A stretch of DNA of 61,969 nucleotides, the filler included, from Candidatus Woesearchaeota archaeon (lineage in GTDB: Archaea; Nanobdellota; Nanobdellia; Woesearchaeales; BM511): the NCBI GenBank assembly GCA_023266675.1. It is 5 parts of 5 records of this genome, joined end to end, with 100 filler letters (N's around TTAATTAATTAA, not from the genome) between each part and the next. Parts side by side here need not be neighbours in the genome. Positions count along the whole stretch, not along the records: positions 8,606 to 17,061 come from JAHFPP010000059.1; 4 more parts are not named here. The stretch is one strand, 5' to 3'. The position numbers and the translations under genes are program-made. The notes under the pieces are model-generated. The model ran no database searches. It was not told the origin of the DNA and saw nothing but the letters and a program-made list of their open reading frames with translations. Below, piece after piece: positions 1 to 61,969 of this stretch (position 1 is the stretch's first letter; the number at the start of each line of letters is the position of its first letter).

Positions 1-1
1 C

Positions 2-421
2 AATAATCAAATTATATATCGGAAGTTTTGTAAATAATAATGAGACTAATGTTACTAAAACTCCAACCAATAATCCTCTTAATGCGCCGCCGCACACAAA
101 TCCAATCACTATGACACGTGCAGGAGTTGGAGAAACTAGAAGCTCCTCAATATTTCTTTGAAACTTTATACCAAAAAAAGATGAAACGACGTTTGAATAA
201 GAATTTGTTATCACCGCCATCATTATGAGTCCTGGCGCAATAAACTGGATATATGAAAATCCGTTGAAACCATTTATCCTTGAGCCTATAAAATTTCCAA
301 ATATCATAAAATAAAGAAACATAGTCACTACCGACGGCAACAGTGTCTGCGGCCATATTCTTAAAAATCTTGTCACCTCTTTATCCACTATCGCGCGAAA
401 AGATATTAAAGCCAAACTCAT
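2..421 (-). CDS. ABC-2 transporter permease (YadH-like), runs off window start
   Basis: Manual translation from ATG 421: MSLALISFRAIVDKEVTRFLRIWPQTLLPSVVTMFLYFMIFG...IAPGLIMMAVITNSYSNVVSSFF...EELLVSP. ATGA overlap with the upstream ATPase stop. Not in the ORF track. Confidence 0.9.
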   Translation of the reverse strand, partial: MSLALISFRAIVDKEVTRFLRIWPQTLLPSVVTMFLYFMIFGNFIGSRINGFNGFSYIQFIAPGLIMMAVITNSYSNVVSSFFGIKFQRNIEELLVSPTPARVIVIGFVCGGALRGLLVGVLVTLVSLLFTKLPIYNLII

Positions 422-1350
422 TTTTTCACTCTCTCAATCATATCAACAAATAATGTTTCAAGACGATTACTCTTATTACGCATATTCATAACGATTATCC
501 CTTCATGTTCAAGTAAACTAAAAAGTGTATTAAGATTCTGAGATTTTGTCAAAACAGCATCAATCGTTGTATCATCAATTTTTATGAGATTATAACCTTC
601 AATTTTAGGCAAATCTTTAAGCGGTTTTTCTAATTCCAGCGTGTAATCATGTAACTCTAACTTTGACAAAAGCTTTTTCTTTGAGGTGTTTTCAATAATT
701 CTCCCTTTATTTATTATGGCTATATTTTTACACAAAAGTTCAGCTTCTTCAAGATAATGTGTTGTAAGGATTACTGTAATTCCCTCATCACTAAGCTTCT
801 GAAGAAATCCCCATGTTTCACGTCTTAGTTCTACATCAACACCCGCAGTCGGTTCATCAAGTATCAGCAGCTTTGGTTCATGAATTAATCCGCGAGCAAT
901 CATAAGCCTTCTCTTCATGCCGCCTGAAAGAGTTCTTGATGCAACATCTCTTTTTTCCCATAACCCCAGCTGTTTAAGATATTTCTCGGCTCTAACTTTT
1001 GCTATATCCGCAGGTACACCATAATACCCAGCCTGAGTTATAAGTATATCAAACACTTTCTCAAACATATTAAAATTTATCTCCTGCGGGACAACTCCTA
1101 TAAGTTTTTTTGCAGAGTCAAAATCTTTATCTATGTCAATGCCAAAGACAGAAACTTTTCCAGATGACTTGTTTACTAGGCCTGTAGTTATTCCTATAAT
1201 CGTTGTTTTTCCTGCGCCATTTGGGCCAAGTAATCCAAAAAAATCGCCTTCATGCACATTAAGGCTTACTCCATTTAATGCAACTACGCCATTCTTATAA
1301 ACTTTTTTTAAATTTGTAATGCATAATGCTTTCATTAAACTAACTATCAA
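418..1350 (-). CDS. ABC transporter ATP-binding protein (YadG-like); start may be 1335
   Basis: Walker A GPNGAGKTT, signature LSGGM, Walker B LILDEPT, H-loop TTHY. Confidence 0.95.
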   Translation of the reverse strand: MIVSLMKALCITNLKKVYKNGVVALNGVSLNVHEGDFFGLLGPNGAGKTTIIGITTGLVNKSSGKVSVFGIDIDKDFDSAKKLIGVVPQEINFNMFEKVFDILITQAGYYGVPADIAKVRAEKYLKQLGLWEKRDVASRTLSGGMKRRLMIARGLIHEPKLLILDEPTAGVDVELRRETWGFLQKLSDEGITVILTTHYLEEAELLCKNIAIINKGRIIENTSKKKLLSKLELHDYTLELEKPLKDLPKIEGYNLIKIDDTTIDAVLTKSQNLNTLFSLLEHEGIIVMNMRNKSNRLETLFVDMIERVKK

Positions 1351-1492
1351 TGGTTTATTTTTATAGATATCCTTTAAAATTATAATAAAAAGTAACCCTA
1401 ACTTTTTTTAATCGTTATTTTGATTCTGCATAGACTAATGAATACTCTTTAAAATCAAAAGAGTTATAAATAAACAAAAAATAATTTACAAT

Positions 1493-2035
1493 ATGATAGC
1501 ATCAAAAATATTTTTAACAAAAGGCGTTGGCATTCACAAAGATAAGCTTGCAAGCTTTGAACTTGCTTTAAGAAACGCAGGAATTGAAAAATGCAACTTA
1601 GTCACTGTATCAAGCATTCTCCCTCCAAACTGCAAGGTTATACCTAAAGATGAAGGATTAAAATTAATAAAGCCCGGCGAAATCACATTTTGTGTTCTTG
1701 CACGCAGCGAAACAAACGAGCCAAACAGGCTTGTAGCGTCGTCAATTGGTATAGCAATACCAAAAGACTCAAATAATTATGGATACCTTTCAGAGCATCA
1801 TGCATATGGGGAAAAAGGAGAGCTTGCAGGAGAATACGCAGAGGACCTCGCAGCAACCATGCTTGCAACAACGCTTGGCGTGGAATTTGACCCAAACCTT
1901 GCATGGCATGAGCGAGAGCAGGTCTATAAGTCATCTGGACACATATTCAAGACAATAAATATAACTCAGTCTGCTGAGGGAAACAAAGAGGGACTCTGGA
2001 CATCTGTTGTTGCAGTTGGCGTGCTACTAGAATAA
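1493..2035 (+). CDS. pdaD: Pyruvoyl-dependent arginine decarboxylase
   Basis: [22 protein letters not shown] (Ser-Ser self-cleavage site), GYLSEHH. Confidence 0.92.
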
Positions 2036-2106
2036 GTTAATCGCTTAATAAAAACAGCAACGTTTATAAAACAACCATTATTTTCTTGTGATTAATCTAA
2101 CCTATT

Positions 2107-2204
2107 GAGCCCGTAGCTTAGCCTGGTGGAGCACTCGACTGATATAGGAATTCGTTCCTACAGAGATCGAGCGGTCCGGTGTTCGAATCACCGCGGGCTC
2201 ACCA
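2107..2204 (+). tRNA. tRNA-Ile(GAT) with 21-nt intron at 37/38 (2145-2165), CCA encoded
   Basis: Acceptor GAGCCCG/CGGGCTC, anticodon stem CTCGA/TCGAG, GAT at 2141-2143, T arm CGGTG-TTCGAAT-CACCG, relaxed BHB intron with AGGAA-TTCG-TTCCT hairpin. Confidence 0.95.
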
Positions 2205-2249
2205 TTTTTTATAATATTTTAAGTGAATTCTGATGTTTTGAAGAATTCG

Positions 2250-2303
2250 CTGTCTTTTGCTCGAGCTTTTGTAAAAGGTCGGTGGCAATCACCGCGGGCT
2301 CAC
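2250..2303 (+). repeat. Duplicate of tRNA-Ile 3' end preceded by an intron-like hairpin
   Basis: AATCACCGCGGGCTCAC at 2287-2303 is identical to 2186-2202. Confidence 0.85.
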
Positions 2304-2326
2304 TTTTTCAATTCTTCAGAATTATT

Positions 2327-4159
2327 TTATTTCTCCAAATGGTAAGACATACACAAATAGTTTGTTTTCTTCCTAAAATAAATAGCTGTCCTTATCGCAA
2401 GGCCGACCTGGTTATGCAGTATCTGCTGCCAAATCTTTTTTGGAACAAACTCAGGAATTATTACAGTTACATTGTTATTTGGATATTTTTTCTCAACAGC
2501 ATCAATATATTTCATCAAAGGGTCAATAATCTTCCTGTACGGAGAATCTATCAAATCAAGCTGAATTCCAGGTTTTAATTTATCCCAGTTTTTTGTAATT
2601 AAATCAGTATCTTTCTCATTAATCTTCACGTGAACTGCAACAACATCTTTTGACAAACTTTTTGCAAATGAGAGTGCCTGAACTATCCCATTATGAAATG
2701 TCGGGATAAAAATAATGAAAATATTTCCTTTACTGTGAAAAGGTATTTTTGTAATGTGTTCAACAGATAATTGTCTTGCAACGCTGTTATAATGCCTGTT
2801 TATCAGTTTAAAAAGTGTTACAAGAAGCAGAATAAGGACTATAATCATCCATGCTCCATTAACAAATTTAGTTACAGTAATAATTATCAAAACAACAAAA
2901 GTGATTATGAATCCTGAACCATTAATAATTGCCGAAATAATCCAGTTATTCTCTTTTAAAGTAAAATGTTTTTTAACCATACCTGCCTGAGAAAGAGTGA
3001 ATGACGTAAAAACTCCAATTGCATAAAGCGGAATCAGTAAATGAACGCTTCCCTGAAACAATATTATGAGCGTTATTGAGGAAAAACCAAGAAGTATTAT
3101 TCCATTTGAGAATACTAACCTTTCGCCAAGGTTTGTAAACTGTCTTGGCAAAAACTTGTCTCTGGCGAGAAAAAAGCAGAGCCGCGGAAAATCCGCAAAA
3201 CCTGTGTTTGCAGCAAGAAATAAAATCAGCATAGTAAATATCTGAACAGCAAAAAACAATATGTTTCTCCCGCCAAATATGCTCTCCGCAATTGACGAAA
3301 CGACAGTTCTGTCCTGCAGTGGTGTTACATGAAGCTTTAAAGCGATGAATGTTATTCCAAAAAACAATACAGCAAGAATCAAACCCATTGCAATCAAGGT
3401 AATCCTTGCATTTCTGCTTTCAGGCTTTCTAAAAACAAGAACCCCATCTGATATAGCCTCAATTCCTGTTAATGCAGTGCATCCTGACGAAAATGCCCGT
3501 AAAATCAAAAATATAGTAACGTCTGTTGCGAGTGTAACCTGTGTTTGAACAACAACGGGACTAAGTGTTCCTGTAAAAAACTTGTAAAAACCAATTCCAA
3601 TCATGGCAAGCATGCTTATAACAAACAAATATGTTGGCACTGCAAAAAAAGCGCCGGACTCTTTAACACCTTTAAGGTTTATGAAAGTTATAATAATAAT
3701 AATTACTACTCCAATAATCACTTTGTGGGTATAAAGACTTGGAAACGCGGATGTTAATGCGGCAACGCCTGCAGCAACACTCACGGCAACAGTAAGAATA
3801 TAATCTAAAAGCAGTGCGCTTGCAGCTATAAGGCTTGGTGTTTTTCCAAGGTTGTCTTTTGCCACAACATAAGAGCCGCCTCCTTTCGGATACAATGATA
3901 TTGTCTGGGAGTATGAAACTATTAGGATGCCAAGCAGTATTAAAATAAAAAGTGATATCGGCAAAGAATACGCAAGCGCAGCAGAGCCGGCAAGCATTAA
4001 TACCAAAAGAATTTCTTCAGTCGCGTAAGCAACAGATGACAGTGCATCGCTTGAAAACACTGCAAGCGCTACACGCTTTGAAAGCCTTTGATGGCGGTAT
4101 TCCCAGCTTGGAAGCGGACTTCCCATAAAAAAATGTTTTAATTTGCTTATCAAATCCAT
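2327..4159 (-). CDS. kimA: APC-superfamily transporter, KimA/YdaO-like K+/H+ symporter
   Basis: SSDALSSVAYATEEIL, YPKGGGSY, GCTALTGIEAISDG, LYAIGVF, cytoplasmic C-terminal domain with PEFVP...LHNQ. Confidence 0.8.
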   Translation of the reverse strand: MDLISKLKHFFMGSPLPSWEYRHQRLSKRVALAVFSSDALSSVAYATEEILLVLMLAGSAALAYSLPISLFILILLGILIVSYSQTISLYPKGGGSYVVAKDNLGKTPSLIAASALLLDYILTVAVSVAAGVAALTSAFPSLYTHKVIIGVVIIIIITFINLKGVKESGAFFAVPTYLFVISMLAMIGIGFYKFFTGTLSPVVVQTQVTLATDVTIFLILRAFSSGCTALTGIEAISDGVLVFRKPESRNARITLIAMGLILAVLFFGITFIALKLHVTPLQDRTVVSSIAESIFGGRNILFFAVQIFTMLILFLAANTGFADFPRLCFFLARDKFLPRQFTNLGERLVFSNGIILLGFSSITLIILFQGSVHLLIPLYAIGVFTSFTLSQAGMVKKHFTLKENNWIISAIINGSGFIITFVVLIIITVTKFVNGAWMIIVLILLLVTLFKLINRHYNSVARQLSVEHITKIPFHSKGNIFIIFIPTFHNGIVQALSFAKSLSKDVVAVHVKINEKDTDLITKNWDKLKPGIQLDLIDSPYRKIIDPLMKYIDAVEKKYPNNNVTVIIPEFVPKKIWQQILHNQVGLAIRTAIYFRKKTNYLCMSYHLEK

Positions 4160-4233
4160 TCAATCACACATATTTATCTTAAACTATAATAATAAAAACT
4201 CTTCTAAATAAAAACTTATTGATAACTTTTCAT

Positions 4234-5379
4234 TCAAAACTTATTAAGTTCTTCTTTTATTCTTTTTACTGTGTTTTTCCACTGGAATTTGTCCATGACA
4301 AGCGTTCTTGCATTTCGTCCAAGTTTTACCGCAAGTGACGGGTCTTTCATTATCATCATTATATATTTGTAAAGCATGTAAGGGTCTTTTTTTGAGAAAA
4401 CAAAACCATTGACTCCGTTTATAATATATTCTTTTGCAAGGCCAACACGTGTTACAACTATTGGAATCCCGCATGACATTGCTTCAAGTGTTGAGAGAGA
4501 CGTTGTTTCAGTAAGACTTGGAAGCACATAAACATCCATCGCGTGAAGGTATGTAACAACATTGTCTTTTGAGCCTGCAAGTATTACGCCCTCTTTTCCC
4601 AAAAATGACTTCTTCAAAGATTCAACACCATCTCCAACTATCAGTAGCTTGACTTTTTTATTGTCCCGTCTGACTCGTATATACGCCCGAAGCAGCGTCT
4701 TTAAGTCTTTCTCGTGCCCAATTCTTCCTACGTATCCAATGACAAAGAATGAGGGGTCAATTCCTATCTCAAGCTTCGCTGTGCTTTTAACGCCAACAGG
4801 AAAAAATGTTTCAGTGTCTACGCCAAGCGGGATGACAATTTTTTTTGAACGTATGCCCTGTCCTGAAAGTTTTTCAGAAACTTCTTTTGTAGGAACAAAA
4901 AGGGTACTACACATGTTGTAATATTTTTTTGAATACAGTTTAGTCACTTCATAAAGCGCTCGTTTAAAGATGTAATGCCCTACAGCGTTTGGAACAAGCT
5001 CCCACTCTATTGAATGATTGTAGGCAATGACTTTCTTCTTTAATGATTTTGCAGTTTTTATCGTCGCAGCGCCTATCGGTCCTATTGTTTGAACCCACAC
5101 AATATCAGCAGTTAAGACAACATCCAATATCATTTTTTTGTCAGGTTTTGCAGGAGGGAAATCACCCACATGAAATCTTCTCAGTGGAAAACGCACAATT
5201 TTTATTGAAGGGTCATCATAATGCCCTTTAAAGTTGGCAGTCAAAACAGTAATATCATATTCTTCCTTAAGCCCGGCAATCACTTCAACCAAGAATCTTG
5301 CAACACCATCCCATCTGGGAAGAAAATTATCTGTCGCGATTACAAGCTTTTTTTTTCTTAGCAATTGCACTATTCTCAC
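4234..5379 (-). CDS. GT4 family glycosyltransferase
   Basis: TDNFLPRWDGV, VGRIGHEK, ETTSLSTLEAMSCG (EX7E motif). Confidence 0.9.
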   Translation of the reverse strand: MRIVQLLRKKKLVIATDNFLPRWDGVARFLVEVIAGLKEEYDITVLTANFKGHYDDPSIKIVRFPLRRFHVGDFPPAKPDKKMILDVVLTADIVWVQTIGPIGAATIKTAKSLKKKVIAYNHSIEWELVPNAVGHYIFKRALYEVTKLYSKKYYNMCSTLFVPTKEVSEKLSGQGIRSKKIVIPLGVDTETFFPVGVKSTAKLEIGIDPSFFVIGYVGRIGHEKDLKTLLRAYIRVRRDNKKVKLLIVGDGVESLKKSFLGKEGVILAGSKDNVVTYLHAMDVYVLPSLTETTSLSTLEAMSCGIPIVVTRVGLAKEYIINGVNGFVFSKKDPYMLYKYIMMIMKDPSLAVKLGRNARTLVMDKFQWKNTVKRIKEELNKF

Positions 5380-6062
5380 CTAATCTTATAAAATACTTCA
5401 GCAAACCTGTAGCCATGCAAAAACCCATTTTTTATTGCTTTTGCATAAACACTCCAAAGAAGTGTCAATGATGTGAGTTTCTGGCTTTTAAAATGCGAAA
5501 ATGATTTTAACTTTAGATTAAATGTTTTTTTAATATCGACAATTAACTGCGGATTACGCCTATACGCTAAAGTCAAAGGGCTCCAGATGTCAAAAGCGTA
5601 AACATCTGCATGGCACTTCATTTCATCAAATTCATCAAGGACAATTTTGTTGGTGCTTCGATGATCAATATGCGGGTCGTCAGCATTATGTGTGAATATT
5701 TTTGTAGGGTTCTTTTCTCTAATTATTTCGCCAATTCTTTTTTTGATGTGCAGCCTCTCTGCATCCTCATCAAACTTTCCCTCGGAAAGCCCAAAAAAAC
5801 AGACGCCAGCGCCTCCAATCTCTTCATCAGCCTTTTTTGCCTCACTAACACGTATTTTTATTATAACTTCTCTTTTCATGTGAATATGTGAAGTTTCGCC
5901 ATAGCTGAAAATATAAGTGTAAACTTTCTTCCCCTCTTTTGCATATTTTGCCAAAGTTCCTCCAGGACCAAGTATGTGGTCATCAGAGTGCGCGCAAAAC
6001 ACAAGTATGTTTTCGTCAGACATATCTAAAACTTTATTATCAATCTTTATAAAGTTTATCAA
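5376..6062 (-). CDS. PIG-L/LmbE family N-acetylglucosamine deacetylase
   Basis: AHSDD and HIDH metal-binding motifs, C-terminal HFKSQ and AEVF; overlaps the GT4 start. Confidence 0.88.
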   Translation of the reverse strand: MINFIKIDNKVLDMSDENILVFCAHSDDHILGPGGTLAKYAKEGKKVYTYIFSYGETSHIHMKREVIIKIRVSEAKKADEEIGGAGVCFFGLSEGKFDEDAERLHIKKRIGEIIREKNPTKIFTHNADDPHIDHRSTNKIVLDEFDEMKCHADVYAFDIWSPLTLAYRRNPQLIVDIKKTFNLKLKSFSHFKSQKLTSLTLLWSVYAKAIKNGFLHGYRFAEVFYKIR

Positions 6063-6183
6063 AGAAAATAGATTTTTAAGAGAAAATAAACTTATCCTGA
6101 TTTTTCAATAAAAAATAAATAATTTTTTTCTTAACAACTTTTTCTTTCAAAAAAGAAACGTATAAAAAGAAGTAAGTTTTTTT

Positions 6184-7563
6184 ATGAATATATTTGAAAT
6201 AAAATCATCATTTTTTAATTTAAGTGAAATAATGGAGCATAAAAACAACAATAATCATAATAACGAAGAACATTTTACACCAAAAAATTTTTTGTTTGTA
6301 ACACTTGACGCGCTAATTATTGATATAGCATGGCAGATTTCTAAAGAAGGGCATCATGTTAAATTCTATACGGATAATAAAGAAGACCATGAAGTTGGCG
6401 ACGGATTTGTTCCAAAAGTAGACAAATGGGAAGACGAAGTCGACTGGGCTGACATAATCGTTTTTGACGACGTGCTTGGACAGGGAGAAAAAGCCGAGGA
6501 ACTTAGAAAAAAAGGAAAATACGTTGTCGGCGGAACAGCTTATACAGACAAGCTTGAAGACGACAGAAAATTCGGGCAGGAAGAACTGAAAAAACTCGGA
6601 ATTGTCGTAGCGCCATATTGGGACTTCACATCATTTGAAGACGCAATTGATTTTGTCGAGAAGAATCCGGGAAGATATGTTATAAAACCTTCTGGCGAAG
6701 CGCAGAACATGAAAGGGCTTCTTTTTATTGGAGAAGAAGACGACGGTCGTGACGTTTTGCAGGTACTTTCAGACTACAAAAAAGCATGGGCAGACCAGAT
6801 TCCAAATTTCCAGCTTCAAAAAAGACTCATTGGTGTTGAAGTTGCCGTAGGTGCATTTTTCAACGGAAAAGAATTTTTGTACCCAATCAACGTAAACTTT
6901 GAGCATAAAAAACTTTTTCCAAAAAACCTTGGACCATCAACCGGCGAAATGGGAACAACAATGTTCTGGTCAGGACCAAACAGACTATTCAATCTCACAC
7001 TAAAAAAATTCGAGCAAAAATTTGCAGAAGAAGGATTTGTCGGATACATCGACATCAATTTCATAGTCAACAGCAACGGAATTTACCCTCTTGAATGGAC
7101 GTCAAGATTCGGATACCCGACAATTTCAATACAGCAGGACAGCTTTTTAACACCAATTGGGGAATTCTTCTACGACCTTGCGCGAGGACTTAAACCAAAA
7201 TGGAGAGTAAAAAGCGGGTTTCATATAGGAATACGAATAGTTGTGCCTCCATTCCCATTTGATGATCCTGAGACATTCAATGTAAAATCAAAAGATTCAG
7301 TCATCTACTTTGACAAGCCAACAGAAAGCGTTCATATTGAAGATGTTAAAAGAGTCAACGGCGAGTGGCTTGTTTCAGGAAGTTCTGGTGTTGTTTTAAT
7401 CGTATGCGCATCAGGACAGACAATGAGACAGGCTCAAAATCTTGCATACTCAAGAATAAAAAACATACTAATCCCTCACATGTACTACCGAACTGACATT
7501 GGTGACAGATGGTATGAGGATTCAGACAAGCTTCACACATGGGGATACCTAAGAGAGATGTAA
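6184..7563 (+). CDS. PurD-like ATP-grasp ligase (start may be 6232)
   Basis: LEDDRKFG, VIKPSG, EHKKLF...GPSTGEMG, LEWTSRFGYP, YYRTDIG; lacks the canonical N-terminal GxGGREH. Confidence 0.8.
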   Translation: MNIFEIKSSFFNLSEIMEHKNNNNHNNEEHFTPKNFLFVTLDALIIDIAWQISKEGHHVKFYTDNKEDHEVGDGFVPKVDKWEDEVDWADIIVFDDVLGQGEKAEELRKKGKYVVGGTAYTDKLEDDRKFGQEELKKLGIVVAPYWDFTSFEDAIDFVEKNPGRYVIKPSGEAQNMKGLLFIGEEDDGRDVLQVLSDYKKAWADQIPNFQLQKRLIGVEVAVGAFFNGKEFLYPINVNFEHKKLFPKNLGPSTGEMGTTMFWSGPNRLFNLTLKKFEQKFAEEGFVGYIDINFIVNSNGIYPLEWTSRFGYPTISIQQDSFLTPIGEFFYDLARGLKPKWRVKSGFHIGIRIVVPPFPFDDPETFNVKSKDSVIYFDKPTESVHIEDVKRVNGEWLVSGSSGVVLIVCASGQTMRQAQNLAYSRIKNILIPHMYYRTDIGDRWYEDSDKLHTWGYLREM

Positions 7564-7618
7564 TTTTTTCTTAATTTTCTACAAAATATTTTTAAATAAA
7601 ACTTCTTTTTCATAATTT

Positions 7619-7792
7619 ATGACTAATAATTACCAATTAAAAGAAGATTTATACAGAAGTTCATCTGTGCCAGTTCAAATCATCCAATCTGCGATGTCAG
7701 AACTAAAAACAATCACCAAATTTCAATTATTGGAGGATATCGGCGAAAGTTCAAAGATGTATGACAAATATATCCATTTTTATAATCTTTAA
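7619..7792 (+). CDS. Possible small protein (57 aa)
   Basis: Open frame MTNNYQLKED...IHFYNL fills the intergenic gap; no recognisable motif. Confidence 0.3.
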   Translation: MTNNYQLKEDLYRSSSVPVQIIQSAMSELKTITKFQLLEDIGESSKMYDKYIHFYNL

Positions 7793-7828
7793 ATAAACAA
7801 ATTTGAACTAGAAAACTTTATTAACTTC

Positions 7829-8260
7829 TTGAACTACCTTTTTACCATGAAACTTTGCAGCGCATGTCTACTTGGAATAAATTGCAGATACGACGGCAAA
7901 AATAAGGCAAACAAAAAAATTATTGCTCTCTCAAAAAAAGAAAATTTGATTCCAATATGCCCTGAACAGCTTGGAGGATTAAACACTCCACGAACATTGT
8001 CTGAGATAAAAAAAGATAAAGTTTTCTCAAAAGAAGGAAAAGACGTCACTTTAAACTTTAATCATGGCGCAAAAGAAGCGCTAAAAATTGCAAAAATGCT
8101 AAACATAACGGAAGCGATACTAAAAAACAGGAGCCCTTCATGCGGATGCGGGGAAATTTATGACGGCACATTCTCGGGCAAGATAGTAAAAGGCGATGGC
8201 ATAACAACAAGACTCCTAAAAAAGAACGGAATAAAAATAATTTCTGAAGATGAATTATAA
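7829..8260 (+). CDS. DUF523 / 2-thiouracil desulfurase family protein (start probably 7847)
   Basis: SACLLGINCRYDG, CPEQLGGL, SPSCG. Confidence 0.9.
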   Translation: MNYLFTMKLCSACLLGINCRYDGKNKANKKIIALSKKENLIPICPEQLGGLNTPRTLSEIKKDKVFSKEGKDVTLNFNHGAKEALKIAKMLNITEAILKNRSPSCGCGEIYDGTFSGKIVKGDGITTRLLKKNGIKIISEDEL

Positions 8261-8291
8261 AAAATAAAAAATTTATTATAATAAAAAAATC

Positions 8292-8504
8292 TTATCCAAG
8301 ATAAGTTGGTTTCTTTGACAATTCCTGCTCTCGTGTTGCGATTATTGACTGCTCCTGGATTTTTTTTAGCTTCTTCTCAAAAGCGTCAGCCTGTTTTAAA
8401 AGCGGCGCAGTATCAATTGACAGTGAAAGATACTTGTCAAGTGTTTCAATAATTCCTGCAGCTGCCTTTGAGTCTGGCATATTTGAGAGTGTCTGCACAA
8501 AAAA
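8292..8504 (-). CDS. PAC2 proteasome assembly chaperone family, C-terminal fragment
   Basis: PDSKAAA...IDTAPLLKQA...FEKKL...YLG terminus; truncated at contig end. Confidence 0.7.
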   Translation of the reverse strand, partial: FFVQTLSNMPDSKAAAGIIETLDKYLSLSIDTAPLLKQADAFEKKLKKIQEQSIIATREQELSKKPTYLG

Positions 8505-8505
8505 G

Positions 8506-8605
8506 NNNNNNNNNNNNNNNNNNNNNNNNNNNNNNNNNNNNNNNNNNNNTTAATTAATTAANNNNNNNNNNNNNNNNNNNNNNNNNNNNNNNNNNNNNNN
8601 NNNNN
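8506..8605. other. Artificial contig linker
   Basis: N44-TTAATTAATTAA-N44. Confidence 0.98.
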
Positions 8606-10429
8606 CAAATCAGTTGATGAACCATAAGTGAAGTTTTCATCACTTACACTCCAACTTGTTGAATTAACTTTATTTGTAGAACCGATTGTGCCATTGCTTT
8701 TTACAATACTAATGCGAGAATCTTTCACATCACTAGAAAGACTTCCTGTATTTGTTGACGGGAAAGACCTATTTATTGATGGAATAGTTGTCCACATAAT
8801 ACGAACTGCACCAGTACAAGCATCCGCTTTCAGATTATTTGCAAAGTCATCAGTACCACCAAGCCCACCATATAAACCACAAACTCCTTTTACACCCGGA
8901 TAGGTAGAACTGCCTCCTGCACTACCTCCAGAACCTCCACCACCACCTCCTGCTGTAGCAGTGGTGTCACCAGAACCTCCTGCTCCATTGGAAATTTGTC
9001 CTAATATTCCAACACCACCACTACCCCCTATAATTATAGCACCACTATAAGAACTATAACCTGGACCACCACCTGCACCACCTGATCCACTAGTTCCAGG
9101 TCCTGGTGAAGACGCAGGTGTATCTCCTCCATTTCCTGCATATCCTCCAGCGGCACCATATCCGTAAGTACAACCGCCGTTCCCGCCGCCATCTCCTGTA
9201 CGTGTGCTGCATTGTCCTGCACTAACAGTTCCTGAATTTATAAAATAGTTAGAACTACTTAGACCAGATGTCGGCGATTTTATATAAACAGAATAATTAT
9301 TATTAGGTGTTACTGATATAGTATTTTTATAAGATAAAGCCCCTGGCCCAACACCATTATCTCCAGAACCGACCACCACCACGTTTACACTCGTCACTCC
9401 TGTTGGTGCTATCCATGTGTATGAACCTGGTGTTGTATATGATGCTTCACCCGTTTCGTTTCCTCGTTTGTGTTTGATTGTGATTTCTATTCCTATGATA
9501 TTTGTGTTTGTTGTTGGGATGTTGAAATTGAGGTTTTGTGCTTTTAGATAATTTGTAATATTACTTCCGCTTGGTGTTGCGTACGCGTATTTACCATCGT
9601 TACTTGATGCATTGCTAATATTAGTCCACGCAGTGTTTCCAACGCTTGTGTCATTGGTGATGTTTGTTGAAGTTCCAAGTCCTGTGTTTGTGTTTGTTAT
9701 TTGCGTATCATTTGAAAGTAAATTCAGCATGCATGCAGTTGCACTTTGACTGCTTGCAGAGAAGTTGCTTGCAGTCAGTGTGAATCCTTGTCCTACTAAG
9801 TCATATGCTTTTATTGAAATATTATTTATGTTTATGTTTCCAACGTTGGAAATATTTATTGGAGCGGTTGCTGTTTTATTTCCTGTTCCGGGAATGACGT
9901 TTGTCCACATAAGCGTTAAAGGATTTAATATTATGTTCATATTTGAATTAATGAATACGTGTGCAGAAGAGTTGCTTGCGTTAGCACAAGAATTATCGCT
10001 TATTGACGCGTTAATAGACCAGCTGCCAGTGCCATCATAAAACTTCATGCTAACGTTACAACTGTAATTAGCTTTGTTAACAGTCATATTAGCTAGCCTA
10101 ACACAAGCGCCAGTTCGGTTAGCCTCACCTGATAAATTTAAAACAACAAGCGCACTCGAATCATTCAAATCACTAACGCCATTAATATCGCTAGCCTCAA
10201 AATAAACCTCAACACCAGTAGTTGTCAAAGGACCTGCATTCAAACTCCAAGAACTAAGCGTGCTGTTAACAAAAACAATAACTGGTGCAGAATTTCCAAT
10301 AGACAAAGAAACATTATGCGAGACAGAAACAACATTGCCAGTCAAACCGGCAAAAGAAAAAGGAATAACAAGAACTAAAAATATAATCAAAACAAGAATT
10401 CCTAAACTAAACTTCCCATCAACACCCAT
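8606..10429 (-). CDS. Secreted/surface glycoprotein with glycine-rich domain, 3' truncated
   Basis: Signal-like N-terminus MGVDGKFSLGILVLIIFLVLVIPFSFAG, many NxS/T sequons, Gly-rich block starting YTTPGSYTWIAPTGVTSV. Confidence 0.75.
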
Positions 10430-10478
10430 AATAACAATTAAAAAAACAATAAATATAAACCTTACTAAAAAGAAAAAT

Positions 10479-10649
10479 CTACAAGTCCTTTGCCATGACT
10501 GTTTTTCTGTGATTTGCTTCTGCACGCTCAATTGAACGCTTGATTAAGTCTCTGACTGCTTTGTCAAGTGCATCAACATAATCACCTGAAATCTGATAGT
10601 TTACTACAACTTCTTTTAACTTAGCTTTTATAACAACATGGTCTGACAT
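10479..10649 (-). CDS. Small histone-fold protein (56 aa, short alpha3 type)
   Basis: MSDHVVIKAKLKEVVVNYQISGDYVDALDKAVRDLIKRSIERAEANHRKTVMAKDL; histone RKTV..xD motif; SD AGGAGG upstream; below the ORF-track cutoff. Confidence 0.85.
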   Translation of the reverse strand: MSDHVVIKAKLKEVVVNYQISGDYVDALDKAVRDLIKRSIERAEANHRKTVMAKDL

Positions 10650-10671
10650 TTTTATTCCTCCTTAATAGATT

Positions 10672-12387
10672 TTAATTGTGAGTATACCAAAAAACATATT
10701 TGTCGTCAACTTTTCTGTCAAAACGCACAAATCCAAAACGCTCAAACTGCAAGACGTCGTCAACTTTTAGTTTTGATATTGTTTTCTCTGCAAATCCTTC
10801 ACGCTTCTCATTGTCTGGAAGGAGTACTTCTGCTTTAACAATCTGTTTTTCGTCAAAAGGCAGCCAGTGTATTATCATGCAGCATCCTTCTTCCTTGTAT
10901 TTTTCGTATTCAAGTGAATCAAAATGAAAAGCATCTCCTTTTCTTGAAACATTCATGCAATCCATTAGTCGAAATATCTTGTCCTGAGGTATCTTTTCGT
11001 AATCCTTACTCGCAATATAAAAGTCTGTGTTTGTTTCAAAAGTCCTATATCCGAGTTTTAGGTTGTCTGGATGCAAAGGCATCTTAACGCTCATTGAAGG
11101 CGCGTCAATTACATTTATTTTTACAGGATTTTTCACAAAAGAGTATCTTTCTGAAATATGCTCAAGTATTTCTTTATTAAAAGAGTTTATTGTCTTGAAA
11201 AATTCACTTATTGCAACTGTTTTATCTGTCTTTGTTACGCCTATTCCAACTGCGAATTTTCGAAGCGCCGCTGCTTTGTATCCTCTTCGTTTTAGCGCAA
11301 GCAAGAATGGAAGTCTTATGTCGTCCCATCCGCTGTAAAGTCCTTCTTTTATTTTCAATCTTGTCTGTGTTGTTGAAAGGTCAAATCCGTCAAAGTTTAT
11401 TCGTCCTACGCTTATAGCTTCAGGTGTACTAAATCCAAATACTTTATGAATCATTTCCTGACGTAGAGCGTTATCTGCGTGATCTTTTGCACGCAATGTG
11501 TGAGTTACGCCAGTTTCCATGTCATCGACTGATACTGAGAAATTCATTAGAGGCCAGACTTTGTATTTTGTTCCCTGCATCGGATGTTCTGACTCATTTA
11601 TTCTCATTAAAGGGAAGTCTCTCATTGCAGGATTCTTATGTGTGATGTCTGACTTGAAACGCATCACGGCGTCACCCTGTTTATAGTAGTCAAACATCAT
11701 CTGGTATCGTTTTAATGATTCTTCAACACTAATATTTCTACAGGGGCAAGGTGTTGATGATGAGAGAAGACTTTTGAAGAGTTCCTGTTCACAAGTACAA
11801 ATATATGCTGCATTCTTTTCTATAAGTTCCTTTGCACGAGTATAGTAAATATTAAGTCGTTCTGACTGAATTAGTATATTTTTCTTTTTTATGCTATCGT
11901 CACACAGCCAGTTGGCGTCAAGCGGTATCTGTGTATAAGCAATTTTGTCAATATTTTCCGGATTTGTATCTTCGATTCTTAATAATAGTTCTCCGCCGTA
12001 CTTTTTTATGTATTCATAATTAAGTGATAGAACATAAGCGTGCCCTATATGCATTGGACCCGATGGGGATGGTGCAAAACGCATTACAACTTTGCCGTTT
12101 ACGTTTGGCAGATCCTTTAGTCCTTCTTTTTTTTCGTGAACTTTTTCTTCAAGAGCATCTGGATACTTTTCTTCAACCATCGCTTTCTGTGATTCAATAT
12201 TCATAGAATTTACTTCTGCAACAATTTTTTGTATTAGCGGATTTATCGTTTTAAGATTGTTTTTTACAGTAGGGTCATCTTTCATCAAGTGTCCGATTAT
12301 TGTGCCAGGATTTGCCTTGCCGCCAAATTTCAAAGCGTTAATAAGCGCATATTTTCTTATATTTTCTTCCATTTCCATAATGAGCAT
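10672..12387 (-). CDS. gltX: Glutamate--tRNA ligase (archaeal type)
   Basis: RFAPSPSGPMHIGH, LRIEDTNP, GWDDIRL, QFERFGF. Confidence 0.97.
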   Translation of the reverse strand: MLIMEMEENIRKYALINALKFGGKANPGTIIGHLMKDDPTVKNNLKTINPLIQKIVAEVNSMNIESQKAMVEEKYPDALEEKVHEKKEGLKDLPNVNGKVVMRFAPSPSGPMHIGHAYVLSLNYEYIKKYGGELLLRIEDTNPENIDKIAYTQIPLDANWLCDDSIKKKNILIQSERLNIYYTRAKELIEKNAAYICTCEQELFKSLLSSSTPCPCRNISVEESLKRYQMMFDYYKQGDAVMRFKSDITHKNPAMRDFPLMRINESEHPMQGTKYKVWPLMNFSVSVDDMETGVTHTLRAKDHADNALRQEMIHKVFGFSTPEAISVGRINFDGFDLSTTQTRLKIKEGLYSGWDDIRLPFLLALKRRGYKAAALRKFAVGIGVTKTDKTVAISEFFKTINSFNKEILEHISERYSFVKNPVKINVIDAPSMSVKMPLHPDNLKLGYRTFETNTDFYIASKDYEKIPQDKIFRLMDCMNVSRKGDAFHFDSLEYEKYKEEGCCMIIHWLPFDEKQIVKAEVLLPDNEKREGFAEKTISKLKVDDVLQFERFGFVRFDRKVDDKYVFWYTHN

Positions 12388-12420
12388 AAAACAAGAGTTA
12401 TTTATAAAGATTTAGAATAT

Positions 12421-12801
12421 TCACTTCACAAACTCAACATTATCAAACTTCTCAAATTCCTTGTCTCCAGTCAAGAACTTAATTCCGAATTTTAAGGAGA
12501 TGGCATATCCTATGCAGTCAGTCATTGAAAGATTAATTTTTTTATGTTTGTTCTTAAATTCCGCTGCAACTTTTATCTCATCTCTACTAAAATCAACAAT
12601 ATAGAGATACCCTTTCTCAAGAAACTCCTCAGCTTGAGAGAATTTGTTATTTTTTATAAGACTATAATAGACTTCAAAAATATTTAATTTTGAGGTTATA
12701 ATCTCATAACCAGTATATTTTTTATATAACGGATTACCATTTGTTATTTCAATCAATGCATATGAATCAAAAAAGAAAGCATTAGTCATCGTATAATTCA
12801 C
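12421..12801 (-). CDS. vapC: PIN-domain toxin VapC
   Basis: FFDSYALIE, LSMTDC, LTGDKEF acidic PIN residues. Confidence 0.9.
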   Translation of the reverse strand: MNYTMTNAFFFDSYALIEITNGNPLYKKYTGYEIITSKLNIFEVYYSLIKNNKFSQAEEFLEKGYLYIVDFSRDEIKVAAEFKNKHKKINLSMTDCIGYAISLKFGIKFLTGDKEFEKFDNVEFVK

Positions 12802-13006
12802 GCCTCAACCCATCTTTCATCTTCTGCGCATTAATCTTGCTTCCTTTCATCATACCAAACATGCTTTTCATTGCGGCATTGTCTTTTATCATTAAAAATT
12901 TCACCTTATCGTTTATTTTTAGATTTTCTTCTTCTATTAAATCCATAGGGATTATTACTCCATATGAGTTTCCCCATTTCTTTATTACTCCTTCAACTTC
13001 AGCCAT
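12782..13006 (-). CDS. vapB: AbrB/MazE-type antitoxin VapB
   Basis: KKWGNSYGVIIP; directly upstream of and overlapping the PIN gene. Confidence 0.9.
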   Translation of the reverse strand: MAEVEGVIKKWGNSYGVIIPMDLIEEENLKINDKVKFLMIKDNAAMKSMFGMMKGSKINAQKMKDGLRRELYDD

Positions 13007-13084
13007 ATATAATCACCAAGTTATACAATGTATAACTAATATTTAAAGTTTTGGCTTTAAGTTATAAAAAATAAGAAACTCCCA

Positions 13085-13123
13085 TTTATATACCTCATGT
13101 GAGAATGTCCAGTGTCCAGTGGG
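13085..13123 (-). promoter_or_regulatory. TATA plus TGTCCAGTG-repeat module, copy upstream of vapBC
   Basis: TTTATATACCTCA..TGTCCAGTGTCCAGTG, similar to 15326-15355 and 32449-32485. Confidence 0.55.
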
Positions 13124-13151
13124 CCGCAAAAAACAAAAGTTATATAGAATT

Positions 13152-13403
13152 TTACCGGTGCGGACATCCTGGCCAGCAGCAAGGTCTGCGTTTTCCTTTT
13201 AGCATATTTGTGCTTACCCGCGTTATATGCTGCTTTCTTGTCTCTGGTTTCTTTACTGATGTAACCCAACAAATCCACTCGTTTCGTGCAAGCGGTGTAA
13301 GACCATTCCATGCAGCTAAAACAGTTTTAGATGAAGTCAATTCTTTTCGCAAGTCTTCTGGAACTTTGTGAACAACCCCTGATAATAAGTCTTTATTTGC
13401 CAT
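13152..13403 (-). CDS. YdeI/OmpD-associated family protein
   Basis: VPEDL...WNGLTPLARNEWICWVTSVKKPETR...RPCCWPGC. Confidence 0.85.
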   Translation of the reverse strand: MANKDLLSGVVHKVPEDLRKELTSSKTVLAAWNGLTPLARNEWICWVTSVKKPETRKQHITRVSTNMLKGKRRPCCWPGCPHR

Positions 13404-13549
13404 AAGATTATTCTTGTAAATCTCTTATATATAATTTTTCTTAAATAAAAAATGTCATCTTTGATTTAAACACTAAGAGAACGCTATTAGAATTTTTTAT
13501 AAATATTTAAAAAAAAGATTATAGGAAGTAGTTAGATAAAAAGAGATAT

Positions 13550-13804
13550 TTATTTATGATATTTAATCCACATCTTCTTGAAAAATTGCAAAGAAAGTGT
13601 CGACAATAAGAATCCTAATGTTGGAACTAGTGAGTTAATAAATGGTTTTGGCAGATTAGCGTAAAAAAAGAATAACACGATTACAATATATGTCAGTACA
13701 GCAATTATTAGTTTTCTAAACCAGCTTGTTTCCCATGATTTATCTAATTCAACTTTCTTGTTTCTTTCTTCAATAAACTCCACACGTTTAGTCAGGTCAG
13801 TCAT
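13550..13804 (-). CDS. Small membrane protein
   Basis: Two hydrophobic segments; coupled to the nspC stop. Confidence 0.7.
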   Translation of the reverse strand: MTDLTKRVEFIEERNKKVELDKSWETSWFRKLIIAVLTYIVIVLFFFYANLPKPFINSLVPTLGFLLSTLSLQFFKKMWIKYHK

Positions 13805-15003
13805 CCAAGCCTCTCCTTGAAATCTTTGTAGCCAAATTTCTTTACAAGTTTAATCTGACCTGATTTTTTGTAGTTGTATATTGATGGGAGTCCGACTCCG
13901 TTGAAAGTGTTATTTTTCACCATCGTGTAGATTGCCATGTTGCAGAATATAAGTTTTTGACCGACAACAAGAGGCTTTTCAAAAGAATAGTCGCCAATTA
14001 CGTCGCCAGATAAACATGTTGGTCCGCCAAGGCGGTAAGTGAACTTTTGTTTTCCTGGAGCGCTTGCCTCGATTATTGTTGGCCTGTAAGGCATCTCAAT
14101 TACATCAGGCACGTGATTTGATGCTGACATATCAAGTATCACAACATCAACTCCAAAACTCATCTTTTTTATGTCAATTACTGACGCGACAAGAAGACCT
14201 GCATTAAGCGCTACAGCTTCGCCTGGCTCAAGTATTACCTGTTTTTTGTATTTTTTCTTAAAGTCATTAACTAAAGTTACAAGCTTTTCAACATCGTAAT
14301 CGTTTCGAGTGATATGGTGTCCGCCGCCAAAATTAACCCATTTTATGTTTGGTAGAGAAATATATTCTCCGAATTTTTCTTCAACATGCTTTAAAACTCT
14401 TTCAAGCGTGTCTGAATTTTCTTCGCAGAGAACGTGAAAGTGAATTCCTGATATTATTGACAAATCCTTGTCTTTAAGCTCGTATGATTTTAGTCCAAAG
14501 CGTGACATCTTTCCAGCTGGGTTATACATGTCGCACTCTATCTCTGAATATTCAGGATTTATTCTTATTCCAAACTCTACATTCTTCGCCTTTTTCATTA
14601 ATGGCTTGAAGCGTTCAAGCTGTGAAAACGAGTTTAGTATTATGTGGTCTGAAATTTTTAGAAGTTGATTGAAATCCTTATCGCTGTACGCTGGTCCGTA
14701 GATGTGGATTTCCTTCTTGAATTCTTCGCGCCCAAGTTTTGCTTCAAAAATCCCTGATGCACATACGCCATCAAGATATTTTCTTATTAAGGGATAATAA
14801 TGAAAGCTTGAAAACCCTTTTTGAGCCAATAGAATCTTGCAGCCTGTTCTTTTTTTTACGCTTGCAAGAATTTTTAGATTTCTTTCAAGCGAATCCTCAT
14901 CAACGACGTAGCACGGCGTCTCAAGTTTATTCAAATTAAGCTTTCTGACTCTCTTTAAGTCATGCATTTCCCACGGCGGGATAAATATCTCCTTGTCGCT
15001 CAT
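13801..15003 (-). CDS. nspC: Carboxynorspermidine decarboxylase
   Basis: TPCYVVDE, LLAQKGFS (PLP Lys), HFHVLCE, NFGGGHHITR, EPGEA, CLSGD, YTMVKNNTFNG. Confidence 0.95.
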   Translation of the reverse strand: MSDKEIFIPPWEMHDLKRVRKLNLNKLETPCYVVDEDSLERNLKILASVKKRTGCKILLAQKGFSSFHYYPLIRKYLDGVCASGIFEAKLGREEFKKEIHIYGPAYSDKDFNQLLKISDHIILNSFSQLERFKPLMKKAKNVEFGIRINPEYSEIECDMYNPAGKMSRFGLKSYELKDKDLSIISGIHFHVLCEENSDTLERVLKHVEEKFGEYISLPNIKWVNFGGGHHITRNDYDVEKLVTLVNDFKKKYKKQVILEPGEAVALNAGLLVASVIDIKKMSFGVDVVILDMSASNHVPDVIEMPYRPTIIEASAPGKQKFTYRLGGPTCLSGDVIGDYSFEKPLVVGQKLIFCNMAIYTMVKNNTFNGVGLPSIYNYKKSGQIKLVKKFGYKDFKERLG

Positions 15004-15058
15004 TTAGATAACGTTATCGTCACTATTTTTATATATTTGTATTCTAATAAAATAAATG

Positions 15059-15171
15059 CGCCGAGGCCGGGAGTTTCACCCGAACACGTTAAGTGTTGCA
15101 GAATTTGAACCCGGAAGGCGTTAGCCAGAGGAGTTTCAAACCTCCACAATACCTAGTTATGTGACCTCGGC
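15059..15171 (-). tRNA. Class II (Ser-type body) tRNA with GAA at 34-36; 31-nt BHB intron at 59/60 (15073-15103)
   Basis: Acceptor GCCGAGG/CCTCGGC-G73, D stem ACA/TGT, anticodon arm GAGGT-TTGAAAC-TCCTC, V arm GGC-TAAC-GCC, T stem CCGGG/CCCGG, BHB helix TTCA/TGAA with 3-nt bulges. Confidence 0.88.
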
Positions 15172-15220
15172 ATCATAATGAAAATATAATTTTCAAACTT
15201 TACCTTTCGGCAAAGTATCG

Positions 15221-15400
15221 ACACAAATTTTATATACTCTAACACCATCATAAGCTTTGGAGTTTCAAACCAATACAATATCAGGTCATGTGACCTTTTT
15301 TCTTTTTTTAATTATGGAGAATCAGTTTATATACCTCACGCGTCCATGTCCAGTGGGTTTTTTATAGGTTTATTGTCAACAAATAGATGTCCAGTGAGGA
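15221..15400 (-). repeat. ~190-bp upstream module shared with the tRNA at 32092-32326
   Basis: ACACAAATTTTATATACT and TTTATATACCTCACGCGTCCATGTCC are identical at 32337 and 32449; TGTCCAGTG repeats. Confidence 0.85.
15259..15296 (-). pseudogene. Degenerate copy of the 5' half of the adjacent tRNA
   Basis: GGAGTTTCAAACCAATACAATATCAGGTCATGTGACCT vs tRNA GGAGTTTCAAACCTCCACAATACCTAGTTATGTGACCT. Confidence 0.75.
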
Positions 15401-15505
15401 TAGAAACCCACGTTTAATAAGTGGTTAAGTTCAATATGACTCAGTTAATATGGAGATTAAAAAATTTAAAAAAAGTTTATATAGTTTACAAACAAATTTA
15501 TTAAA

Positions 15506-15973
15506 ATGATTACATTAGATGTATTAGTATTTCTAATCTGGGCTCCCATCTTCTTAAGTTTATGGTGTTTAGGAGTTTATTATTGGTTTCGAAGTGTAAT
15601 ATTTGGTTATAAATTAAAAAAAAGGATTAACATTCTTGATTCTTCTATTCCATTTGCATTTTTCATTTTTTTCAATAAACATTCTTTATCCAGAGCATAT
15701 GCTCGTCAATTAAGTAGTAGCTCTCGATTTCTTAAGGTAATCACTTCCTTTGGAGACAAAAAGAAGATTGAAATTTGGTTGGACAATTTTATGGATGTAA
15801 AAGCAATAAGAAACCTTAAGGATGGTCTAACAAATAAATATTTAGACAATATCATCAAGTCTATATCTCTGTTTACTAGAGTATGGTTTTTAGGATTTTT
15901 TGGTTCAATTGTTATTTTTCTAGTTGTTGGTTTAATAATAAAAATTTTTAACTTACCGGTTTCATTTCAATAA
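15506..15973 (+). CDS. Hypothetical membrane protein
   Basis: 155-aa ORF with hydrophobic N- and C-terminal helices and an upstream TATA. Confidence 0.65.
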   Translation: MITLDVLVFLIWAPIFLSLWCLGVYYWFRSVIFGYKLKKRINILDSSIPFAFFIFFNKHSLSRAYARQLSSSSRFLKVITSFGDKKKIEIWLDNFMDVKAIRNLKDGLTNKYLDNIIKSISLFTRVWFLGFFGSIVIFLVVGLIIKIFNLPVSFQ

Positions 15974-16172
15974 GTGTAAATATAAAAAACTCAAAATCGA
16001 ATAAATCTGTTTTTTACAAAAACTTATCAAACCGTAGACATCTTCAAATATTAAGAATACAATAATAAAATTATAAGTTTAGGACAAAAATTTACCCAAA
16101 TTTATATGATAGGAGAAACTAATAAAGTTATTCAAGTTTAGTTATTAGCTAATAAAAGAATAATAAAAAATC

Positions 16173-17060
16173 CTAAATCTTATCCGGCAATTGTTTGTAG
16201 TCGACTATCTTCCATGGAAGTCCATGCTTGCTAAGTTTTTCCAGGAATAAGTCTGGGTCTAGCTGTTCAACGTTGTAAACACCTTTTCCAGTCCAGACTC
16301 CAGTCATCATCATCATTGCGCCTATCATTGTTGGAACGCCTGTTGTGTAAGAAATTGCCTGTGCGTTTATTTCCTTGTAGCACTCTGCGTGGTCGCAGAC
16401 GTTGTAAATGTAGACTGTTTTCTTTTTACCGTTTTTAACACCTGTGATTATGTTTCCTATCACTGTTTTTCCTGTGTAGTTTTGCGCAAGACTTTGCGGG
16501 TCTGGAAGAAGTGCCTTTAAGAATTTTATTGGCACGATTTTATGGCCTTCAAATTCTACTTCGTCAATCCTTGTTATTCCTATGTTTTCCATTACTCTTA
16601 AATGATTTAGATAGTTCTCGCCAAACGTCATAAAGAATCTTATTCGTTTTAGCCCCTTAATGTTTTTAACCAGTGACTCAAGCTCTTCATGGTATAAGAG
16701 GTAGCTTTCTTTTTTTCCAACAATTGGGTAATTAAATGTGAAATGCAGACTTTTAGAGTCCATAATTGCTGGCGTTTCAATCCATTTGCCGTTTTCCCAG
16801 TGCCGTACAATCTGTGTTACTTCTCTAATGTTTATCTCAGGGTTGAAGTTTGTTGCAAAAGCGTGTCCGTGGTTTCCTGCATTGCAGTCAAGAATATCTA
16901 TGTAGTGAATCTCATCAAAAATATTTTTTTGCGCGTAAGCGGAGAACACGTTTGTGACTCCAGGGTCAAATCCGCAGCCAAGCAGAGCCATGAGTCCTTT
17001 TTTTCTGAATTTTTCCTGGTACGCCCATTGCCATTTGTATTCAAACTTTGCAATGTCTTT
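16173..17060 (-). CDS. Carboxynorspermidine synthase (saccharopine dehydrogenase family), 5' truncated
   Basis: GCGFDPGVTN, DCNAGNHG, FATNFNPEINIRE, YHEELESL, SYTTGVP; close to nspC. Confidence 0.93.
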   Translation of the reverse strand, partial: KDIAKFEYKWQWAYQEKFRKKGLMALLGCGFDPGVTNVFSAYAQKNIFDEIHYIDILDCNAGNHGHAFATNFNPEINIREVTQIVRHWENGKWIETPAIMDSKSLHFTFNYPIVGKKESYLLYHEELESLVKNIKGLKRIRFFMTFGENYLNHLRVMENIGITRIDEVEFEGHKIVPIKFLKALLPDPQSLAQNYTGKTVIGNIITGVKNGKKKTVYIYNVCDHAECYKEINAQAISYTTGVPTMIGAMMMMTGVWTGKGVYNVEQLDPDLFLEKLSKHGLPWKIVDYKQLPDKI

Positions 17061-17061
17061 T

Positions 17062-17161
17062 NNNNNNNNNNNNNNNNNNNNNNNNNNNNNNNNNNNNNNN
17101 NNNNNTTAATTAATTAANNNNNNNNNNNNNNNNNNNNNNNNNNNNNNNNNNNNNNNNNNNN
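17062..17161. other. Artificial contig linker
   Basis: N44-TTAATTAATTAA-N44. Confidence 0.98.
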
Positions 17162-17451
17162 GTTTTTGCAAGCTCTTTAAATGATTCCAAAACCTCTGGC
17201 GCGTATTTTTCAAACTGGTCAAGCGCGACACCAGATATGCTGTATGAAACCCTAAATTTTCCGTTTGTGTTTCTTATCAGGTCAAGTATCACTTTGTTTG
17301 TCGGAAGATAACACTTATACGCAACTTTTCTGCACACTTCACTGTTTTTGTGCTCGTCAAAATACTCATGATCATGACCGATGTCAAAAATATTGTATTT
17401 CTTTATACGAAAAGGCTGGTGAACCTGAAAATAGAAGCACACTGAAACCAT
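17162..17451 (-). CDS. GH57 alpha-amylase, N-terminal fragment
   Basis: FYFQVHQPFR, CYLPTN, SISG...DQFE. Confidence 0.9.
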
Positions 17452-18690
17452 TTAGACACACCCGAAATTTCCTGTTAAAACCTGATTGTAAATATCAATT
17501 GTTTTTCTTGCAGGGTCGTCAAGATTGAATTTCATGGATTCCCTATTTGAATTTTCTCTTAGCTCATTATACATCGTTTTGTATTTTAGACTCCCAACAA
17601 TTTTGTTTGCCATATCATTTACATCCCAAAAATCACTTTTTAGAGCATTTGTAACAACTTCAGAAACGCCAGACTGCTTTGAAATAAGAATAGGTGTGCC
17701 GTTCTTTATGCTCTCAAGCGCCACAAGTCCAAAAGGCTCTGAAACAGACGGCATGACATATAAATCTGCCATTTTAAAAGCTTTATGGACATCTTTCCCT
17801 TCTAAAAATCCTGTGAAAAGCATGTTGTGAGAAATTCCAAGTTCAGCGCTCCTTTCAATCATACGCGCAAGCATGTCGCCTGTTCCTGCCATAACAAATT
17901 TTGTGTTTGGAACAAAATCAAGAACTTTTCTTGCAGTTTCAACAAAATAATCAGGGCCTTTCTGCATGGTCATTCGCCCTAAAAACAATACAATGTTTCC
18001 ATTCTCAGACATCTTGCTTTCATAACTTTCATAATAATGAGGGTTATCGGTGTCAATTCCCCAGTGTACAACTTTAATTTTATCAGGACTAATCATATAA
18101 TTTTTCATTACGTTTTGCTTTGTGTATTCGCTGTTTGCAATTATGACGTCCGCAGCTTTTAGTCCTTCATATTCAGTTTTGCTTATCTGGTTGTTTGGGT
18201 TTCCGCCTGTTCTGTCAAACTCTGTTGCGTGAATATGGCAAACAAGCGGTTTTCCTGAGATTTTTCTTGCGTTAATACCTGCCTGATAAGCCATCCAGTC
18301 ATGCGCATGAATTACATCATGAGGTTCTTCCCTTGCAATAATTTCAGCTATCTTTGAGAATCTTTCAACTTCCTGATAAAGGTCTTTTCCATAAACATTG
18401 TCCCCTTTAGTTCCAAGAATCTTGTATCTGTTTGACATTTCAGAATACGACTCGCTTGTGTTGTAAGCAGTAAGTATAGAATCGACTTTTCTAATTTTTA
18501 CATTTTTCATATAATTATTTGTACCAATTATCTTTACAAAATCAGTGTTTGCGCCACTAGGTGCCTTTGGCATTACAAATGTGACTTCAACGCCATTTCT
18601 AGAAAGACCTTTAGTTAAGTCATAACATGCTGTACCAAGCCCACCGCTTTTAAACGGAGGGAATTCCCACCCAAACATCAACACTTTCAT
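17452..18690 (-). CDS. GT4 glycosyltransferase (glycogen synthase-like)
   Basis: GWEFPPFKSGGLG, HAHDW, HATEFDR, QKGP, SEPFGLVALE; adjacent to GH57. Confidence 0.9.
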   Translation of the reverse strand: MKVLMFGWEFPPFKSGGLGTACYDLTKGLSRNGVEVTFVMPKAPSGANTDFVKIIGTNNYMKNVKIRKVDSILTAYNTSESYSEMSNRYKILGTKGDNVYGKDLYQEVERFSKIAEIIAREEPHDVIHAHDWMAYQAGINARKISGKPLVCHIHATEFDRTGGNPNNQISKTEYEGLKAADVIIANSEYTKQNVMKNYMISPDKIKVVHWGIDTDNPHYYESYESKMSENGNIVLFLGRMTMQKGPDYFVETARKVLDFVPNTKFVMAGTGDMLARMIERSAELGISHNMLFTGFLEGKDVHKAFKMADLYVMPSVSEPFGLVALESIKNGTPILISKQSGVSEVVTNALKSDFWDVNDMANKIVGSLKYKTMYNELRENSNRESMKFNLDDPARKTIDIYNQVLTGNFGCV

Positions 18691-19025
18691 TTTTAAGTTA
18701 ACATACCCTTCTCTATTTGCCGTTTTACAAATCGTAGTTTAGAAAAGAATATTGTTTATCTGCACCCCTTATTTCTAATATTAATAATCCCACATTAAGT
18801 ATTTTATGCATATTTTTTGATATAATAAAATAAAAAATCAATATTTCTTTTATTTTATTAATTTCTTATTCTAAAAATGTGAGACAACTCCTATATAAAC
18901 ATTATGATTATTCGTCTAAATTTATACTAATTAATTAATAAGTTAACTAATTTAGTATATACTTTATAGTTATATATTTTCTAAATGAAAAAGTTTATAT
19001 ATAAGTTATCCTCTAAAAAAGGCTT

Positions 19026-19685
19026 ATGGAACTCGAATTGTTTTTCTCAAATTCTAAATGGGAAATATTGGTTGAACTATCAAAAGAAGCAAAGTCACCG
19101 CTTGAATTATCAGCTATATTCAAAACCTCAGTCGCAAATATCTCCCAGCAGCTAAGATTAATGGAAGCAGCCGGCGTAATTGGAAAAACAAAAACTACTA
19201 ATTTTGAAAAAGGAAAACCAAGAACATTGTATCATGTTAAGGAAGAGATACTATACGTTGTGCGCCTTGGCAAAAATGTTGCGTCAAAACAAGTTCTTAA
19301 AAGAGACCCGTTTACATCATATATATTAACAGTGCTTTCAGCAATACCCAAAAAAGACCAGTTTTTTCTTTCAAAATTCTTCTGTGACAATTCTGACATA
19401 CTAACCGAGTCTTCAATTGGTCTCTTCAAAAACCAGGACAAATCAATTGAACTTTTCATAATAACAGAAAAACTGGATGAAGCAAGAAAAAGGATATCAA
19501 ACTATAACCTTACAAATTCCAATGGAACAGCAAGGATTATTGTCTGCTGGTCCCATAACACTTTTGAAACAGCGCAGGGATTAAAGAACAATGACCCTCA
19601 CTTTGTAAATTTGGTAAAGGATTCTGCGGTATTACTTGATGAAAAAGGGGCGCTTGAAAAATTCAAGGAGAGTCTGAAACGATGA
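19026..19685 (+). CDS. ArsR-like winged-helix regulator with C-terminal domain
   Basis: SPLELS...TSVANISQQLRLMEAAG...GKPRTLY. Confidence 0.75.
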   Translation: MELELFFSNSKWEILVELSKEAKSPLELSAIFKTSVANISQQLRLMEAAGVIGKTKTTNFEKGKPRTLYHVKEEILYVVRLGKNVASKQVLKRDPFTSYILTVLSAIPKKDQFFLSKFFCDNSDILTESSIGLFKNQDKSIELFIITEKLDEARKRISNYNLTNSNGTARIIVCWSHNTFETAQGLKNNDPHFVNLVKDSAVLLDEKGALEKFKESLKR

Positions 19686-20029
19686 ATAAGCTTTCAAAAA
19701 TAATAAGCGAATTAAGTTATGAAGAGCTAAAACTCATAAAAAAAGACTTAAGCGAAGGCAATATGGAAAATTTAATAAACTCCCGCCTTAAAAGTTTTGA
19801 AGAAACCAAAGGACCTGCTATATGTCCGATATGCAACACGCAGATAAATGACGTGGAAAACGGAGCGTTGACACTGTTTTTTGGCGAAAAAGATTTTCGG
19901 CGAAAGGCAACGTTTGACGCTGTAGACTGCCTTGAAGAATTCATTTCACATTTAAAGAGGATAAACGAAAAAAAAATAAGGAGAGGAAACGAAGATAATG
20001 GTGCTTTTAGAAATTACAAGGATATTTGA
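19682..20029 (+). CDS. Hypothetical protein, possible metal-binding
   Basis: CPIC ... FDAVDC; ATGA-coupled to the upstream gene. Confidence 0.65.
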   Translation: MNKLSKIISELSYEELKLIKKDLSEGNMENLINSRLKSFEETKGPAICPICNTQINDVENGALTLFFGEKDFRRKATFDAVDCLEEFISHLKRINEKKIRRGNEDNGAFRNYKDI

Positions 20030-20327
20030 ACGACGACGGGCTGAACTATACAACCTGCTTGAAAAAAGAAAAGACGAACTAAAACCAGAGCTTCAGCATC
20101 AGATATACGGCGCAATGAATGAGATAGACATATTCCTCAAAACAATTGAATACTACAAAGAAAAAGAAACTGATCACGAAATGAATAGGGCACTGCTTGT
20201 CGGTCCAATGATAAAGGATGATTTGATGACAACAATCATGAAAAAAGTCTCAAAATTCAAACTAAAGAAAAAAGAGTCTGACCACCATCCGCATCATGCA
20301 CACCACACTCATAAAGACCACGATTAA
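19998..20327 (+). CDS. Hypothetical protein with His-rich C-terminus
   Basis: Ends DHHPHHAHHTHKDHD. Confidence 0.65.
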   Translation: MVLLEITRIFERRRAELYNLLEKRKDELKPELQHQIYGAMNEIDIFLKTIEYYKEKETDHEMNRALLVGPMIKDDLMTTIMKKVSKFKLKKKESDHHPHHAHHTHKDHD

Positions 20328-20395
20328 GAAAATAACAATCTATCCTAAACTTTTTTATATATCATTCATATTATCATAACAGTAAGGGGTGCAAC

Positions 20396-23140
20396 TTGGC
20401 ATATTATAATAAGGATTCTGCTGAAATACTAAAAGAGCTTTCTACATCCACCTTCGGGCTTACTGATGCCGAAGCAAAAATAAGGCTTAAAAAACACGGA
20501 ACAAATGAGTTCAAAGTTAAAAAAAATTTTAATCTTTTAAAAAATTTTATCGGGCAGTTTGCAGATGTTTTAATAATAATACTTATTATTGCAATATTAA
20601 TATCACTTATTCTTGGCCAAAAAAGCGACGCGATTGTTTTATTTTCTATAGTAGTCATAAACGCAATAATAGGCTTTGTTCAGGAATATAAAGCATCAAA
20701 ATCAATAAACGCATTAAATTCGCTTATAACACCTATGGCAAAGGTTATTCGAGAAGGCAGGACAATCGAAATTGAAGCAAAAACAATAGTTGTTGGCGAT
20801 ATACTTTTTCTTGAAGAAGGATGCAAAGTTGCAGCTGACGCAAGAATTGTAACACAAAACGAATTATGCACTGATGAATCAATTTTGACTGGCGAATCAT
20901 TTCTTTGCTTAAAAACACACGCAACTCTTCTAAAAACAGACGTGCTTCCTGCAGACCAGAAAAATATTGTTTTTATGGGAACAAATGTTGTGCATGGAAA
21001 CGCAGTTGCCGTTGTGATTGCAACAGGCGAAAACAGTGAATTTGGGAAGATTGCAAAATCAATCGAGGAAATAATACAGGATATAAGTCCGCTTCAAAAG
21101 GAAATAAATTCGATAGGGAAAATTACAGCAAAGGCAACAGTCATAATAGGTATAATCGTAATAATCCTTGGGATATTAAGCGGGCACGGATTTCTTCTCA
21201 TATTTATATTCGCTTTAAGCCTTGCAGTTGCAGTTGTGCCTGAAGGGCTTCCAACAACACTCTCAATCGCACTAGCTGTCGGTATTCAGCGTATGGCAAG
21301 AAAAGGTGCCATAATACGAAAATTATCATCAATTGAAACACTTGGAGCAACAACAGTCATATGCACAGACAAAACCGGAACGCTTACAAAAAACCAGATG
21401 ACTGCAAGACGCATATGGAAAAATAATTCATTGTTTGAAATATCAGGAATAGGATATGAACCTATTGGTGAAGTTTCCAAAAATGGAAAAATAACAAGCA
21501 AAAAGGATTTTATAAAAAATGACATTCTCATAAAAGCGGCAGTTCTGTGCAATAATTCAAAATTAAATTTACCTTCTGAAAAAAACCAAGACTACAGCAT
21601 ACTCGGAGACCCAACTGAGGGAGCACTCATTGTGCTGGCAAAAAAGCTCGGAATCAACCCTGATGAATTTAATTCAGTTTATTCGCGTGTTTATGAGCTG
21701 CCTTTTGACTCTGACAAAAAAAGAATGATAACTGTCAATAAACTTAACAAGGATTTTTTTGCATTTCAAAAAGGCGCTCCATCTGAACTCATCAACATAT
21801 GCACTAAAATAATGATAAACGGAAAAATTCAGAAACTCACCAAAAAGAAGATTGGAGAGTTAAATCATGAAATGAAATCCATGGCGTCATCAGGCCTTCG
21901 TGTTCTTGGTTTTTCATACAAGAAAGTTGATGCAAAATTCAACAAGAAATCACTGGACAAAGACTATGTTTTTATTGGATTAATAGGGCTTTTTGATCCT
22001 CCTAGACTTGAAGTTAAAGACGCTGTGAAGCAGTGCAAAAGCGCGGGAATTCGGATAAACATAGTAACAGGGGATTTTGGCGAGACTGCAAGGTCAATAG
22101 CAAAAGAGGTCGGCATTGCCGATGATAACACTCCTCTGATTCTTGGAGATGAGCTTGACAGGATGGAAAATACAGAGCTTCAAAAACTCTTAAAATATGA
22201 ATGCATCTTCGCAAGAGCGTCACCGCAGCACAAGCTTAGAATAATAACACAGCTTCAAATCATGGGTGAGGTTGTTGCAGTTAGCGGAGACGGAGTAAAT
22301 GACGCTCCGGCGCTAAAAAAGGCAAACATAGGAATTGCAATGGGGTTCTCAGGAACTGACGTTGCGCGTGAGTCAAGCGATATGGTTTTGTCAAATGATT
22401 CATTTGAGACAATCGTTTCTGCAGTAAAAGAAGGAAGAAAGATTTACGACAATATAGAACGTCTTGTAACATATATCTATTGCGGAAACACTGCAGGTCT
22501 TTTCACAGTATTTATTGGGCTGATACTTGGAATAATCATAGGGCTTCCTTTGCCTCTTCTTGCTATACACATACTCCTAATTGATTTTTGTGTTGAAGTC
22601 TTTCCATCGATAGCATTTTCATTTGAAAAAGGAGAAGAAGGCGTAATGAGCCGTAGACCAAGAAATACGAGTTACAGAATAATGAATTCGCGCGCTATAG
22701 CAAAGATACTCTCGCTTGGAATAATTATAGGAATTGGTGCATTATTTTTGTATTTCAAAACATTAATAGACGGCGGCTGGGGATTTGGAGATACACTTAA
22801 TACAAATTCGCTTGTTTACATTAAGGCTACAACTATGACATTTGTTACAATAATGATGTTTCAGATGGCAAATGCTTTAAACTCAAAGACAAAGAGAGAA
22901 TCAATTTTTAGCATTAATCTTTTCACAAACAAGTTTTTAATCCTTGCAATAATCTCATCAATAACCCTTGCTCTCATTATCACAACAACACCATTCTTTA
23001 ACAGCCTTCTTCATCTTGCACCACTCACATTTGCTGATTGGGCATGGATACTTGGGGTTTCGTCAACAATAATACTCTTTGAAGAAACACGAAAATTTGT
23101 TTTAAGAAGAACTGAAAGAAACCACGGGATAAATGTTTAG
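20396..23140 (+). CDS. P2-type cation-transporting ATPase
   Basis: TGES, PEGL, DKTGT, KGAP, GDGVNDAPAL; TTG start with GGGGTG SD. Confidence 0.95.
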   Translation: MAYYNKDSAEILKELSTSTFGLTDAEAKIRLKKHGTNEFKVKKNFNLLKNFIGQFADVLIIILIIAILISLILGQKSDAIVLFSIVVINAIIGFVQEYKASKSINALNSLITPMAKVIREGRTIEIEAKTIVVGDILFLEEGCKVAADARIVTQNELCTDESILTGESFLCLKTHATLLKTDVLPADQKNIVFMGTNVVHGNAVAVVIATGENSEFGKIAKSIEEIIQDISPLQKEINSIGKITAKATVIIGIIVIILGILSGHGFLLIFIFALSLAVAVVPEGLPTTLSIALAVGIQRMARKGAIIRKLSSIETLGATTVICTDKTGTLTKNQMTARRIWKNNSLFEISGIGYEPIGEVSKNGKITSKKDFIKNDILIKAAVLCNNSKLNLPSEKNQDYSILGDPTEGALIVLAKKLGINPDEFNSVYSRVYELPFDSDKKRMITVNKLNKDFFAFQKGAPSELINICTKIMINGKIQKLTKKKIGELNHEMKSMASSGLRVLGFSYKKVDAKFNKKSLDKDYVFIGLIGLFDPPRLEVKDAVKQCKSAGIRINIVTGDFGETARSIAKEVGIADDNTPLILGDELDRMENTELQKLLKYECIFARASPQHKLRIITQLQIMGEVVAVSGDGVNDAPALKKANIGIAMGFSGTDVARESSDMVLSNDSFETIVSAVKEGRKIYDNIERLVTYIYCGNTAGLFTVFIGLILGIIIGLPLPLLAIHILLIDFCVEVFPSIAFSFEKGEEGVMSRRPRNTSYRIMNSRAIAKILSLGIIIGIGALFLYFKTLIDGGWGFGDTLNTNSLVYIKATTMTFVTIMMFQMANALNSKTKRESIFSINLFTNKFLILAIISSITLALIITTTPFFNSLLHLAPLTFADWAWILGVSSTIILFEETRKFVLRRTERNHGINV

Positions 23141-23204
23141 TTTTTATATTTTAATTTAAAAAAATCGTCGTAAGGTTTATATACCACTATTTAGTTACAA
23201 TTAT

Positions 23205-24650
23205 ATGACTCTTGATTTTGAGATTATCGGCAAAGGAAATATAGGGGATAAAGCCAGACAGCTGATTAATAAAACACCAAAACTTAAAGAAATAGGTTTT
23301 CATGTTCCAATAAGAACAGTACTTGCAGAAGACTTCTTTGATGGCTTTTTTCAAAGAAACAATCTTGGCGAAACTTTAAGCAGTGCAGACTCGGATATGA
23401 ATTTGGAGCTTATGGTTAAGACAGGAAGCTTTACAAAAGAGCAGTTTGAAGCACTTCAAAACGTAAGATTGTCTTATGGAACTATGCCACTAGCTGTCAG
23501 GTCGTCAGCAGAAGGAGATTCAATGGGAACAGGGATATATAAATCCGAATTTTGTAAAAATGAGACTGATCCTTTTAAAAAAGCAGTAAAAAATGTTTTA
23601 GCAAGCTATTTCTCGCTTGACGCTATTAGCTTTCGAAGAGATGCAAAAACAGGAAAAGGATTTGCTATAAATGTCGAACCGATTGTCGGACAGAGATTTA
23701 TGTCTTCTTTTGGACCAATGTTTTCAGGATTTGGTTATACCTCAACATCCAAAGGAAAAGGGTATATCAGCGTCGTGCCGGGTCTTGGTGGGGGTGTTAA
23801 TCGACGGGATGGCGAGATACTGACACGAGAAATAATGAATGAATTTAATGGGAATTTACATGAATATCTTATTGATTGCGTTGATAATAAATTTCGAAAA
23901 ATAAAAAGAAAATCAGCATTGGTTGATTTTGATTCAATTGATTTTTTTAGGGGTAGATTTTATGGAGATGCATTTTACCATAATGATGTAGCTCCTGTGT
24001 CCCTTGATTTTTCTGATGAGCTAAAAAAAGATTATCGAAAATTAAGTATGGTTCCTCTTTTTGATATGATGAAGAAAATGGAGGACATATTTGGAAAAGC
24101 GCAGTATTTTGAATGGGCGCTGACGTCTGAAGAGGGAAAGCAGAAGTTTCATATGCTCCAGATTGCAGATGCTAACAAGAAATTAGATACGCTTGATTTT
24201 GAAGGCATTGAAAATTTGTTATTTGTAGGAAATACGGTGACGGGCAGTGGCGTGAAAGAATGTTATACTATTTTCAATTGTGAAAATCCAGATGACAGGG
24301 AAGAATTATCTGAGTTTAATCGGCATAACTCAAATTATATTTTAAAATATGCAGGAAGACTTGTTTCTAATTTACTTCCGAGTGATTATCGTTTAAGATA
24401 TGAGCATTTCTCCAATGCTTCTGTCTTTCTTGAGATTCCTGATGCAGAGCATGTAAATAATCCAATAAGTCATCTCACAGGGCAGTTAGACATGTCTGGG
24501 AAGTTTTTTGGAGTGCTTGATTATGATTTTCAGACAGATGAAATGTGGGATAGATTCAATTCAAGAACTAATGGAAAATTTTACTCTGGAAAAATGCATG
24601 TGCATGCAAGCGAAAAGCAGGACAAGATTGTTATTGCAGCATTGGATTGA
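23205..24650 (+). CDS. PEP-synthase/PPDK nucleotide-binding-domain-like protein
   Basis: IGDKARQL, AVRSSAEGD..GTGIYKS, VPGLG, FEWA, LQI. Confidence 0.7.
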   Translation: MTLDFEIIGKGNIGDKARQLINKTPKLKEIGFHVPIRTVLAEDFFDGFFQRNNLGETLSSADSDMNLELMVKTGSFTKEQFEALQNVRLSYGTMPLAVRSSAEGDSMGTGIYKSEFCKNETDPFKKAVKNVLASYFSLDAISFRRDAKTGKGFAINVEPIVGQRFMSSFGPMFSGFGYTSTSKGKGYISVVPGLGGGVNRRDGEILTREIMNEFNGNLHEYLIDCVDNKFRKIKRKSALVDFDSIDFFRGRFYGDAFYHNDVAPVSLDFSDELKKDYRKLSMVPLFDMMKKMEDIFGKAQYFEWALTSEEGKQKFHMLQIADANKKLDTLDFEGIENLLFVGNTVTGSGVKECYTIFNCENPDDREELSEFNRHNSNYILKYAGRLVSNLLPSDYRLRYEHFSNASVFLEIPDAEHVNNPISHLTGQLDMSGKFFGVLDYDFQTDEMWDRFNSRTNGKFYSGKMHVHASEKQDKIVIAALD

Positions 24651-24723
24651 TTTCTGATAAAACTGATTTTTATTAATACCTTAAAACCCCAATTTTATAA
24701 ATAGAAAAATACTCCCAAGTATC

Positions 24724-25453
24724 ATGTCAGAAAAGGAATATTACGATGAGATTATAAAAAATCTTATAGAAAAAAAACCGTCGGAAAAAGAGCTGATGAA
24801 GCTTAAGGTGAAACTCTGCAAAAAGCATGGAGTGACAAAGATACCTACAAATGCACAGCTTATACTTCATGCGTCAGCTAGCGAGATAAAAAAAATTTCT
24901 CTAGTCACTAAGCCTACAAGAACAATGTCAGGAGTTGCGCCAATTGCACTCATGACTAAGCCAGCAAAATGCCCCCACGGCACATGCATATACTGCCCTG
25001 GAGGCCTTGGATCTGAATTTGGAGACGTGCCTCAGTCATACACAGGCCGTGAGCCGTCAACAATGCGCTCAATAAGAAATAATTACGACCCTTATCTCAT
25101 TGTTTTTAATCGTCTTGAACAGTACATAATACTAAACCAGAGCCCTGAAAAGACTGAAGTCATAATACAGGGAGGCACATTTCCAGCGATGGACAAGAAG
25201 TACAAAGACGAATTTGTCATGTTGATATTCAAGGCGATGAATGATTTCTCAGATGTTTTTTACAAGAATAAGGATGTTGATTTTCTTAAATTCAAAAAGT
25301 TTTTTGAACTTCCATGCGACAAGGATGACGAGAATCGTGCGCAAAGTATACGCGAAAAAATTCTTCTTTTAAAAGGAAATTCAACACTTAAAAAAGAGCA
25401 GAAAAGAAATGAGAAGTCAAGGATAAGGTGCATTGGTCTCACTATTGAGACAA
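24724..25453 (+). CDS. elp3: Elp3 tRNA U34 acetyltransferase (radical SAM), 3' truncated
   Basis: KPTRTMSGVA, CPHGTCIYCPGG, PQSYTGREP, QGGTF, GLTIET. Confidence 0.95.
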
Positions 25454-25553
25454 NNNNNNNNNNNNNNNNNNNNNNNNNNNNNNNNNNNNNNNNNNNNTTA
25501 ATTAATTAANNNNNNNNNNNNNNNNNNNNNNNNNNNNNNNNNNNNNNNNNNNN
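25454..25553. other. Artificial contig linker
   Basis: N44-TTAATTAATTAA-N44. Confidence 0.98.
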
Positions 25554-26473
25554 TTCTTTTTTATTAGATTAGTATAGTCAGAATAAGGCTTTGGACCAAC
25601 GAGGTAGTCTTTGTTTACAAATACTGTTGGCGTACCGTATATTCCTGAATTCTTCCCTTCTTCAATGTCTGCGTCAACCAACTCCTTTGTTTCCTTATTT
25701 GAATAGCATTTATTAAATGATGCCATATCTAAATTTAGATTGTTTGCAATGTTTTCAAAAGTTGCGTTGCTAAATTCCTGTGAAAGAAATAATGCGTCGT
25801 GGTATTCCCAGAATTTGCCCTGATTTCTTGCGCACTCAGACGCAATAGCTGCTTCATAGCTGTAATTATGCGTCATTATTGGAAAATGCTTGAATACAAA
25901 CAGATATTTGTCGCCGTATTCCTTCCTTAGTTTCATCATCTCAGGCTCTGCCTGCTTTGTATATGGGCATGTGTAGCATCCAAATTCTGTTATGACCAAG
26001 TTTGAAGAGGTATTTCCAAAATTTGGAGAAGCCCCAATTATTGGAGAGAGCAGTGGATAACTTGGTATTTCGCCAGTAACTGTGCAAACGCCAGTAGTTG
26101 AGTTGTGACCTTTAACTCCGGTGTTTAATGGGTCAAATATGCAAAATTGCGTGCTGTCTTTGCCGTTGCAGTTGCCGTATTCTACAAAGTTATAGACTGC
26201 AATTCCTGACTGTGCAATACTCCATATCATTAAAATTGTAAAAAACCAGGATATCCACTCAAAATATTTGTATGTGAATCGGCCAACAGACGGCGCTTTT
26301 CGCATTAAGTTTCCTGTTATCTGCGCCTTTAACCTTTTATCAAGGCCACTAGTGCATTTTCTTAAAGTCACCCGTCTAAGAACACAGTCTAGCGCTTCCT
26401 TTGCAATGACTCTGTATTTTGCGCTAAAGATTCCTAGTATCCCGAAAACAACGAGTGCGATTATGCATATCAT
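25554..26473 (-). CDS. Membrane-anchored DsbA-like thioredoxin-fold protein, 3' truncated
   Basis: EFGCYTCPYT, KHFP, QGKFWEYHDALF, GIYGTPT. Confidence 0.88.
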
Positions 26474-26539
26474 GTTAGTCTCACAAATTTATAAGTGATT
26501 TATAAAGATTGTCCTAAAGAGGAGTTTTTATTAAAAAAA

Positions 26540-26818
26540 TTAATGGTATCGCTTTAGATTGCGGTGATTAAAAAGCCGTGATTCACATTCTGAAAGAAAA
26601 TCAAAGCTGGAGTCTATGAGTTTAGTGATATGCTGTTCGTATTCTCTTTCTCCTCTATCAAAACCAACTCCGCCATACCACGTTTCAAGAAGAGCCAGTT
26701 TTGAGAAAATATCAAGTGAATACGCATCAAGCTTTGGTTCTGCGAAAAGAAATCTTTCCTGCAAATCAACGCTTAGCTCCATCAAAGCATCAATCTCATC
26801 CAAGGTTGAATTATCCAC
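26540..26818 (-). CDS. Hypothetical protein
   Basis: 92-aa ORF; no recognisable motif. Confidence 0.5.
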   Translation of the reverse strand: MDNSTLDEIDALMELSVDLQERFLFAEPKLDAYSLDIFSKLALLETWYGGVGFDRGEREYEQHITKLIDSSFDFLSECESRLFNHRNLKRYH

Positions 26819-26976
26819 GCATTGATTTGTTTCAACTGAAGTACTTAAATGTTATTATTAAAGGGAAAGGTTAGATGAGGATAAATCTAGTTTAGAGATT
26901 TTTGTTAAAAATCTGTAAAACTGACATAGGTTTAAATATTAGATTTAATTATTAAATTTAGTATCGGGGGATACAT

Positions 26977-27216
26977 ATGAAGAATGCTTGTTTATTCGTA
27001 ATCATAGTATTATCCTTATCTGTATTTACTGCTTGCAATGATTCTGAGAAAAGTACTGGAACAGCAAACCCTGCATCAATAAATTGCATTAAAGAAGGTT
27101 ATAACCTCACCATAAAAACAAACAGTGATGGAAGCCAGACAGGATATTGTATTTTCCCAAGTGGAAGAGAATGCGAAGAATGGCAATTTCTAAGAGGCGA
27201 ATGCAAGAATGAATAG
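26977..27216 (+). CDS. DUF333 family lipoprotein
   Basis: Lipobox-like TAC; ANPASINC...G.CIFPSG.ECEEWQFLRGEC. Confidence 0.88.
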   Translation: MKNACLFVIIVLSLSVFTACNDSEKSTGTANPASINCIKEGYNLTIKTNSDGSQTGYCIFPSGRECEEWQFLRGECKNE

Positions 27217-30200
27217 GCTAAAACTTTTTTTTATTAGTTTGTCATTCTTATTGATACTAAATATCACTTATGCTTATGTCAATCCTGCAATGGATTTATG
27301 CATGAAGCAAGGATACGAATACAATGTTGAGACAAATGAAGATGGTAGCCAAACAGGATATTGTGTGATAAAAGGAGAAGAATATGAAGTGTGGGAGTGG
27401 TATAATTCTAATAATTTAAAAAGAGATAATCAAGCAAAAATTTCAACTATTGAACCCATAAGTAGGGATAGATCAGATAATGAAACTCAACAAATCAATA
27501 AGAGTTACAATTCTCAAAAAACAGATAATAAGTTTAAAAGTTCTACGAGTAAAATTTCAAATTCTAGGAATGATATAACTGATACAACACGCGGATATAC
27601 CTCTCCAAGTTTGGATTGGAGAAACAAAGACGGACAAAACTGGGTAAGCCAAATTAAAGACCAAGGCGCTTGTGGCAGCTGCTGGGCTTTCTCTGCAAAT
27701 GGAGTTATGGAATCAAGAGTAAAAATCGACCTGAATAATGTAGGATACTCTGTAGACCTATCAGAACAGGATGCGTTAACTAATAATGTCTATGGAGGCA
27801 ACTGTATTGATGGAGGATTTGAATGGTATTCTTTTGATTACGCAAAGAACACCGGCATCGTAAAAGAGTCATGCATGCCTTACGGAGGAAGTAAATGTTC
27901 AAATTGGCAAAATGAAAAAATGATGCTTACGGATTATGCAAGAATTTCTGCTAATGCTAATAGCATAAAAGATGCTGTCACAGATTATGGACCAGTTACT
28001 TCATATATGGTTGTTTGCGATGGTTTTGACGGCACAGGAATATATTCTCATGTAGGAGATGTGTGGTTTGATGACTCATGCTGGCATGATGGAGGAGATG
28101 GATATTATTATCTAAATATGCATTCAGTTGATATAATAGGTTATGATGATTCAAGCCAATACTGGATTGCAAAAAACAGTTGGGGAACAGGATGGGGAGA
28201 TAATGGTTTTATCAAGATTGCTTATTCTCAAAGCGTTTATGATTATAGCAGCTGGCATTATGCTGTTTGGAATCTTGACGGAGGAGATCCCCGAGTATTT
28301 TTTTTAGATGATAGTTATTATGTGACTGGAACAGATACGCTAACAATCCCCACGATTAGCGCATTTTTCTCAAACAACAGTTATGCGCGCGGAGATAATA
28401 ATATAAGTTTCTCTGCAAACGTTCAGCCAAAATCTATCAAACAGATTTCAAGCGTGAGAATAAACGGAACAGACATGTCAGGAATTGCTACTGGCGGGAT
28501 ATTTACACTTTCTAAAAAACCATCAGACTTTGGCTGCCAGGATTTTGAAGGATACTGCAATTTACTTCTTACTGTGATCGATGATTCTGGAAAATCAAAC
28601 ACTGGAGAAATCAGCATACGAATAGACGATTTTGCGCCAAGAGTAACAGATTTTAAAATTAAGAATACTGATTATTATATAAAGAATCAAACTTTACTCT
28701 TAACTGTTAATGTTACAGATGCTGATATTAGTTCGGTCAAGATTAACAATGCCTCCTTCACATTTTCTGACAATCTTTACAGGTTTTATGTGACTCCTTA
28801 TGAAATAGGTTGCTTAAGTAATGCTGTTTGTGTTTTTAATGTTACAGCTATTGACGCTGTAGGAAATACTAACTATTCAGAATCAAAGATATTCTTTTTT
28901 GATGATGTGATGCCAACAATAAACAGCGTGAATAATTCTGATTACATTGTCAGGACTGGAACAAATGTAACCATCACAGTCAACGCGACAGATAATATTA
29001 ATATCTCATCAGTGACCGCTGAAGGTTTTGAATTAAATTATACTGATAATTTTTGGATAGGGAATATTACCCTATTAGGTAGTGGTTTTATTAATGTGAC
29101 TGTTATCGATTTTGCAGGCAATAGAGTTAATACTAATAATACTACATTAAATAATAATTTTATGGTTGGATATCAAATAGATGATACTCCACCGATAATT
29201 TCAAATCTACAAATAAATCCTAATCATGCAAAACTAAATTCACACGTAAATATCAGTTTTAACATAATAGACTCTCATTTTAGAATGTTAAATATTTCAA
29301 TTAATAACTCAATTATAAGACAAGAATCACTAGACACGATAAATAGTTATGATTATGGGTATGTTTACAATATTTCTTCAAACAATACTGAAGGAATAAC
29401 AACAGTAGAGATTATAATAATTGATGAAGCCGAGAATGTTGTTTATGCAAATTCCACGTTTATAATTGATTTTACTCCACCTAACATAACAGCGGTGTCT
29501 CCTCAAAATAATTCTCAGATTCACACAAACTACACGTGGATAAATCTGACAACAGATGAATCAACCATTTGTGGTGAGAATGATGAATACAATTACATTA
29601 TTTTTGATACAACTCCTCCTGCGCCGTTCAATGGAAGCCCAACAGGATCAGTTTCCAGTAATTTAGAATCAGGAATATGCGGTATAGATTCAGAATTCTT
29701 TACAAATGAGCGAGCAGATTGCAGAGGAAGTCTAGCTAATGGGACTATAAATAAGGAATTTCTTACTGCAGGTGACAGTGTAACGTTTAATGGGATAAAC
29801 GTGAGATTGGTAAGATGTGGTGCAGGCAATGCAGTAGTAGATATTGGTGGAACAGTTTACACAATAAATGAAGGAGACATACGAAATTCAAATGGAATAA
29901 AAGTTAGAGTTGAGAATATTTTCAATGAAGAAGGAACACAATATGATATGGCTACGGTAAGACTTGCAGATAGTGATAGTAATATTGCTTTACCTAATGA
30001 AGATTATAACACAATGAATATCACATTTGAATTATCACAAGAAGATGACTCAGTGTTTAGTTATTCGAGTAGAGTACAGGTAAACACAACAGATGAATAT
30101 AGTTTATATGTGAAATGTAAGGATATGGCTGGAAATCTTATGTCTGAGGGGTATAGCTGGAGTTTTATTATTGGAAGTGTTAGTTGTGGCTCTTCTAATA

Positions 30201-32065
30201 GTGGAGGGAATAGTGGCGGAGGAGGGAGTAGTGGTGTTAATGGAGAATATACAATTAACCACTCAGAATATTATGGCAATCTTTCTGATGATAGTATTTA
30301 TGTGAGAAAGTTTGTATGCACTGACTATGCAGGAAATTCAAAAACAATATCCTTTTCCAATCAGATAAATATCACTTACCCACCTTCAATAACAATTCTT
30401 TCCAACATCACTGTAAACGAAACTGATTTGATTAATTTCACAGTCAACGCTGCCGACCAGGATAATGACACTTTAACGTATTACATAAACAATCACAACT
30501 TTTCACAATTAAACAATAGTTTTTCGTGGCTGACAACGACAAACGACAGCGGAGTCTATAATATAATTATAATTGTGTCTGACAGCATATTCAACACAAC
30601 AGAGAGTTTTAATTTAACAATAAACGACGTTCCTGACAAAGACAAAGACAACATACCAGACAGCATCGACCCTGATGATGACAATGATGGAGTAAATGAT
30701 ACAAGCGACAAGCTTCTTGGATGTGGAAGTAGCATAAATACTTCAACAATGAATATGAGCCTAAAAGTTGATAACGCAACATTAAACAACACATATGAAG
30801 GCGAGAAGAATCTCACATTTTATGACGGCGAAAAACCGATAATTGATTTTATGTATAACTTCACAAATAGCACACTGGACCTTTATAGCATACGAATAGA
30901 AAAGCAGACAAATAATTCTCACGGACTAATAACTATCTCAGGACTTGAACTTCCAAATAACATGACAAAAATAGTCTATGTTGACAGATTAACAAATGAT
31001 ACAAACAGTGTTTGCGTTAAAGACTCAGAAAATACAAGTGTAAGCAGTCTTTGTGTTGATGCAGATGAATATCCAATTGACTGCCCGGGAACAAATAATG
31101 GATACGAGTGCACTCTTACAAATAATAACTTGACATTTAAAATAAGCGGACTCCATCATTCAGGTGTGAGCGAACAGACATACTGCGGTGACGGAACAAT
31201 TCAAAGCGGAGAAAGTTGTGAAGGTTCAAATTTAAACGGAAAAACATGCGCAACATATGGTTACAACGCTGGGTCGCTTTCATGCTCTAATTCATGCGCA
31301 ATAATCACATCAGGATGCTCAACAACAAGCAGTGGCAGTGGAGGCGGAGGGGGTGGCGGAGGAGGCGGAGGCTCATCATCAGGAGGCGGAGGAGGCGGTG
31401 GTTCTGTAGAAATTTATAATTTTGGAAACCTAAGCGAAACTGGAACTATGTTTATATCCAATGAAAAATATTCAGTGAGAGAGATATTTGTTAAAGTAAA
31501 TAATCTTGTTTTAAATGCAAAATTGTTTGTTGAAGAAAAAATAACAGTAAAAGATAATCCGTTAACTGATAAAAGAATTTACAAATATGTTGTTTTAAGC
31601 GGAAACGTTGAGAACGAGTTTAAAGAGGGAACAATAAAGTTTAGAATACCTAAAGTCTGGATTTCAAACACAACATACAATGAAAGCGAAATAATCCTAT
31701 CACAAGAAACAAACAATATTTGGAATGAATTATCAACAACAAAACTGGATACTGATGTAGAATATGGTTATTATTCCAGCAAGATAACAAAGATAGGAAC
31801 ATTTGCAATAGCACAAAAAGAAATCTTAAGACAAAAATCTCCAGAAAGCATCATTCCTAAAGAAAAGACAATAAAAACTGAAGTTAAAGCGATTAATAAT
31901 TCAGATAATAAAGAAACAGTTATTTTGTCAAACAATAAAAAAGACAATTCAGTTGTAAAAATAATAGTATATGCATTAGTTGCAGTGAGTATTATGACAG
32001 TAGTTGGATATGTTATAACAAATAAAAGAAAAAAAATAATTCATCATTCAAAACATCATAAATAA
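27209..32065 (+). CDS. Large membrane-anchored C1A (papain-like) cysteine protease with Ig-like, Ca-binding and PGF-pre-PGF-like domains
   Basis: LDWRN, DQGACGSCWAF, MHSVDIIGY, KNSWG; N-terminal DUF333-like repeat; DKDKDNIPDSIDPDDDNDG; Gly linkers; C-terminal TM and basic tail. Confidence 0.92.
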   Translation: MNRLKLFFISLSFLLILNITYAYVNPAMDLCMKQGYEYNVETNEDGSQTGYCVIKGEEYEVWEWYNSNNLKRDNQAKISTIEPISRDRSDNETQQINKSYNSQKTDNKFKSSTSKISNSRNDITDTTRGYTSPSLDWRNKDGQNWVSQIKDQGACGSCWAFSANGVMESRVKIDLNNVGYSVDLSEQDALTNNVYGGNCIDGGFEWYSFDYAKNTGIVKESCMPYGGSKCSNWQNEKMMLTDYARISANANSIKDAVTDYGPVTSYMVVCDGFDGTGIYSHVGDVWFDDSCWHDGGDGYYYLNMHSVDIIGYDDSSQYWIAKNSWGTGWGDNGFIKIAYSQSVYDYSSWHYAVWNLDGGDPRVFFLDDSYYVTGTDTLTIPTISAFFSNNSYARGDNNISFSANVQPKSIKQISSVRINGTDMSGIATGGIFTLSKKPSDFGCQDFEGYCNLLLTVIDDSGKSNTGEISIRIDDFAPRVTDFKIKNTDYYIKNQTLLLTVNVTDADISSVKINNASFTFSDNLYRFYVTPYEIGCLSNAVCVFNVTAIDAVGNTNYSESKIFFFDDVMPTINSVNNSDYIVRTGTNVTITVNATDNINISSVTAEGFELNYTDNFWIGNITLLGSGFINVTVIDFAGNRVNTNNTTLNNNFMVGYQIDDTPPIISNLQINPNHAKLNSHVNISFNIIDSHFRMLNISINNSIIRQESLDTINSYDYGYVYNISSNNTEGITTVEIIIIDEAENVVYANSTFIIDFTPPNITAVSPQNNSQIHTNYTWINLTTDESTICGENDEYNYIIFDTTPPAPFNGSPTGSVSSNLESGICGIDSEFFTNERADCRGSLANGTINKEFLTAGDSVTFNGINVRLVRCGAGNAVVDIGGTVYTINEGDIRNSNGIKVRVENIFNEEGTQYDMATVRLADSDSNIALPNEDYNTMNITFELSQEDDSVFSYSSRVQVNTTDEYSLYVKCKDMAGNLMSEGYSWSFIIGSVSCGSSNSGGNSGGGGSSGVNGEYTINHSEYYGNLSDDSIYVRKFVCTDYAGNSKTISFSNQINITYPPSITILSNITVNETDLINFTVNAADQDNDTLTYYINNHNFSQLNNSFSWLTTTNDSGVYNIIIIVSDSIFNTTESFNLTINDVPDKDKDNIPDSIDPDDDNDGVNDTSDKLLGCGSSINTSTMNMSLKVDNATLNNTYEGEKNLTFYDGEKPIIDFMYNFTNSTLDLYSIRIEKQTNNSHGLITISGLELPNNMTKIVYVDRLTNDTNSVCVKDSENTSVSSLCVDADEYPIDCPGTNNGYECTLTNNNLTFKISGLHHSGVSEQTYCGDGTIQSGESCEGSNLNGKTCATYGYNAGSLSCSNSCAIITSGCSTTSSGSGGGGGGGGGGGSSSGGGGGGGSVEIYNFGNLSETGTMFISNEKYSVREIFVKVNNLVLNAKLFVEEKITVKDNPLTDKRIYKYVVLSGNVENEFKEGTIKFRIPKVWISNTTYNESEIILSQETNNIWNELSTTKLDTDVEYGYYSSKITKIGTFAIAQKEILRQKSPESIIPKEKTIKTEVKAINNSDNKETVILSNNKKDNSVVKIIVYALVAVSIMTVVGYVITNKRKKIIHHSKHHK

Positions 32066-32091
32066 TATATTTTTACAATTAAAGAAAATAG

Positions 32092-32326
32092 CGCCGCGGC
32101 TGGGACTTCCACCAAACCTTTTAAGAAAAGGTTTAACAAAACAGTTCGGACTATTTCAAAAAAGAAATAGTCCTTAGCCTCGAGCGTCAACGGACGAAAC
32201 GGTTGTTTGAACCCAGAAGGCAGTTAAGCCAGCGAGGTGTCAAAAACTTATTTTTGAGCACGCAAAAAATTTAAAAAATTTTTAAGCGTTTCAGTTCGCC
32301 GTCATACCGACTTAGACGACCGCGGC
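32092..32326 (-). tRNA. Class II (Ser-type body) tRNA with GAA at 34-36; introns at 37/38 (~32238-32288) and 59/60 (32106-32205)
   Basis: Acceptor GCCGCGG/CCGCGGC-G73, D stem GTC/GAC, anticodon arm GCGAA-CTGAAA^C-CTCGC, V arm GGC-TTAACT-GCC, T stem CTGGG/CCCAG. The anticodon-intron boundary is ambiguous by about 1 nt. Confidence 0.82.
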
Positions 32327-32336
32327 ATCATTGCGA

Positions 32337-32522
32337 CACAAATTTTATATACTTTGACAACATTATTAGTTATCAGAGGTTTCAGTTCGTTGCAGTACCG
32401 ATTTAGATGACTGCATTTTTTCTTTTTTATTTATTTCAGAATTAACGATTTATATACCTCACGCGTCCATGTCCTGTGTCCAGTGAAGCGTTTTATCGTC
32501 GACAAATAAGTGTCCAGTGGAT
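32337..32522 (-). repeat. Upstream module shared with 15221-15400
   Basis: Same two TATA blocks and TGTCCAGTG repeats. Confidence 0.85.
32374..32414 (-). pseudogene. Degenerate intron-less copy of the 5' half of the adjacent tRNA
   Basis: CAGAGGTTTCAGTTCGTTGCAGTACCGATTTAGATGACTGC resembles the spliced form CAGCGAGG|TTTCAGTTCGCCGTCATACCGACTTAGACGACCGC. Confidence 0.75.
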
Positions 32523-32610
32523 AAAAAATAAATTATAGTTTAATATTGTCTTTTAAAAGTGGTAACATTAAAGAAAGGTTTATATACCTGATATTGATAA
32601 CTGAGGATTT

Positions 32611-34092
32611 ATGACAAATCATCAAGCTGATAGTGAAATGTACGGCGGGAAAGCTGCTAGTTTAATTGCCCAGTATGAAGCTGGAAACACTGATTTTCTT
32701 TTCCCTTTCACATTAATTGACCCTGATAAAGAAAAACCGACTTTTGATTTCGAAGGCTTGCAGATTGTAAGAGGTTCTGCTGCTGGCGACGAAAAAGGAC
32801 TGGTTGATGTCATAAAAACAATTCAAAATGTATCATCCAAAGATTTGAATTGTGAGATAGATATTGATTTACCAAGAAGAGAAAATTGGAGGTCTAATTA
32901 TATTAATAGTATGATGGATTTTCATAAAATAAGATCTGTACGTAATTCTATGAGTTATATAACTTATACTGATGATGAGATGAGAAGATTATTGATTGCA
33001 CTTGGAAAAGGTACTCTTTCACCAATAGATGAAATCATAAAAGATTCTAAAAGAGATGAAGTTGTATCCTTTGCAAAATGGGAAGGCAACATAGACTATA
33101 ATGGCGTTAAAAGTGTGATTATATCCCCTCAAAACATAGATGAAAGAAGAGGGCAGATAATTGAACACCCAAATATGGAAGGACACTACATAATTAATGT
33201 TGTTAATGCGGTTGTTAAAGACACAAGTGATATGAGAAGAGACCGAATTTATATGGATGAGATATTAGCGGATTCTTCAGGGAATATAGTTAAATTTGGA
33301 ATAAATAGTGTTGGAGAAAAGACATCTCCAAAAGAAGTTAAAGCAATAGTTGAGATGAAAAGAAGAGCCAAGGAGGTTGGGTTTATTTCTGGCTCTAAAA
33401 GTTCACAGGTTGAATTTGGTTTCTTTAATAAGGCACAAAAGTTAGAATCAAAAAAATATCAATACGCTGCAAAACCAAAATCACCGATAATATTTTATCA
33501 AGAGAGGGAATTTAGACCGTTTGACTTTGATGACCAATTTAATCCACAAAAATATGTATTCAACAGATTTGGAAGAATACCGCAGGAAGGTTTAGAATTA
33601 AGAGTTGTAGTAGTAGAAGAGAGTATGGATAGAAGTTTATTAAATGATGGTGTTCCTTCAATATACACTCCAGGTGCATCAAAAGGTATAGTTGGTGAAT
33701 CTTATCTTGATGTCGGACTCGCTTTAATGGCTGATTTAAATTTTAGACCAGAGAATATGCACGCTTATTTAGTGCCGATGAATACAAAGAATGGAAGCTC
33801 GCTTGAACATGGAAATTTTAGGTGGGCATCAAAAGCGCCAATTTCGTTATTAAAATTAAGGATAGGAGACCGTTCTTACTCTGATGATTACAGAACCGGA
33901 GAAATGATAATGTTAACTCCTGATTTAAGGATATCTAATTCCTCTACAAGTTCACAAATAAGTCCCCATGATGCACTTAGCTTGGCGTTAGTTCAGCTAA
34001 CTGATTCTCATAATGAGTTAAAAAAGAGCTTATCAAGAATGGGTGATACTCCTCTTGATGATTTGTATTTGCCGTCTCCTGACAAAATATAA
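32611..34092 (+). CDS. Hypothetical protein, weak PPDK/PEP-synthase ATP-grasp-like motifs
   Basis: YGGKAASL, IVRGSAAGDE, QVEFG, FYQER. Confidence 0.55.
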   Translation: MTNHQADSEMYGGKAASLIAQYEAGNTDFLFPFTLIDPDKEKPTFDFEGLQIVRGSAAGDEKGLVDVIKTIQNVSSKDLNCEIDIDLPRRENWRSNYINSMMDFHKIRSVRNSMSYITYTDDEMRRLLIALGKGTLSPIDEIIKDSKRDEVVSFAKWEGNIDYNGVKSVIISPQNIDERRGQIIEHPNMEGHYIINVVNAVVKDTSDMRRDRIYMDEILADSSGNIVKFGINSVGEKTSPKEVKAIVEMKRRAKEVGFISGSKSSQVEFGFFNKAQKLESKKYQYAAKPKSPIIFYQEREFRPFDFDDQFNPQKYVFNRFGRIPQEGLELRVVVVEESMDRSLLNDGVPSIYTPGASKGIVGESYLDVGLALMADLNFRPENMHAYLVPMNTKNGSSLEHGNFRWASKAPISLLKLRIGDRSYSDDYRTGEMIMLTPDLRISNSSTSSQISPHDALSLALVQLTDSHNELKKSLSRMGDTPLDDLYLPSPDKI

Positions 34093-34162
34093 AAAAGAAG
34101 TCTAAGGATTTTCTAAGTTGTTTCAGTAATTAAGTTATAACATAAAATAAATTATATAACTC

Positions 34163-34786
34163 CTACTTCATCTGGTTCTTTTTCTTGACTCGCTTTGTTC
34201 GAAACAATGCTTCTCTTTCTGCTTCGTCAAGTCTGAACTGGATGAATGCTTTTTGTTTTGCAAGCATTGGCATGACTTTGAATTCAAGCGCGTTTACCCG
34301 TCTTTTTGTTTTTTCTATTTCAATAAGAAGTTTTTTCATTGCGGTCTCAACTTCAGCTGCTCTGACAACTAGTTTTGTAAGCTGCTCATAAGCTTCAACA
34401 GATTCATCAATCATGTTTGATGTTGTTATTACTGAGTATCCTTTGTGGTCAAAAGTTTTTTTGATGTCTTCAGATTTGATTGTAGGAACTGTGACTCCCA
34501 TTATATTTTTTGTTTTGACTTCAATTGGCGGCCTGTTTTGTATTGACAAAGCGAGTGATTTTATTTTCATGTCTGTTTCAATAACCCTTGCCATGTTGAA
34601 CTTCTGCGTCGCTTTGATGTACGCCTCAGTAAGTTCTACACGTATTGTCTTTGCTTCTTTTAGTATTTCAAAAAATGCAAGTATCAAACCGTCTCTTTTT
34701 TTCTTTAGTAAATTATGGCCAGCTTTAGCTAGCTTAATCCTGTTCTTTAGCTTCATCAATTCGCTTCTAGTTGGTTTAATATTCAT
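34163..34786 (-). CDS. atpD: A/V-type ATP synthase subunit D
   Basis: PTRSEL, LLKKKRDGL, NIMGV, EIEKTKRRVNALE. Confidence 0.96.
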   Translation of the reverse strand: MNIKPTRSELMKLKNRIKLAKAGHNLLKKKRDGLILAFFEILKEAKTIRVELTEAYIKATQKFNMARVIETDMKIKSLALSIQNRPPIEVKTKNIMGVTVPTIKSEDIKKTFDHKGYSVITTSNMIDESVEAYEQLTKLVVRAAEVETAMKKLLIEIEKTKRRVNALEFKVMPMLAKQKAFIQFRLDEAEREALFRTKRVKKKNQMK

Positions 34787-34830
34787 TGTTATTACCTTTT
34801 TTAGGGCTATTCACTTTTATGAATAGACCA

Positions 34831-34866
34831 TTGCGCGTCAACCGAGCGTAACCGGTTGGTGATATT
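34831..34866. repeat. 36-bp hairpin element, copy 1, between 30-bp direct repeats (34758-34787, 34867-34896)
   Basis: TTGCGCGTCAACCGAGCGTAACCGGTTGGTGATATT; 35/36 identical to 38392-38427. Confidence 0.9.
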
Positions 34867-34911
34867 AATTCGCTTCTAGTTGGTTTTATGTTCATTTTGA
34901 TAACTCTTGTT

Positions 34912-35038
34912 TAAATTACAAGCATCGGTCCTCGCGGTTAATTTGATATCGCAAGTTCTGCGTCTCCGTAGGAGCCATCCCTCCGCGACGAACTTAATGT
35001 ATTTCTTAAGTGCTTGCGGATTTGATGCTTGTAATTTA
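34912..35038. mobile_element. MITE-like element with 15-bp perfect terminal inverted repeats
   Basis: TAAATTACAAGCATC (34912-34926) / GATGCTTGTAATTTA (35024-35038), GC-richer structured interior. Confidence 0.55.
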
Positions 35039-35043
35039 TGTAA

Positions 35044-36522
35044 CTATTTTTTCTTTTTAACGTCGTGTTTTTCAGCTTTCTTTTCTGCTTTGTGAGATTC
35101 TTTCGCTTCAGGTTTTTTTTCGTCAGCGTCATCTACTTTCTTTGCTGTCATTGAAGTTTCTTTTCCGTAATACTGCTCTTTAAGCGCTGGCGAGAGTCTT
35201 GATAAGTCTTTTGCAGGTATTGATTTAAACATGTCCCATGAAAGGTCAAGTGTTTGCTCAATTGTCCTGTTCTCATTCTTTCTTTGTGTGACAAATCTTT
35301 TCTCAAATTCTTCTGCGAATTTTAAAAGTCTCTTGTCTTTGTCTGAAAGCGCTTCTTCTCCAACGATTGCAACAAGGCCACGAAGGTCTCTTCCTTCTGC
35401 GTAGTTTGCGTACAGCTGGTCTGAAACGTTTTTGTGGTCGTCTCTTGTTTTTCCTTTTCCTACTCCAAGGTTCATAAGCCTTGACAATGATGGAAGGATA
35501 TCAACTGGAGGGTAAATGTTTTTTCTGTGAAGTTCCCTTGAGAGAACTATCTGGCCTTCAGTGATGTATCCTGTTAGGTCTGGAATCGGGTGTGTTATGT
35601 CGTCTCCAACCATTGTCAATATGGGGATTTGTGTTATTGAGCCTTTTTTGCCTTTTATCATTCCAGCTCTTTCATAAATCTGCGCTAGGTCAGTGTACAT
35701 GTATCCTGGGTATCCTCTTCGTCCTGGCACTTCCTCTCTTGCTGCTCCAATCTCCCGGAGTGATTCGCAGTAGTTTGATAGGTCTGTCATTATGACTAAC
35801 ACGTGCATGTCGTTTTCGTATGCTAGGTACTCTGCTGCTGTGAGTGCCATTCTTGGTGTGACTAGTCTTTCAACTGCTGGGTCGTCTGCAAGGTTCAAAA
35901 ACACCACTGATCTTTCGAGTGCTCCTGTTCTTTCAAAGTCTGCGATGAAGTATTGTGCTTCTTCGTTTGTGATTCCCATTGCTGCGAAGACTACGACGAA
36001 TTTTTCGCCCTGTCCTACAACTGTTGCCTGTCTAGCTATCTGCAAAGCTATCTCGTTGTGCGGAAGACCGGACCCCGAGAATATTGGAAGTTTTTGTCCT
36101 CTGACTAGTGTGTTTGTTGCGTCTATTGTTGAGATTCCTGTCTGGATGAAGTCTGCTGGCTGCAGTCGCTGGTACGGGTTTATTGCTGCGCCAAGGATGT
36201 CTCGTCTGTCGTCGCTTATGATTTCTGGTCCGCCGTCAATTGGTGAGCCTGCGCCGTTTAGTATTCTTCCAAGCATGTCTTTTGATACTGGTAGCTTGAT
36301 GTTTTCGCCTAGAAACGTTAGTCTTGCTTCTTTGTCGATTCCTGATGTTCCTTCAAAAACCTGTACGACAACTATTTTGTCTGATGTGTCTAGCACCTGT
36401 CCTTTTTTTATTGTGCCGTCTGATAATGCTATTTTTACAAGGTCTCCGTATCCTACTGGGTCTGTTTTTTCTACAAAGACTAGTGGGCCTGCGACCCTTG
36501 TGATTGTTTTATATTCCTTCAT
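35044..36522 (-). CDS. atpB: A/V-type ATP synthase subunit B
   Basis: [53 protein letters not shown]; Lys/Glu-rich tail. Confidence 0.98.
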
Positions 36523-36583
36523 AAAAAACACCCTGTGTTTTGTTGAAGCTCAAAAAACTTGTTTTTTGTTTGTTTCATTTTAT

Positions 36584-38320
36584 TCACTCCAATTTTTCTA
36601 CTTCAGCTTCCATTTCTTTTTGGACGCTTAAAAGTTTTTTCTCGTAATCTCTTTCGAATTTGACTTCGCCGATTTTTTCTTTTGATTCCATTTCAACTAT
36701 TCTTGCAACTGGCACTCCATTTTCAAGAGCTGTTACGGCAAGCTTGTTAAAATGCATTATTGTCTTCATAATCATGTATGATTTTTTTAGTTCGCAGAAT
36801 GTGTCAACTTCGTGAAACGCGTTTTGCTGCAGTAAGAATTCTCTTATCAGTCTTGCTGTTTCAAGTGTTATCTGCTGTTTGTCGGGTAGTGCGTCTGACC
36901 CTACAAGCTGCACGATTTCAAGGAGTTTTTCTTCGTCTTGTAAAAGTCCCATCATTGTGTTTACCATTTCTCTCCAGTCTGATGCGACGTTTGCAGAGAA
37001 CCATGGTTCAAGCTGGTCTTGGTAAAGGCTGTATGATGTCAGCCAGTTTATTGACGGAAAGTGTCGTCGCTGAGCGAGTTTTGCGTCCAGTGCCCAGAAT
37101 GTTTTTATGACTCTTAGCGTGTTTTGTGTTACTGGTTCTGAGAAGTCTCCACCAGCAGGGCTTACTGCACCTATTACTGTTACACTACCTTCTTTTTTTG
37201 TTCCGATAGGTATTACTCTTCCTGCTCGCTCATAGAATTCAGCAATTTTTGTTGATAAGTATGCTGGGTATCCTTCTTCACCTGGCATCTCCTCAAGTCG
37301 TGAAGAAATTTCTCTCATTGCTTCTGCCCATCTTGATGTTGAGTCTGCCATCAAAGCCACTGAGTATCCCATGTCTCGGTAGTATTCTGCTATCGTGATT
37401 CCTGTGTATACTGATGCTTCTCTTGCTGCTACTGGCATGTTTGATGTGTTTGCGATTAAAACTGTTCTATTCATCAATGGTTTTCCTGATTTTGGATCTT
37501 TTAGGTGAGGGAACTCTGTTAATACTTCTGTCATCTCGTTTCCTCGCTCACCACATCCAATATATACTATGATGTCTGCGTCTGACCATTTTGCTAGCTG
37601 CTGCTGTGATACTGTTTTTCCTGCTCCAAATGGTCCTGGAATTGCTGCGCATCCTCCTTTTGCAAGCGGGAATAGTACGTCAAAGACTCTTTGGCCTGTG
37701 ATTAGCGGCATCTCTGGCGCTAGTTTCTTGAATGATGGTCGTGGTTTTCTTACTGACCATTTGTGTGCGAGTTTTAGTTCGGTTTTTCCGTCAACCATTC
37801 CTATTACTTCGTCGATGTTGTATTTTCCTGATGATATCTCAGTTATTACTCCGTCAATACGTGGCGGAACCATTATTTTGTGGAAGACTCCGTCTGTTTC
37901 TTCTACTTCGCCGATGAATTCTCCTGATTTTATTTTGTCTCCTTTCTTGACAGTTGCTTTAAAGTCCCATTTCTTTTTATGGTCTAGGCCCGGTACGTCT
38001 ACTCCTCGTAGGATGAAGTTTCCCATTTTCTCTGCAAGTATTGGGAGCGGTCGCTGGATTCCGTCGTAAATTGATGTTAAGAGTCCTGGTCCTAGTTCTA
38101 CTGAGAGTGATTCTCCTGTGTTTAAAACTGGCTCGCCAGGTTTTAGTCCTGATGTGTCTTCGTATACCTGGATTATGACTTTTTCGTTGTCTATCTGGAT
38201 GACTTCACCCATAAGTTTTTCTTTGCCGACACGTACAACGTCGTACATTCTTGCGTCGAGACCTATTGCCACTACAACTGGTCCTGCGATTCTAAAAAGT
38301 TTTCCTTCTTTGCTTGTCAT
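36584..38320 (-). CDS. atpA: A/V-type ATP synthase subunit A (no intein)
   Basis: [39 protein letters not shown]. Confidence 0.98.
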
Positions 38321-38391
38321 TTTTTCATTCACCTTTGAGTTATTCGTTAATATGATTTCTAGACAATATGCGTTTTTGCATATTGTCTGAT

Positions 38392-38427
38392 TTGCGCGTC
38401 AACCGAGCGTAACCGGTTGTTGATATT
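38392..38427. repeat. 36-bp hairpin element, copy 2, between perfect 32-bp direct repeats (38327-38358, 38425-38456)
   Basis: ATTCACCTTTGAGTTATTCGTTAATATGATTT duplicated; second hairpin AGACAATATGC/GCATATTGTCT. Confidence 0.9.
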
Positions 38428-38458
38428 CACCTTTGAGTTATTCGTTAATATGATTTTT

Positions 38459-38767
38459 TTATTTTTTTGCGAGGATATCTACGCCTATTGCTTTGATTAT
38501 CATTCGCCTGATGTTTTCCTGCTCTGCTGTTTCAGATAAGACTATGCAGACTGGTTTTACTGAGTCTTCAAGTTTTAGTCTTGTTCTTTCATGTAAATAT
38601 TTTACTGCTTTGTTGTTCATGACTATTATCCCGTCAACTTTCTCGTCTAGTATTTTCTTTATTTCTTTTTCTGCGGAGTTCTCATTGACTTCAATAATAT
38701 CATTTACTCCTGCTAGCTTGAATCCTAGTGTAAATTCCTCTTCTCCAAAAATTATGAAGCGTGACAT
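38459..38767 (-). CDS. atpF: A/V-type ATP synthase subunit F
   Basis: GEEEFTLGFKLAGV, KAIGVDI; operon position. Confidence 0.93.
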   Translation of the reverse strand: MSRFIIFGEEEFTLGFKLAGVNDIIEVNENSAEKEIKKILDEKVDGIIVMNNKAVKYLHERTRLKLEDSVKPVCIVLSETAEQENIRRMIIKAIGVDILAKK

Positions 38768-38858
38768 TTTTATTCTCTCCTTTCTTGATATTTTTTATCG
38801 ATTTTATATTGATTAAAAGTGTTAGCTTGAAAAAATGAAGTTTTTTCATTGCGTGACA

Positions 38859-39920
38859 TTATACAATCAACTCCTTTTGTATGAATGACTCTTCAAGTCC
38901 GAGCTGCTTTGATTTAACTATCAAATATAGGTTTCTTAGTTCGACTTCTTTTGCAAACATGTATGCGAGTGTGATATCAATTGATAGCGGCGGCTGGTGG
39001 CGTCGTGTTGTTATATTTTTTAGCATGAATCTTTTTAGCGACAAATCAAGCTCTGACAAAGTGTTTGATTTAATTAGCTCGTTTATTCCGTTTTTGACTA
39101 TTGTTTCGTACGGCGTTTTTTCAAACTCCTTTGCAACAGCATCGTATGTTTTTGCTGCGATTATCTTTTCCCATTTCTGTTTTGAAAGCTTTGACGCGCC
39201 TGTTATGAATATAAGGTTTTTTATCACTTCATCGCTTATCTTTTCTCTTTTGAATTTTAGTATAATCTTGATGTTTGTGGCGTCAATTTCTGCGCCGATG
39301 AATCTTCTAAAGCCTTTTACTTCGATTGGTATTTTTCCTGCGAATGCAACAAGGGACGAGTAAAATATCTTGTCTAGCGCAAGCTCGATTATCTCAAGCT
39401 CTTTTTTCTCCTTAAAGGTTTTTAATGCAAGTTTTATTTCTGGCACTCTTGAGAGTTTTGCAAGGTCTATTATTTTCTCTAAGTCGTCCTCTGATATCAT
39501 CTTGTTTAGATTGTCAAGTGTAAGCTTTCCTGCAGGGATAAGGAGTTTTCTTATCTCTTCATTCTGTGTTTTTGTGAATTTTCCCCTAATTATTGTTTTG
39601 ATGTTGTGAAAATCCTCTTTTTTTAGGTATTCTGTTACTATTGATTTAACTGCGCCTTCAGTAACTCTTCTAAGTTTTGAAAATGAGTCTGTTAAGTTTT
39701 CTCTTATTGCTTTTTCTATTAATGCATTGCCTGAGAGTGAGACGCCGTATCTGTTTATCTGCTCCTTGTAGTCGAAGTCCTGCAGGTATTTTGTTATCTC
39801 GCCTATCTGCATTTTAAGCAGTTTGTCGTAGTCTGCTTTTTTCAAAAGCTTTGCTTTCATAGCGCTTACTCTTGCGTAAGTGTATGGATACTCGATTTTG
39901 TAGCTTCGTTGTTCTGCCAT
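38859..39920 (-). CDS. atpC: A/V-type ATP synthase subunit C
   Basis: YPYTYARVSAMKAKLL, EIDATNIK, KEVELRNL. Confidence 0.93.
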   Translation of the reverse strand: MAEQRSYKIEYPYTYARVSAMKAKLLKKADYDKLLKMQIGEITKYLQDFDYKEQINRYGVSLSGNALIEKAIRENLTDSFSKLRRVTEGAVKSIVTEYLKKEDFHNIKTIIRGKFTKTQNEEIRKLLIPAGKLTLDNLNKMISEDDLEKIIDLAKLSRVPEIKLALKTFKEKKELEIIELALDKIFYSSLVAFAGKIPIEVKGFRRFIGAEIDATNIKIILKFKREKISDEVIKNLIFITGASKLSKQKWEKIIAAKTYDAVAKEFEKTPYETIVKNGINELIKSNTLSELDLSLKRFMLKNITTRRHQPPLSIDITLAYMFAKEVELRNLYLIVKSKQLGLEESFIQKELIV

Positions 39921-39946
39921 TTTTTTAAGTTTGTTGATTTAGTTTT

Positions 39947-40492
39947 TTAAAATATTTTATGCGCAATCTTTTTTAGTGCTTCGCGTCTTATCTCTTCAAG
40001 TATTGTTTCGTACCTGTTGTCAACTCTAAGTTTTGTATCTCTTGTTTCTGCAATTACGCCGCCAAGCATATCCTGTGTCTTTATGTCAAAGCTTTTTGGA
40101 AGCCATTTCTTTGTCTTCTCATTGCATATGACATGTGCAACGTCAATCTGACTCATTGCATCCTTGAGGAGTATGTTTGTCAGTGCGTTTTGTGTTTTGT
40201 CATCAAGCGTTTCTATTTTTTTAACAGCGTTTTCAAAAACCTTGTCAAGCATTTCTTTTTTTCCTGAGAGCTCGATTTTTTTAAGCTCAAACTTGACTGA
40301 CGCTTCCATCATATGCGCAATGCTAGACATGAGCGCTTCTATTTCAGCGTCAGTTTTTCTGTTTTGCGCCTCTATTTCAGAAACTGCTTCATTCTCGATA
40401 GCCTTTGCTTTATTCTGTGCTTGTGCTATCTTTTCAGCAGCTTCTTTCTCTGCCAAATTCAATATTTCTTCGCGTACTGATTCTATTCCCAT
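39947..40492 (-). CDS. atpE: A/V-type ATP synthase subunit E
   Basis: N-terminal coiled coil; GGVIAE...RVDNRYE. Confidence 0.9.
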   Translation of the reverse strand: MGIESVREEILNLAEKEAAEKIAQAQNKAKAIENEAVSEIEAQNRKTDAEIEALMSSIAHMMEASVKFELKKIELSGKKEMLDKVFENAVKKIETLDDKTQNALTNILLKDAMSQIDVAHVICNEKTKKWLPKSFDIKTQDMLGGVIAETRDTKLRVDNRYETILEEIRREALKKIAHKIF

Positions 40493-40554
40493 TTTGTTTT
40501 TTATTTTTTCTATTTTTATTTTTATATATTTTAAAAAAAATTAATTAAAGGTGT

Positions 40555-40785
40555 TTATCCTGCCATTCCAAGTATTTTAAGAGCTATTACTAGTCCAAAA
40601 ATGATTAATGATTCTGGTAAAACAGTCATTAATATTCCTTTACCAAATAATTCTTCTTTTTCTGCTAAAGCACCAACTGCTGCTGCTCCTATTGGTCCTT
40701 CACCCATACCTGCGCCTACTGCGCTTAATCCGACTGCAAGGCCTGCGCCTACAGCTAATAGTCCTGTTCCGATGTCTACTGTCAT
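40555..40785 (-). CDS. atpK: A/V-type ATP synthase proteolipid subunit K (single hairpin)
   Basis: GAGLAVGLSAVGAG, LPESL ion-binding Glu; SD GGAGG. Confidence 0.93.
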   Translation of the reverse strand: MTVDIGTGLLAVGAGLAVGLSAVGAGMGEGPIGAAAVGALAEKEELFGKGILMTVLPESLIIFGLVIALKILGMAG

Positions 40786-40868
40786 TTTCTTTTCCTCCAA
40801 ATTGTTTTTTTATTTTTATTTTTGTAAATTTTTTATTTGTTTTTTATTTTATGATTGTGAAGTATTAT

Positions 40869-42773
40869 CTAATTCAATTTTTGTTTTTCTCCAAATGGTA
40901 TAAACTTTTTTCCGCCGCCTGTATAAAATCTTTTGAAAAATTCCACATAATGTAGTCTTAGTGAATGTATAAATGGACCAAATAATCCAAGGATGATATT
41001 AATTAGATGTCCTATTATTAGTAATAATATTCCAAAAATTATCATTACTCCCCCTTGATTAAACATTATTCCGACATTCTCATTTATTATTAATGCAAGT
41101 TGAACAGATGCTAGTCCGACTGCCATTAATCTTGCATAAGAGAGTATATTTGATAGCAATGATGGTAATTCAATTATACCCAATGCACCTTCTCCCATGA
41201 AAATTAATACAACTCCAATTATTGATATTGCTATTAATATTGGTATTGGAGGTATTGTATAATTTAAGATTGTTGCATATACTCCCTCCACTACTTTAAA
41301 AAAATAAACTAATATCCAGTTGACTAGCGGTATTAGCAGTATCCAACCAACTTTCTCGTATACTGCGTGCTTTAGTCCGTGGTGATGATAAGTGTTGATG
41401 AAGCCAAGTATCAGTCCAAACAGCACATGAAGTATTCCTATGATTATCGCGACAGCGAGTAACTCGTTTATCTGGTGAGCCCTTGATAATAAATGTGGAA
41501 GCTCAATGTGAAGATAAGGTATGAATTCCTCTCCAAAGAATTCTCCAAATATGAATCCAAAGATTATTGTGCCAACGCTTGACAGCATTAAGATGTTAAG
41601 TATCTGGCTTACTGCTCCCTTGTTGAATTTCATTCTTAAAAGCGCGAATATTATAAATGTTAAAAACCCGTAGCCGATGTCTCCAAGCATGAATCCAAAG
41701 AACAGCGGAAATGTGAGGAACATTAGTATTGTTGGGTCGACTTCAAAGTATTGCGGCATTGCAAAAAGGTCTATTAGGAACTGGAATGATTTTGCAGGTC
41801 TTGGATTGTTTAAGAGTACTGGTCCAAGTTCTTTCTCTTTTAGCGGTATCAGGTTGACAAAGATTTTGTTTTCAGTTACTTCTTCTAGTGTTTCCTTGAC
41901 TTTTTCAAACCTTTTTTCAGGAACCCATCCGCTTATCACGTGAGTGTTTTTTGATGCAGCAAATTTAAGCGGGGCTTCGCATTTTTCATGCTCTTCTTCA
42001 AGAATTTCGTTTGCGTTAAGTATGAACTGTTCTGATTCTTTTTTTATTTGTGAAAGCCTTGTTTTCAATGTTTTTTCTTCCTTGACAAGTTCCCTGTTTA
42101 ATCCTTCAGTTCTTGTGTGCATATCAACAAACTGTGTTTTAACGCTTGGCATTAGTTTTCTTATTTCATCCTTTTCGATTCCAAGGAAATTGTTTTCTTT
42201 AAGTATGGCTGTTATCTCTGCTTTCTTTGCTTTTGGAGCCAGAATAAAAACAAGTCTTGCGCCGTCAACGTCTTTTGTAAGTATAAAGCTTGTTTCTGAC
42301 GTTGCCCTCACTGTTTTCTCAATGTCGCGCTTTACAAATCCGCAAAAGAATAGAGAGTTTTCATCGTTACTCCTTGCTGAGTCAAATTTTAATCCTTCAA
42401 ATGCAACGTGGTATGATTTTTGTTTTATTGCGAGGAGTGATTTTTTGTAGAAGTCTATTGTTTCAATGCTGTTTTTTAATTCGTCGTATATGTTGTTTAT
42501 CTCGTTTCGTATATTTTCTTCCTGCAGCTTTTCTCTTTGGAACTCTTTGTTTGAAAGGTTTATGTCTGCGTTTGACGCTATGCTTTTTGTCTTGATAACT
42601 AGCTCTGAAAGTTCTTCGCCGCGCTTTAGTGGATGCCCTATGTCAAAGTCTTCAGATTTCTCGTATTCTTCAATCTGTATTGCTTTTAGTGAGTATAATG
42701 TGTCAATGACTTTGTTTAATAGGTTGTTTGGAGCGACTATTCCAACCTTGACCATCTTTTGAGGCTTAAACAC
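40869..42773 (-). CDS. atpI: A/V-type ATP synthase subunit I
   Basis: EVDPT, FFGFMLGDIGYG, LSYARLMA, LRLHYVEFF. Confidence 0.96.
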   Translation of the reverse strand: MFKPQKMVKVGIVAPNNLLNKVIDTLYSLKAIQIEEYEKSEDFDIGHPLKRGEELSELVIKTKSIASNADINLSNKEFQREKLQEENIRNEINNIYDELKNSIETIDFYKKSLLAIKQKSYHVAFEGLKFDSARSNDENSLFFCGFVKRDIEKTVRATSETSFILTKDVDGARLVFILAPKAKKAEITAILKENNFLGIEKDEIRKLMPSVKTQFVDMHTRTEGLNRELVKEEKTLKTRLSQIKKESEQFILNANEILEEEHEKCEAPLKFAASKNTHVISGWVPEKRFEKVKETLEEVTENKIFVNLIPLKEKELGPVLLNNPRPAKSFQFLIDLFAMPQYFEVDPTILMFLTFPLFFGFMLGDIGYGFLTFIIFALLRMKFNKGAVSQILNILMLSSVGTIIFGFIFGEFFGEEFIPYLHIELPHLLSRAHQINELLAVAIIIGILHVLFGLILGFINTYHHHGLKHAVYEKVGWILLIPLVNWILVYFFKVVEGVYATILNYTIPPIPILIAISIIGVVLIFMGEGALGIIELPSLLSNILSYARLMAVGLASVQLALIINENVGIMFNQGGVMIIFGILLLIIGHLINIILGLFGPFIHSLRLHYVEFFKRFYTGGGKKFIPFGEKQKLN

Positions 42774-43119
42774 TAGTCTGGCCCCTTTTTTCTATTTTCT
42801 TGATGAAAAGCTCAACAACAACATCCGCTGCGGTGAAGGTTTTTTGCTCTGTCTTCTCTTTTTTTTCGCTAAACTTAGAAATTCCTTTTTCGATTAACGC
42901 CTTGCCTTTTTCGTCGTTTTCTTTCTTTGAAGTTTCGACAGCTGACGCTTTCTTCATATCCCTGCTATCTTTCGCTTCCTTAATCTCTGCCTGTGTTTTA
43001 TGCTTTGATTCAAGGATTATGTTTTCAGCTTTTTTTTCAGCGTCAGTAAAAACAGCATCAGATTTTACATCGATTTCTTTGATTTTTTTTATTGTATCCT
43101 TATTTATATTAACCATCAT
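42766..43119 (-). CDS. atpH: A/V-type ATP synthase subunit H/G
   Basis: Charged coiled-coil ORF first in the operon, overlapping atpI. Confidence 0.7.
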   Translation of the reverse strand: MMVNINKDTIKKIKEIDVKSDAVFTDAEKKAENIILESKHKTQAEIKEAKDSRDMKKASAVETSKKENDEKGKALIEKGISKFSEKKEKTEQKTFTAADVVVELFIKKIEKRGQTSV

Positions 43120-43226
43120 ATATTCTTACTCCACTTCATTCACACGTTTATCTACAAAAAAATTAGGGTCTTTATATACTTTTTTATTTTTTGTGCTGTT
43201 AGAAGAGAGATAAGTATTCAAAATAA

Positions 43227-43640
43227 TTATAGATTATACCACTTTCTTGAGAGTTCTATAACATCATTATCAACAAGAAGTAGGTTTTCAAGTGAATCAA
43301 GTCTTATAAAGTGAGGTATTGTCTCAAGTGAAGGAGTCAGTATCCCAGAATATGATGTGCAAAGAAAAGGCTGAAAATTAAAATCTTCAAACCCTTCTTT
43401 CATTTTAAGCCTGCTTGCGCTTGGGTCTATTGGCAATTTGTGAAGATATTGCAGCGAAGTTTCTAATCCAGTTTCTTCTTTAAGTTCACGTATAGCTGCC
43501 TGTTCAGGCGACTCTCCTTTTTCAACTCTCCCTGCCGGAAAGCCGTGAGAACCTTTTGGAAGGCGCGCATGCTCTGTATGTTCAACTAAAAGAACTTCAT
43601 TGTCTCTGTACAAAAGCACGCCGACACAGAAAGTAACCAT
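43227..43640 (-). CDS. Nudix hydrolase
   Basis: Nudix box GRVEKGESPEQAAIRELKEETG. Confidence 0.93.
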   Translation of the reverse strand: MVTFCVGVLLYRDNEVLLVEHTEHARLPKGSHGFPAGRVEKGESPEQAAIRELKEETGLETSLQYLHKLPIDPSASRLKMKEGFEDFNFQPFLCTSYSGILTPSLETIPHFIRLDSLENLLLVDNDVIELSRKWYNL

Positions 43641-43723
43641 AGAGGAGGATATTTTGATTTTTTATTTAAAGTTAACGCATACACCCTCAAAACAACGGTG
43701 TTATGTCTGTTAAGTGATAAAAT

Positions 43724-44320
43724 ATGATAAAGTTTATAAATAAAAATTTAGTTCTGCGCGTTATGATGATGATTAATGAGGAATTGGCAGACCGATTAGT
43801 TCATGATATGTCAATCCATCTTGGTTTGGAGGGTATTGACAGAGAGCTATTTAGTAAATCATTAACAGCTGCAAAGTTATCACTGCCTTTTAGGTTTGGT
43901 GAATATGTCAGGAAAACAAGACAGATAGTGCCTGAAATTGACCATTACCATTATATATCTGTAACAAGACTTTTGCGCAACGACTTAGCAAAAACAAGTG
44001 GCATTTCTCTTTTAATAGATGGTATCGATAGGATATCATACTCACTTGGGATATGCTCATCAGGCATATTAACAAGAAGATTAACAAAAGATGAAGAGAT
44101 AACTGAGATGATGTCAAAAAGCGATTCACCATATTCATTATTTGGAAAGATTCAAAAAAGTGAGTATTCAATACATGAATTGGCTTCCAATGCGCCAACA
44201 GCTCCATTTCTGGTGATTCCGGGATATGTGAATAACAGCGCAGTAAAAAGATGGGAAAAAGAAAATACAATACCATTTACAGACGCTGGTTTTAGCCTGA
44301 TGATGAATGGACAAAAATAG
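43724..44320 (+). CDS. Hypothetical protein
   Basis: 198-aa ORF; start probably near 43763-43769. Confidence 0.6.
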   Translation: MIKFINKNLVLRVMMMINEELADRLVHDMSIHLGLEGIDRELFSKSLTAAKLSLPFRFGEYVRKTRQIVPEIDHYHYISVTRLLRNDLAKTSGISLLIDGIDRISYSLGICSSGILTRRLTKDEEITEMMSKSDSPYSLFGKIQKSEYSIHELASNAPTAPFLVIPGYVNNSAVKRWEKENTIPFTDAGFSLMMNGQK

Positions 44321-44358
44321 TAAACATTGATATATAGTCATGGTTTAGATTAAAAAAA

Positions 44359-44964
44359 TTATTTAAACGTCTTAATCATCTCAACTATGCCGTTTTTTAT
44401 CATGTCTGCTGCCATTGCTGAAAGTATGAGTCCAAACACTCGTGAGATTACTTCAATGACTCTTTCGCCTACTAGTTTTGAGATTTTTTCTGCAAAGTAC
44501 AAAAACAGCCAGGTAACTATTATCGCAGCAAGTATCGCTATTAATACTGGAAGTTTTCCAAAATTATTTGATAGAATTATTGTTGTTGTTATTGCTCCTG
44601 GACCGCAAAGAAGTGGCGTTCCGATAATCACAGCCGCGGCTGTTGTGTCTTGATCTTTCTTTCTGCCAAACTCAATCCCAAGCACTGCCTGGATACCTAA
44701 GATTAGAAGAAGTATTCCTCCGGCAACTCGTAGGCCCGAAAGGCTTATTCCAAGCATTGTTAAGATATAATCTCCAAAGAACAGAAAGAATAATAATAGT
44801 CCTAGCGCTACACCAGTTGCAACTAGCGCCTGCTCTGCCCTTTGTTTTTTATCCATGCCTTTTGTTAGCGTAATAAATATTGCAAGACCAAGGAACGGGT
44901 CAAGGATTATTAATAGCTTCCAGAAGCTTTCAATGACGGCGCTTAAGAATATGCTTTCAACCAT
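44359..44964 (-). CDS. marC: MarC family membrane protein
   Basis: LDPFLG, VAGGILL, PLLCGPGAIT, SRVFGLIL. Confidence 0.92.
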   Translation of the reverse strand: MVESIFLSAVIESFWKLLIILDPFLGLAIFITLTKGMDKKQRAEQALVATGVALGLLLFFLFFGDYILTMLGISLSGLRVAGGILLLILGIQAVLGIEFGRKKDQDTTAAAVIIGTPLLCGPGAITTTIILSNNFGKLPVLIAILAAIIVTWLFLYFAEKISKLVGERVIEVISRVFGLILSAMAADMIKNGIVEMIKTFK

Positions 44965-45047
44965 TACATATATAGTTTAATCGCTGCTTTTTATAGTTTA
45001 TTAATTTGCAGGAAAACCTTTATATACGCAGAAGTTTAACTAAAACC

Positions 45048-45473
45048 ATGCAAGATTTCATGTTTACATACAAAAAAACGTTTAAGGGAAAATTTTTGTT
45101 CCTGTTTTTTGTGATAGGAATTCTTATTGCGATAGGAACGTTTTTCTACCATTTTGTAGAAGGGTGGAGCTATCTTGACTCATTTTATTTTACTGCAATA
45201 TCTCTTTCAACGCGAGGTTATGGTGAGCATCATCCGACAACAGCCTTTTCAATGATATTCACAGCGTTTTATCTGTTTTTAGGTGTAGCTTTTATTTTGT
45301 ATGCATTATCATCTCTAATAGGACATTACATCCAAAACCAAGAACCGATGATTGAGAAGAAGATGGATACAATTGTGAAGAAGTTCTCATCTGAACCAAA
45401 AAGTGAGAAGTGGGTTGTGCTTAAAGCCCCAAGTAATAACAACAATAAATTTCCTCCAAGAAAGAATTTCTGA
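45048..45473 (+). CDS. Two-TM potassium channel family protein
   Basis: EGWSYLDSFYFTAISLSTRGYGE pore region. Confidence 0.85.
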   Translation: MQDFMFTYKKTFKGKFLFLFFVIGILIAIGTFFYHFVEGWSYLDSFYFTAISLSTRGYGEHHPTTAFSMIFTAFYLFLGVAFILYALSSLIGHYIQNQEPMIEKKMDTIVKKFSSEPKSEKWVVLKAPSNNNNKFPPRKNF

Positions 45474-45541
45474 TTAAATACAAGTATCACTCTTAAGTAA
45501 ACAAATAAAAAAAGTTTTATAAATATTATTGAAGTTCTACA

Positions 45542-46108
45542 ATGATGCAAAACGATGTTTGGAGCGAGTTTACCATGGAAGATGATGAACTTGATAATGG
45601 AGCAGGAATATTATACTGTTTAAGATATAATGGCGATGAGCTTAAAAAACATCAGGAGAGAGTTGTTGATTCAATAAAATCTGTAGGAATATATCTTGAA
45701 GAAAAAGAAGGTTTTGTATATGTAAAATACAAGCAAGAATTGAGCAGTAGTGAAGAAGAAAGAATATATTTACTATTTGAAGAATTATCATGCGTCAATG
45801 AGGCATTGGCGTATTCATCATATGGGCTTTCTGATTTTAAAAACATATCTCATTTATGCGATGGTTTTAGGGATACGTATTTTGACTTGCTTGGGAAAAA
45901 AGAAATGGAAAATGTTAGGAATATTGTTTCATCATTTATACCACAGATTGTAAAGGATATTTATCGCGCTGATTCAGAAGCTGCGCTTCTTACGCATGGA
46001 GAGAGAAAAGACTTGTCAGATTTACTCACATTTGCAAAGAAGCAGGAACGAAATCTTAATTCAGGAAGATATACTGTTGTTGAAAGTGTTAGCAGCAGAA
46101 TACAATAA
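45542..46108 (+). CDS. Hypothetical protein
   Basis: 188-aa ORF with upstream TATA. Confidence 0.6.
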   Translation: MMQNDVWSEFTMEDDELDNGAGILYCLRYNGDELKKHQERVVDSIKSVGIYLEEKEGFVYVKYKQELSSSEEERIYLLFEELSCVNEALAYSSYGLSDFKNISHLCDGFRDTYFDLLGKKEMENVRNIVSSFIPQIVKDIYRADSEAALLTHGERKDLSDLLTFAKKQERNLNSGRYTVVESVSSRIQ

Positions 46109-46135
46109 CAATTTAAGATATGATTAATGAAAAGA

Positions 46136-48622
46136 TTATTCAATCTTTAGCGCTCGTCTAATTATATCATAAACTTGCGGATACTTGTCAATGTTAAGCA
46201 TTTCTGTATGAAGTGTTGAAAGTCCGCTGCAGCTTCCATTGATATAAAAGTTGTGGGCATAGTCAAGCTTTGCGTAATCCTTTGTTACAACTCCGTCACC
46301 ATTTTCACCATTCATATCACACCCTTCACCGATTATGTTGTACACGTCAACGGTTTCAGGAATCCTGTCCCGATTCACTTTGTTAATAAAAAGACTTTCA
46401 GAGTTTAAATCGGTGCATTCAAGCTTTTCACCGATGATACTGCAGTAATCAGCAATCTTTCCTTTGATGCCATGATTTGGAGAGCCCACCATTATCAGTT
46501 TGTCAACAGAGTCAGCTCCAAATATCTGGATGTATCTCCTTGCAACAAGACCCCCCATGCTGTGGGTGATAAAGATAACTTTGTCTTTTCCTGTTCTGTA
46601 TTTTATTGTTTTAACAAGGTCATTTAAGCGTATTGAATAAGTGTCTATATTCTCGCTTTTGGTCTGAATTACAATATAATTCTGAGACTCCTGAAATATG
46701 TCAAAATAATAACTGGCCTTGACGCTTATTGGAATTCCAGACACCCCCCAAACACCAAAACTCATGTTTGGATTATTATATGCTGATACAGCGCCTGAGT
46801 TAAGATATCCTTCTTTTTCAAGCGCTGCCTGTATTTTGTCAAATGCATCAAGCGAGTAATCTGCATCAACTGCTTTATTGAAGCTGTGTCCGTGCAAAAA
46901 TACGACAGGATAATTTTCTTTTGAATTAAGGCATTCGCTTGATGTGCAGCATTCTTTGCATTTACCAAATGTGCAGCATGAAAGAGAGAGCTCTGTTAAA
47001 TTAAAAGGCAATGTATACTTTTCCAGAATAGGAATTGTTGACGCTGTAATATTCAGTTTAGCCGGTGTTGTGTTTAAGGAGATAAATTTGCATTCAACCA
47101 TCTCCTGTTTTTTTAGCTCTTTAAGCATTGAAGGAATTAATAATCCGTCAGGAGTTGAAGGTGTTGTTGAAAGATTCTTTTTTTTTAGTAGATAATTTAT
47201 TAAATCCGTGTTTGCTTGTTTTAAAGTGAGATTTTGTATATATTCACCGATTATTAACGCCCTTAAATTGTTAAGTGCATTGGTTACATTTTCTACGCTG
47301 AAATTTGAATCTGTCTGATTGTTATCCAAGTTATTAGTTATTAGTAAATGATGCAGTTGATTAACATATGAAATATCGCTGCAAGATTTTTCAATATCAA
47401 AATAAGTCTGATTTAATACCTTATTTACTCCGTCTCGTTTTATGCATGTCTGGTTTAATCTGCACAAAAGTTCATACTCAATATCCGCATCCAATGTTTT
47501 TTTTAAAGCCTCAAGATTATTAGTTTGATTTATAAGTAAAGAAAGGTTTAGAGCTGCAGAATTAATAGAATCGACATAGTTTTGTTTGTTTTCAAAGGTA
47601 TCCTTGTCTTCAAAAACAGAGAGGATTAAATTAAAGTAGTTTATTGAATTGTTTAATTGAATTGCAACAAGCATATCCTCATTTGGTTTTTTATCTAGCT
47701 CTTGAAGTAAATTGCTGGTATTGTTTAGCTTGTAAATAACTTCTGCATACCTATCCGATACATTTACTGCATCATCGTATAATTTAGATACAGATTCTGA
47801 GGAATAATTTACGGCATTGGTTAATTTTAAAACCTCGCCATCCAAAAGATAAAAATTCTGTTTAGCCCACATCTGATTTAAATCAGACAAGTCTTCACCG
47901 TGTTTTTGAAGAGAGTTTAGCTCATTTTCAGTATTGTTTTTTAAATCATCAATTATTATTTTGTCTTCAAGATTTTTTATTATTGCGTTGATTGAATTTA
48001 TTTTTGAAAACTCGTCTTCTAGGACATTTTTTAGATTTTCGATGTCATTTTTCAGTTTTACTTTTAATGTTTTTTCTTCATCGCTTAAACGGTATTCTGC
48101 TGTTATCAAAATATTTCTTGAAATTGCCTCGCCGCTTGTGTGGCAGAATGCTGTGCTTTTGGCCTGGCAGTTTATTGTCTCTCTGAATATTTTCTGGCCT
48201 TCTCCAAAATCAGTTATTTTCAGCGCGTATTTAAGCTGTATCGGACCGCTTGTCTTTAATATGAAAGACTCTTTTTTAAGCGTGACCCCCTCGCTTATGT
48301 CCTCAAATTTTGAAACACATGTGGCTTCACAGAAGGGGTTTGTCGTGATGCTTGCCTTAAAGCTTATGTTTTCTTCCTGCCCTCGTATAAGTATCAAATC
48401 CTCTTTATCTGAGGATAATTTTAGGACTATGTCATTTCCCAGAAGGAATTTGACATATAAGTATGAATTTGTTGCAAAAAAGGAGAATATCAAAACGGCA
48501 AGCGTTATTGTTGAATAAAATAATAATCGATGCGACCTGATTTTCTGGACTGCCCTTTTGAGTATATTTGTATTTGTTTTGTCTTTTGCTTCTTTTCGGT
48601 TTTTCTCATCAGTTTTATCCAT
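46136..48622 (-). CDS. Membrane-anchored protein with C-terminal alpha/beta hydrolase (lipase-like) domain
   Basis: PVVFLHG, THSMGG nucleophile elbow, GSPNHG, DGVV, LHT; N-terminal TM and long helical stalk. Confidence 0.85.
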   Translation of the reverse strand: MDKTDEKNRKEAKDKTNTNILKRAVQKIRSHRLLFYSTITLAVLIFSFFATNSYLYVKFLLGNDIVLKLSSDKEDLILIRGQEENISFKASITTNPFCEATCVSKFEDISEGVTLKKESFILKTSGPIQLKYALKITDFGEGQKIFRETINCQAKSTAFCHTSGEAISRNILITAEYRLSDEEKTLKVKLKNDIENLKNVLEDEFSKINSINAIIKNLEDKIIIDDLKNNTENELNSLQKHGEDLSDLNQMWAKQNFYLLDGEVLKLTNAVNYSSESVSKLYDDAVNVSDRYAEVIYKLNNTSNLLQELDKKPNEDMLVAIQLNNSINYFNLILSVFEDKDTFENKQNYVDSINSAALNLSLLINQTNNLEALKKTLDADIEYELLCRLNQTCIKRDGVNKVLNQTYFDIEKSCSDISYVNQLHHLLITNNLDNNQTDSNFSVENVTNALNNLRALIIGEYIQNLTLKQANTDLINYLLKKKNLSTTPSTPDGLLIPSMLKELKKQEMVECKFISLNTTPAKLNITASTIPILEKYTLPFNLTELSLSCCTFGKCKECCTSSECLNSKENYPVVFLHGHSFNKAVDADYSLDAFDKIQAALEKEGYLNSGAVSAYNNPNMSFGVWGVSGIPISVKASYYFDIFQESQNYIVIQTKSENIDTYSIRLNDLVKTIKYRTGKDKVIFITHSMGGLVARRYIQIFGADSVDKLIMVGSPNHGIKGKIADYCSIIGEKLECTDLNSESLFINKVNRDRIPETVDVYNIIGEGCDMNGENGDGVVTKDYAKLDYAHNFYINGSCSGLSTLHTEMLNIDKYPQVYDIIRRALKIE

Positions 48623-48721
48623 ATCAACTTGATTTAGATTAATCCTTATTTAAATTATTTGGAAAATATTGAAATTCAAATAGAAAAAATAAATTTATTA
48701 AAAACAAAAAGGTACATATAA

Positions 48722-49564
48722 TTAGATTGTATTTAGCACAGGTGTTTCACTGTGTAGATACCCAAGACCCAAAGAAGCTGCATGCTTTAGCATAGAGAGA
48801 TATTCAGTTGAAGGCTTATATCTGCCAAGTGTGTCAAACATATAATCATGGAGTTTTAATTCTGCGCCAAATGCGATGTCAAATTCTTGTGCCAATTGGA
48901 GAATATTTTTTCTTGTGTCGTACACAACTCCCATTATTCTTTCTTCAGGTGACCTGCCGTCTTTTGGCTGCATATATCCAAGTGTCAAAAGATTTGTAAG
49001 CCTGTCTGCCGACCTTAGTCCATATATCTTTTTTTGAGTGTCAAATTTTCCAAACTCTGTTCTAAATTCTGTTACCTGCTTTTGGATAGCTTCTTTTTTA
49101 AGCTTAGAGTTGGTTATATTAGAAGGTGGCGTCATCGCAATGACATATGGCAGCGAAGCGCCAAGATTCTGAGAATACATCTCTTCAATTATCTGCTCCT
49201 TCATATCCTGATTATTCTCAATTACATCATGAAGTATTGCAGCCGCTCGTGTAGCAAGGTCCATGCCAAGCTCCTTAAGTATTACTCCAGTTTGTATTGG
49301 GTGCACAAGGTATGTGTCCCCGCTGTCACGCACACTAAACTCACCAGTTGAATGGTAATTATGCGAGAGCCTTAATGCTTGACCTAACAAAACAATCTCA
49401 TTAAGATTATGCGTCTTTGAAACATAAGGAAGTATGCTGCTGATTAGTTCATTTGGATGAGAGATATACCTATTTGTTAATATTCGAACATCATCAAGTT
49501 TTTCTTCAAGGTTACTTCTAAGAAAAGTCTGCCTGTCAAGTTCAAAATAATCTAACCCCCTCAT
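48722..49564 (-). CDS. HD-domain protein, RelA/SpoT-hydrolase (Mesh1)-like
   Basis: H...RDSGDTYLVHP, AAILHDVIEN, ADRLTNL. Confidence 0.8.
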   Translation of the reverse strand: MRGLDYFELDRQTFLRSNLEEKLDDVRILTNRYISHPNELISSILPYVSKTHNLNEIVLLGQALRLSHNYHSTGEFSVRDSGDTYLVHPIQTGVILKELGMDLATRAAAILHDVIENNQDMKEQIIEEMYSQNLGASLPYVIAMTPPSNITNSKLKKEAIQKQVTEFRTEFGKFDTQKKIYGLRSADRLTNLLTLGYMQPKDGRSPEERIMGVVYDTRKNILQLAQEFDIAFGAELKLHDYMFDTLGRYKPSTEYLSMLKHAASLGLGYLHSETPVLNTI

Positions 49565-49945
49565 ACAAGTTATATGCTACAATCATTTAAAAACATTGAG
49601 GTTTTAGTTAAATAACATCCTTAATAGTTAGATTATGACTAATAATAATATAAAACGATTTATCTCATTTGTTATTATAACATTTTATAATAGTTGTTAG
49701 GAAAATAGCTGCCAGCAATTATCAAAAAACGGCTTTGGACGGCCATAATTTTTTAATTGCTAGCACAAAGGGAGGCATTTTTTTGGATGAAAACAGTAAT
49801 AAAGTTATATTAAATCATCATGTTGTATTTCCATAAGTAATCATTGCAAGTGACAAAAACATCAACATACCATTAATCCATAATATTAATCTTACATTCT
49901 TCATTTTTACCACCCCTTAAAGTTAGTATAATTAATTAAAAAAAA

Positions 49946-50095
49946 TTATAAAACAAGCAACTCGTGATTTATGTCGTCAATCAGTTCATTGACATCTGGG
50001 ACTACATGTGATTTTTCCCATCGTTTAATTCTTAACTCTTTTTTGAATAATTCTTCTATACTATGCTCCTGTTCTTCGCTTAGTATTTGTATCAT
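49946..50095 (-). CDS. Small hypothetical protein (49 aa)
   Basis: MIQILSEEQ... with GGGGAG SD. Confidence 0.5.
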   Translation of the reverse strand: MIQILSEEQEHSIEELFKKELRIKRWEKSHVVPDVNELIDDINHELLVL

Positions 50096-50143
50096 TTTGT
50101 CTCCCCAATTCTTTCGCCAATTCAACAACAATGAAATTGTTGA

Positions 50144-50211
50144 GCGCCAAAAACTTTGTTTTTGAGCGGGAAGCGAGTGAGGGTTGCAAAAAAAACAATT
50201 TTTGAACCCTC
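50144..50211. repeat. Tandem hairpin element similar to the anticodon intron of the tRNA at 32 kb
   Basis: GCGCCAAAAACTTTGTTTTTGAGC vs intron GTGTCAAAAACTTATTTTTGAGC; followed by a GAGGGTT..AACCCTC hairpin. Confidence 0.6.
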
Positions 50212-50337
50212 TGAATAAATTTATAATTTTTCTTGTAAGCAGTAGAATGAATTATTTTCCTTATATACTATATGAAGGAGAATTCTGAAAGATGCTTTCA
50301 TAAGATTTATAAATCAAAATTATGAATAAGTCATAAT

Positions 50338-50476
50338 ATCATGAAAATTCGTGAAAGTGCACACCCATGACCTAAAGGTTATGGTATGCTGTGCACTTTC
50401 TTAAAAAAGCGAATTTTCAGGATACAGAGACGAGCTCATATCTATAAGCTAAAGCATTTAGTATTGAGCTCGTCTA
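50338..50476. mobile_element. Structured palindromic element, IS200/IS605-end-like
   Basis: Nested stems GAAAATTCG/CGAATTTTC, GAAAGTGCACA/TGTGCACTTTC, CCATGACC-TAAA-GGTTATGG; second stem AGACGAGCTCA/TGAGCTCGTCT. Confidence 0.5.
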
Positions 50477-50529
50477 TTGTATAATTTTTAAAAGATTTAA
50501 AAAAATAAATTTTGTAGATAATAAATTAA

Positions 50530-51132
50530 TTAATCTGCCTTGAATCTTCCTTCAAAAACAAGTTCGCTAAGTGGTTTTCTTGATGATGGGATCTCTCTTT
50601 GCTGAAGCTTTTCTGGAAGAGACTCTTTTGTTCCTTTTTTGCCAACTGCAATCATGCACTCTACATTCCAGACGTCTGTTAGTTTAAGAAATTTATGCGC
50701 TTTTGCATAATCAAATCCTCCAAGGCAGTTTACTATCAGGTTTCGTGAAGTTCCCTCAATTGAAAGGTTTTGAAAAGCCGCTCCTGCCTCCATTGAATGT
50801 GATGACTGAGGACGGTTATCATTATAAGAATTTCTTCTTGATATCAGTATTATAAGCACGCTTGCATTTTTGCACCAGACTTTATTTCCATCCATTAAAA
50901 GATCGAAGAATTCATTGAAGTATTCAGTATCACGCTTTGCATATACGAATCTCCAAAGCTGGTTGTTCATCCCTGATGGCGCCCACCTTGCAGCCTCAAA
51001 AAGCGGCATAATTTCAGTGTCTGACAAACTCTCACCAGACATGGCCCTTGACGTCCATCTATTGAGTATAATCGGATTTATGTCGTGCTCTGTTTTCCTG
51101 TGTTTTTTTATTTCTTCATATATTCCTTTCAT
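50530..51132 (-). CDS. Nitroreductase family protein
   Basis: RWTSRAM, EAARWAPSGMNNQLW, GGFD. Confidence 0.93.
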   Translation of the reverse strand: MKGIYEEIKKHRKTEHDINPIILNRWTSRAMSGESLSDTEIMPLFEAARWAPSGMNNQLWRFVYAKRDTEYFNEFFDLLMDGNKVWCKNASVLIILISRRNSYNDNRPQSSHSMEAGAAFQNLSIEGTSRNLIVNCLGGFDYAKAHKFLKLTDVWNVECMIAVGKKGTKESLPEKLQQREIPSSRKPLSELVFEGRFKAD

Positions 51133-51257
51133 TTTTAACTGGAGTTAAATTAAGGTATTTATATTTAAGCTTTATTTTGATTAATTTTTTAAATATTTTA
51201 AAAAAGGAAAAATTAAAAAAAATAATAAAGAAAAACAGAAGAAAATTAAGAATAAAT

Positions 51258-51497
51258 TTATCTCTCCAAGTCTTTTCTTATTTCATCAAATTCCTTCTTT
51301 TTTATTTCTCCTTTTGCATATCTTTCCTTAAGTATATGCATTGGTGTTTTGTCAATTCCAGAGTTATTGAAATTTGCGCCTGAATGTTTTACAAGCCAGA
51401 TTATAAACCAAATTACTGCTCCCCAGAATATTGCCATCCAAAATATTCCAAAGAAACCCATCCCATAACCACCATATCCATCATAGTATCCCATCAT
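51258..51497 (-). CDS. SHOCT-domain membrane protein
   Basis: Gly/Met-rich N-terminus, TM, ILKERYAKGEIKKKEF. Confidence 0.9.
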   Translation of the reverse strand: MMGYYDGYGGYGMGFFGIFWMAIFWGAVIWFIIWLVKHSGANFNNSGIDKTPMHILKERYAKGEIKKKEFDEIRKDLER

Positions 51498-51515
51498 GTT
51501 TATTCACCTCATAAC

Positions 51516-51986
51516 TTAACTCACAACAAGCGTTCCATAACCCATGTTCATGCTGCATTGAAACCTGTAGATTCCTGGCTTGTCTGGAGTAAACGTTATT
51601 TTGTCGCTTGGCGAAGTTGATATTTTAAAAAATTTAAGTTCAGGAATCCTAAATGCCCGAAAACATCCGCTAACACTATCATCCAATGTTATCTCAACAG
51701 GCGTCCCAGCTTTCACATTTATCGTGCTAGGCGCATAATTGCTTCCAAAGCTCAAAGTCACTTTTTGCACATTGCTGTCTGATGACCCGTTGATTTGTGT
51801 GCTATTGCTTTTCATCACAAAAAACAAAACAAGCAAAATTAAAAGCAAGGCTGCAACTCCAATGTAAATCATCTTCTTTGATGATTTATTAGTTTTATTG
51901 CCATGATGCTTTGAGCTGTTATGCATGTTTAAAGCGTCGTGATTTTTGAAATCCTTATTACATAGTTCACATTTCAGTTTATTCAT
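51516..51986 (-). CDS. Cupredoxin-domain protein with N-terminal C2H2 finger
   Basis: CELC...HNSSKH, TM, GC...FQCSMNM. Confidence 0.85.
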   Translation of the reverse strand: MNKLKCELCNKDFKNHDALNMHNSSKHHGNKTNKSSKKMIYIGVAALLLILLVLFFVMKSNSTQINGSSDSNVQKVTLSFGSNYAPSTINVKAGTPVEITLDDSVSGCFRAFRIPELKFFKISTSPSDKITFTPDKPGIYRFQCSMNMGYGTLVVS

Positions 51987-51994
51987 TGTGCACC

Positions 51995-53980
51995 TTATAA
52001 TTTCATTCTTCTTAAGAGAAGTGAGTTTGTTACAACGCTAACACTTGACAATGCCATTGCGCCGCCAGCAATTATCGGCGACAAAAGCCATCCTGTTGAA
52101 GTATACAATATCCCCGCTGCTATTGGTATTCCTGCAACATTGTACGCTAAAGCCCAAAACATGTTCTGTTTTATTTTTCCCATAGTCATCTTTGAAAGCT
52201 TGATTGCTTTGGCAACGTCGCGTAAATCGTTTCTCATTAAAACAACGTTTCCGGATTCCATTGCAACGTCAGTACCACTACCCATTGCTATTCCTATGTC
52301 TGCCTGTGCAAGCGCTGGTGCATCATTTATTCCGTCTCCAACCATTGCGACTTTTCCATGCCGCTGCAATTCCTTGACATGATGAGCTTTGTCCTGCGGC
52401 AATACTTCTGAAAAGATGTTGTCAATTCCAACCTGCTTTGCTATAGCTGTTGCCGTTCGCTTATTGTCGCCGGTTATCATATATGTTTTTATTCCAAGAT
52501 TTTTTAGGTTCTCAACTGCTTCTCGTGAAGTATCTTTTATAACGTCAGCTACAGCTATTATCCCTAATGCGTGTGTTTCGTCAGCTAAAGTCATCACTGT
52601 CTTTCCGTCAGTCTCAAGTTCTTCTATTTTGTTGGTGAATTTGTGATAATCCACTGCGTGCTTTTCCATGAGTTTTATGTTTCCAAAATAATATGTCTTG
52701 CCGTTTAATTTTGCAGTCACGCCGTATCCTGGGACAGCTTCAAATGTTTCAGTATCTTTAATGCTAATTTGTTTTTCCTTGACATAATTCACTATCGCTT
52801 CAGCAAGCGGGTGCTCTGAGTTTTTTTCTATGCTTGCAGCGATGTGCAAAAAGTCTTCTCCTTGTATGTGTGAATCAGCCAGGACATTTGTAACTTTTGG
52901 GCGTCCAATTGTCAGTGTTCCTGTTTTGTCAAAAACAACATATTTTAATTTGTGCGCTGCTTCAAGCGAGTCGCCTCCTTTGATTAGTATTCCCTGTGTT
53001 GCGCCTTTTCCTGTTCCAACCATTATTGCAGTTGGCGTTGCAAGGCCAAGCGCGCATGGGCACGCAATTACAAGCACTGAAACAATAATTAAAATTGCAA
53101 ATGACAGCGTCTGCCCAAACATGAAATACCATAATCCTCCTGATATTAGTGCGATAGCTATCACAATTGGTACAAAGTAGCTTGAAACTGTGTCAGCAAA
53201 TCTTTGTATCGGAGCTTTTTTCCCTTGCGCTTCCTCAATAAGTTTTATTATATGCGCAAGTGTTGAATTTTCTCCGATTTTTGTTGCCTTGACTTTGAGT
53301 AACCCGTGCTTATTTATTGTTGCGCCTATTACATCGTCGCCAGCTTTCTTTTCAACTGGAATGCTTTCGCCAGTAATCATTGATTCGTCAACTGATGAGT
53401 GCCCGCTTACAATTACTCCGTCAACAGGTATCTTTTCGCCTGGTTTTACAATAATTATGTCATCAAGCGTTACGTCATCAATTTTTATGTGAAATTCTAT
53501 GCCATCACGAAGCACTGTCGCTGTTTTTGGCGAGAGTCCCATGAGTTTTTTTATAGCGTCGCCAGTCTTGCCTTTTGCTACTGCTTCCAAATATTTTCCA
53601 AGAAGAACTAGTGTTATTAAAACAGCTGATGTTTCAAAATACTGTCCTGCCATTGGATTGAAAAGCAAGTTGTAAACGCTAAGAACATACGCTGCAGTTG
53701 TTCCAAGAGCAATTAGTGTATCCATGTTTGCGCTTTTGTTTTTTATCGCGTCAAATGTGCCTTTGTAAAAAGAGTATCCTGCTATGAACTGCACTGGTGT
53801 TGCAAGAAGCCAAAGTATGTAGTCAATGTGCAAAAATTGCAGACCAAATAATTCCATCCCCATCCCAATTACTAATGCCGGGAACGCAAAGAGAGTTGAA
53901 AACAGGAAAATATTTCTTATGTTTTCTATTTCCTTTTTTTTGTCAGATTCTTTTTTTTCAACGCTTTCATGCTTGAATTC
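51995..53980 (-). CDS. copA: Cu+-type P1B ATPase, 5' truncated
   Basis: [27 protein letters not shown] and MALSS motifs. Confidence 0.95.
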
Positions 53981-53982
53981 TT

Positions 53983-54082
53983 NNNNNNNNNNNNNNNNNN
54001 NNNNNNNNNNNNNNNNNNNNNNNNNNTTAATTAATTAANNNNNNNNNNNNNNNNNNNNNNNNNNNNNNNNNNNNNNNNNNNN
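53983..54082. other. Artificial contig linker
   Basis: N44-TTAATTAATTAA-N44. Confidence 0.98.
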
Positions 54083-54218
54083 TGGAATCATTATCACTGT
54101 TCCAGTTTTTAGCTCCACCAAGTGTTCCTTCACCCTTATCTCCAGATGGAACATCGTCACCCAATCCTCCACCAATAACAGCTCCGAGAGCAATTCCTCC
54201 CCATAAAAAATCTGACAT
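54083..54218 (-). CDS. Gly-rich hypothetical protein fragment
   Basis: MSDFLWGGIALGAVIGGG..., SD AGGTGA; truncated at the linker. Confidence 0.45.
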
Positions 54219-54338
54219 TTTTTCACCTAGTAATTTTAATCTTTTTAATTATTAATCAAACAAATATTGAAGAATTTATAAATCTTTCTTTTTTTAACTA
54301 CTATAAAGGCATAACTTAAAAAAGATGAGATGTTAAAT

Positions 54339-55445
54339 CTAACTTAATTCTAATTCAATAATCGCTTCTGCGTGATTTGTCTGCGGAAAAAGGTCAAAAA
54401 GCGCGGCGCTTTTTATTCTGTATCTTTTAAATTTCACAAGTTCTTTTGCAAGCTGGTTTATGTTGCATGAAACGTAGATTATCACCTGCGGTTTTATCCT
54501 GTTTAACTCTTCGATTGTTTTATTGTGCATCCCTGAGCGCGGAGGGTCATTAATCACAAACAGCGGCGTTTTTAGTGTTAATCTCTTGATTTTTTCAGCA
54601 TCAAGCATAATTGCTTTGGCGTTTTTTACGTTGTTTTCCTTTATGTTTATTTCTGCAGAGTCTATGCATCCTTTAAAGCTTTCAACTATTGTAATCTCTT
54701 TAAACAATTCCGCGTTTATTATACCAAATGTTCCAACTCCTGCATATAAGTCAAGAAGATAAGCGTTTTTAGTCTCATAACTTTTTAACAGTTCACTACA
54801 GTACATTTGCATTTTTTCCGCCATTACAGTATTGTTCTGAAAGAATCCCTGTGCAGAATATGAAAACTTCTTGCCAATCAGAGTTTCAGTCAGATTATCA
54901 TTTCCTTTAACCAAAAAAAACTCTGATGATATGCTTTCATCGGTATTGCATGGTACATAAGTCACAATTATATTATTTGCAGAAGTTATCTTTGAAAACT
55001 CAGTTATCTTCTCAATTGCATCACTTAGTCTTGTAGAGTCTTCATTTAACACAAATGATATTGATGAATCTTCACTTGGAGTTCTAATGACAGCAAACCT
55101 GAATGTTCCACTTTTTCTTTTCAAGTCAAAATAATCTGTGTTTTTGAAGAATTTTCTAACCTCAGAAATCAAAATATTTAATTTTTCATCGGCTATAACA
55201 CATTTTTCTATGTCAACAACCTGCGCATAGTTGTTTTTCTGCCTAAATCCGATTCCGTGTTTTGTGAAAATTAAATCCATCCTGTTTCTATAGAAGTATT
55301 CCTTATCAGAAAAAACTTTTACGTCTTCAAAATCTATTGATTTTTGCAAAAATCTTTTTTTGTTTTCAACCTGCTGATTATAATCCACATTCTGAAGACT
55401 GCATCCTCCGCATTTTCCAAAATACTCGCATAGTGGCGTTGCCAT
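54339..55445 (-). CDS. RlmD/TrmA family uracil-5 RNA methyltransferase with 4Fe-4S motif
   Basis: CEYFGKCGGC, YRNRM, FFQNN, DLYAGVG, DPPRSG, YVSCN, DLFPQTNHAE. Confidence 0.95.
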   Translation of the reverse strand: MATPLCEYFGKCGGCSLQNVDYNQQVENKKRFLQKSIDFEDVKVFSDKEYFYRNRMDLIFTKHGIGFRQKNNYAQVVDIEKCVIADEKLNILISEVRKFFKNTDYFDLKRKSGTFRFAVIRTPSEDSSISFVLNEDSTRLSDAIEKITEFSKITSANNIIVTYVPCNTDESISSEFFLVKGNDNLTETLIGKKFSYSAQGFFQNNTVMAEKMQMYCSELLKSYETKNAYLLDLYAGVGTFGIINAELFKEITIVESFKGCIDSAEINIKENNVKNAKAIMLDAEKIKRLTLKTPLFVINDPPRSGMHNKTIEELNRIKPQVIIYVSCNINQLAKELVKFKRYRIKSAALFDLFPQTNHAEAIIELELS

Positions 55446-55553
55446 AATAAAAGAATTAAGTTTTATTTCATAAGATTAACGGTTATGTCAATCTGGCTAA
55501 TAGTTTAACTACTGTATAGTAATATTTATATATTCTTTATTTTACCTTAGTTT

Positions 55554-56030
55554 ATGACTTTAGACTTACTGGTTATCAATCCTGTTTATGTTGAAAATCT
55601 TGGGATGTTTTTAAGAGAAGCACAGCTTTCAGGCGCAAACAGAGTATACGTTCAAGACAAATTTAATTTGCTTGATAAAGAGAATAAACAACGGCTTATC
55701 AACTGGTCTGGCAGGGTGTCTTATCATAATCCTCCGGTTATTGTCAATGATGCAAAATCTTTTTTAAAACAAAACACGAAAGGGTATAGAAGAATAGCAA
55801 CTGTTGTAAATCCTGACTCTCAAAAACTAACAGATTTTAAATATTCAGTTAACGATTTATTAATTTTTGGAGATGAACGAAACGGCTTAGACAAAGAACT
55901 TGTCTCTCTTTGCGATGAACAAGTTTACATTCCACAATTTCAACCGGTAGAGGAGAATAGAAGAATCCAATGCAGAACTTTAGTCTCAGCTCAGGCAATG
56001 TTTCTTTATGAATATATGAGACAAAATTAA
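55554..56030 (+). CDS. SpoU/TrmH (TrmL-like) RNA methyltransferase, divergent
   Basis: P...ENLG..LR, LIFGDERNGL, VYIPQ; usual SLN motif replaced by CRT. Confidence 0.8.
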   Translation: MTLDLLVINPVYVENLGMFLREAQLSGANRVYVQDKFNLLDKENKQRLINWSGRVSYHNPPVIVNDAKSFLKQNTKGYRRIATVVNPDSQKLTDFKYSVNDLLIFGDERNGLDKELVSLCDEQVYIPQFQPVEENRRIQCRTLVSAQAMFLYEYMRQN

Positions 56031-56042
56031 AAAAGGTATAAT

Positions 56043-57218
56043 ATGAAGAAAAAATTTAATTCAGTCATCCATAGAAAACCAACACTTAAACCTAGAACGT
56101 ATTCTTTGCCAAAAAGTTATGTTAAAGCTTACAAATCAGAAGGTGTTGTTAATCATAATGAGCAGATGATGCTTTTTCATGTCACTCAGTTTGGAGGTTT
56201 TAAAGTTAAAGAAATCTCAAAAAGGATGCGTGTTCGTGATGAGTTTTTAGAAACATGGTTTAAAGAAGGATACGATTCTGGTTATCGTGAGTTTAAAGCA
56301 AATTCTAATTATTTTCAAACTTTTGGAAATATTGTATTAGAACCCCTTGAAAGAAAATGGGGTCTGATGGCCGTTAATGACGAGGAAATGATAAAGAATG
56401 GTTTTACAAATGAAGAAATTGAAGACTCAATAACTTTTCTAAACAATTTAAATGATTTTTATTCTTCTTTACGATTAAAAATCGACATACCCACTTCAGG
56501 GATAAGTGCTGAAGACAGAATTCTTCTTTCAAGATTTCATGGGATACCCTTCTTAAGAAAAAGACCAAAAGCAGGGGGACGTTTTTTTCATCCAGGTTCT
56601 TCATACCAGAATATAAGCGAGGTACTTAGGCAAACTATGACTATCGAGGGTAAAGAAACTTCTGAAATTGATTTAAATGCTGCAATCATCCAATTTTTAG
56701 ATCTTGCGTTAAAAAGAAACGAACTTAACTCAATTGAAGACATATTATTATCATTTAATGATCATTATGAGTATTTTATGTCTACACTTAACTCAGATAA
56801 TTTTTTGTATCAACATGAAGATAAACCAATTGGACGAGATCAATTAAAAGAATTAATTTATACTATTCTTTGTAGTCCTATTGAAAAACAAGAACATTAT
56901 ACAAATGGAAAATTAATTCGTGCAGGACATAATTATACTTACTCAACACTTGTTTCAGTTTTTCCAGATTTTTTTAACTCAATATCAATGTTAAGTGAGA
57001 AAACAGGTCTGCCCTTGTATGGAGCGCTTTATAAGGAAGAGAGTGTGTTTGCACAAAAAGTGTTAGAAAAAGGTTGTTTAGAAGAAAGATTACCAATACT
57101 ACCACTACATGATTCTTTTATCACCACAACTACTAACTCAGCAAGATTAAAAGAGATTATGGATGAGGTTTCTGAAAAGTTATATGGAAGAACACTTTCA
57201 TATAAACATAAATATTAA
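56043..57218 (+). CDS. Minimal family-A polymerase-like protein (TV-Pol-like)
   Basis: GGRFF..YQNI...LR, motif A-like EIDLNAA, motif B-like RDQLKELIY, motif C-like LPLHDSF. Confidence 0.6.
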   Translation: MKKKFNSVIHRKPTLKPRTYSLPKSYVKAYKSEGVVNHNEQMMLFHVTQFGGFKVKEISKRMRVRDEFLETWFKEGYDSGYREFKANSNYFQTFGNIVLEPLERKWGLMAVNDEEMIKNGFTNEEIEDSITFLNNLNDFYSSLRLKIDIPTSGISAEDRILLSRFHGIPFLRKRPKAGGRFFHPGSSYQNISEVLRQTMTIEGKETSEIDLNAAIIQFLDLALKRNELNSIEDILLSFNDHYEYFMSTLNSDNFLYQHEDKPIGRDQLKELIYTILCSPIEKQEHYTNGKLIRAGHNYTYSTLVSVFPDFFNSISMLSEKTGLPLYGALYKEESVFAQKVLEKGCLEERLPILPLHDSFITTTTNSARLKEIMDEVSEKLYGRTLSYKHKY

Positions 57219-57264
57219 TCTATTAATAGGGATAATTAGAAAATAAAATAAAAAAATAAAATAT

Positions 57265-57858
57265 TCAGTCTTTTACCCATTCGATTCGCTTCTCAACTTC
57301 TTTCCAGTCTATCGCGCTGAAGAATGAGGTGATATAGTCTGCTTTTTTGAGTCCGTACTCAACCATGTATGCGTGTTCAAACACATCCAAAACAAGTATA
57401 GGAACGCATCCTGATAAATGTCCAACGTCATGCTCATTTACCCATATGTTAAATATTTTCTTGGCTGAGATATCATAATAGGTTATTACCCATCCTATTC
57501 CTCTCATTGCGCCTGATGATTTAAAGTCTTTTTCAAAATTTTCAACGCTTCCAAAATCGTCAATCATCTTTTTATGAACTTTTTTTGCATGCTCAACACT
57601 TATTGGATCTTTTGTGAGATTTGAAAAGTAAAGCTCATGAAGTCTCATTCCATTAAACTCCCATCCAAAACGTCTTTTCAGTTCAGCGTATTCAGGTTCG
57701 CCGGTCTTCCCTTCCTTAATCATTGCATTCATTTTATCTACAAGTTTGTTGGTGTTTGCAACATAACCTGAGTACAATGTGAAATGATTTTTCAATAAAA
57801 TATCGCTAAATCCTTTAAGTCCCAAAAGACCATCATAATTTTTTACTTCGTATGCCAT
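57265..57858 (-). CDS. sod: Fe/Mn superoxide dismutase
   Basis: HFTLYSGYV, LHELYF, GIGW, DVFEHAY. Confidence 0.93.
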   Translation of the reverse strand: MAYEVKNYDGLLGLKGFSDILLKNHFTLYSGYVANTNKLVDKMNAMIKEGKTGEPEYAELKRRFGWEFNGMRLHELYFSNLTKDPISVEHAKKVHKKMIDDFGSVENFEKDFKSSGAMRGIGWVITYYDISAKKIFNIWVNEHDVGHLSGCVPILVLDVFEHAYMVEYGLKKADYITSFFSAIDWKEVEKRIEWVKD

Positions 57859-57959
57859 TTTCTCAATCCTCACATATATTGTTTTATTTATTAAAATGAT
57901 ATGTCGATTTTATTTTTAAACATATTGTTTAATATTGCTTACCCTATTTCACATATTAA

Positions 57960-59078
57960 CTAATTATTACTTTCTTCTGCTCTCTCTATTCTTCTACACG
58001 AGATAATATTTCTTTCTTTATCAACTTCAAACTTAATGTTCAAGAATTTTTCAGTTACATAAATATTAGATAACGTGTGGTCTGTTATTTTTCCTGTTTT
58101 TATGCTTCCTCCGTTTATTCCTAAAAATGGAATAATATTGTCTGCCAAATGCGAATCAACTGCAGCTCCGCTGTTTATTTCATTAAGTAACTTTTTTGCT
58201 GCTTCTTCGCCAACAGCTTCTGATCTCTTGTTTTTCTCACCAAGCGAATCTGCGCCAATTATTATTGGTTCATATGGCGACATCTCATCCGTATCAGAAA
58301 AACATGCGTATAATGTAACTCCGCTCCCAACTGATTCAGTATTTGAATAATTAGGTCTAATAATTATTGGTACGTTTAGGTGATTTAATGCCTGTTTTGC
58401 AGCTCTCTCCTGCCGTTCTGCAACTTTTGCATCAACTAGGTCATTTGACGCGTGACTTGTGCCTTTTATGAATAATAAATTTTTCTGTGATACAATGTTA
58501 AATTGGAGTTTTTTCTCAATTGCAGTTTTTTGAAAACCTTCCAACTCCCCTCCATTAGAAATAACATGTTTTGGCTTCACAAATAACTCTATTTTTCCCT
58601 GTCCTTTTGGATAGTATCCTCTTTTTTCAAGTTTAATTTTTATATCAGCGAATCTTTGAAGCGAAGGTAACACCACATTTGAAAAATAATCTATTTGCGG
58701 ACTCCAAGACACATCTGTTCCTCCAATAATTGTAATCCTTGAAATCTTTTTTCCAAAAATTAAGGGAAGCAATATTGTCTGAAGAATTAGTGTTACGGGT
58801 CCTGCTGTTTCAACATTCACTTCGCATCTGAATTTAGTGATTGGTCGTGGAACAAATAATAACTCTCCGCTACCAATTCTTGCGCCGTCAGCAATGCTGT
58901 CTGACAGTTCAAGTAAAATTTTTATTCCTGCAAGATGCGAGGCTTTAAGTCCCGGCGTTGGTCTGTTTTTTCTTATATTTTCAATCTTAAAAGGTTTTTG
59001 TGTCAGCATAGATAAAGCTAGTGCGGTTCTTAGTATCTGTCCACCGCCCTCTCCGTGCGAGCCGTCAAGTGTTATCAT
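57960..59078 (-). CDS. rtcA: RNA 3'-terminal phosphate cyclase
   Basis: [40 protein letters not shown]. Confidence 0.96.
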
Positions 59079-59127
59079 AGAAACATGATAAAATCCAATA
59101 TTTATAAGCGTTGTTGGTATATTTGTT

Positions 59128-60078
59128 TTAATATTCCAGTGCAGTCCTTGCTTCAATTAAGTCAAGCAGTATTTCAAGGATTTGGTACATTGAAACTGCT
59201 ATTATGGCTTCTTTTGTTTTAATGGAGTTTGGCAAATCTTTTACAAGTCTGTCAACAACGTATCTGTCATTGTTTATATCTACCATCTTTAGCTTATCAT
59301 AACTATAAAATAACTCATGGTACTTTATTATATCCTCATTAATCTTCTCTAGGATCTTGATAACTTCTTTAGTCAATTTATGGTTGTACTCTATAAGTTC
59401 CCGTGAGGCATACAATATTATGTCCATAATTCTGTCAAATGACGCGACGATGTGGTAATAATATGATGTTTTTCTTGGCTCAACATATCCGACCTTGTTA
59501 AGGGTTCGCAGGCAGTAACTTATGAACCTGATTATGTTGTCATGCTTCTCATTTATTGTTTCAAACAAAAACGTGTTGTTTGTTTTTGCGCCTTCAATAA
59601 ATTCTTTGCTTGCGTCAAGCAGTAGAAAAAACACTCTTCTTAAAATCTGATCAAATTCTTTTTCTGAAATGCTCTGCAGGTCTTTTATTATGCATGACTT
59701 CTCTCTTTCCTGGATTATTTCAAAACCAATAAGCCTGTTTACTTCTGAATGAATTACAGAAATTACTTTCAATTGTTTTCTCTCTCTTTGGTACATGCAA
59801 AATGGATTGTCAAATTTTAAGTTAATTATATCATATCCACTTCTATAAAAACCTCTGATGGCATAAATTACGGCTGTTCTGTCTAAGGACGTGATATCAA
59901 AATCTATCTCTAGCGGTTTTACTTTGTCCTCAGAACTAATTATTATCTTGTTGCCTTCTTCAAACACTTCAAGCTCCATGCCCTGCTTAATCTCTTTCTC
60001 CTTAACCCATTTGCTGGGGAGTGAAATTATATATGTCGATGGACCGTGCTTTACAACTTTTCGCTTCATAGAGAACAA
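59128..60078 (-). CDS. AbrB-PhoU phosphate uptake regulator-like protein
   Basis: RKVVKHGPSTYIISLPSKW, Y.SGYD, LIGFEII, helical PhoU-like C-terminus. Confidence 0.85.
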   Translation of the reverse strand: MFSMKRKVVKHGPSTYIISLPSKWVKEKEIKQGMELEVFEEGNKIIISSEDKVKPLEIDFDITSLDRTAVIYAIRGFYRSGYDIINLKFDNPFCMYQRERKQLKVISVIHSEVNRLIGFEIIQEREKSCIIKDLQSISEKEFDQILRRVFFLLLDASKEFIEGAKTNNTFLFETINEKHDNIIRFISYCLRTLNKVGYVEPRKTSYYYHIVASFDRIMDIILYASRELIEYNHKLTKEVIKILEKINEDIIKYHELFYSYDKLKMVDINNDRYVVDRLVKDLPNSIKTKEAIIAVSMYQILEILLDLIEARTALEY

Positions 60079-60205
60079 AATAATTGACTAACATATAAAT
60101 TTAACTGATTGCATATGCTTTTTTTATTAAATATGTATATCCTCATATGTATATGCATAAAGCAAGGAATAGATATATATAAGGTCTAAACATATAGATA
60201 TTTAG

Positions 60206-60292
60206 CCGGGAGGCAAAATATGCCTTATTATTTATTCTTCTCGGAGAGGGAGGTGGCCTTTAATCACCCGAATGGTTAAAGGCGTTTTCCCG
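60206..60292 (+). other. Candidate structured RNA or small ORF (60220-60279, 19 aa)
   Basis: Upstream TATA; stems CCGGGAGG/CTTCTCGG and GCCTTTAATCA/TGGTTAAAGGC; SD GGAGG then ATG. Confidence 0.4.
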
Positions 60293-60320
60293 CGACATTC
60301 TAAAAAGAAATTAATAACTA

Positions 60321-60478
60321 CGTGGAGTTGTGCAGAAAATCATTATTGCCTTTGTTTGTGAGCATCTTCTATTGAACTTCTGACAAAAAGGAGGTTCCAT
60401 GAGGAATTTTTGTCATCTAAAAATGTTTTAGAATGCGAACTGGCAATGATAGCGTTAGCGATTTCTGCACAACTCCCG
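60321..60478. mobile_element. 158-bp MITE
   Basis: TIR GGAGTTGTGCAGAAA / TTTCTGCACAACTCC, flanked by direct repeat TAACTA (60315-60320, 60479-60484). Confidence 0.75.
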
Positions 60479-60507
60479 TAACTAATTAAATTATACGAAG
60501 ATAACCA

Positions 60508-61962
60508 CTAATAACTTTTTGCAAATAATGCAACAACTTTTGCGTCTTTTCCGCAGAAAATGCATTTTTGTCCATGCTTTACATGGCTGTTGAATGGAAT
60601 GTTTAGTGACTTTACGCCATTTGATTTGTCTTTTAGTGTTTCTTCACACCGCTTTTCATTACAAAAATCAGCTTTTGCAATCTTTTTGTTTTCAATAACT
60701 GCCATGAACTCATTGTGGTCTTTAGATTCTTCAATGCTGTCTTTTGCAAGTTTTTCAGCGTTAGAATATAATTTATGATGAATGTCTTCAAGCGTCTCTT
60801 TCACTCGCTTATGTAGGTCGTCAAGCTTTACAAACTCTTTCTCTCCAGTGTCACGTCTAACCATGACTGCATGGCCTTTCTCCATGTCTTTTGGTCCAAA
60901 CTCAATTCTTATTGGAACACCTTTCATCTCCCATTCATGATATTTGTATCCTGGGGTGTACTCATTCCTTAAATCTAATTCCACTCTGACGCCTTTCAGC
61001 GATTTTTTTAGTTCTTCGCATTTTTCTAAAAGCTCTTTTTTTGTTTTTTCAAATATTATTGGAACAATAACTGCCTGTATTGGTGCGGCGTGCGGCGGCA
61101 AAACAAGCCCTTTATCGTCAGAATGCATCATTATTGCAATTCCTATGGTTCTTGTTGTAAAACCCCAGCTGTTTTGGTAAGCGTATTCTTTTTCGCTTTT
61201 TTCGTTTAGAAAAGAGATGTCAAATGCTTTTGAAAAGTTTTGTCCAAGATAGTGCGATGTGCACCCCTGTATCGCCTTGTTGTTAGGTAAAAATATTTCA
61301 GCTGACAATGTGTAGTCTGCGCCTGCAAACTTTTCATTCTCACTTTTTCGCCCAAGTATTGATGGCAGCGCAAGAACATCTTTAAGTGTTTTAGCATAAA
61401 CATTTTCCAATATGTCAAGCGCTTCTTCTTCAGCTTCTTTTTGTGAAGCAAACACTGTGTGTCCTTCCTGCCATAAAAATTCTCTTGTTCTTAAAAATGG
61501 TACAGCGTGCTTAAACTCCCATCTTACAACTGAGCACCATTGATTTATTTTTAGAGGCAAATCCCTGTGACTTCTAATCCATTTCTTATAAGCGTCATAC
61601 ATTATTGTTTCTGATGTTGGCCTTATTGCGAGCCGTTCACTAAGTTTAGTATTACCTGCATGAGTTACCCACGCGACTTCAGGCGTAAATCCCTCAACAT
61701 GGTCTTTTTCTTTTGTCAAAAGCTTTTCAGGAATTAAAAGCGGGAAATACGCATTTTTAACGCCTCTCTCCTTAATTAAGTGGTCAATATGCTTTTGAAT
61801 CTCTTCCCAGATAGCGTAAGAGTATGGTATAAAGACTATGCATCCTGAAACGTCTGTGTATTCAATAAGCTCTGCACGCTGGATTATTTGAGTGTACCAC
61901 TCGCTGAAATCTTCTGATTTTTTTACAGTTATTCCAAGTTGCTTTTCAGTTTCTTTTACCAT
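60508..61962 (-). CDS. proS: Proline--tRNA ligase (archaeal/eukaryotic type)
   Basis: FSEWY, IRPTSET, FLRTREFLWQEGHT, SHYLGQNFSKAF, SWGFTTR, C-terminal AKSY. Confidence 0.98.
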   Translation of the reverse strand: MVKETEKQLGITVKKSEDFSEWYTQIIQRAELIEYTDVSGCIVFIPYSYAIWEEIQKHIDHLIKERGVKNAYFPLLIPEKLLTKEKDHVEGFTPEVAWVTHAGNTKLSERLAIRPTSETIMYDAYKKWIRSHRDLPLKINQWCSVVRWEFKHAVPFLRTREFLWQEGHTVFASQKEAEEEALDILENVYAKTLKDVLALPSILGRKSENEKFAGADYTLSAEIFLPNNKAIQGCTSHYLGQNFSKAFDISFLNEKSEKEYAYQNSWGFTTRTIGIAIMMHSDDKGLVLPPHAAPIQAVIVPIIFEKTKKELLEKCEELKKSLKGVRVELDLRNEYTPGYKYHEWEMKGVPIRIEFGPKDMEKGHAVMVRRDTGEKEFVKLDDLHKRVKETLEDIHHKLYSNAEKLAKDSIEESKDHNEFMAVIENKKIAKADFCNEKRCEETLKDKSNGVKSLNIPFNSHVKHGQKCIFCGKDAKVVALFAKSY

Positions 61963-61969
61963 TTTAATT

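Follow-up and report, generated by a model that had tools for sequence, protein, structure and literature searches.

The window, by which we mean the whole 61,969-nucleotide stretch of archaeal DNA analysed here, carries on its minus strand a class-II pre-tRNA gene whose 5' end is nucleotide 15171 and whose discriminator, G73, is nucleotide 15059, with no encoded CCA; its features and those of its upstream region are collected in Table 1. The sequence parses as a tRNA, with a 7-bp acceptor stem, D, anticodon and T arms, and U8, A14, G18-G19, U33 and T54-Psi55-C56 in place. The acceptor and T stems are of the 7/5 type, the 7-nt loop of the anticodon arm is enclosed by four Watson-Crick pairs and a U31/U39 mismatch, position 37 is A, and the geometry of the variable arm is identical to that of the ordinary tRNA-Ser of relatives. 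The 7-bp acceptor, 3-bp D stem, G26, long variable arm and G73 described in an earlier, sequence-only reading of this DNA are all present, and its placement of GAA at 34-36 with a 31:39 mismatch was confirmed. The T stem, and with it the cloverleaf, becomes contiguous only after removal of a 31-nt T-loop insert that was absent from that reading. The predicted fold lies 5.1 standard deviations below 200 shuffled sequences (z = -5.1), none of which folded equally well, and our own covariance model (R1) scores the gene at 117.9 bits. A Logan contig of DNA run X1 spans 14700-15204 with no difference to the assembly, although X1 is possibly the source sample, so that the identity is not independent support. 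The sequence is no assembly slip, a possibility that the sequence-only reading had raised against itself. The runs listed as containing the stretch include no RNA data set, and a same-sample metatranscriptome (X2) contained next to none of its sequence words and gave no match to it.

Table 1. Features of the pre-tRNA locus and of a further paralog in the window.
Feature	Coordinates	Strand	Basis or remarks
Class-II pre-tRNA gene, 113 nt	15059..15171	minus	sequence, fold, covariation, own model, ARAGORN after removal of the insert
5' exon: acceptor 5' strand, D arm, anticodon arm, variable arm, T stem 5' strand, T-loop nt 54-59	15104..15171	minus	manual parse; boundary by BHB rule
3' exon: T60, T stem 3' strand, acceptor 3' strand, discriminator G73	15059..15072	minus	
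Anticodon GAA at 34-36, 7-nt loop U-U-G-A-A-A-C	15135..15137	minus	sequence parse, ARAGORN
Long variable arm: one unpaired nt, 3-bp stem, 4-nt loop, two unpaired nt	15115..15127	minus	
31-nt intron at 59/60, full hBHBh' motif	15073..15103	minus	helix kept in 5/5 paralogs; EndA homologs in genome
TATA box 2	15228..15236	not assigned	57 nt from tRNA 5' end, 22 nt from partial-copy end
Partial tRNA copy (nt 5-42)	15259..15296	minus	82% match; homology block -125..-87
Candidate small antisense RNA	15260..15309	plus	terminator-like site and spacing statistics
Promoter 1: TATA box 15334-15327 and two upstream CACTGGACA motifs, 15355-15347 and 15396-15388	15327..15396	minus	
Sixth paralog, contig C33, same window	32092..32326	minus	sequence; 30.3 bits, partial match to own model

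The 5-bp T stem closes only over a loop of 38 nt, that is, a 7-nt T loop plus the 31-nt insert. According to PMC4090602, the motif known as bulge-helix-bulge (BHB) is a 4-bp helix between two 3-nt bulges on opposite strands, and 59/60 is a known position of archaeal tRNA introns. The insert forms this motif in full (hBHBh'), with the T stem, a 4-bp helix TTCA/TGAA, the bulges AAT and ACT, and an inner 4-bp helix, and we therefore identify it as a 59/60 intron. The central helix of the motif (helix 6) is invariant in 5/5 paralogs, whose introns measure 29-32 nt, and the genome encodes two homologs of the splicing endonuclease EndA (PF01974, 99.4 and 96.1 bits). This enzyme would be expected to remove the intron between T-loop positions 59 and 60, leaving an 82-nt class-II tRNA.

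Because of the T-loop insert, ARAGORN and Rfam both miss the gene. ARAGORN called no tRNA on the unspliced sequence, and Rfam gave no match over the window at the gathering score and no tRNA at this locus, where only two chance-level non-tRNA matches appeared at E values up to 10. When the RF00005 model was run genome-wide with a cut-off of 29 bits, this copy, unspliced, was not listed; the paralogs on contigs C57 (44.9 bits) and C78 (30.7 bits) passed, and that on C66 (20.0 bits) fell below. With the insert cut out in silico, ARAGORN called all five paralogs as tRNAs (Phe, Ile, Phe, Ile and Leu), and identified the copy at 15059..15171 as a tRNA-Phe(gaa) whose variable arm is long. Annotators should thus be aware that the unspliced genes escape standard tRNA finders, and that spliced forms would receive Phe, Ile or Leu labels.

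The 1.2-Mb genome holds at least six copies of this tRNA, including the one at 15059..15171, with the anticodons GAA (three), GAU (two) and GAG (one). Among five paralogs, 98.5% of the alignment cells in paired positions can pair and 10 of the 27 pairs have both partners changed, values reached by none of 500 shuffles. Such double compensatory changes occur in all five stem helices, the variable-arm helix (helix 4) included, which still pairs and has one pair changed on both sides. The paralog on C66 places GAA at 34-36 in a 7-nt loop on a perfect 5-bp anticodon stem. All six copies have G as discriminator and UGA at 33-35, and vary at position 36 (A, U or G). The sixth paralog, on contig C33, has the same body, the loop CTGAAAC and its own upstream copy, and could present GAA or GAC after processing; it carries an insert of ~50 nt after the anticodon loop, for which folding found no BHB, and a T-loop insert of ~130 nt that holds a genome repeat, and may be degenerate. 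No protein neighbour is conserved at the six loci. The gene next to 15059..15171 encodes a decarboxylase whose matches, in a Micrarchaeota MAG and in Campylobacterales MAGs, reach only 51-54%.

Seven ordinary tRNA-Ser genes of relatives have their acceptor and D-arm sequence in common with this gene, which, together with G73 and the variable-arm geometry, bears out the Ser-type body proposed from the sequence and supports a descent of the tRNA body from tRNA-Ser. We are highly confident that this is a real, Ser-derived tRNA with GAA at 34-36. The genome encodes one SerRS (gene on contig C1), with an arm-binding N-terminal domain. A long variable arm and the discriminator G73 are stated to be essential for SerRS in PMC5389517, and the identity rule is also given in PMC7609411. 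Both elements are present in our tRNA; the anticodon is neither NGA nor GCU, and UGA occurs in the loop only in the 33-35 register. Of the traits of a tRNA-Phe, namely a short variable loop, A73 and the archaeal G37, it has none, as the variable arm is long, the discriminator is G and position 37 is A. Judged by identity rules that were established in other organisms, serylation is somewhat better than an even bet, and the most likely state, we infer, is a tRNA that carries serine and is able to decode UUY as that amino acid.

The canonical tRNAs for these codons exist separately. A canonical tRNA-Phe(GAA) with G37, A73 and a short variable loop lies on contig C77, and a canonical tRNA-Ser(UGA) on C12, so that the housekeeping roles for Phe and Ser belong to other genes than the one at 15059..15171. 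An ordinary Ile(GAU) tRNA is found at 2107-2204 of the window, and Leu(GAG) and Val(GAC) tRNAs are also in the assembly. This inventory, which the sequence-only reading had proposed as a check, removes two of its own objections, namely that the gene might be the only tRNA-Phe, or that the genome might have no other tRNA-Ser(UGA) and use a shifted UGA; the perfect stem of the C66 paralog makes such a shift unneeded. In atpA and atpB, compared with 16 homologs, all 21 of 21 TTY codons coincide with conserved Phe and none with Ser, while ATY falls on Ile in 23/26, CTY on Leu in 21/21 and GTY on Val in 12/12, again none on Ser. As UUY, AUY, CUY and GUY stand at conserved Phe, Ile, Leu and Val positions, there is no recoding, as had been expected; with TTY at Phe sites and a canonical tRNA-Phe retained, UUY has not been reassigned to Ser. 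Serine is encoded most often by UCA (32 per 1000 codons), with AGY at 22 per 1000. No tRNA-Ser(GCU/GGA/CGA) was found in the assembly, and since AGY codons are used, the assembled tRNA inventory must be incomplete.

A census across the order gave 132 unique matches in 57 genomes (from 136 of 757 model matches), with a small bias because the covariance model was built from members with A35. Ser anticodons are found in 71 of the 132. Another 50, spread over 23 of the 57 genomes, combine G73, a 7-nt loop and a non-Ser anticodon; G73 belongs to the definition of this class, and 6 of the 132 with another discriminator were set aside. Among these 50 non-Ser members, positions 34 and 36 vary while A35 is kept in 49 and U33 in 48. 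With A as the middle base, the anticodons match Phe, Leu, Ile and Val codons. The T-loop intron, the at least five paralogs, this order-wide A35 family and the upstream partial copy described below all go beyond the sequence-only reading.

Upstream of the gene lies a partial copy of the tRNA itself, with a 13-nt exact match to the 5' strand of the anticodon stem, the loop and the first bases of the 3' strand. Remodelling has turned its D-arm part into a new hairpin (15283-15296), and an A-run takes the place of the acceptor 5' strand. At 5/5 loci the upstream copy matches its own tRNA best. Promoter 1 is directed at the partial copy and the tRNA, contains the only box placed for a full-length pre-tRNA, and would also transcribe the partial copy in the sense direction; a promoter of this type also precedes a leaderless ORF on contig C9. 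TATA box 2 belongs to an extended motif found in the genome only at the five paralog loci. A predicted antisense RNA would start ~24 nt from this box and continue with 13 nt complementary to tRNA nucleotides 30-42, ending on the plus strand with the hairpin at 15283-15296 and a 13-nt T-run at 15297-15309.

The same arrangement recurs in the order. In 29 of 30 loci with a copy, the homology ends 13-27 nt before a TATA box (median 21; 19-25 in 24 of the 29). That box lies 6-85 nt from the tRNA, at none of the 29 loci within 22-28 nt; ordinary tRNA-Ser promoters lie at a median of 25 nt, with 31 of 35 within 22-28. The opposite strand carries a hairpin followed by a T-run at 13 of 18 loci, the tRNA strand at none of the 18, a count that is not independent of the definition of the group with a copy, which uses the A-run and the copy. 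A first look, with 0 of 10 ordinary Ser loci, had suggested that the partial copy occurs only at non-Ser members, and this was overturned by an unbiased comparison, where an upstream homology score of at least 22 was reached by 28 of 54 loci in the non-Ser group, but also by 18 of the 71 with an ordinary tRNA-Ser. Among the ordinary cases are tandem copies that are truncated, and segments with promoter and 5' end duplicated together that resemble integration footprints, and the upstream copy may have begun as, or may still be, such a footprint. What remains specific to the family is the architecture of A-run, copy, 21-nt gap and TATA box. Three other readings of the copy were rejected: a C/D-box guide (no conserved C or D boxes were seen by eye), a split or trans-spliced tRNA (the A-run replaces the acceptor 5' strand, and the downstream gene is complete in cis) and the template/variable repeat of a DGR (the differences between copy and tRNA are not A-specific). 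The promoter spacing, the complementarity and the terminator-like site fit the geometry of a cis-antisense RNA gene, and the chance that such an RNA is real and acts on the tRNA seems to us slightly less than even.

With UUY at 45 per 1000 codons and the four NUY boxes together at ~160 per 1000, a freely active serylated tRNA would be harmful, and the gene accordingly seems to be gated in two ways. One gate would be the sole correctly placed promoter, ~130 nt upstream, with its repeated CACTGGACA sites. The other would be the leader TATA box, which, facing the opposite way, would drive an RNA of ~45 nt with complementarity to the anticodon arm of the same tRNA and with a hairpin and U-run at its end, and this RNA could be inhibitory. 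Our best reading, to which we give an even chance, is therefore that of a serylated tRNA which could mistranslate and is kept under tight control. More speculatively, and rather doubtfully, the loci might form an all-RNA toxin-antitoxin-like or abortive-growth module, in which the 'toxin' would be the serine-charged tRNA directed against hydrophobic codons, the 'antitoxin' the convergent anti-tRNA RNA of ~45 nt, and the CACTGGACA/palindromic operator promoters the switch for proteome-wide mis-incorporation of Ser, with 6 to >12 copies in each genome, throughout an archaeal order of DPANN type. In such a module the A35 rule would give the most damaging substitutions, and the anti-tRNA RNA would pair both with the leader of the pre-tRNA and, in the mature tRNA, with the anticodon, D or variable arm.

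The tRNA could instead be made and serylated but serve outside the ribosome, as a serine donor, sensor or decoy whose A35 loop a partner protein or RNA, and not a codon, would recognise. In 12 of the 50 non-Ser members position 37 is a pyrimidine, very unusual in working decoders, and C33 occurs in some, as would fit a poor decoder; six copies in so small a genome and dedicated promoters with operator-like sites are also consistent with such a role. We consider it improbable nonetheless, given the lack of a conserved protein neighbour and the retention of the tertiary-fold nucleotides, of U33 and, in the copy at 15059..15171, of a purine at 37; moreover, the anticodon feature shared by the family is the middle base, which codon reading would select and no known partner requires. 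If the anticodon decided charging, PheRS (or IleRS, LeuRS and ValRS for the paralogs) would turn these tRNAs into extra isoacceptors or give them dual identity. The A35 restriction would then be harmless, and some loops (CTGAAGA and TTCAGGA, both with G37, and CTGATAA) do equal those of normal decoders of the same codons. However, G73 is retained where the canonical tRNAs for Phe, Ile and Leu in these genomes have A73, compensatory changes preserve the Ser-type variable arm, and canonical isoacceptors are already present, small archaeal genomes rarely keeping spare tRNA genes; such charging is decidedly improbable.

Two further readings are less probable still. In a shifted register, with U33-G34-A35 as the anticodon, the gene would be an unusual tRNA-Ser(UGA) reading UCA. 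The constant UGA with a variable position 36 in the six copies speaks for this, a 9-nt loop could open at the 31:39 mismatch of the copy at 15059..15171, UCA is the commonest Ser codon, the assembly has one ordinary tRNA-Ser only, and loops with CGA at 33-35 exist (L040, L088). Against it, the 5-bp stems of C66 and of most relatives are perfect and enclose 7-nt loops, 12 of the 50 relatives (with CAG, UAG, AAG, UAA, CAA or UAU) have no NGA at 33-35, the invariant U is at 33 and not at 32, and a normal tRNA-Ser(UGA) is present, making the shift very unlikely. The loci might also be functionless, decaying duplicates left by integration of mobile elements into tRNA-Ser genes, with the upstream copy as a displaced att-side fragment. 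The truncated copies and duplicated 5' ends frequent at tRNA-Ser loci of the order, the two large inserts of the C33 copy, one of them with a genome repeat, and the absence of the family from some complete genomes (e.g. G087) would agree with decay. It is hard to reconcile with double compensatory changes that keep the stems in all five helices, with A35 and U33 constant while 34 and 36 vary, with the BHB intact in 5/5, or with a copy-to-TATA spacing of 19-25 nt in 24 of 29 loci despite differing spacer sequence and copied tRNA segment, and we regard it as highly unlikely.

Natural tRNAs whose charging identity and anticodon conflict are rare, and bear on how the genetic code changes and on how mistranslation is tolerated or used. 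Here the conflict is found in archaea, in many copies and in many families of one order, with a middle base A as the rule and apparently with dedicated control. If the preferred reading is correct and the tRNA is serylated and used, it would allow a regulated flooding of protein core positions with serine, as a growth brake, defence or stress response; if it is not ribosomal, it would mark an unknown tRNA-dependent process. In open full text, including PMC7609411, PMC9499178, PMC4090602 and PMC5389517, we found no description of an archaeal Ser-bodied tRNA with a Phe, Ile, Leu or Val anticodon, or of an anti-tRNA gene.

The closest relatives are the ordinary archaeal tRNA-Ser, among them the intron-bearing (59/60) ones from this order, which are alike in acceptor and D-arm sequence, 3-bp D stem, G26, variable-arm geometry, G73 and T-loop BHB intron; the tRNA at 15059..15171 differs from them in having GAA instead of NGA or GCU, in being multi-copy, and in its own promoter architecture and upstream partial copy. 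In type I toxin-antitoxin systems such as hok/sok, a toxin locus is under cis-antisense control. Our loci resemble them in their convergent promoters, in a short, structured antisense RNA (hairpin and U-run) predicted to overlap the 5' region of a potentially harmful gene's transcript, and in their multi-copy, patchy occurrence, whereas the harmful product would be a tRNA and not a peptide, and the predicted antisense RNA also matches the mature product. In the nematode nev-tRNAs and the Streptomyces tRNA-ProX, which occur naturally and exist beside the normal set, the anticodon does not agree with the identity of the body; they present the same conflict with other amino acids and in other lineages, and we know of no linked antisense gene or A35 rule described for them. 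The tRNA-Ser(CAG) of the yeast CUG clade is Ser-bodied, reads a Leu codon, and is thought to have arisen by a one-base register change in a Ser loop. The loop at 15059..15171 is likewise shifted by one base relative to the UGA loop of its relatives; the yeast case, however, concerns a eukaryote in which one codon is truly reassigned, whereas here the code is standard and canonical decoders coexist. Finally, the bacterial allo-tRNAs, as described in PMC5389517 (Mukai et al.), combine Ser identity, through a long variable arm and G73, with non-Ser anticodons, for example Leu, as our tRNA does, and allo-tRNAs with Leu anticodons caused growth arrest in E. coli, which the authors attribute to Ser at Leu codons. 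On the same description, allo-tRNAs have 8/4 or 9/3 acceptor/T stems and are bacterial or phage-borne, whereas the tRNA at 15059..15171 is 7/5 and archaeal, has a BHB intron, belongs to an A35 family and is linked to an antisense-like gene.

The tRNA gene on contig C31 of the source genome (G000) carries the features that the sequence-only reading had ascribed to it: a 7-bp acceptor stem, a 3-bp D stem, G26, G73, a long variable arm with a 3-bp stem and a 4-nt loop, and an anticodon arm with four Watson-Crick pairs plus U31/U39, whose loop U-U-G-A-A-A-C places GAA at 34-36. Absent from that reading was the finding that the T stem encloses 38 nt, not 7. Because of this, ARAGORN called no tRNA on the unspliced gene, Rfam reported none at the locus, and the Rfam tRNA model run over the whole genome listed three paralogs without the C31 copy among them. 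The insert runs from the T stem through TTCA, a 3-nt bulge, an inner helix, a hairpin, the return strand of the inner helix, TGAA and another 3-nt bulge to the 3' strand of the T stem. It matches the archaeal bulge-helix-bulge (BHB) motif, a 4-bp helix between two 3-nt bulges according to PMC4090602, which also gives 59/60 as one of the known intron positions, and is thus a predicted intron. Cleavage in the bulges would release 31 nt between positions 59 and 60 and leave a canonical T loop, TTCAAAT. All five full paralogs share the 4-bp helix without change, G000 encodes two splicing-endonuclease homologs, and after in-script intron removal ARAGORN called all five, with a long variable arm in each, as Phe(gaa), Ile(gat), Phe(gaa), Ile(gat) and Leu(gag). 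Since many ordinary tRNA-Ser genes of related genomes have a T-loop intron of the same kind, it is a trait of the lineage and not a peculiarity of the C31 gene. The window consists of MAG contigs separated by N (352 in all); the assembly has 83 contigs, 1.22 Mb and 34% G+C, and is 95.9% complete by marker genes. Directly downstream of the tRNA lies a decarboxylase-like gene of 400 aa, whose best genome matches (51-54% identity) are in a Micrarchaeota MAG and several Campylobacterales MAGs, which hints at inter-domain transfer.

Positions of the features discussed (window coordinates unless a contig is named)
Feature	Position	Strand	Remarks
C31 tRNA gene	15059-15171	minus	5' end 15171, discriminator 15059
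Decarboxylase-like gene	13801-15003	minus	
40-nt segment	15172-15227	minus	
Partial copy	15259-15296		
Predicted small RNA	~15260 to T-run 15297-15309	plus	
CACTGGACA, examples	15347-15355, 15388-15396	minus	
tRNA read as Ile(GAU)	2107-2204	plus	class I, A73, encoded CCA, intron after position 37
Sixth copy (contig C33)	32092-32326, upstream to ~32526	minus	own promoter, A-run, partial copy
Ordinary tRNA-Phe, class I	G000:C77:755-861	minus	loop CTGAAGA, GAA, G37, A73
Ordinary tRNA-Ser(UGA)	C12		normal
Ordinary tRNA-Leu(GAG)	C52		
Ordinary tRNA-Val(GAC)	C49		

Seven ordinary tRNA-Ser genes of relatives (UGA, GGA, GCU) match the C31 gene in acceptor and D-arm sequence, at 78-87% in the stretches that align; the variable arm is laid out as in the relatives' tRNA-Ser, a single unpaired base preceding the stem and two following it, and G73 is retained. 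On these points the Ser-type body proposed earlier holds, while serylation itself we infer from published identity rules, by which SerRS reads a long variable arm along with G73 and ignores the anticodon (PMC5389517 and PMC7609411). One SerRS with an N-terminal coiled-coil domain is encoded in G000. Compared with the Ser(UGA) loop of relatives, CTTGAAA, the C31 loop is shifted by one base, which brings G and A from the Ser anticodon to 34 and 35, and such a shift is a plausible origin of the loop.

Similarity and HMM searches located full copies on C66, C57, C34 and C78, the last cut by the contig end, and a sixth copy lies on C33. GAA stands at 34-36 in C31 (loop TTGAAAC), C66 (CTGAAAC) and C33 (CTGAAAC), GAU in C57 (TTGATAC) and C34 (CTGATAC), and GAG in C78 (TTGAGAC). 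The anticodon stem of C66 is a perfect 5 bp, so the placement of GAA at 34-36 stands whichever way the U/U mismatch of C31 is interpreted. In the alignment of the five full copies, standard pairs fill 98.5% of pair cells, and both partners have changed in 10 of the 27 pairs; pairing falls to 38-52% when the partners are offset by 1-3 columns, and none of 500 shuffles reached the observed values. Judged by this pattern of change, the paralogs are selected, structured RNAs, not decaying pseudogenes. The C33 copy may be an exception: it has a ~50-nt insert after the anticodon loop, in which no splice motif was found, and a T-loop insert of ~130 nt containing a repeat (AAGGACTATTT ... AAATAGTCC ... 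AACTGTTTTGTT) that is present elsewhere in the genome, also upstream of other promoters, and looks like a MITE.

A covariance model built from the five G000 copies matched 151 of 151 sampled genomes of the order, as expected because ordinary tRNA-Ser also matches; three of these genomes, flagged as unpublished, are in the tally, with no sequences taken from them. We examined 136 of the 757 matches, comprising the best-scoring across the order and all those of four chosen genomes, and obtained 132 unique sequences from 57 genomes: 71 with G73 and a Ser anticodon, 50 with G73, a 7-nt loop and a non-Ser anticodon, 6 with another discriminator and 5 with interrupted loops. The homologue search that had been suggested thus revealed, among the matches examined, a family of Ser-bodied tRNAs with non-Ser anticodons in 23 genomes, with up to a dozen members in one (G112); in closed genomes we counted none (G087) and one (G019). 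The anticodons are GAU (14 of 50), GAA (11), GAG (9), CAG (4), GAC (3), UAG, AAG and UAA (2 each), and UAU, CAA and GUC (1 each). A35 is present in 49 of the 50 and U33 in 48, positions 34 and 36 varying freely; training on A35 members biases the model slightly towards A35, yet the same score range held the 71 Ser-anticodon genes and only one other non-A35 anticodon. Because the middle anticodon base pairs with the middle codon base, the property shared by the family is U-middle codons (Phe, Leu, Ile, Val).

G000 also encodes, beside the C31 gene, a normal tRNA-Phe and a normal tRNA-Ser(UGA), as the proposed inventory established; the C31 tRNA is neither the housekeeping Phe tRNA nor the housekeeping Ser tRNA. 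The tRNA-Phe gene has a ~33-nt non-canonical insert in the variable region, between anticodon stem and T stem, and is missed by ARAGORN. The tRNA read as Ile(GAU), whose intron is ~21 nt with a BHB helix of 3 good pairs only, scores 52.5 bits in Rfam; ARAGORN labels it tRNA-Tyr(ata), or Ser(aga) with an intron, a mislabel by our parse. We then aligned V-type ATPase A and B from the window with 16 homologs each and considered columns at least 80% conserved. TTY codons fell on conserved Phe in 21 of 21 cases, CTY on Leu in 21 of 21, GTY on Val in 12 of 12 and ATY on Ile in 23 of 26, with none of the four at conserved Ser columns. The earlier argument against genome-wide recoding was therefore correct, and the genetic code of G000 is standard. 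Codon use per 1000 is 45 for UUY, 44 for AUY, 37 for CUY and 36 for GUY, so that a freely active Ser-inserting decoder would hit about one sixth of all positions. The set of tRNA genes recovered is incomplete: AGY codons make up 22 per 1000, yet the C12 gene is the sole ordinary tRNA-Ser matched by the family model in G000. Since the assembly breaks at paralogs (C78 starts inside one, at tRNA nt 4, and a Logan contig stops at 15204), other Ser tRNA genes are probably unassembled; tRNA genes are probably under-assembled in this MAG.

All five G000 loci having upstream sequence show one layout. TATA box 1, preceded by CACTGGACA repeats, is followed after 16 nt by an A-run and directly by the partial tRNA copy, whose D-arm portion has been reshaped into a new GC hairpin and whose anticodon stem 5' strand and loop are copied exactly; then come ~21 unrelated nucleotides, TATA box 2 and, 17 or 57 nt past it, the tRNA. 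The anticodon in each copy is that of its own tRNA, and this tRNA is the copy's best match against the paralogs in five of five cases (longest exact match; duplex energy). Only C31 and C57 have, in the gap from TATA box 2 to the tRNA, an extra, near-identical segment of 40 nt, which in C31 includes an 8-bp hairpin with a GAAA loop; the stem is less fully paired in C57. The 9-mer CACTGGACA occurs 35 times in G000, often paired just upstream of a TATA box, before RNA and protein genes, with at least one instance preceding a leaderless ORF, and is also found before family members elsewhere (L039, L040, L046). It looks like the binding site of a single putative regulator.

The same layout is present in 25 loci of other genomes, where the copied segment is acceptor plus D arm, D arm plus variable arm, or anticodon arm plus variable arm. 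In 29 of the 30 copy-bearing loci the homology ends 13-27 nt from the next TATA box (median 21; 24 of 29 within 19-25), whereas that box lies 6-85 nt from the tRNA, in none of the 29 within 22-28; among 57 ordinary tRNA-Ser genes, 35 have a recognisable box, at a median distance of 25 from +1 and with 31 within 22-28. This spacing indicates that TATA box 2 is positioned for transcription into the copy and not towards the tRNA, and, read by eye in that direction, the A-rich bases found before true promoters of these genomes are on the correct side. Read on the opposite strand, the copy gives tRNA-complementary sequence and then a hairpin and a T-run of ~13 nt, which together make up the predicted small RNA. 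A terminator-like hairpin with T-run was found on the antisense strand of the copy in 13 of 18 loci and on the tRNA strand in none of 18, a count that is not independent because the copy-bearing group was defined partly by its A-run; ordinary Ser loci had such a site in 1 of 10 cases, and family members belonging to a second promoter class in none of 18. Promoter 1 is the only box at the C31 locus placed for a full-length pre-tRNA; a transcript from it would begin in the A-run and show full complementarity to the predicted small RNA. In the second class (e.g. G112, G046; loci L042, L049, L050, L054, L057, L086-L088, L095-L107) there is no partial copy: an operator-like palindrome, TTCCG-N-AAA ... 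TT-N-CGGAAA, precedes a correctly spaced TATA box of type ATATTAAGAAG, an A-rich stretch and the tRNA at canonical distance. Promoter 1 is of this palindromic type in some copy-bearing loci, which suggests that the copy began as a duplicated, truncated tRNA gene.

A first look, with 0 of 10 ordinary loci, had made partial copies seem exclusive to the non-Ser family, but an unbiased comparison overturned this: upstream homology scoring at least 22 is present at 28 of 54 non-Ser and 18 of 71 ordinary loci. The ordinary cases are neighbouring tRNAs with a shared T arm, truncated tandem tRNA-Ser genes, and ten loci (L099, L104, L105, L150, L152, L172, L175, L177, L186, L188) with an upstream repeat of the tRNA's initial 13-23 nt, in some cases including the promoter, around a ~60-nt insert. 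This last repeat, 57-130 nt upstream of the tRNA, stands at the start of a long hairpin and is complementary to the hairpin's 3' arm; in L186 the promoter and first 15 nt are duplicated, and the inserts of L186 and L175 have a motif in common. Such repeats may be integration scars or another small-RNA class. The three kinds together mark the tRNA-Ser genes of the order as integration or duplication hot spots, and the C31 copy may have begun as such a footprint. Present function is favoured by four features: a spacing that is kept although the spacers are unrelated in sequence, an A-run-to-TATA-box length that varies little (median 55 nt), joint change of the copy with its tRNA, and the remodelling of the hairpin. 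With these signs and the pairing of the paralogs, we see only the slimmest chance that the loci are functionless integration debris.

We favour, at roughly even chances, a reading in which the C31 gene would give a spliced, serylated tRNA able to read UUY as Ser, which would be expressed only from the regulated distal promoter because, as we propose, it is dangerous, and would be counteracted by an anti-tRNA RNA transcribed convergently. The UGA at 33-35 in all six G000 copies agrees with a shifted register, in which UCA would still be read, but this reading fails for 12 relatives with Leu- or Ile-type anticodons lacking NGA at 33-35 and is needless for copies with perfect stems; we hold it very improbable. 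If instead the anticodon dictated charging, the family would consist of odd but faithful isoacceptors, which is quite unlikely. A pyrimidine at position 37 in 12 of the 50 non-Ser members (C37 in several tRNAs of the second promoter class) speaks against smooth decoding, and a serylated tRNA used outside the ribosome appears to us an unlikely, though not negligible, alternative.

Among known systems, classification of the C31 tRNA as an ordinary tRNA-Ser was rejected on its anticodon and as a tRNA-Phe on its body, and reassignment of codons was rejected on the conserved Phe columns. Yeast tRNA-Ser(CAG), nematode nev-tRNAs and Streptomyces tRNA-ProX are functionally among its nearest counterparts. 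So are the bacterial allo-tRNAs, in which Ser identity is coupled with Leu anticodons and which caused growth arrest in E. coli, according to PMC5389517; these are 8/4 or 9/3, whereas the C31 tRNA is 7/5 and therefore is not an allo-tRNA. Searches of the literature outside paywalled journals turned up neither an archaeal counterpart nor a tRNA that has an antisense gene to itself. Tentatively, and with considerable doubt, the locus could be viewed as an RNA-only module resembling a toxin-antitoxin system, which, if true, would be a categorically new thing.

What the first reader, a model, noticed from the sequence alone, without database searches (positions are those of the whole stretch)
32092..32326. 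Second, divergent Ser-body/GAA tRNA with two introns
Seen, on a different contig: same architecture, with compensatory changes relative to the 15-kb gene in acceptor (GCCGCGG vs GCCGAGG), D (GTC/GAC vs ACA/TGT), anticodon and T stems. The loop YTGAAAC, the 31:39 mismatch, G73 and the GGC/GCC V stem are all kept. The 51-nt intron falls at the canonical 37/38 site only if GAA is the anticodon. Inference: covarying stems with a conserved odd anticodon point to a maintained tRNA family, not a decayed tRNA-Ser(GGA).
Basis: partly seen in the sequence, partly recalled or inferred. Interest (0 to 1): 0.85.

Follow-up and report, generated by a model that had tools for sequence, protein, structure and literature searches.

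The report
Serine-type tRNA carrying a phenylalanine anticodon
A small groundwater archaeon carries a twice-interrupted tRNA gene built like a serine tRNA but reading a phenylalanine codon; it belongs to a conserved family of such mismatched tRNAs, each apparently paired with its own antisense RNA, which suggests tightly controlled deliberate misreading of the genetic code.

Summary
Confirmed. Window 32092-32326, minus strand, holds a class II tRNA gene: long variable arm, G73, 22 of 23 stem pairs intact. Its anticodon loop reads GAA. It has a 51-nt insert at 37/38 and a 100-nt insert at 59/60. Standard finders miss it, but a covariance model built from five paralogs, without this gene, finds it full length (68.3 bits, E 5e-15).

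It is one of six paralogs in this 1.22-Mb Woesearchaeota-like genome (GAA x3, GAU x2, GAG x1). I saw 41 such genes in at least 22 genomes of the same order, all G73, with Phe, Ile or Leu anticodons. Normal tRNA-Phe, Ile and Leu coexist, and there is one SerRS.

Unexpectedly, most of these genes have upstream an inverted partial copy of themselves. On the antisense strand it sits between a TATA box about 22 nt away and a T-run. Differences between tRNA and copy are strongly biased towards G·U-tolerant ones (G>A 48 and T>C 18 against C>T 4 and A>G 5). This predicts a cognate antisense RNA.

Best reading: Ser-charged mis-decoding tRNAs held in check by antisense RNAs. Charging, splicing and expression are untested. 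This copy, with T-rich inserts, may be impaired.

The parts
32092..32326 (-). Whole gene ('gene 2'): class II, G73, Ser-type tRNA body with anticodon GAA and two inserts
   Evidence: Read and located. CM R1 full-length hit, 68.3 bits, E 5.3e-15. ARAGORN calls the in-script spliced form tRNA (gaa).
32289..32326 (-). Exon 1: acceptor 5' strand, D arm, anticodon 5' strand and loop positions 32-37
   Evidence: Sequence reading and CM alignment A2.
32290..32292 (-). Anticodon GAA (positions 34-36)
   Evidence: Loop CTGAAA|C directly follows the 5' stem strand. It matches the YTGANAC loops of the five intron-free paralogs.
32238..32288 (-). Insert 1, 51 nt at 37/38. AT-rich, with two T6 runs and one T5 run. 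No canonical bulge-helix-bulge motif.
   Evidence: free and constrained folds give a three-way junction, not a BHB. By hand, the would-be central helix has 1 Watson-Crick pair, 2 G·U pairs and 1 mismatch.
32206..32237 (-). Exon 2: position 38, anticodon 3' strand, variable arm (GGC/GCC stem), T stem 5' strand, T-loop positions 54-59
32106..32205 (-). Insert 2, 100 nt at 59/60 (29-31 nt in four paralogs measured). It consists of a hairpin repeat found across the genome and contains a T6 run. Its 3' end keeps the family's relaxed BHB: TTCA pairs with TGGA, followed by a 3-nt bulge AGT.
   Evidence: insert lengths 100 against 31, 29, 31, 31. (matches on at least 10 other contigs at E<=1e-3). (summed DNA depth 91-96 at 32143-32196 against 6-8 in the flanks). 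The central helix is invariant in the five paralogs.
32092..32105 (-). Exon 3: U60, T stem 3' strand, acceptor 3' strand, G73. CCA is not encoded.
32344..32351 (+). TATA box (TTTATATA) preceded by the conserved stretch CGACACAAA. It is read here as the promoter of the antisense RNA. It lies only 16-17 nt from the tRNA 5' end, too close to serve the tRNA.
   Evidence: Conserved in 5 of 5 loci of this genome. The spacing to the start of complementarity is about 22 nt.
32373..32422 (+). Predicted antisense small RNA of about 50 nt. Its 5' part is complementary to tRNA positions ~4-42, including the anticodon loop. It has a 3' hairpin at 32391-32415 and then a T-run. On the minus strand the same DNA is a partial sense copy of the tRNA.
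   Evidence: Cognate duplex -63.8 kcal/mol against -17 to -47 for other paralogs and -22.8 (mean) for shuffles. Ends are inferred, not mapped.
32449..32485 (-). 'Promoter A': repeated CACTGGACA-like boxes, then CGCGTGAGG, then TATATAAA. It points towards the copy and the tRNA and is probably the tRNA's own promoter, giving a leader of roughly 130 nt.
   Evidence: The same motif precedes protein genes in the same direction. It is also conserved in metagenome contig L233.
15059..15171 (-). Paralog 'gene 1' (GAA), with a single 31-nt insert at 59/60 (15073-15103). It has the same upstream module: antisense TATA at 15229-15236, predicted antisense RNA at ~15259-15302 (+), and promoter A at 15326-15342.
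12421..13101 (-). MazE-like antitoxin (12782-13006) and PIN toxin (12421-12801) operon, driven by a copy of promoter A at 13085-13101

Best explanation
SHOWN.
- Window 32092-32326 (minus) is a real, structurally intact member of a conserved family of class II tRNA genes. The body is that of tRNA-Ser (7/5 acceptor/T arms, Ser-type D arm, long variable arm, G73), but the anticodon has A at position 35: GAA here, and GAU, GAG, UAG, UAA, CAA or CAG elsewhere.
- This copy carries two inserts, at 37/38 and 59/60.
- The genome encodes two EndA-family splicing-endonuclease subunits and RtcB.

INFERRED.
- The precursor is transcribed from the upstream 'promoter A', spliced and given CCA.
- The single SerRS, which does not read anticodons, then charges it with serine, so it would insert Ser at UUY (Phe) codons. 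Its paralogs would do the same at AUY and CUY.
- Because that is harmful, each such tRNA has a divergently transcribed antisense RNA of 35-55 nt. This RNA starts about 22 nt after its own TATA box, ends at a T-run, and pairs with the D arm, anticodon arm or variable arm of its own tRNA, tolerating G·U pairs. That pairing would neutralise the tRNA or trigger its decay.
- In this genome the tRNA-side promoter is shared with type II toxin-antitoxin operons. The module therefore behaves like an RNA-only toxin/antitoxin or a stress-induced mistranslation switch.
- This particular copy may be weakly expressed or impaired, because both inserts carry T5-T6 runs and insert 1 lacks a canonical BHB.
For: Structure and family:
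- 22 of 23 stem pairs are intact.
- R1 gives 68.3 bits, E 5.3e-15, for a gene not used in training.
- Among five paralogs, 98.5% of cells pair, 10 of 27 pairs are compensatory, and 0 of 500 shuffles reach this.
- ARAGORN calls five spliced paralogs tRNA with gaa or gat at position 35.

Serine type:
- The next best R1 hit in the genome is tRNA-Ser(UGA) at 53.7 bits.
- Normal Ser tRNAs of relatives share the acceptor, the D arm, G73 and the 59/60 insert.
- All 39 odd genes tabulated have G73.
- There is one SerRS only.

Not a replacement:
- Normal tRNA-Phe(GAA, A73), Ile(GAU) and Leu(GAG, A73) are present.

Splicing machinery:
- Two EndA paralogs and RtcB are present.

Antisense partner:
- An upstream copy is found in 26 of 39 odd genes against 6 of 62 normal Ser genes.
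- An A-run flanks it in 19 of 26 against 0 of 6.
- An antisense TATA at 17-26 nt is found in 19 of 26 against 0 of 6 (sequences).
- Substitutions from tRNA to copy: G>A 48 and T>C 18, against C>T 4 and A>G 5, over 239 G, 200 C, 198 A and 183 T aligned positions. Only the first two keep pairing between an antisense RNA and the tRNA.
- Cognate duplexes are -48 to -64 kcal/mol, against -17 to -47 for non-cognate pairs and about -18 to -24 for shuffles.

Shared promoter:
- The motif matched 9 places. Five are odd tRNA loci, two are the MazE-PIN and DUF7557-ParE operons, one is a gene without a family, and one is a weak match set aside.

Precedent:
- Bacterial allo-tRNAs with Ser identity and non-Ser anticodons insert Ser at sense codons in E. 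coli and often lie near toxin-antitoxin genes (PMC5389517, abstract and sections 14 and 16 read).
Against: - There is no transcript, charging or proteome evidence of any kind. Promoters, transcription starts and terminators are inferred from consensus spacing alone.
- Insert 1 shows no canonical bulge-helix-bulge.
- Both inserts carry T5-T6 runs, which I recall act as archaeal terminators. The 100-nt insert is a dispersed repeat. This copy could therefore be crippled even if the family works.
- Serine at the most abundant hydrophobic codons would be very damaging, and no benefit has been demonstrated.
- PheRS reads the GAA anticodon, so dual or Phe charging cannot be excluded.
- 13 of 39 odd genes lack the upstream copy, including all four in genome G046.
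- One closed genome of the order (G075) has four normal Ser tRNAs and no odd one, so the family is dispensable.
- The substitution bias could partly reflect transcription-associated deamination rather than selection. Many loci are related to each other, so the counts are not independent.
Confidence: 0.5

Rival explanations
1. The family is real, but this copy is a dying or silenced member. A 51-nt AT-rich insertion in the anticodon loop and a dispersed 100-nt repeat in the T-loop stop transcription or splicing, so no mature tRNA is made from 32092-32326.
For: - Insert 1 has no canonical BHB.
- There are T6, T6 and T5 runs in insert 1 and a T6 run in insert 2.
- Insert 2 is a repeat present on at least 10 other contigs and is read at 10-fold depth.
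- Four paralogs measured have 29-31-nt inserts, and none has a T-run inside its tRNA gene (sequences).
Against: - 22 of 23 stem pairs, U8, G18G19, U33, A37, the T-loop and G73 are all intact in a genome of 35% G+C.
- Both promoter modules and the cognate copy are intact. The copy matches this gene's own D stem and loop best, at -63.8 kcal/mol.
- The copy continues across the proposed splice junction (score 41 spliced against 35 unspliced).
- Two EndA paralogs are present, and the normal tRNA-Ile here also has an imperfect BHB.
Confidence: 0.22
2. These are tRNA-shaped RNAs that do not serve in translation. They could be decoys or substrates for anticodon-loop nucleases such as the PIN toxins that share their promoter, partners that titrate the antisense RNA, or donors for a non-ribosomal aminoacyl transfer.
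For: - The promoter is shared with a MazE-PIN operon.
- A dedicated antisense RNA is unusual for a decoding tRNA.
- Most bacterial allo-tRNA(UAU) species tested were inactive in translation and were linked to toxin-antitoxin genes (PMC5389517, section 16).
- The family is dispensable, since G075 lacks it.
Against: - The features needed for decoding and ribosome use are conserved: a 7-nt loop with U33 and purine 37 in most members, a canonical T-loop, G18G19, and 7/5 arms.
- The anticodons are restricted to Phe, Ile and Leu triplets with A35. This is a pattern in codon space.
Confidence: 0.18
3. The tRNA is charged according to its anticodon, by PheRS here and by IleRS or LeuRS for its paralogs. 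It is then simply an extra isoacceptor of unusual class II shape, and no mistranslation occurs.
For: - As I recall, PheRS and IleRS use the anticodon as a major identity element.
- Some relatives carry the normal Phe-type loop CTGAAGA with G37 (L053).
Against: - All have G73, whereas the normal Phe, Ile and Leu tRNAs of this genome have A73.
- The acceptor stems are nearly identical across members with GAA, GAU and GAG anticodons and match tRNA-Ser.
- Normal isoacceptors already exist.
- This reading gives no reason for a private antisense RNA.
Confidence: 0.08
4. It is a decayed tRNA-Ser(GGA) or a chance cloverleaf.
For: GAA is one substitution from GGA. No normal Ser(GGA) was found in this assembly.
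Against: - There are six paralogs with compensatory changes.
- 41 such genes were seen in at least 22 genomes, with the loop kept.
- CM E-value 5e-15.
Confidence: 0.02

Closest known systems
Bacterial allo-tRNAs (Mukai et al. 2017, PMC5389517; abstract and sections 14 and 16 read)
   Same: Both have serine identity (long variable arm) combined with non-serine anticodons. The paper shows Ser inserted at sense and stop codons in E. coli, and the genes often lie near toxin-antitoxin genes. Both were found in uncultured organisms.
   Different: Allo-tRNAs have 8/4 or 9/3 acceptor/T arms, whereas this family is 7/5. They are bacterial and have 35 kinds of anticodon, with UAU, GCG and GUC predominant. 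No introns and no antisense partner are described for them.
Nematode nev-tRNAs (Hamashima et al. 2012, PMC3333845; abstract read)
   Same: Both are class II tRNAs whose anticodon (Gly or Ile in the nematode case) disagrees with the amino acid dictated by the body. The nematode tRNAs are conserved in a clade, weakly expressed, and decode in vitro.
   Different: They are eukaryotic, derived from tRNA-Leu and charged with Leu. They correspond to rare codons, whereas this family matches abundant UUY and AUY codons. No antisense partner is described.
tRNA-Ser(CAG) of CTG-clade yeasts (recalled, no call)
   Same: A serine tRNA body with a leucine anticodon. One relative here carries CAG (L171).
   Different: In the yeasts this is a fixed or ambiguous codon reassignment with no competing abundant Leu tRNA for that codon. 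Here normal Phe, Ile and Leu tRNAs coexist.
Multi-intron archaeal tRNA genes with non-canonical introns, e.g. in Thermoproteales (recalled); an earlier scan note reports a triple-intron tRNA-Ser in a DPANN archaeon (e1-1240067)
   Same: Introns at 37/38 and in the T-loop, relaxed bulge-helix-bulge motifs, two EndA paralogs, and genes missed by standard finders.
   Different: Those genes carry anticodons that fit their bodies. Gene structure is the known part here. The anticodon mismatch and the antisense partner are not.
Type I toxin-antitoxin systems and RNA-only pairs such as archaeal CreT/CreA (recalled, no call)
   Same: A small cis-encoded antisense RNA with its own promoter and terminator opposes a neighbouring harmful gene product.
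   Different: Here the presumed harmful product would be a tRNA, not a peptide or a tRNA-sequestering mRNA. Nothing has been tested.

Membership tests
tRNA (cloverleaf, Rfam RF00005) | 7-bp acceptor, D, anticodon and 5-bp T arms, with a canonical T-loop and G18G19 | tested here: met
   22 of 23 pairs. ARAGORN accepts the form spliced in a script. R1 gives a full-length hit.
tRNA (cloverleaf, Rfam RF00005) | Genomic sequence reaches the Rfam gathering score | tested here: not met
   No RF00005 match for the window at gathering, nor at E<=10 on 31800-32700. The two inserts explain this.
tRNA-Ser (class II, SerRS substrate) | Long variable arm and discriminator G73 | tested here: met
   15-nt variable region with a GGC/GCC stem, and G73.
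tRNA-Ser (class II, SerRS substrate) | Sequence kinship with genuine tRNA-Ser | tested here: met
   A model built on the family scores tRNA-Ser(UGA) of this genome at 53.7 bits, the next best hit. Normal Ser tRNAs of relatives score 54-90 bits.
tRNA-Ser (class II, SerRS substrate) | Serine anticodon (NGA or GCU) | tested here: not met
   The loop is CTGAAA|C, so the anticodon is GAA. The alternative junction gives GAC. No junction gives a Ser anticodon with U33.
tRNA-Ser (class II, SerRS substrate) | Charged with serine by SerRS | not testable with these tools
   A single SerRS gene is present.
tRNA-Phe | Class I body with a short variable loop and A73 | tested here: not met
   This gene is class II with G73. 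The genome's normal tRNA-Phe (C77:755-861) has the loop CTGAAGA and A73.
Archaeal spliced tRNA introns | Bulge-helix-bulge at the exon-intron junctions (4-bp helix between two 3-nt bulges) | tested here: inconclusive
   Insert 2: a 4-bp helix TTCA:TGGA (one G·U) and a 3' bulge AGT, as in the paralogs where the helix is invariant. The inner helix is unclear. Insert 1: no canonical motif in free or constrained folds.
Archaeal spliced tRNA introns | Splicing endonuclease and ligase encoded | tested here: met
   Two PF01974 genes, of 211 and 208 aa. RtcB is present.
allo-tRNA | 8/4 or 9/3 acceptor/T-stem configuration | tested here: not met
   The configuration is 7/5 in all six paralogs.
Cis-encoded antisense RNA / type I-like toxin-antitoxin | Own promoter, terminator and complementarity to the partner | tested here: met
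   At sequence level only: a TATA about 22 nt upstream, a T-run, and a cognate duplex of -63.8 kcal/mol.
Cis-encoded antisense RNA / type I-like toxin-antitoxin | Both RNAs expressed, partner harmful, antisense protective | not testable with these tools
   No RNA data are available for this organism.

The most novel reading that the evidence does not exclude
Woesearchaeales carry an RNA-only toxin-antitoxin-like module. The 'toxin' is a serine-charged tRNA that reads abundant Phe, Ile or Leu codons and so scrambles hydrophobic positions across the proteome. The 'antitoxin' is a private antisense RNA that uses the anticodon loop, D arm or variable arm as a toehold to unfold that tRNA. The module shares a CACTGGACA-box promoter with classical type II toxin-antitoxin operons. 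It would therefore act as a regulated switch for dormancy, abortive infection or stress-induced mistranslation.
Probability: 0.3. Interest if true: 0.92.

Novelty: new variant of a known kind. Interest (0 to 1): 0.8.

Why it matters
Natural tRNAs whose body and anticodon disagree are rare. They bear directly on how the genetic code can be bent. Known cases are bacterial (allo-tRNA), nematode (nev-tRNA) and fungal (CUG). This would be an archaeal, order-wide family aimed at the commonest hydrophobic codons, in organisms with tiny genomes that can ill afford useless genes. I found no description of it in three full-text searches.

The paired antisense RNA, supported by a strand-specific G·U-tolerant substitution pattern, makes a clear and testable claim: cells police a dangerous tRNA with RNA.

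Practically, standard tRNA finders miss all six genes, so tRNA sets and code inferences for these genomes are incomplete. The tRNA/antisense pairs could also serve as compact, orthogonal switches for controlled mistranslation.

Tried and rejected
- Plus-strand reading of the locus as hairpin small RNAs or an SRP-like RNA. Dropped once the minus strand gave a cloverleaf.
- Rfam at E<=10 on both loci. Only chance hits, and no C/D-box or other family for the upstream element.
- Shifted anticodon registers that would give UGA (Ser). The stems do not support them, and gene 2 would have C33.
- Alternative splice junctions. These give GAC, with no BHB support.
- A35-to-inosine editing. It would rescue only GAA, not GAU or GAG.
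- Split-tRNA or trans-splicing reading of the upstream half-copy. The copy lacks part of the acceptor strand, and the parts copied vary between loci.
- Integrase att-site duplication. The copies are only 35-125 nt away and have diverged.
- The sense-leader 'competitor' model. It predicts the opposite substitution bias to the one seen.
- A second SerRS. None found.
- Expression. No RNA holder is listed. The one RNA run of the same sample laid nothing on 31900-32700. This says nothing either way.
- Viral contigs. 0 matches to a family pattern.
- Metagenome pattern scan. 49 matches, of which only 6 are tRNA-like by R1.
- Normal tRNA-Ser GCU, GGA and CGA. Not found in this 83-contig assembly. This may be an assembly gap.
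- One look-up failed on a word limit and was resent shorter.

Full report
WHAT IS THERE.

The window is five contigs of a 1,224,635-base, 83-contig genome (95.9% complete) joined by N linkers. The closest V-ATPase B loci are titled Candidatus Woesearchaeota or Nanoarchaeia archaeon. The only DNA run that holds the stretch is a groundwater metagenome.

The finding lies on contig C33 and its '15-kb' sibling on C31. On the plus strand the region looks like unrelated hairpins. On the minus strand, 32326 to 32092 reads as a class II tRNA:
- acceptor stem 7/7 pairs, then U8;
- D stem GTC/GAC with GG in the loop, then G26;
- anticodon stem of 4 pairs plus A·C at 31:39;
- loop CTGAAA, then 51 nt, then C;
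- a 15-nt variable region with a GGC/GCC stem;
- T stem CTGGG/CCCAG, with T-loop TTCAAA, then 100 nt, then T;
- G73, with no encoded CCA.

ARAGORN and Rfam do not see the gene.

IS IT MORE THAN CHANCE?

BLAST and reading found six paralogs in the genome.

| Contig | Anticodon | Note |
|---|---|---|
| C31 | GAA | the '15-kb' gene |
| C33 | GAA | this finding |
| C66 | GAA | |
| C57 | GAU | |
| C34 | GAU | |
| C78 | GAG | cut by the contig end |

Five of them align over 117 columns. On a cloverleaf plus the helix of the T-loop insert, 98.5% of cells pair and 10 of 27 pairs change on both sides. None of 500 shuffles reaches this, and slid controls pair at 37-52%.

A covariance model built from these five finds the gene of this finding, which was not in the model, full length at 68.3 bits, E 5.3e-15. 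When the inserts are removed inside a script, ARAGORN calls all five complete paralogs tRNAs of 82-85 nt with gaa or gat at position 35.

THE INSERTS.

Four paralogs measured have a 29-31-nt insert between positions 59 and 60. T-loop bases TTCA pair with TGAA near the insert's 3' end, and this helix is invariant in 5 of 5. It is followed by a 3-nt bulge whose last base is U60. This is the geometry expected of an archaeal bulge-helix-bulge site. The same insert site is common in normal Ser tRNAs of relatives.

In this gene the helix is TTCA:TGGA and the bulge is AGT, but the insert is 100 nt. It consists of a hairpin repeat found on at least 10 other contigs and read at about tenfold depth in the DNA run.

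The 51-nt insert in the anticodon loop has no canonical motif. Free and constrained folds give a three-way junction. By hand, the would-be central helix has one Watson-Crick pair, two G·U pairs and one mismatch. A junction earlier in the loop would give CTGACAC (GAC). No junction gives a serine loop with U33.

GAA is favoured for two reasons. The intron-free paralogs have YTGANAC directly after the stem. The upstream copy of this gene also runs from the loop straight into the 3' stem strand (alignment score 41 with the spliced query against 35 unspliced).

The genome has two EndA-family genes and RtcB. Its normal tRNA-Ile also has an imperfect motif. Both inserts of this copy contain T5-T6 runs, and the sequences of the other five paralogs show none inside the gene. 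This copy may therefore be poorly expressed.

WHAT KIND OF tRNA?

In this genome the family's nearest normal tRNA is tRNA-Ser(UGA), at 53.7 bits. Normal Ser tRNAs of relatives share the GCCG-type acceptor, the D arm and G73.

Normal tRNA-Phe (loop CTGAAGA, A73), tRNA-Ile(GAU) and tRNA-Leu(GAG, A73) exist separately. There is one SerRS. The body therefore says serine and the anticodon says phenylalanine.

DISTRIBUTION.

I ran the model over 61 and then 151 genomes. I inspected the best 30 loci of each search, 40 further fetched regions and two closed genomes.

This gave 41 genes with G73, a class II body and an A35 anticodon. The 39 tabulated ones break down as follows.

| Anticodon | Genes |
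|---|---|
| GAA | 19 |
| GAU | 12 |
| GAG | 4 |
| UAG | 1 |
| UAA | 1 |
| CAA | 1 |
| CAG | 1 |

- They lie in at least 22 genomes, all labelled 'same order'. This is a lower bound, and other orders were not examined beyond their absence among the top loci.
- One closed genome (G075) has four normal Ser tRNAs and no odd one. Another (G019) has one odd gene.
- A pattern scan of metagenomes gave 49 matches. Six are tRNA-like by the model, and five of those score 84-106 bits (two identical) and read GAA or GAU with the same flanks.
- The same pattern gave nothing in viral contigs.

THE UNEXPECTED PARTNER.

Upstream of each of the five complete loci in this genome lies a diverged sense copy of tRNA positions ~5-42. 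In relatives the copy covers other 5' parts: the acceptor strand plus D arm, or the anticodon arm plus variable arm.

| Feature | Odd genes | Normal Ser genes |
|---|---|---|
| Upstream copy present (score >= 26) | 26 of 39 | 6 of 62 |
| A-run on the far side of the copy | 19 of 26 | 0 of 6 |
| Antisense TATA 17-26 nt before complementarity starts | 19 of 26 | 0 of 6 |

Read on the antisense strand, this is a promoter, a 35-55-nt RNA often ending in a hairpin, and a T-run. In the sense direction the same TATA is only 6-17 nt from the tRNA, too close to serve it (reading). Normal tRNA genes here have it 23 nt or more away.

The differences between each tRNA and its copy are very lopsided. G>A is 48 and T>C is 18, against C>T 4 and A>G 5, with 31 transversions, over 239 G, 200 C, 198 A and 183 T aligned positions. 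Only G>A and T>C keep a pair, as G·U, between an antisense transcript and the tRNA. A sense competitor would favour the opposite pair. The loci are related to each other, so these counts are not independent events.

Predicted duplexes are strongest with the cognate tRNA: -48 to -64 kcal/mol, against -17 to -47 for other paralogs, -20 to -28 for tRNA-Ser(UGA), and about -18 to -24 for shuffles.

Further upstream, all five loci carry a conserved promoter pointing towards the tRNA: CACTGGACA boxes, CGCGTGAG and a TATA. The same motif precedes a MazE-PIN operon (window 12421-13101), a DUF7557-ParE operon and one gene without a family. It also recurs in a metagenome contig.

HOW IT PROBABLY WORKS.

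The following is shown:
- a conserved, structurally constrained family of Ser-type tRNAs with Phe, Ile or Leu anticodons;
- an associated inverted partial copy whose sequence signals and substitution pattern are those of an antisense RNA.

The following is inferred:
- the tRNA is transcribed from the far promoter with a long leader, then spliced and charged by SerRS, which ignores anticodons;
- it would then put serine at UUY codons;
- the antisense RNA pairs with it and disables it;
- the shared promoter ties the module to toxin-antitoxin-like regulation.

Bacterial allo-tRNAs offer a precedent. They have Ser identity and non-Ser anticodons, insert Ser in E. coli, and are often found beside toxin-antitoxin genes (PMC5389517, abstract and sections 14 and 16). 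Nematode nev-tRNAs are another (PMC3333845, abstract).

I put about 0.9 on 'real member of a maintained tRNA family', about 0.5 on the whole mechanism, and about 0.2 on this particular copy being crippled by its inserts.

NOT IN PRINT, AS FAR AS SEARCHED.

Three full-text searches and passages of two reviews (PMC9499178 and PMC7609411) gave no archaeal Ser-type tRNAs with Phe, Ile or Leu anticodons and no tRNA-specific antisense partners. Supplements were not consulted.

LIMITS.
- There is no expression evidence. No RNA holder is listed, and the one RNA run of the sample laid nothing on the stretch.
- Transcription starts and terminators rest on recalled archaeal rules (TATA about 22-27 nt upstream of the start; oligo-T termination).
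- Normal tRNA-Ser GCU, GGA and CGA were not found in this fragmented assembly. This may be an assembly gap.

Noticed in passing
window 2107-2302 (+): tRNA-Ile(GAU) with a 21-nt intron at 37/38. ARAGORN miscalls it Tyr(ata) or Ser(aga). About 85 nt downstream, at 2287-2302, there is an exact 16-nt duplicate of its 3' end, with a hairpin repeat in between. tRNA-His and tRNA-Thr on C52 and tRNA-Arg on C11 show the same arrangement, with 11-16-nt copies.
   Followed up: partly
window 32106-32205; also G000 contigs C8, C44, C47, C49, C50, C52, C55, C58, C76, C83: A dispersed repeat of about 100 nt: two hairpins joined by AACTGTTTTGTT. It often lies just downstream of, or beside, tRNA genes and just upstream of the CACTGGACA promoter. 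A related 'AACACGGCG-hairpin-CACC' element sits upstream of several normal tRNAs. It could be a terminator module or a miniature mobile element. This is unresolved.
   Followed up: partly
window 13085-13101, 15326-15342, 32449-32465; G000 C9:9233, C13:8621, C34:25196, C57:7974, C66:16788: A conserved promoter of about 40 nt (CACTGGACA boxes, CGCGTGAGR, TATATAAA). It is shared by five odd-tRNA loci, a MazE-PIN operon, a DUF7557-ParE operon and a 177-aa protein without a family. This suggests one regulator for all of them. The regulator is unknown.
   Followed up: partly
whole genome G000: Only one normal tRNA-Ser (UGA, C12:1205-1288) is in the assembly. No GCU, GGA or CGA isoacceptor was found by the family model, by a loop/stem scan or by a D-arm scan, although six odd Ser-type genes are present. 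One odd gene (C78) is cut by a contig end, so these repeats may break the assembly.
   Followed up: partly
G000 C73:6270-6409 (+): A tRNA with an Ile-type body and a loop reading UAU, with inserts at 37/38 and in the T-loop. As I recall, archaea usually read AUA with a modified CAU anticodon.
   Followed up: no
L050 (G060:C84:1087-1199), L163:2858-2958 (G162), L039 and L178: Further Ser-type G73 genes with unusual loops: TTGTCCA (GUC, Asp), TCAAGAC (AAG with C33), and CTGAACC (GAA with C37). These may be decaying members or further variants.
   Followed up: no
window 27209-32065 (+): A 1618-aa protein with an N-terminal DUF333 domain and a papain-type cysteine protease domain. It has a basic C-terminal tail after a hydrophobic stretch and ends 27 nt before the tRNA gene's 3' end.
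   Followed up: no
window 8506-8605, 17062-17161, 25454-25553, 53983-54082: N runs with TTAATTAATTAA linkers. The window is a concatenation of contigs C30, C31, C32, C33 and C35, so distances across these points have no meaning.
   Followed up: yes

Follow-up and report, generated by a model that had tools for sequence, protein, structure and literature searches.

Several kinds of short structured repeat move in prokaryotic genomes without encoding a protein. These include the REP/BIME sequences, which are linked to RAYT/HUH proteins, and the PATEs and MITEs derived from IS200/IS605, all of them short, palindromic, modular, non-coding and intergenic. REP/BIME sequences are found in operon spacers and behind genes, and their hairpin pairing is kept by compensating changes. 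HUH elements are not known to make target duplications. Rickettsia palindromic elements and classical MITEs are small structured repeats that are tolerated within genes and RNA genes, in the former case by in-frame insertion. The att sites of archaeal integrating elements are tRNA 3′ parts starting in the T-loop. One mobile element connected with the gain of archaeal tRNA introns is reportedly 1.8 kb long and encodes a recombinase.

Transfer RNA genes are described as integration targets (PMC4090602), and intron gain by integration of a mobile element into a tRNA gene was proposed by Sugahara et al. 2012 (PMC3293823). Transposed BHB tRNA introns are described for the Thermoproteales (Fujishima et al. 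2010, as related in PMC4090602, PMC10714607 and 10.64898/2026.10.13.758758). Their transposition mechanism was called unknown in a 2014 review (PMC4090602), and an Asgard census of 2026 that tested inter-tRNA copying, mobile elements and reverse transcription did not arrive at a general route (10.64898/2026.10.13.758758).

The window analysed here, the whole stretch of 61,969 nucleotides, is composed of contigs C30, C31, C32, C33 and C35 of one MAG joined by N linkers, so that the sites compared below sit on different contigs of one genome. This genome (G000) is a 1.22-Mb DPANN (Woesearchaeota-like) MAG, 96% complete. It carries a family of short hairpin elements built of modules, A to E, which shares features with the systems described above. 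As with the Thermoproteales introns, closely similar introns occur in different tRNAs and at different positions: the 37/38 intron of tRNA-His in G000 and the 59/60 intron of tRNA-Thr in G001, a genome of the same family, have an A2+B2 unit in common (80% over 65 nt, E = 1.6e-10), and both are BHB-bounded and encode no protein. Unlike the Thermoproteales introns, as these are described in the sources cited, the family also occupies operon spacers, promoters and tRNA flanks, is mosaic and nested, has an order-wide 5′ hairpin/pseudoknot and often shows target duplications of 12–48 nt. Like REP/BIME sequences it is mosaic, with hairpins kept by compensating changes, but in contrast to these and to IS200/IS605-derived elements there is no Y1 transposase in G000 and long duplications are frequent. 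A possible terminal inverted repeat, short and imperfect and drawn by eye (CAACC-TTT ... AAA-GGTTG), would recall the Rickettsia palindromic elements and MITEs. MITEs differ in that duplications here have no fixed short length (they are absent or of 12–48 nt) and that no autonomous relative was found in G000, where DDE_Tnp_1 was searched, and the Rickettsia elements differ in that copies here are tolerated by predicted splicing or by long target duplication. As in the model outlined by Sugahara et al., intron gain is tied to foreign DNA in a tRNA gene and partial tRNA copies lie nearby, whereas the inserts here are of 60–110 nt, non-coding and multi-copy, and have non-tRNA targets too. Searches of the literature turned up neither intergenic copies of such introns nor long target duplications, and nothing on the module-A motif.

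Table 1. Positions of the tRNA-like genes, introns, element copies and flanking repeats in the window
Feature	Position	Strand	Remarks
Class-II tRNA-like gene with two introns	32092..32326	-	acceptor GCCGCGG/CCGCGGC, G73, anticodon loop CTGAAAC; sequence read directly
Predicted BHB intron, 100 nt, T-loop 59/60	32106..32205	-	A-B-C element copy plus 3′ BHB half TGGA-AG/T (cut at the slash)
Module C: hairpin AAACCTTTT/AAAAGGTTT	32112..32138	-	B′C profile match; resembles 2250-2288
Module B: hairpin GGACTATTTC/GAAATAGTCC and tail GAACTGTTTTG	32139..32176	-	100% identity over 41-44 nt to two C8 copies
Module A, degenerate G000 variant AACCGTTTCGTCCGTTGACGC	32183..32204	-	aligned to order-wide 23-nt motif
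Intron at canonical 37/38, 52 nt	32237..32288	-	only in this one of six paralogues; E2-type A/T hairpin 32240-32257
Decayed partial copy of this tRNA (5′ half, positions about 4-39)	32379..32414	-	upstream of the gene's TATA box; 78% identity
Paralogous class-II tRNA-like gene	15059..15171	-	short 31-nt T-loop intron at 15073-15103
A2+B element, atpB/atpD spacer	34803..34863	-	site empty in G001
48-nt direct repeats around element, duplicating atpD start	34755..34911	-	34864-34911 and 34755-34802, 81% identical
A2+B element (66 nt), atpF/atpA spacer	38359..38424	-	site empty in G001
Perfect 32-nt direct repeats AAATCATATTAACGAATAACTCAAAGGTGAAT duplicating atpA ribosome-binding region	38327..38456	-	38425-38456 and 38327-38358
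tRNA-Ile(GAU), canonical intron, encoded CCA	2107..2204	+	read directly; Rfam tRNA 52.5 bits
B′C element (2223-2283), TGGC-AAT, second tRNA-Ile 58-74 copy	2205..2303	+	E = 2.3e-13
Module E copy: hairpin CAACAATGAAATTGTTG and E2 hairpin CCAAAAACTTTGTTTTTGAGC (50147-50167)	50120..50205	+	
E2-like A/T hairpin CAAAAAACAAGTTTTTTGAGC in atpA-atpB spacer	36548..36570	-	resemblance only

The class-II tRNA-like gene on C33 is called as a tRNA by ARAGORN once its T-loop insert has been removed. The insert (32205..32106) begins with CAACCGTTTCGTCCGTTGACGC and continues into a long hairpin, as the original prediction had stated, and its RNA fold has an energy of -31.9 kcal/mol (z = -4.4). Its borders can be drawn as a BHB, CTGGG/TTCA/AA-C ... 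TGGA/AG-T/CCCAG with the hyphens marking the cuts, in which two 3-nt bulges stand on either side of a 4-bp central helix and the outer helix has 5 bp; the form is relaxed in that the inner helix beside the 5′ bulge is missing. The genome has two EndA-family genes, located on C81 and C26 (PF01974 matches of 99 and 96 bits), and the 100-nt insert is predicted to be a true EndA-type (BHB) intron. In an excision test covering 25 element copies and 27,690 variants, ARAGORN found a tRNA restored only by the C33 copy, that is, the T-loop intron; the right flanks of the C83 and C55 copies are T-arm-like, yet their excision gave no tRNA. A BHB scanner that asked for 4 bp or more in the outer helix and for 4 bp, G-U pairs included, in the central one reported dozens of sites in the 251 nt around this pre-tRNA (32085-32335) and is therefore too permissive to be applied to other copies.

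All six class-II GAN tRNA-like paralogues are interrupted at 59/60, five by introns of 29–32 nt and one by the intron of 100 nt, which argues that the element enlarged an older intron. The T-loop intron had been proposed as a possible snapshot of intron birth, and this part of the proposal does not hold: judged from the sequences, its origin is the enlargement of a pre-existing intron by the element rather than birth from it. The element would have landed in an older intron of 30 nt, or replaced its body, with the 3′ BHB half being kept. The decayed 5′-half copy upstream of the gene has a local alignment score of 33, and the same arrangement is present in five of the six paralogues. When a paralogous tRNA was compared by BLAST with 25 relatives, only two weak matches resulted, both to ordinary tRNA-Ser genes, and a custom tRNA search (intact T-arm, acceptor and D-arm) produced 20 candidates, none of them new.

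About 90 of the 100 nt of the T-loop intron are one copy of a mosaic hairpin repeat with the modules A-B-C (nhmmer E = 1.9e-19). Parts of it are 100% identical to other loci over 44, 41 and 39 nt (E = 5e-19 to 5e-16), iterated nhmmer recovers 25 A-B-C copies at E < 0.01, and a B′C profile built from tRNA-flank copies only has 46 matches and finds the T-loop intron at E = 5e-8. The hairpin family comprises about 54 merged loci in G000, among them those in the two spacers of the ATPase operon, in the intron of tRNA-His and in many flanks of tRNA genes, and 34 of the 37 loci tested do not overlap an ORF of at least 100 aa. The idea that tRNA introns and intergenic insertions form one modular, non-coding hairpin family which has spread in this genome, with further copies and with similarity above that of random AT-rich hairpins, is thus borne out. 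So is the proposed resemblance of the 3′ part of the intron to 2250-2288, for which the global alignment scores 14, whereas 5000 random 39-mers of the genome average -8.1 and a fraction of 0.0002 of them reaches that score. A comparison of the window and of 10 related loci with Rfam found no family for the element. Nearly all of the intron body is probably one copy of a small element, non-coding and rich in hairpins, whose behaviour is that of a mobile but non-autonomous DNA insertion.

The degenerate module-A variant of the T-loop intron is also present on C47, C44, C83, C55 and C50. The inner stem of module B is variable and is fully compensated in all nine aligned copies. Module C forms an A/T hairpin, and some copies have modules D and E nested within A or C; the module E copy on the plus strand matches C11 (94% over 34 nt) and two C62 copies nested in module A (100% over 22 nt). 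Modules can be combined differently, the ATPase-type module A being joined to intron-type B and C in C58 and in G001:C15. The element ends, drawn by eye as CAACC(G)TTT / AAA-GGTTG, double as an RNA closing helix. The anticodon intron had been said to resemble 50144-50205 and, more weakly, 36548-36570. This likeness is weaker: what they have in common is one A/T-run hairpin, some 20 nt long (YCAAAAA-N3-6-TTTTTGR, 9 loci where 0.5 are expected), and nothing beyond it, no blastn-short match at E < 10 joining the two.

Module A is a 23-nt hairpin/pseudoknot with a 6-bp hairpin, an 8-nt loop and a 2-bp pseudoknot. It is nearly invariant and its distribution is patchy: of the 151 genomes surveyed in the order, 26 have it (25 of 144 genera), and a reversed-pattern control has no match in the 151. 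At 30 loci it stands at the 5′ end of BHB introns, whose positions are in the T-loop, the anticodon loop or the D-loop. Pairing is kept in 96.6% of the aligned cells, with changes on both sides in 11, which none of 500 shuffles matched; of the two pseudoknot pairs, 13:27 and 14:26, the latter is CG 28 times, GC four times and never unpaired. The near-invariance of the module across families is equally compatible with a conserved function. In relatives the 3′ BHB half changes together with the T-loop, reading CGAA where the loop is TTCG, and short A+B forms without module C occur. A scan of public genomes for exact 17-mers of the intron-type B module gave 54 matches against roughly 70 estimated by chance, among them one genuine copy, from a record titled as Woesearchaeota. 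With the tRNA gene as query, BLAST gave 20 matches in G000 and, among 40 relatives, one real element copy, in G001.

In the ATPase operon, CAACCGGTTACGCTCGGTTGACGC occurs twice (34835-34858 and 38396-38419, both on the minus strand; none expected in 100 shuffles) and is followed at both sites by a hairpin, in the sense of the atpF-A-B-D genes, which agrees with the two insertions of like orientation relative to transcription noted earlier. Of the direct repeats around them, the 48-nt pair at atpD has a score of 58 and the 32-nt pair at atpA a score of 64, and none of 200 shuffles scored as high in either case. In G001 neither the atpB-atpD spacer nor the atpF-atpA spacer contains the element or the duplication. 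Inspection of the ATPase copies by eye revealed no convincing splicing motif and no closing helix.

A significant flanking repeat is present at 13 of 29 evaluable module-A copies (11 of 27 outside G000). These duplications vary in length from 12 to 48 nt, and the upstream repeat ends 0–7 nt before module A in 12 of the 13 repeat-flanked copies; about half of the copies have no flanking duplication. Flanking repeats of A-B-C copies made of CACTGGACA were rejected as target duplications, being a natural double promoter motif. There are other signs of mobility. Copies are nested inside one another, and at the orthologous Hef-like/MFRKK intergenic site a relative has a copy in the opposite orientation, and of a different module-A subtype, from that in G000. 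The tRNA-Thr(GGU) gene of G001 has a module-A T-loop intron and the syntenic gene of G000 is intronless, which is real evidence of gain or loss; in G002 and G003 the corresponding syntenic position is without a tRNA. In Logan contigs of one DNA run (probably the source, about 6.5x, and broken inside the repeats at 32164/32179 and 38356/38427) there was no joint removing an element, and no empty/filled polymorphism was seen. No RNA run matched the stretch, and the metatranscriptome of the same sample gave no match on 31000-50900.

Partial tRNA copies accompany the element at several tRNA genes, as 3′ parts at tRNA-Ile, tRNA-His and tRNA-Arg and as 5′ parts at tRNA-Val and tRNA-His. At tRNA-Ile, a gene that ARAGORN misnames, 2287-2303 repeats 2186-2202 with 17 of 17 nt identical. 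The distal 3′ copies at tRNA ends follow TGRC-AAT, which falls short of a complete BHB half by one base. The tRNA-His layout, with a module-A intron, a downstream B′C element with a CCA-bearing 3′ copy and an upstream 5′ copy, is common to G000 and G001. Standard tRNA finders report only 28 tRNAs in G000, which the present case explains.

These observations suggest how copies may be tolerated. They would enter the DNA at tRNA gene ends, tRNA loops, promoters and short operon spacers, often with duplication of 12–48 nt of the target, and this duplication would rebuild an intact gene end (a tRNA 5′ or 3′ part, a ribosome-binding site or a gene start). Insertion would then be harmless even without splicing. 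The view that the element is tolerated because it is spliced out fits the T-loop copy, which lies between BHB boundaries in a genome with two EndA-family genes; inside a tRNA, a copy would persist only where such boundaries remain. Outside introns, tolerance is better explained by the duplications that rebuild the atpD start, the atpA ribosome-binding site and the tRNA ends.

An HUH/TnpA(REP) protein had been suggested as the mobiliser and is not supported by the searches made, which brought to light no mobiliser. In G000, where Y1_Tnp, the TnpB zinc ribbon, Cas1, DDE_Tnp_1, RVT_1 and Phage_integrase were searched, the first four had no match. Across the order Y1_Tnp is found in 12 of 26 motif-bearing genomes and in 43 of 125 without the motif, a weak link, and among the best 12 Y1_Tnp loci the motif lies within 1.5 kb at one, where the copy sits in a tRNA intron.

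Mobility is not the only way to read such a family. The modules may instead be functional RNA or DNA signals, such as terminator or processing hairpins of tRNA 3′ flanks or protein binding sites, kept by selection and spread by local duplication and recombination. Of the 54 loci, 19 are no more than 200 nt away from a tRNA gene, although such zones make up only 1.5% of the genome, and all 11 copies scored downstream of a tRNA are co-oriented with it, as fits a 3′-flank element; T-rich tails stand behind the B′ hairpins, module A is nearly invariant across families with covarying folded pairs, and the tRNA-His partial copies follow each genome's own T-stem and acceptor changes within an arrangement shared by G000 and G001. 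We nevertheless consider this explanation unlikely: module A is missing from 125 of 151 genomes, sites are empty or occupied in the opposite orientation in a relative, copies are nested, upstream copies have both orientations, the operon-spacer copies have no T-rich tail, and the target duplications are left unexplained. By another route, excised ligase-joined BHB introns or chimeric tRNA-intron RNAs would have been reverse-transcribed and the cDNA captured at staggered breaks or by recombination. The variable 12–48-nt duplications and the short A+B forms resemble retroposition, the distal tRNA-His 3′ copies end in CCA where the gene itself reads C-TTTT (in G000 and G001 alike), and G000 has one reverse transcriptase gene. 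This enzyme is, however, closest to the defence enzyme Drt2 (315 bits, under the family cut-off of 390) and its 2.9-kb contig holds none of the 54 loci, while G001 and G058 have element copies and no RVT_1 match. Since CCA is encoded in several ordinary tRNA genes of G000, it is no clear mark of RNA origin, and the tRNA-Arg copies lack it. An RNA intermediate therefore seems to us rather improbable.

The direct repeats covering tRNA 3′ parts from the T-loop onward, together with two tyrosine recombinase genes near tRNA genes (about 320 nt from a class-II tRNA-like gene and about 1 kb from tRNA-Met), could also point to att-site scars, left where plasmids or viruses carrying an integrase had repeatedly integrated and been imprecisely excised, in line with the integration model of intron gain (Sugahara et al. 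2012; PMC3293823, as outlined there). The copies in ATPase spacers and at other non-tRNA sites have equally long and mutually unrelated repeats, which no single attP could match; the inserts are a conserved 60–110-nt non-coding family and not random remnants, no integrase-bearing element lies between the tRNA repeats, and one of the two recombinases is probably of the housekeeping Xer type. Scars of this kind are very improbable as a general explanation. Chance resemblance among AT-rich hairpins has virtually no weight left. In its favour, the likeness of the anticodon intron consists of an A/T-run hairpin only; for modules A, B and C chance is refuted by E values down to 5e-19, the absence of expected shuffle matches and the reversed-pattern control.

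If the family is a mobile, protein-less insertion, its conserved 5′ hairpin/pseudoknot and its 12–48-nt target duplications that rebuild a gene end might together provide a stepwise route to the birth of archaeal introns, a scheme that we put forward as possible though doubtful. Insertion at a tRNA loop or end would duplicate part of the flanking exon, a step with which the states at tRNA-Ile, tRNA-His, tRNA-Arg and tRNA-Val are consistent. The gene would still work, splicing being unnecessary; the redundant exon copy would then decay, and an obligatory BHB intron would be left whose 3′ end pairs with the T-loop. As the distal tRNA-His copies track the compensating changes of their own tRNA in two genera and encode CCA, their use as alternative exons is conceivable, and it is allowed by the data that they already serve in this way.

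This hairpin family offers a concrete lead on how BHB introns come to lie in archaeal tRNA genes and how they grow. Its members are both introns and free-standing insertions, and the invariant structured 5′ module provides a handle for searches. The family also offers insertions that can be dated, by the perfect 32-nt repeat and by the sites that are empty in a relative, and intermediate states at tRNA ends.

The tRNA introns and the intergenic insertions belong, as originally predicted, to one hairpin-element family with shared modules: 25 A-B-C copies recovered by iterated nhmmer and 46 matches to a profile of the B′C form, built from copies at tRNA flanks, merge into 54 loci. Reading 25 loci gave a plan of module A (AACCGTTTCGTCCGTTGACGC or AACCGGTTACGCTCGGTTGACGC), module B (a hairpin, e.g. 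GGACTATTTC/GAAATAGTCC, plus GAACTGTTTTG) and module C (CTCAAGCTTTT..AAAAGGTTGG), with hairpin modules nested inside, D within C (within A on contig C17) and E within A. The kinship proposed between the T-loop intron and the ATPase-operon insertions is upheld by a 24-mer, CAACCGGTTACGCTCGGTTGACGC, found twice more, at atpB/atpD and atpF/atpA (0 expected by chance), both copies being oriented in the sense of the operon. The intron 3′ part does resemble the stretch beside tRNA-Ile (alignment score 14; random 39-mers average −8.1, and a fraction of 0.0002 of 5000 reach 14), and intron pieces recur elsewhere, beyond chance, at 100% over 44, 41 and 39 nt. The resemblance claimed for the anticodon intron is weaker and rests on an A/T hairpin of ~20 nt, found at 9 loci where 0.5 would be expected. 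ATPase-type module A is joined to intron-type B and C on contig C58 and in one copy of G001, a genome of the same family; by combining modules of both, these copies tie the two variants together. At 34 of the 37 loci tested no ORF of at least 100 aa is overlapped, and the inner stem of module B varies among copies with compensating changes every time (9/9 aligned copies). No Rfam family matches the element. Copy numbers are lower bounds, because the genome, a fragmented MAG from a groundwater metagenome run (1.22 Mb, 83 contigs, 34% G+C, 95.9% completeness, 0.9% contamination), has contigs that break at these repeats. The window joins five contigs of this genome (C30, C31, C32, C33 and C35); the 106-nt "repeats" of a repeat finder are the N...TTAATTAATTAA...N linkers between them and were rejected as non-biological.

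The insertion in the T-loop is real: exactly 100 nt, beginning with CAACCGTTTCGTCCGTTGACGC, it lies between A59 and U60 of a class-II tRNA-like gene and folds stably (−31.9 kcal/mol, z = −4.4). Its BHB is of relaxed form, since the 5′ bulge has no adjoining inner helix. An intron at 59/60 is present in all six paralogous class-II tRNA-like genes of the genome (contigs C33, C31, C57, C34, C66 and C78), with a common 3′ end, TGAA/TGGA-AN before T; it measures 29-32 nt in five of them and 100 nt only in the C33 gene, which is also the only one to carry a 52-nt intron at 37/38. The five short introns at the same site argue that an intron was already there and that the element lengthened it or took the place of its body, keeping its 3′ BHB half. 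Judged by this comparison of paralogues, the T-loop intron predates the element, which did not create it, and the snapshot of intron birth seen here in the original prediction is not borne out.

The six genes have a long variable arm and G73, are serine-like, and show anticodon loops YTGANAC. The anticodons read as GAA (three genes), GAU (two) and GAG (one), and none is a serine or usual leucine anticodon. ARAGORN names the spliced C31 gene tRNA-Phe(gaa), 82 nt; neither of two tRNA finders reports an ordinary tRNA-Phe in this genome, and in two relatives the loops of ordinary tRNA-Ser genes read GCU and UGA. Five paralogues have, 52-86 nt upstream, a decayed self-copy of their 5′ half (~positions 4-40, ending near 37/38) that retains the anticodon-loop variant of its own gene, with a second TATA box between copy and gene. 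Two A-B-C copies, on C83 and C55, have right flanks (TGGGACTTCCCCC and TGGGACATCCCCC) resembling a 3′ BHB half plus T-stem; their excision rebuilds no tRNA, and their sites may be relics or tRNA genes disrupted more than once.

Positions of the features discussed (window positions, or contig and position in the same genome)
Feature	Location	Strand	Remark
Class-II tRNA-like gene	window 32326..32092	minus	on C33
T-loop intron	window 32205..32106	minus	100 nt
Paralogue	window 15059-15171	minus
Paralogue	C57:7703-7818
Paralogue	C34:~24975-25085
Paralogue	C66:~16912-17030
Paralogue	C78:1-114
Decayed 5′-half copies	window 32379-32414, 15259-15296	minus	also on C57, C34, C66
CACTGGACA motif	window 32419-32478, 15296-15355, 13055-13114
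tRNA-Ile(GAU)	window 2107-2204		read by eye
Stretch resembling intron 3′ part	window 2250-2288		beside tRNA-Ile
atpA insert	window 38424..38359		66 nt
A-B-C copies	C83:11945-12036, C55:11770-11855
Reverse transcriptase	C15:377-1657		2.9-kb contig, outside window
Linker "repeats"	window 8498-8619, 17054-17175, 25446-25567, 53975-54096		repeat finder

When 151 genomes sampled from the order were searched with the pattern AACYGGTTAYGSTCRGTTRACRC (≤2 mismatches), module A was found in 26 genomes from 25 of 144 genera, with up to 18 copies in some genomes, and the reversed pattern in none; among the 26 is G134, flagged unpublished, which supplies a single row of the alignment and is the sole basis of no claim. 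The 30 loci examined show four contexts: directly after GGTTCAAA in T-loop introns (5 loci), at the start of anticodon-side introns (3), after a partial 5′ tRNA copy ending in the D-loop (~10), and in non-tRNA spacers. The 3′ BHB half of the T-loop introns changes in step with the loop, a TTCG loop going with CGAA. Among 34 aligned copies the 6-bp stem and 2-bp pseudoknot are paired in 96.6% of cells, against at most 35% in slid controls, with two-sided changes in eleven cells, a number reached by 0 of 500 shuffles; pair 14:26 is CG 28 times, GC four times and never unpaired. On such sequence evidence module A is an order-wide, though patchily distributed, intron start, and the T-loop intron of our genome carries a degenerate variant of the motif. 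At five loci in five other genomes of the order (L107, L109, L110, L112 and L117) a recurrent context was seen, ...CCCCGC, module A, ~100 nt, ...TTGATCAAACTT, where Rfam matched only neighbouring tRNAs.

Many copies are bounded by duplications of their surroundings. The atpA insert has perfect 32-nt repeats on both sides, duplicating the ribosome-binding region, and the atpD insert 48-nt repeats (81% identical) duplicating the gene start. Downstream of tRNA-Ile, tRNA-His and tRNA-Arg, a B′C element is followed by GGTGRC-AAT and a self-copy of positions 58-76, in three units at tRNA-His and two at tRNA-Arg; a mutated T-stem common to the second and third tRNA-Arg copies suggests successive events. 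Upstream of tRNA-Val and tRNA-His a reverse-oriented B′C element is bounded by a copy of the tRNA's 5′ 18 nt. A partial self-copy within 52-121 nt was detected for 8 of 35 listed tRNA genes, tRNA-Arg, whose copies were read by eye, not being among the eight. Order-wide, a flanking repeat of 12-48 nt reaches significance in 13 of the 29 module-A copies that could be evaluated, and in 12 of the 13 the upstream repeat stops 0-7 nt before module A; the remaining copies are mostly true introns. At L030, in a genome of another family (G007:C88), several partial self-copies of 5′ and 3′ ends surround an ordinary tRNA-Ser(UGA), so these copies are not confined to our genome. In tRNA-Ile(GAU) the canonical intron is 21 nt long and CCA is encoded; this reading replaces the ARAGORN names tRNA-Tyr(ata) and tRNA-Ser(aga). 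Some flanking repeats in our genome were rejected as duplications, being a natural double promoter motif, CACTGGACA, which usually stands twice, at a spacing of 34-41 nt, immediately upstream of ...CGCGTGAGGTATATAAA. It has 35 sites in the genome against roughly 9 by chance (a rough estimate), many element copies adjoin it, and it resembles an operator associated with promoters of tRNA and other genes.

Comparison with G001 points to movement. Its atpB-atpD and atpF-atpA spacers (AtpD 80% identical) have neither element nor duplication, and in each of the two genomes a copy lies between a Hef-like helicase gene and an MFRKK... gene, in opposite orientations and with different module-A subtypes (ATPase-type A2 in G001, intron-type A1 in ours). 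In G001, tRNA-Thr(GGU) is interrupted by a module-A intron at 59/60 and by a small one at 37/38, and the syntenic gene of our genome (flanking ORF 74.7% identical over 391 aa) has no intron; G002 and G003 have no tRNA at this place, and the change may have been a gain or a loss. One A2+B2 unit is common to our tRNA-His (37/38) and the G001 tRNA-Thr (59/60).

A functional role for the modules, judged less probable than mobility, would accord with the 19 of 54 loci whose distance from a tRNA gene is at most 200 nt, zones amounting to 1.5% of the genome by an incomplete tRNA list, with the co-orientation of all 11 copies downstream of tRNAs, and with a tRNA-His arrangement common to two genera in which partial copies follow each genome's own compensating changes. 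For a mobile element, the CCA on distal tRNA-His copies hints at an RNA route, but other genes of this genome encode CCA too. The reverse transcriptase looked for as mobiliser exists (one gene, 426 aa), yet it is closest to antiviral Drt2, at 315 bits where the family cut-off is 390. Searches of the genome for a mobiliser among Y1_Tnp, TnpB zinc ribbon, Cas1 and DDE_Tnp_1 gave no match. An HUH/TnpA(REP) mobiliser finds no support: the genome lacks a Y1_Tnp match, and among the 12 best Y1_Tnp loci of the order the motif was seen at one, the copy lying inside a tRNA D-loop intron. Y1_Tnp is common (55/151 genomes) and barely enriched with module A (12/26 motif-bearing against 43/125 other genomes). 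Two tyrosine recombinases are also encoded.

The closest known kind is the intron transposition of Thermoproteales, whose mechanism is called unknown in a 2014 review (PMC4090602); a 2026 Asgard preprint (10.64898/2026.10.13.758758) identified no general route by which introns arrive. Kaneta et al. 2018 (PMC5829648) state that incomplete DPANN tRNA sets point to undetected disrupted genes. Our literature searches brought up no account of copies between genes, of long target duplications or of the module-A motif.

The idea that the element is tolerated because it is spliced out may hold for the T-loop copy, which lies within BHB boundaries; outside introns, duplications that restore gene ends would explain tolerance better than splicing. 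By rebuilding the interrupted gene end, a duplication would keep an insertion from doing harm: a complete tRNA would remain for RNase P or RNase Z to act on, and at protein genes the ribosome-binding site or gene start would be restored. The distal copies at tRNA-Ile, tRNA-His and tRNA-Arg are preceded by TGRC-AAT, which pairs with three of the four T-loop bases, in place of the TGAA or TGGA of real T-loop introns; such duplicated states at tRNAs may be starting points for intron formation.

Follow-up and report, generated by a model that had tools for sequence, protein, structure and literature searches.

A small hairpin-forming element probably inserted with a long target duplication at the start of atpD in a Woesearchaeota archaeon

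Why does an archaeal ATP synthase gene, atpD, carry its first codons twice, once at the gene itself and once upstream of a short hairpin-forming sequence? The locus lies in the window, the whole stretch of DNA analysed here (61,969 nt, filler included), of which positions 25554-53982 correspond to one contig of 28,429 nt (C33). The genome, G000, is a Woesearchaeota-like metagenome-assembled genome of 1.22 Mb in 83 contigs with 95.86% completeness, and the sole sequence run matched to the stretch is a groundwater metagenome. The genes atpF (38459-38767), atpA (36584-38332), atpB (35044-36531) and atpD (34163-34786) are all located on the minus strand. The ORF call gave an intact atpD encoding the A/V-type ATPase subunit D of 207 aa. 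Its closest named relatives are found in Candidatus Woesearchaeota metagenome-assembled genomes at 60-62% identity, and the closest relative used for comparison, G001, belongs to a sister genus and has an AtpD 80% identical to that of G000.

A repeat search aligned positions 34755-34802 with 34864-34911 as a direct repeat of 48 nt with 81% identity and a spacing of 109 nt. The core of the repeat spans 32 nt from the ATG and is identical at 29 of 32 positions between two copies on the minus strand. The functional copy R2 (34755-34786) encodes the N-terminus MNIKPTRSEL, which matches AtpD of relatives, whereas the displaced upstream copy R1 (34864-34895; ATG + 10 codons + 2 nt) opens an upstream ORF (uORF) of 39 codons (34776-34895, minus strand). 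This uORF reads through the element between the repeats and stops 11 nt into atpD in a different frame. Both the MNIKPTRSEL-coding repeats 109 bp apart and the 39-aa ORF through the hairpin element had been reported in a preliminary description of this DNA, and our searches confirmed them. The same description counted two synonymous differences, AAC/AAT and ATA/ATT; these are correct, but a third, TTA/TTG, had been overlooked, and it is synonymous as well. The 16 nt preceding the two ATGs match at just 10 positions. In a whole-genome search, the 32-nt atpD repeat matched only its partner, as did the corresponding repeat at atpA.

The sequence between the two copies is an element of 77 nt (34787-34863, minus strand), delimited by covariance model, repeats and fold. 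It consists of hairpin H1 (34839-34858), a linker, hairpin H2 (34804-34829, with the arms 34804-34813 and 34820-34829) and a 17-nt tail; both hairpins lie on the minus strand and were recovered by repeat search and fold. The tail brings an AGGT Shine-Dalgarno-like motif right before the functional atpD ATG. The element contains no ORF apart from the incidental uORF, and the repeat search revealed no terminal inverted repeats at its ends, listing the internal hairpin only. Searching G000 with the atpD spacer showed that the first 33 nt of the element recur upstream of atpA (C33:12839-12874), with additional copies on C58, C17 and C55. In an alignment of 14 copies, H1 is conserved, with a compensatory change from C-G to T-A in two members, and H2 is variable in sequence with its pairing kept, showing double changes in four of the five predicted pairs. 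The structure of the covariance model was set by hand and not taken from RNAalifold, which recovered just five H2 pairs because two H1 subfamilies align out of register. The model detected 21 copies in G000 at E ≤ 0.01 (14 seeds and 7 new ones), seven copies in G001, and weak single matches in 6 of 39 further relatives. The atpD copy, itself a seed, was matched at C33:9244-9304 (window 34797-34857) with 59.4 bits. Some copies are longer and continue with a T-run and a third hairpin module, H3, for which an nhmmer search returned 26 copies. The modules are shuffled among copies; those at atpD and atpA have H1 in common but not H2. A viral source was searched for with two degenerate element motifs, which gave no match among viral contigs.

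The copy at atpA is a sister element of 66 nt (38359-38424, minus strand), flanked by an upstream copy (38425-38456, minus strand) and a functional copy carrying the atpA start (38327-38358, minus strand). These two repeats comprise the 5' UTR, a Shine-Dalgarno GGTG and the GTG start plus AAT; they are identical at 32 of 32 positions, 26 of which are non-coding. The first 33 nt of the sister element are identical to the atpD copy at 32 positions, followed by a different H2, and the BLAST match between the two loci (36 nt, 97%) extends 3 nt into the repeats. From the decoy GTG runs a uORF of 23 codons (38359-38430, minus strand), whose stop is formed by the last three bases of the element.

The same layout was found throughout the genome. 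Scanning for direct repeats of at least 18 nt with a spacing of 45-260 nt, followed by inspection, revealed at least 11 loci in G000 where family modules are bounded by duplications of 17-46 nt of gene or tRNA ends. At atpD the repeat of 32 nt duplicates the gene start, and at atpA the perfect repeat of 32 nt duplicates UTR and gene start. Gene starts are also affected at C82:3325, where a perfect 24-nt repeat (24/24) covers both the Shine-Dalgarno motif and the ATG of a small gene that follows L44e, and at C47:2226/2330, where 43 nt cover the ATG and 14 codons. Duplicated 3' ends of genes are found at C58:480 (39 nt, the last 9 codons and the stop), C66:10264 (46 nt) and C1:11865 (29 nt). The repeat at C11:27605 is intergenic (25 nt, perfect, 25/25). 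The tRNA-associated repeats adjoin a tRNA-Ser at C12:1095 (22 nt), or cover a tRNA-Ser 3' end at C52:17374 (21 nt) and the tRNA-His 5' end at C52:402 (23 nt); additional perfect repeats of tRNA ends, 17-27 nt long, occur on C30, C49 and at C52:791. A flanking direct repeat with a score of at least 12 was present at 9 of the 26 H3 copies (one of them a tandem array) versus 4 of 300 random positions, and this low background excludes a chance origin of the atpD repeat. In all inspected H3-type cases the working gene end lies on the hairpin/T-run side and the spare copy on the H3 side, an orientation that could be explained by selection on transcription. The idea that an insertion left the atpD start intact through its duplication is borne out by the complete atpD ORF and by the membership of the insert in a repeat family. 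The further claim that the insertion rebuilds the 5' end of atpD specifically did not hold, as the same footprint is generic to many gene and tRNA ends.

Comparison with relatives bears on the direction of the event, and the atpB-atpD spacers had been proposed as a check from the outset. The spacer in G001 is about 60 nt long as judged by eye, with no model match on that contig, and no element was seen in the atpB-atpD spacers of 8 other relatives inspected. The atpF-atpA spacer of G001 is element-free and 45 nt long; when the element and one repeat are subtracted from the G000 spacer, 28 nt are left. In addition, the gene pair at C47 is contiguous in 5/5 relatives. We infer from these comparisons an insertion rather than a deletion, at the coarse resolution given by relatives that belong to other genera. 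No empty site from the same species was found, the best AtpD identity being 62% both in the metagenome and in genome contigs.

The preliminary description had named a misassembled strain chimera at the repeat as the finding that would overturn it. In such a chimera, the assembler would have placed two alleles of the atpD start around a repeat. Such an artefact might be suspected in a metagenome-assembled genome of about 6x depth, where the differences are of the kind that separates strains. However, the same sample yielded a 6178-nt Logan contig, produced by another assembler, that has 0 differences over 34300-38356, and the same architecture recurs at more than 10 loci. These Logan data are contigs of possibly the source sample rather than independent reads. 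No variant letters, indels, joints or second haplotype are listed at the atpD or atpA insert among the Logan contigs. All three variable sites lie within 31 nt of the element junction, on both sides, so that the haplotypes would be linked to the element, assuming assembly with 31-letter words. We therefore regard a chimera as extremely improbable. At atpA, the Logan contigs end exactly at the perfect 32-nt repeat, as expected of short-word assembly. A 126-nt contig with the atpA element has a depth of 3.8, versus 6.41 and 6.62 on its flanks; considering this depth and length, the drop was not counted as polymorphism.

Based on these observations, we propose that a small non-autonomous element was inserted into atpD with a long target duplication, which we consider quite probable from the sequence comparisons. 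A family element would have inserted in the first codons of atpD at the DNA level, using breaks that a putative trans-acting activity had introduced with a stagger of about 20-45 nt, and would have duplicated the first 32 nt of the gene. The downstream copy, behind the 17-nt tail with its AGGT motif, would remain the working start. The upstream copy would keep the old atpB-atpD spacer and thus become a decoy start, opening the 39-codon uORF that ends at the atpD start region, where re-initiation may occur after uORF termination. The same family appears to have done likewise at atpA and at about a dozen further gene or tRNA ends.

The uORF and hairpins could instead constitute an evolved regulatory leader specific to atpD, a switch of translation coupled to the uORF or controlled by hairpins. 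The uORF stop indeed overlaps the atpD start region, and the 171-nt region folds into two hairpins, but the z of this fold is only -1.71, a level matched by 12 of 200 shuffles. The arrangement is absent in G001 and was not seen in the other spacers inspected, and the same element is also found in tRNAs and at 3' ends. Moreover, the shared hairpin is read in one frame at atpD and in another at atpA, and hence the uORF peptide is not conserved. A dedicated leader is thus very unlikely, and we interpret the atpD uORF as a by-product of the insertion.

Some members of the family reside within tRNA genes, two in G000 and at least one in G001. The tRNA-His gene on C52 has a canonical 82-nt intron called by ARAGORN, which carries H1-H2; an HMM built from four copies found this non-seed intron with E=1.3e-4. 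A full-length member (H1-H2-T-run-H3, 100 nt; 32106-32205, minus strand), identified by tRNA calls and covariance model, forms a T-loop intervening sequence in a tRNA gene (32091-32326, minus strand, ARAGORN) that contains at least two intervening sequences, the other being 51 nt in the anticodon loop. No tRNA was called from the unspliced sequence of this gene, whereas deletion of the 100 nt yielded a tRNA with a perfect 7-bp acceptor stem. A T-loop copy in G001 behaves in the same way, its tRNA becoming recognisable after removal of the element. Three contig ends break within a family element adjoining tRNA sequence. Testing of 22 model matches in G000 gave recognisable tRNAs after deletion in two cases, leaving 20 outside, by an ARAGORN test that would miss tRNAs with three or more introns; a family made up of tRNA introns only was rejected on this basis. 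The tRNA at 32091-32326 has a long variable arm and is labelled Val-GAC by ARAGORN, its identity being uncertain. About 75 nt upstream of it (around 32360-32395), a diverged copy of the 5' part of this tRNA gene is followed by a TATA-like box. ARAGORN called only 28 tRNA genes in the 95.86%-complete genome, 10 with introns; long or multiple introns probably conceal many others in G000. At G000:C52:380-1150, the tRNA-His has family elements on both sides; a second copy of its first 18 nt lies upstream, and downstream there are three occurrences of its last ~20 nt, separated by elements. These flanks look as if the site had been hit repeatedly or one unit had been amplified.

The genuine tRNA intervening sequences in the family, together with two EndA paralogues in the genome, would fit a regulated step in which the element and one repeat are removed, either from RNA as a bulge-helix-bulge (BHB) intron or from DNA by recombination between the repeats. 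Both levels of removal had been suggested in the preliminary description as ways to restore atpD. However, no strict BHB motif was found at atpD, atpA or C64, with the tRNA-His intron recovered as a control. Relaxed motifs numbered 3 at atpD (shuffle mean 2.44), 0 at atpA (1.13) and 0 at C64 (3.17). At the DNA level, the Logan contigs contain no excised allele, skipping joint or alternative contig at atpD or atpA. From a metatranscriptome of the same sample, a single partial contig was recovered, which was unrelated and did not cover the atpD locus. Unlike archaeal BHB introns, the insert at atpD needs no removal, the gene being intact as it stands; removal is needed just in the tRNA at 32091-32326 and in tRNA-His. 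A removal step at atpD is thus highly improbable.

The differences between the two atpD copies, described earlier as synonymous, raise a more serious alternative to simple duplication. All three differing codons at atpD are synonymous, and the other coding repeat pairs gave six synonymous and no non-synonymous codons at C47 (including Arg CGT/AGG), two and none at C1 (GTT/GTA and CGT/AGG), one and none at C58, and one and two at C66. Over the five pairs, 13 of 15 differing codons are therefore synonymous and two non-synonymous. At the nucleotide level 15 of 18 differences are synonymous versus about 39% estimated under neutral decay of a spare copy, in a tally that is partly post hoc and uses repeat limits set by similarity. 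As read from the aligned copies, the 13 versus 2 tally seems to fit neutral decay poorly. DGR-like adenine mutagenesis was rejected by eye, the copy differences being of mixed types.

The element may have been brought in by an integrase-type event or homology-facilitated illegitimate recombination, together with the re-coded atpD start of a related lineage. In that case R2, including its Shine-Dalgarno motif, would be of foreign origin, and the native start would be the displaced R1. A precedent for a substitute gene end is known from prophage e14 and phage 21, which supply a re-coded end for the icd gene of E. coli. As in that case, the functional and displaced gene ends around the insert, where they differ, do so mainly synonymously; e14 and phage 21, however, are integrase-driven, tens of kilobases long and have one fixed target, whereas the element here is tiny, hits many targets and leaves several perfect repeats. 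Gene-end replacement would account for the purely synonymous changes in the atpD repeat next to the 10 of 16 matches upstream of it, and for the overall excess of synonymous codons. At C47, the start of the displaced copy still overlaps the stop of the upstream gene, as in the native arrangement, and the working copy comes with a GGTGA of its own. At C1, the spare 3' end, not translatable in place, keeps RVRSKD* with its re-coded codons. On the other hand, six repeat pairs are perfect, among them the largely non-coding ones at atpA (32/32) and C11 (25/25), which argues for simple duplication at least in the young events. A separate donor would be needed per locus, the two tyrosine recombinases of the genome are located elsewhere, and both C47 copies carry derived synonymous states relative to G001. 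Two ordinary processes may produce the same pattern: R1 may have recombined with alleles of other strains that lack the element, or selection may have removed those variants of the spare copy that gene conversion could transfer to the working copy. We consider replacement distinctly unlikely and favour insertion with duplication of the target.

The enzyme behind the proposed insertion was searched for in the 95.86%-complete assembly, with the transposase search covering the DDE_Tnp_1, TnpB and Y1_Tnp families. Neither these nor Cas1 gave a match, which in such an assembly is not proof of absence. Phage_integrase matches identified two tyrosine recombinases, on C57 and C73, at none of these inserts. 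The two EndA paralogues matched tRNA_int_endo with 99.4 and 96.1 bits; the catalytic-domain genes lie at C81:3172-3432 and C26:24739-24999 and encode 211 and 208 aa. Two separate splicing-endonuclease genes are a feature of lineages with broad-specificity enzymes. The sole reverse transcriptase is a full-length Drt2-like protein (G000:C15:377-1657, minus strand; NF041746, 315 bits, below the cut-off of 390), and nothing was found linking it to the element. Downstream of its gene lie about 370 nt of non-coding sequence with an unusually high GC content, and this sequence could be the template RNA of the enzyme. To our knowledge, a Drt2-type system would be unusual in a DPANN archaeon.

Small mobile hairpins are known from yeast mitochondria, in the form of GC-rich clusters and 'byp' elements. 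As with those, small hairpin inserts here occur in a compact AT-rich genome, coding regions included, and the genes survive. The yeast elements are tolerated by translational bypass or in-frame reading, whereas here tolerance appears to come from duplication of the gene end. Programmed bypass differs further in that atpD has its own start and an intact frame, with no stop after R1. Similar to MITEs and REP/REPIN sequences, the family is short, non-coding, multi-copy, hairpin-forming and presumably trans-dependent. Unlike MITEs, it has no terminal inverted repeats, and its flanking duplication is 17-46 nt rather than short and fixed; unlike both MITEs and REP/REPIN, no cognate transposase or RAYT was found in the searches described above.

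Insertion with long target duplication has been described for restriction-modification genes of bacteria, with kilobase cargo and repeats of 30 to more than 400 bp (PMC2853133). According to the screening results of that study (Furuta, Abe and Kobayashi 2010), no archaeal case survived, and the mechanism was given as unknown. As described there, the two systems are alike in their long, variable, locus-specific target duplications, in an insert without a mobility gene, and in repeats that often overlap gene ends or tRNA genes. The cargo differs, being here a multi-copy, non-coding hairpin repeat of 50-110 nt; the atp inserts are hairpins of 66-77 nt and not a restriction-modification unit. Intron transposition among tRNAs has been described in Thermoproteales (Fujishima et al. 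2010, as summarised in citing work). In line with that summary, one family is found here in different tRNAs and partly at non-canonical positions, occupying the T-loop in both G000 and G001 and the anticodon loop of tRNA-His. Unlike the introns so summarised, most copies here (20 of 22 tested) lie outside recognisable tRNAs, and the gene-end copies are bounded by long direct repeats and carry no BHB motif. In full-text literature searches we encountered no account of such elements from DPANN archaea, and the atpD insert belongs to an apparently undescribed class of tiny mobile hairpin repeats with long target duplications.

A model of tRNA disruption by an integrating element has been presented for Caldiarchaeum (PMC3293823), and according to a 2026 preprint, none of the tested routes accounts for the arrival of archaeal tRNA introns (bioRxiv 10.64898/2026.10.13.758758). 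Tentatively, these elements could be a DNA-level vehicle for archaeal tRNA introns, tolerated in tRNA loops, where they are spliced, and at gene boundaries, where a duplicated or re-coded end makes them harmless; we regard this as possible though rather doubtful. If it were true, a duplication of 20-45 nt or a re-coded replacement would render a hit at a gene end harmless, and the synonymous-only divergence of spare ends would mean that elements travel between lineages with substitute gene ends. One family includes tRNA introns as well as insertions that look fresh and have left a readable footprint, the perfect 32-nt duplication, and with such a footprint the chemistry of insertion can be looked for. 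The family also illustrates how mobile DNA may be tolerated in an ultra-compact DPANN genome: as the element duplicates the gene end that it hits, essential operons for ATP synthase and ribosomal proteins, and tRNAs, would survive. For annotation, such inserts generate decoy starts, uORFs and spare gene ends, and mask tRNA genes.

Several further observations concern the family and its surroundings. Tandem arrays of two to three element units with a period of 135-141 nt occur at C62:15828-16256 and C44:21846-22090; in these arrays the H3 end abuts the H1 start, the order expected from copies of a circular form. A family element is located upstream of a Holliday-junction-resolvase-like gene in both G000 (C8:3231-3389) and G001 (C5:1299-1335), where the copies adjoin repeated CACTGGAC motifs and would represent an old, orthologous copy. 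There are 60-80 occurrences of a distinct repeat of about 40-100 nt, consisting of a T-rich run and then a GACCTATAATAATAT-like motif, in the spaces between small genes on the G000 contigs C3, C68, C74 and C10. An Rfam search of the window from 34000 to 36000 returned nothing for the atpD insert or for a second insert nearby; a snoRNA match within atpD was dismissed as chance (E=4.4, 20.5 bits versus a gathering score of 44). This second insert, of 127 nt (34912-35038), lies between the atpB stop and R1, outside the duplication, and occupies the remainder of the enlarged atpB-atpD spacer. It is structured, with a perfect 15-bp closing stem, and the fold of the whole 281-nt spacer has a z of -4.42, with 0 of 200 shuffles as good. 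A single homologue was located at G000:C55:11711-11904; the closing stem of this homologue covaries, and a family element without target duplication interrupts it in a hairpin loop.
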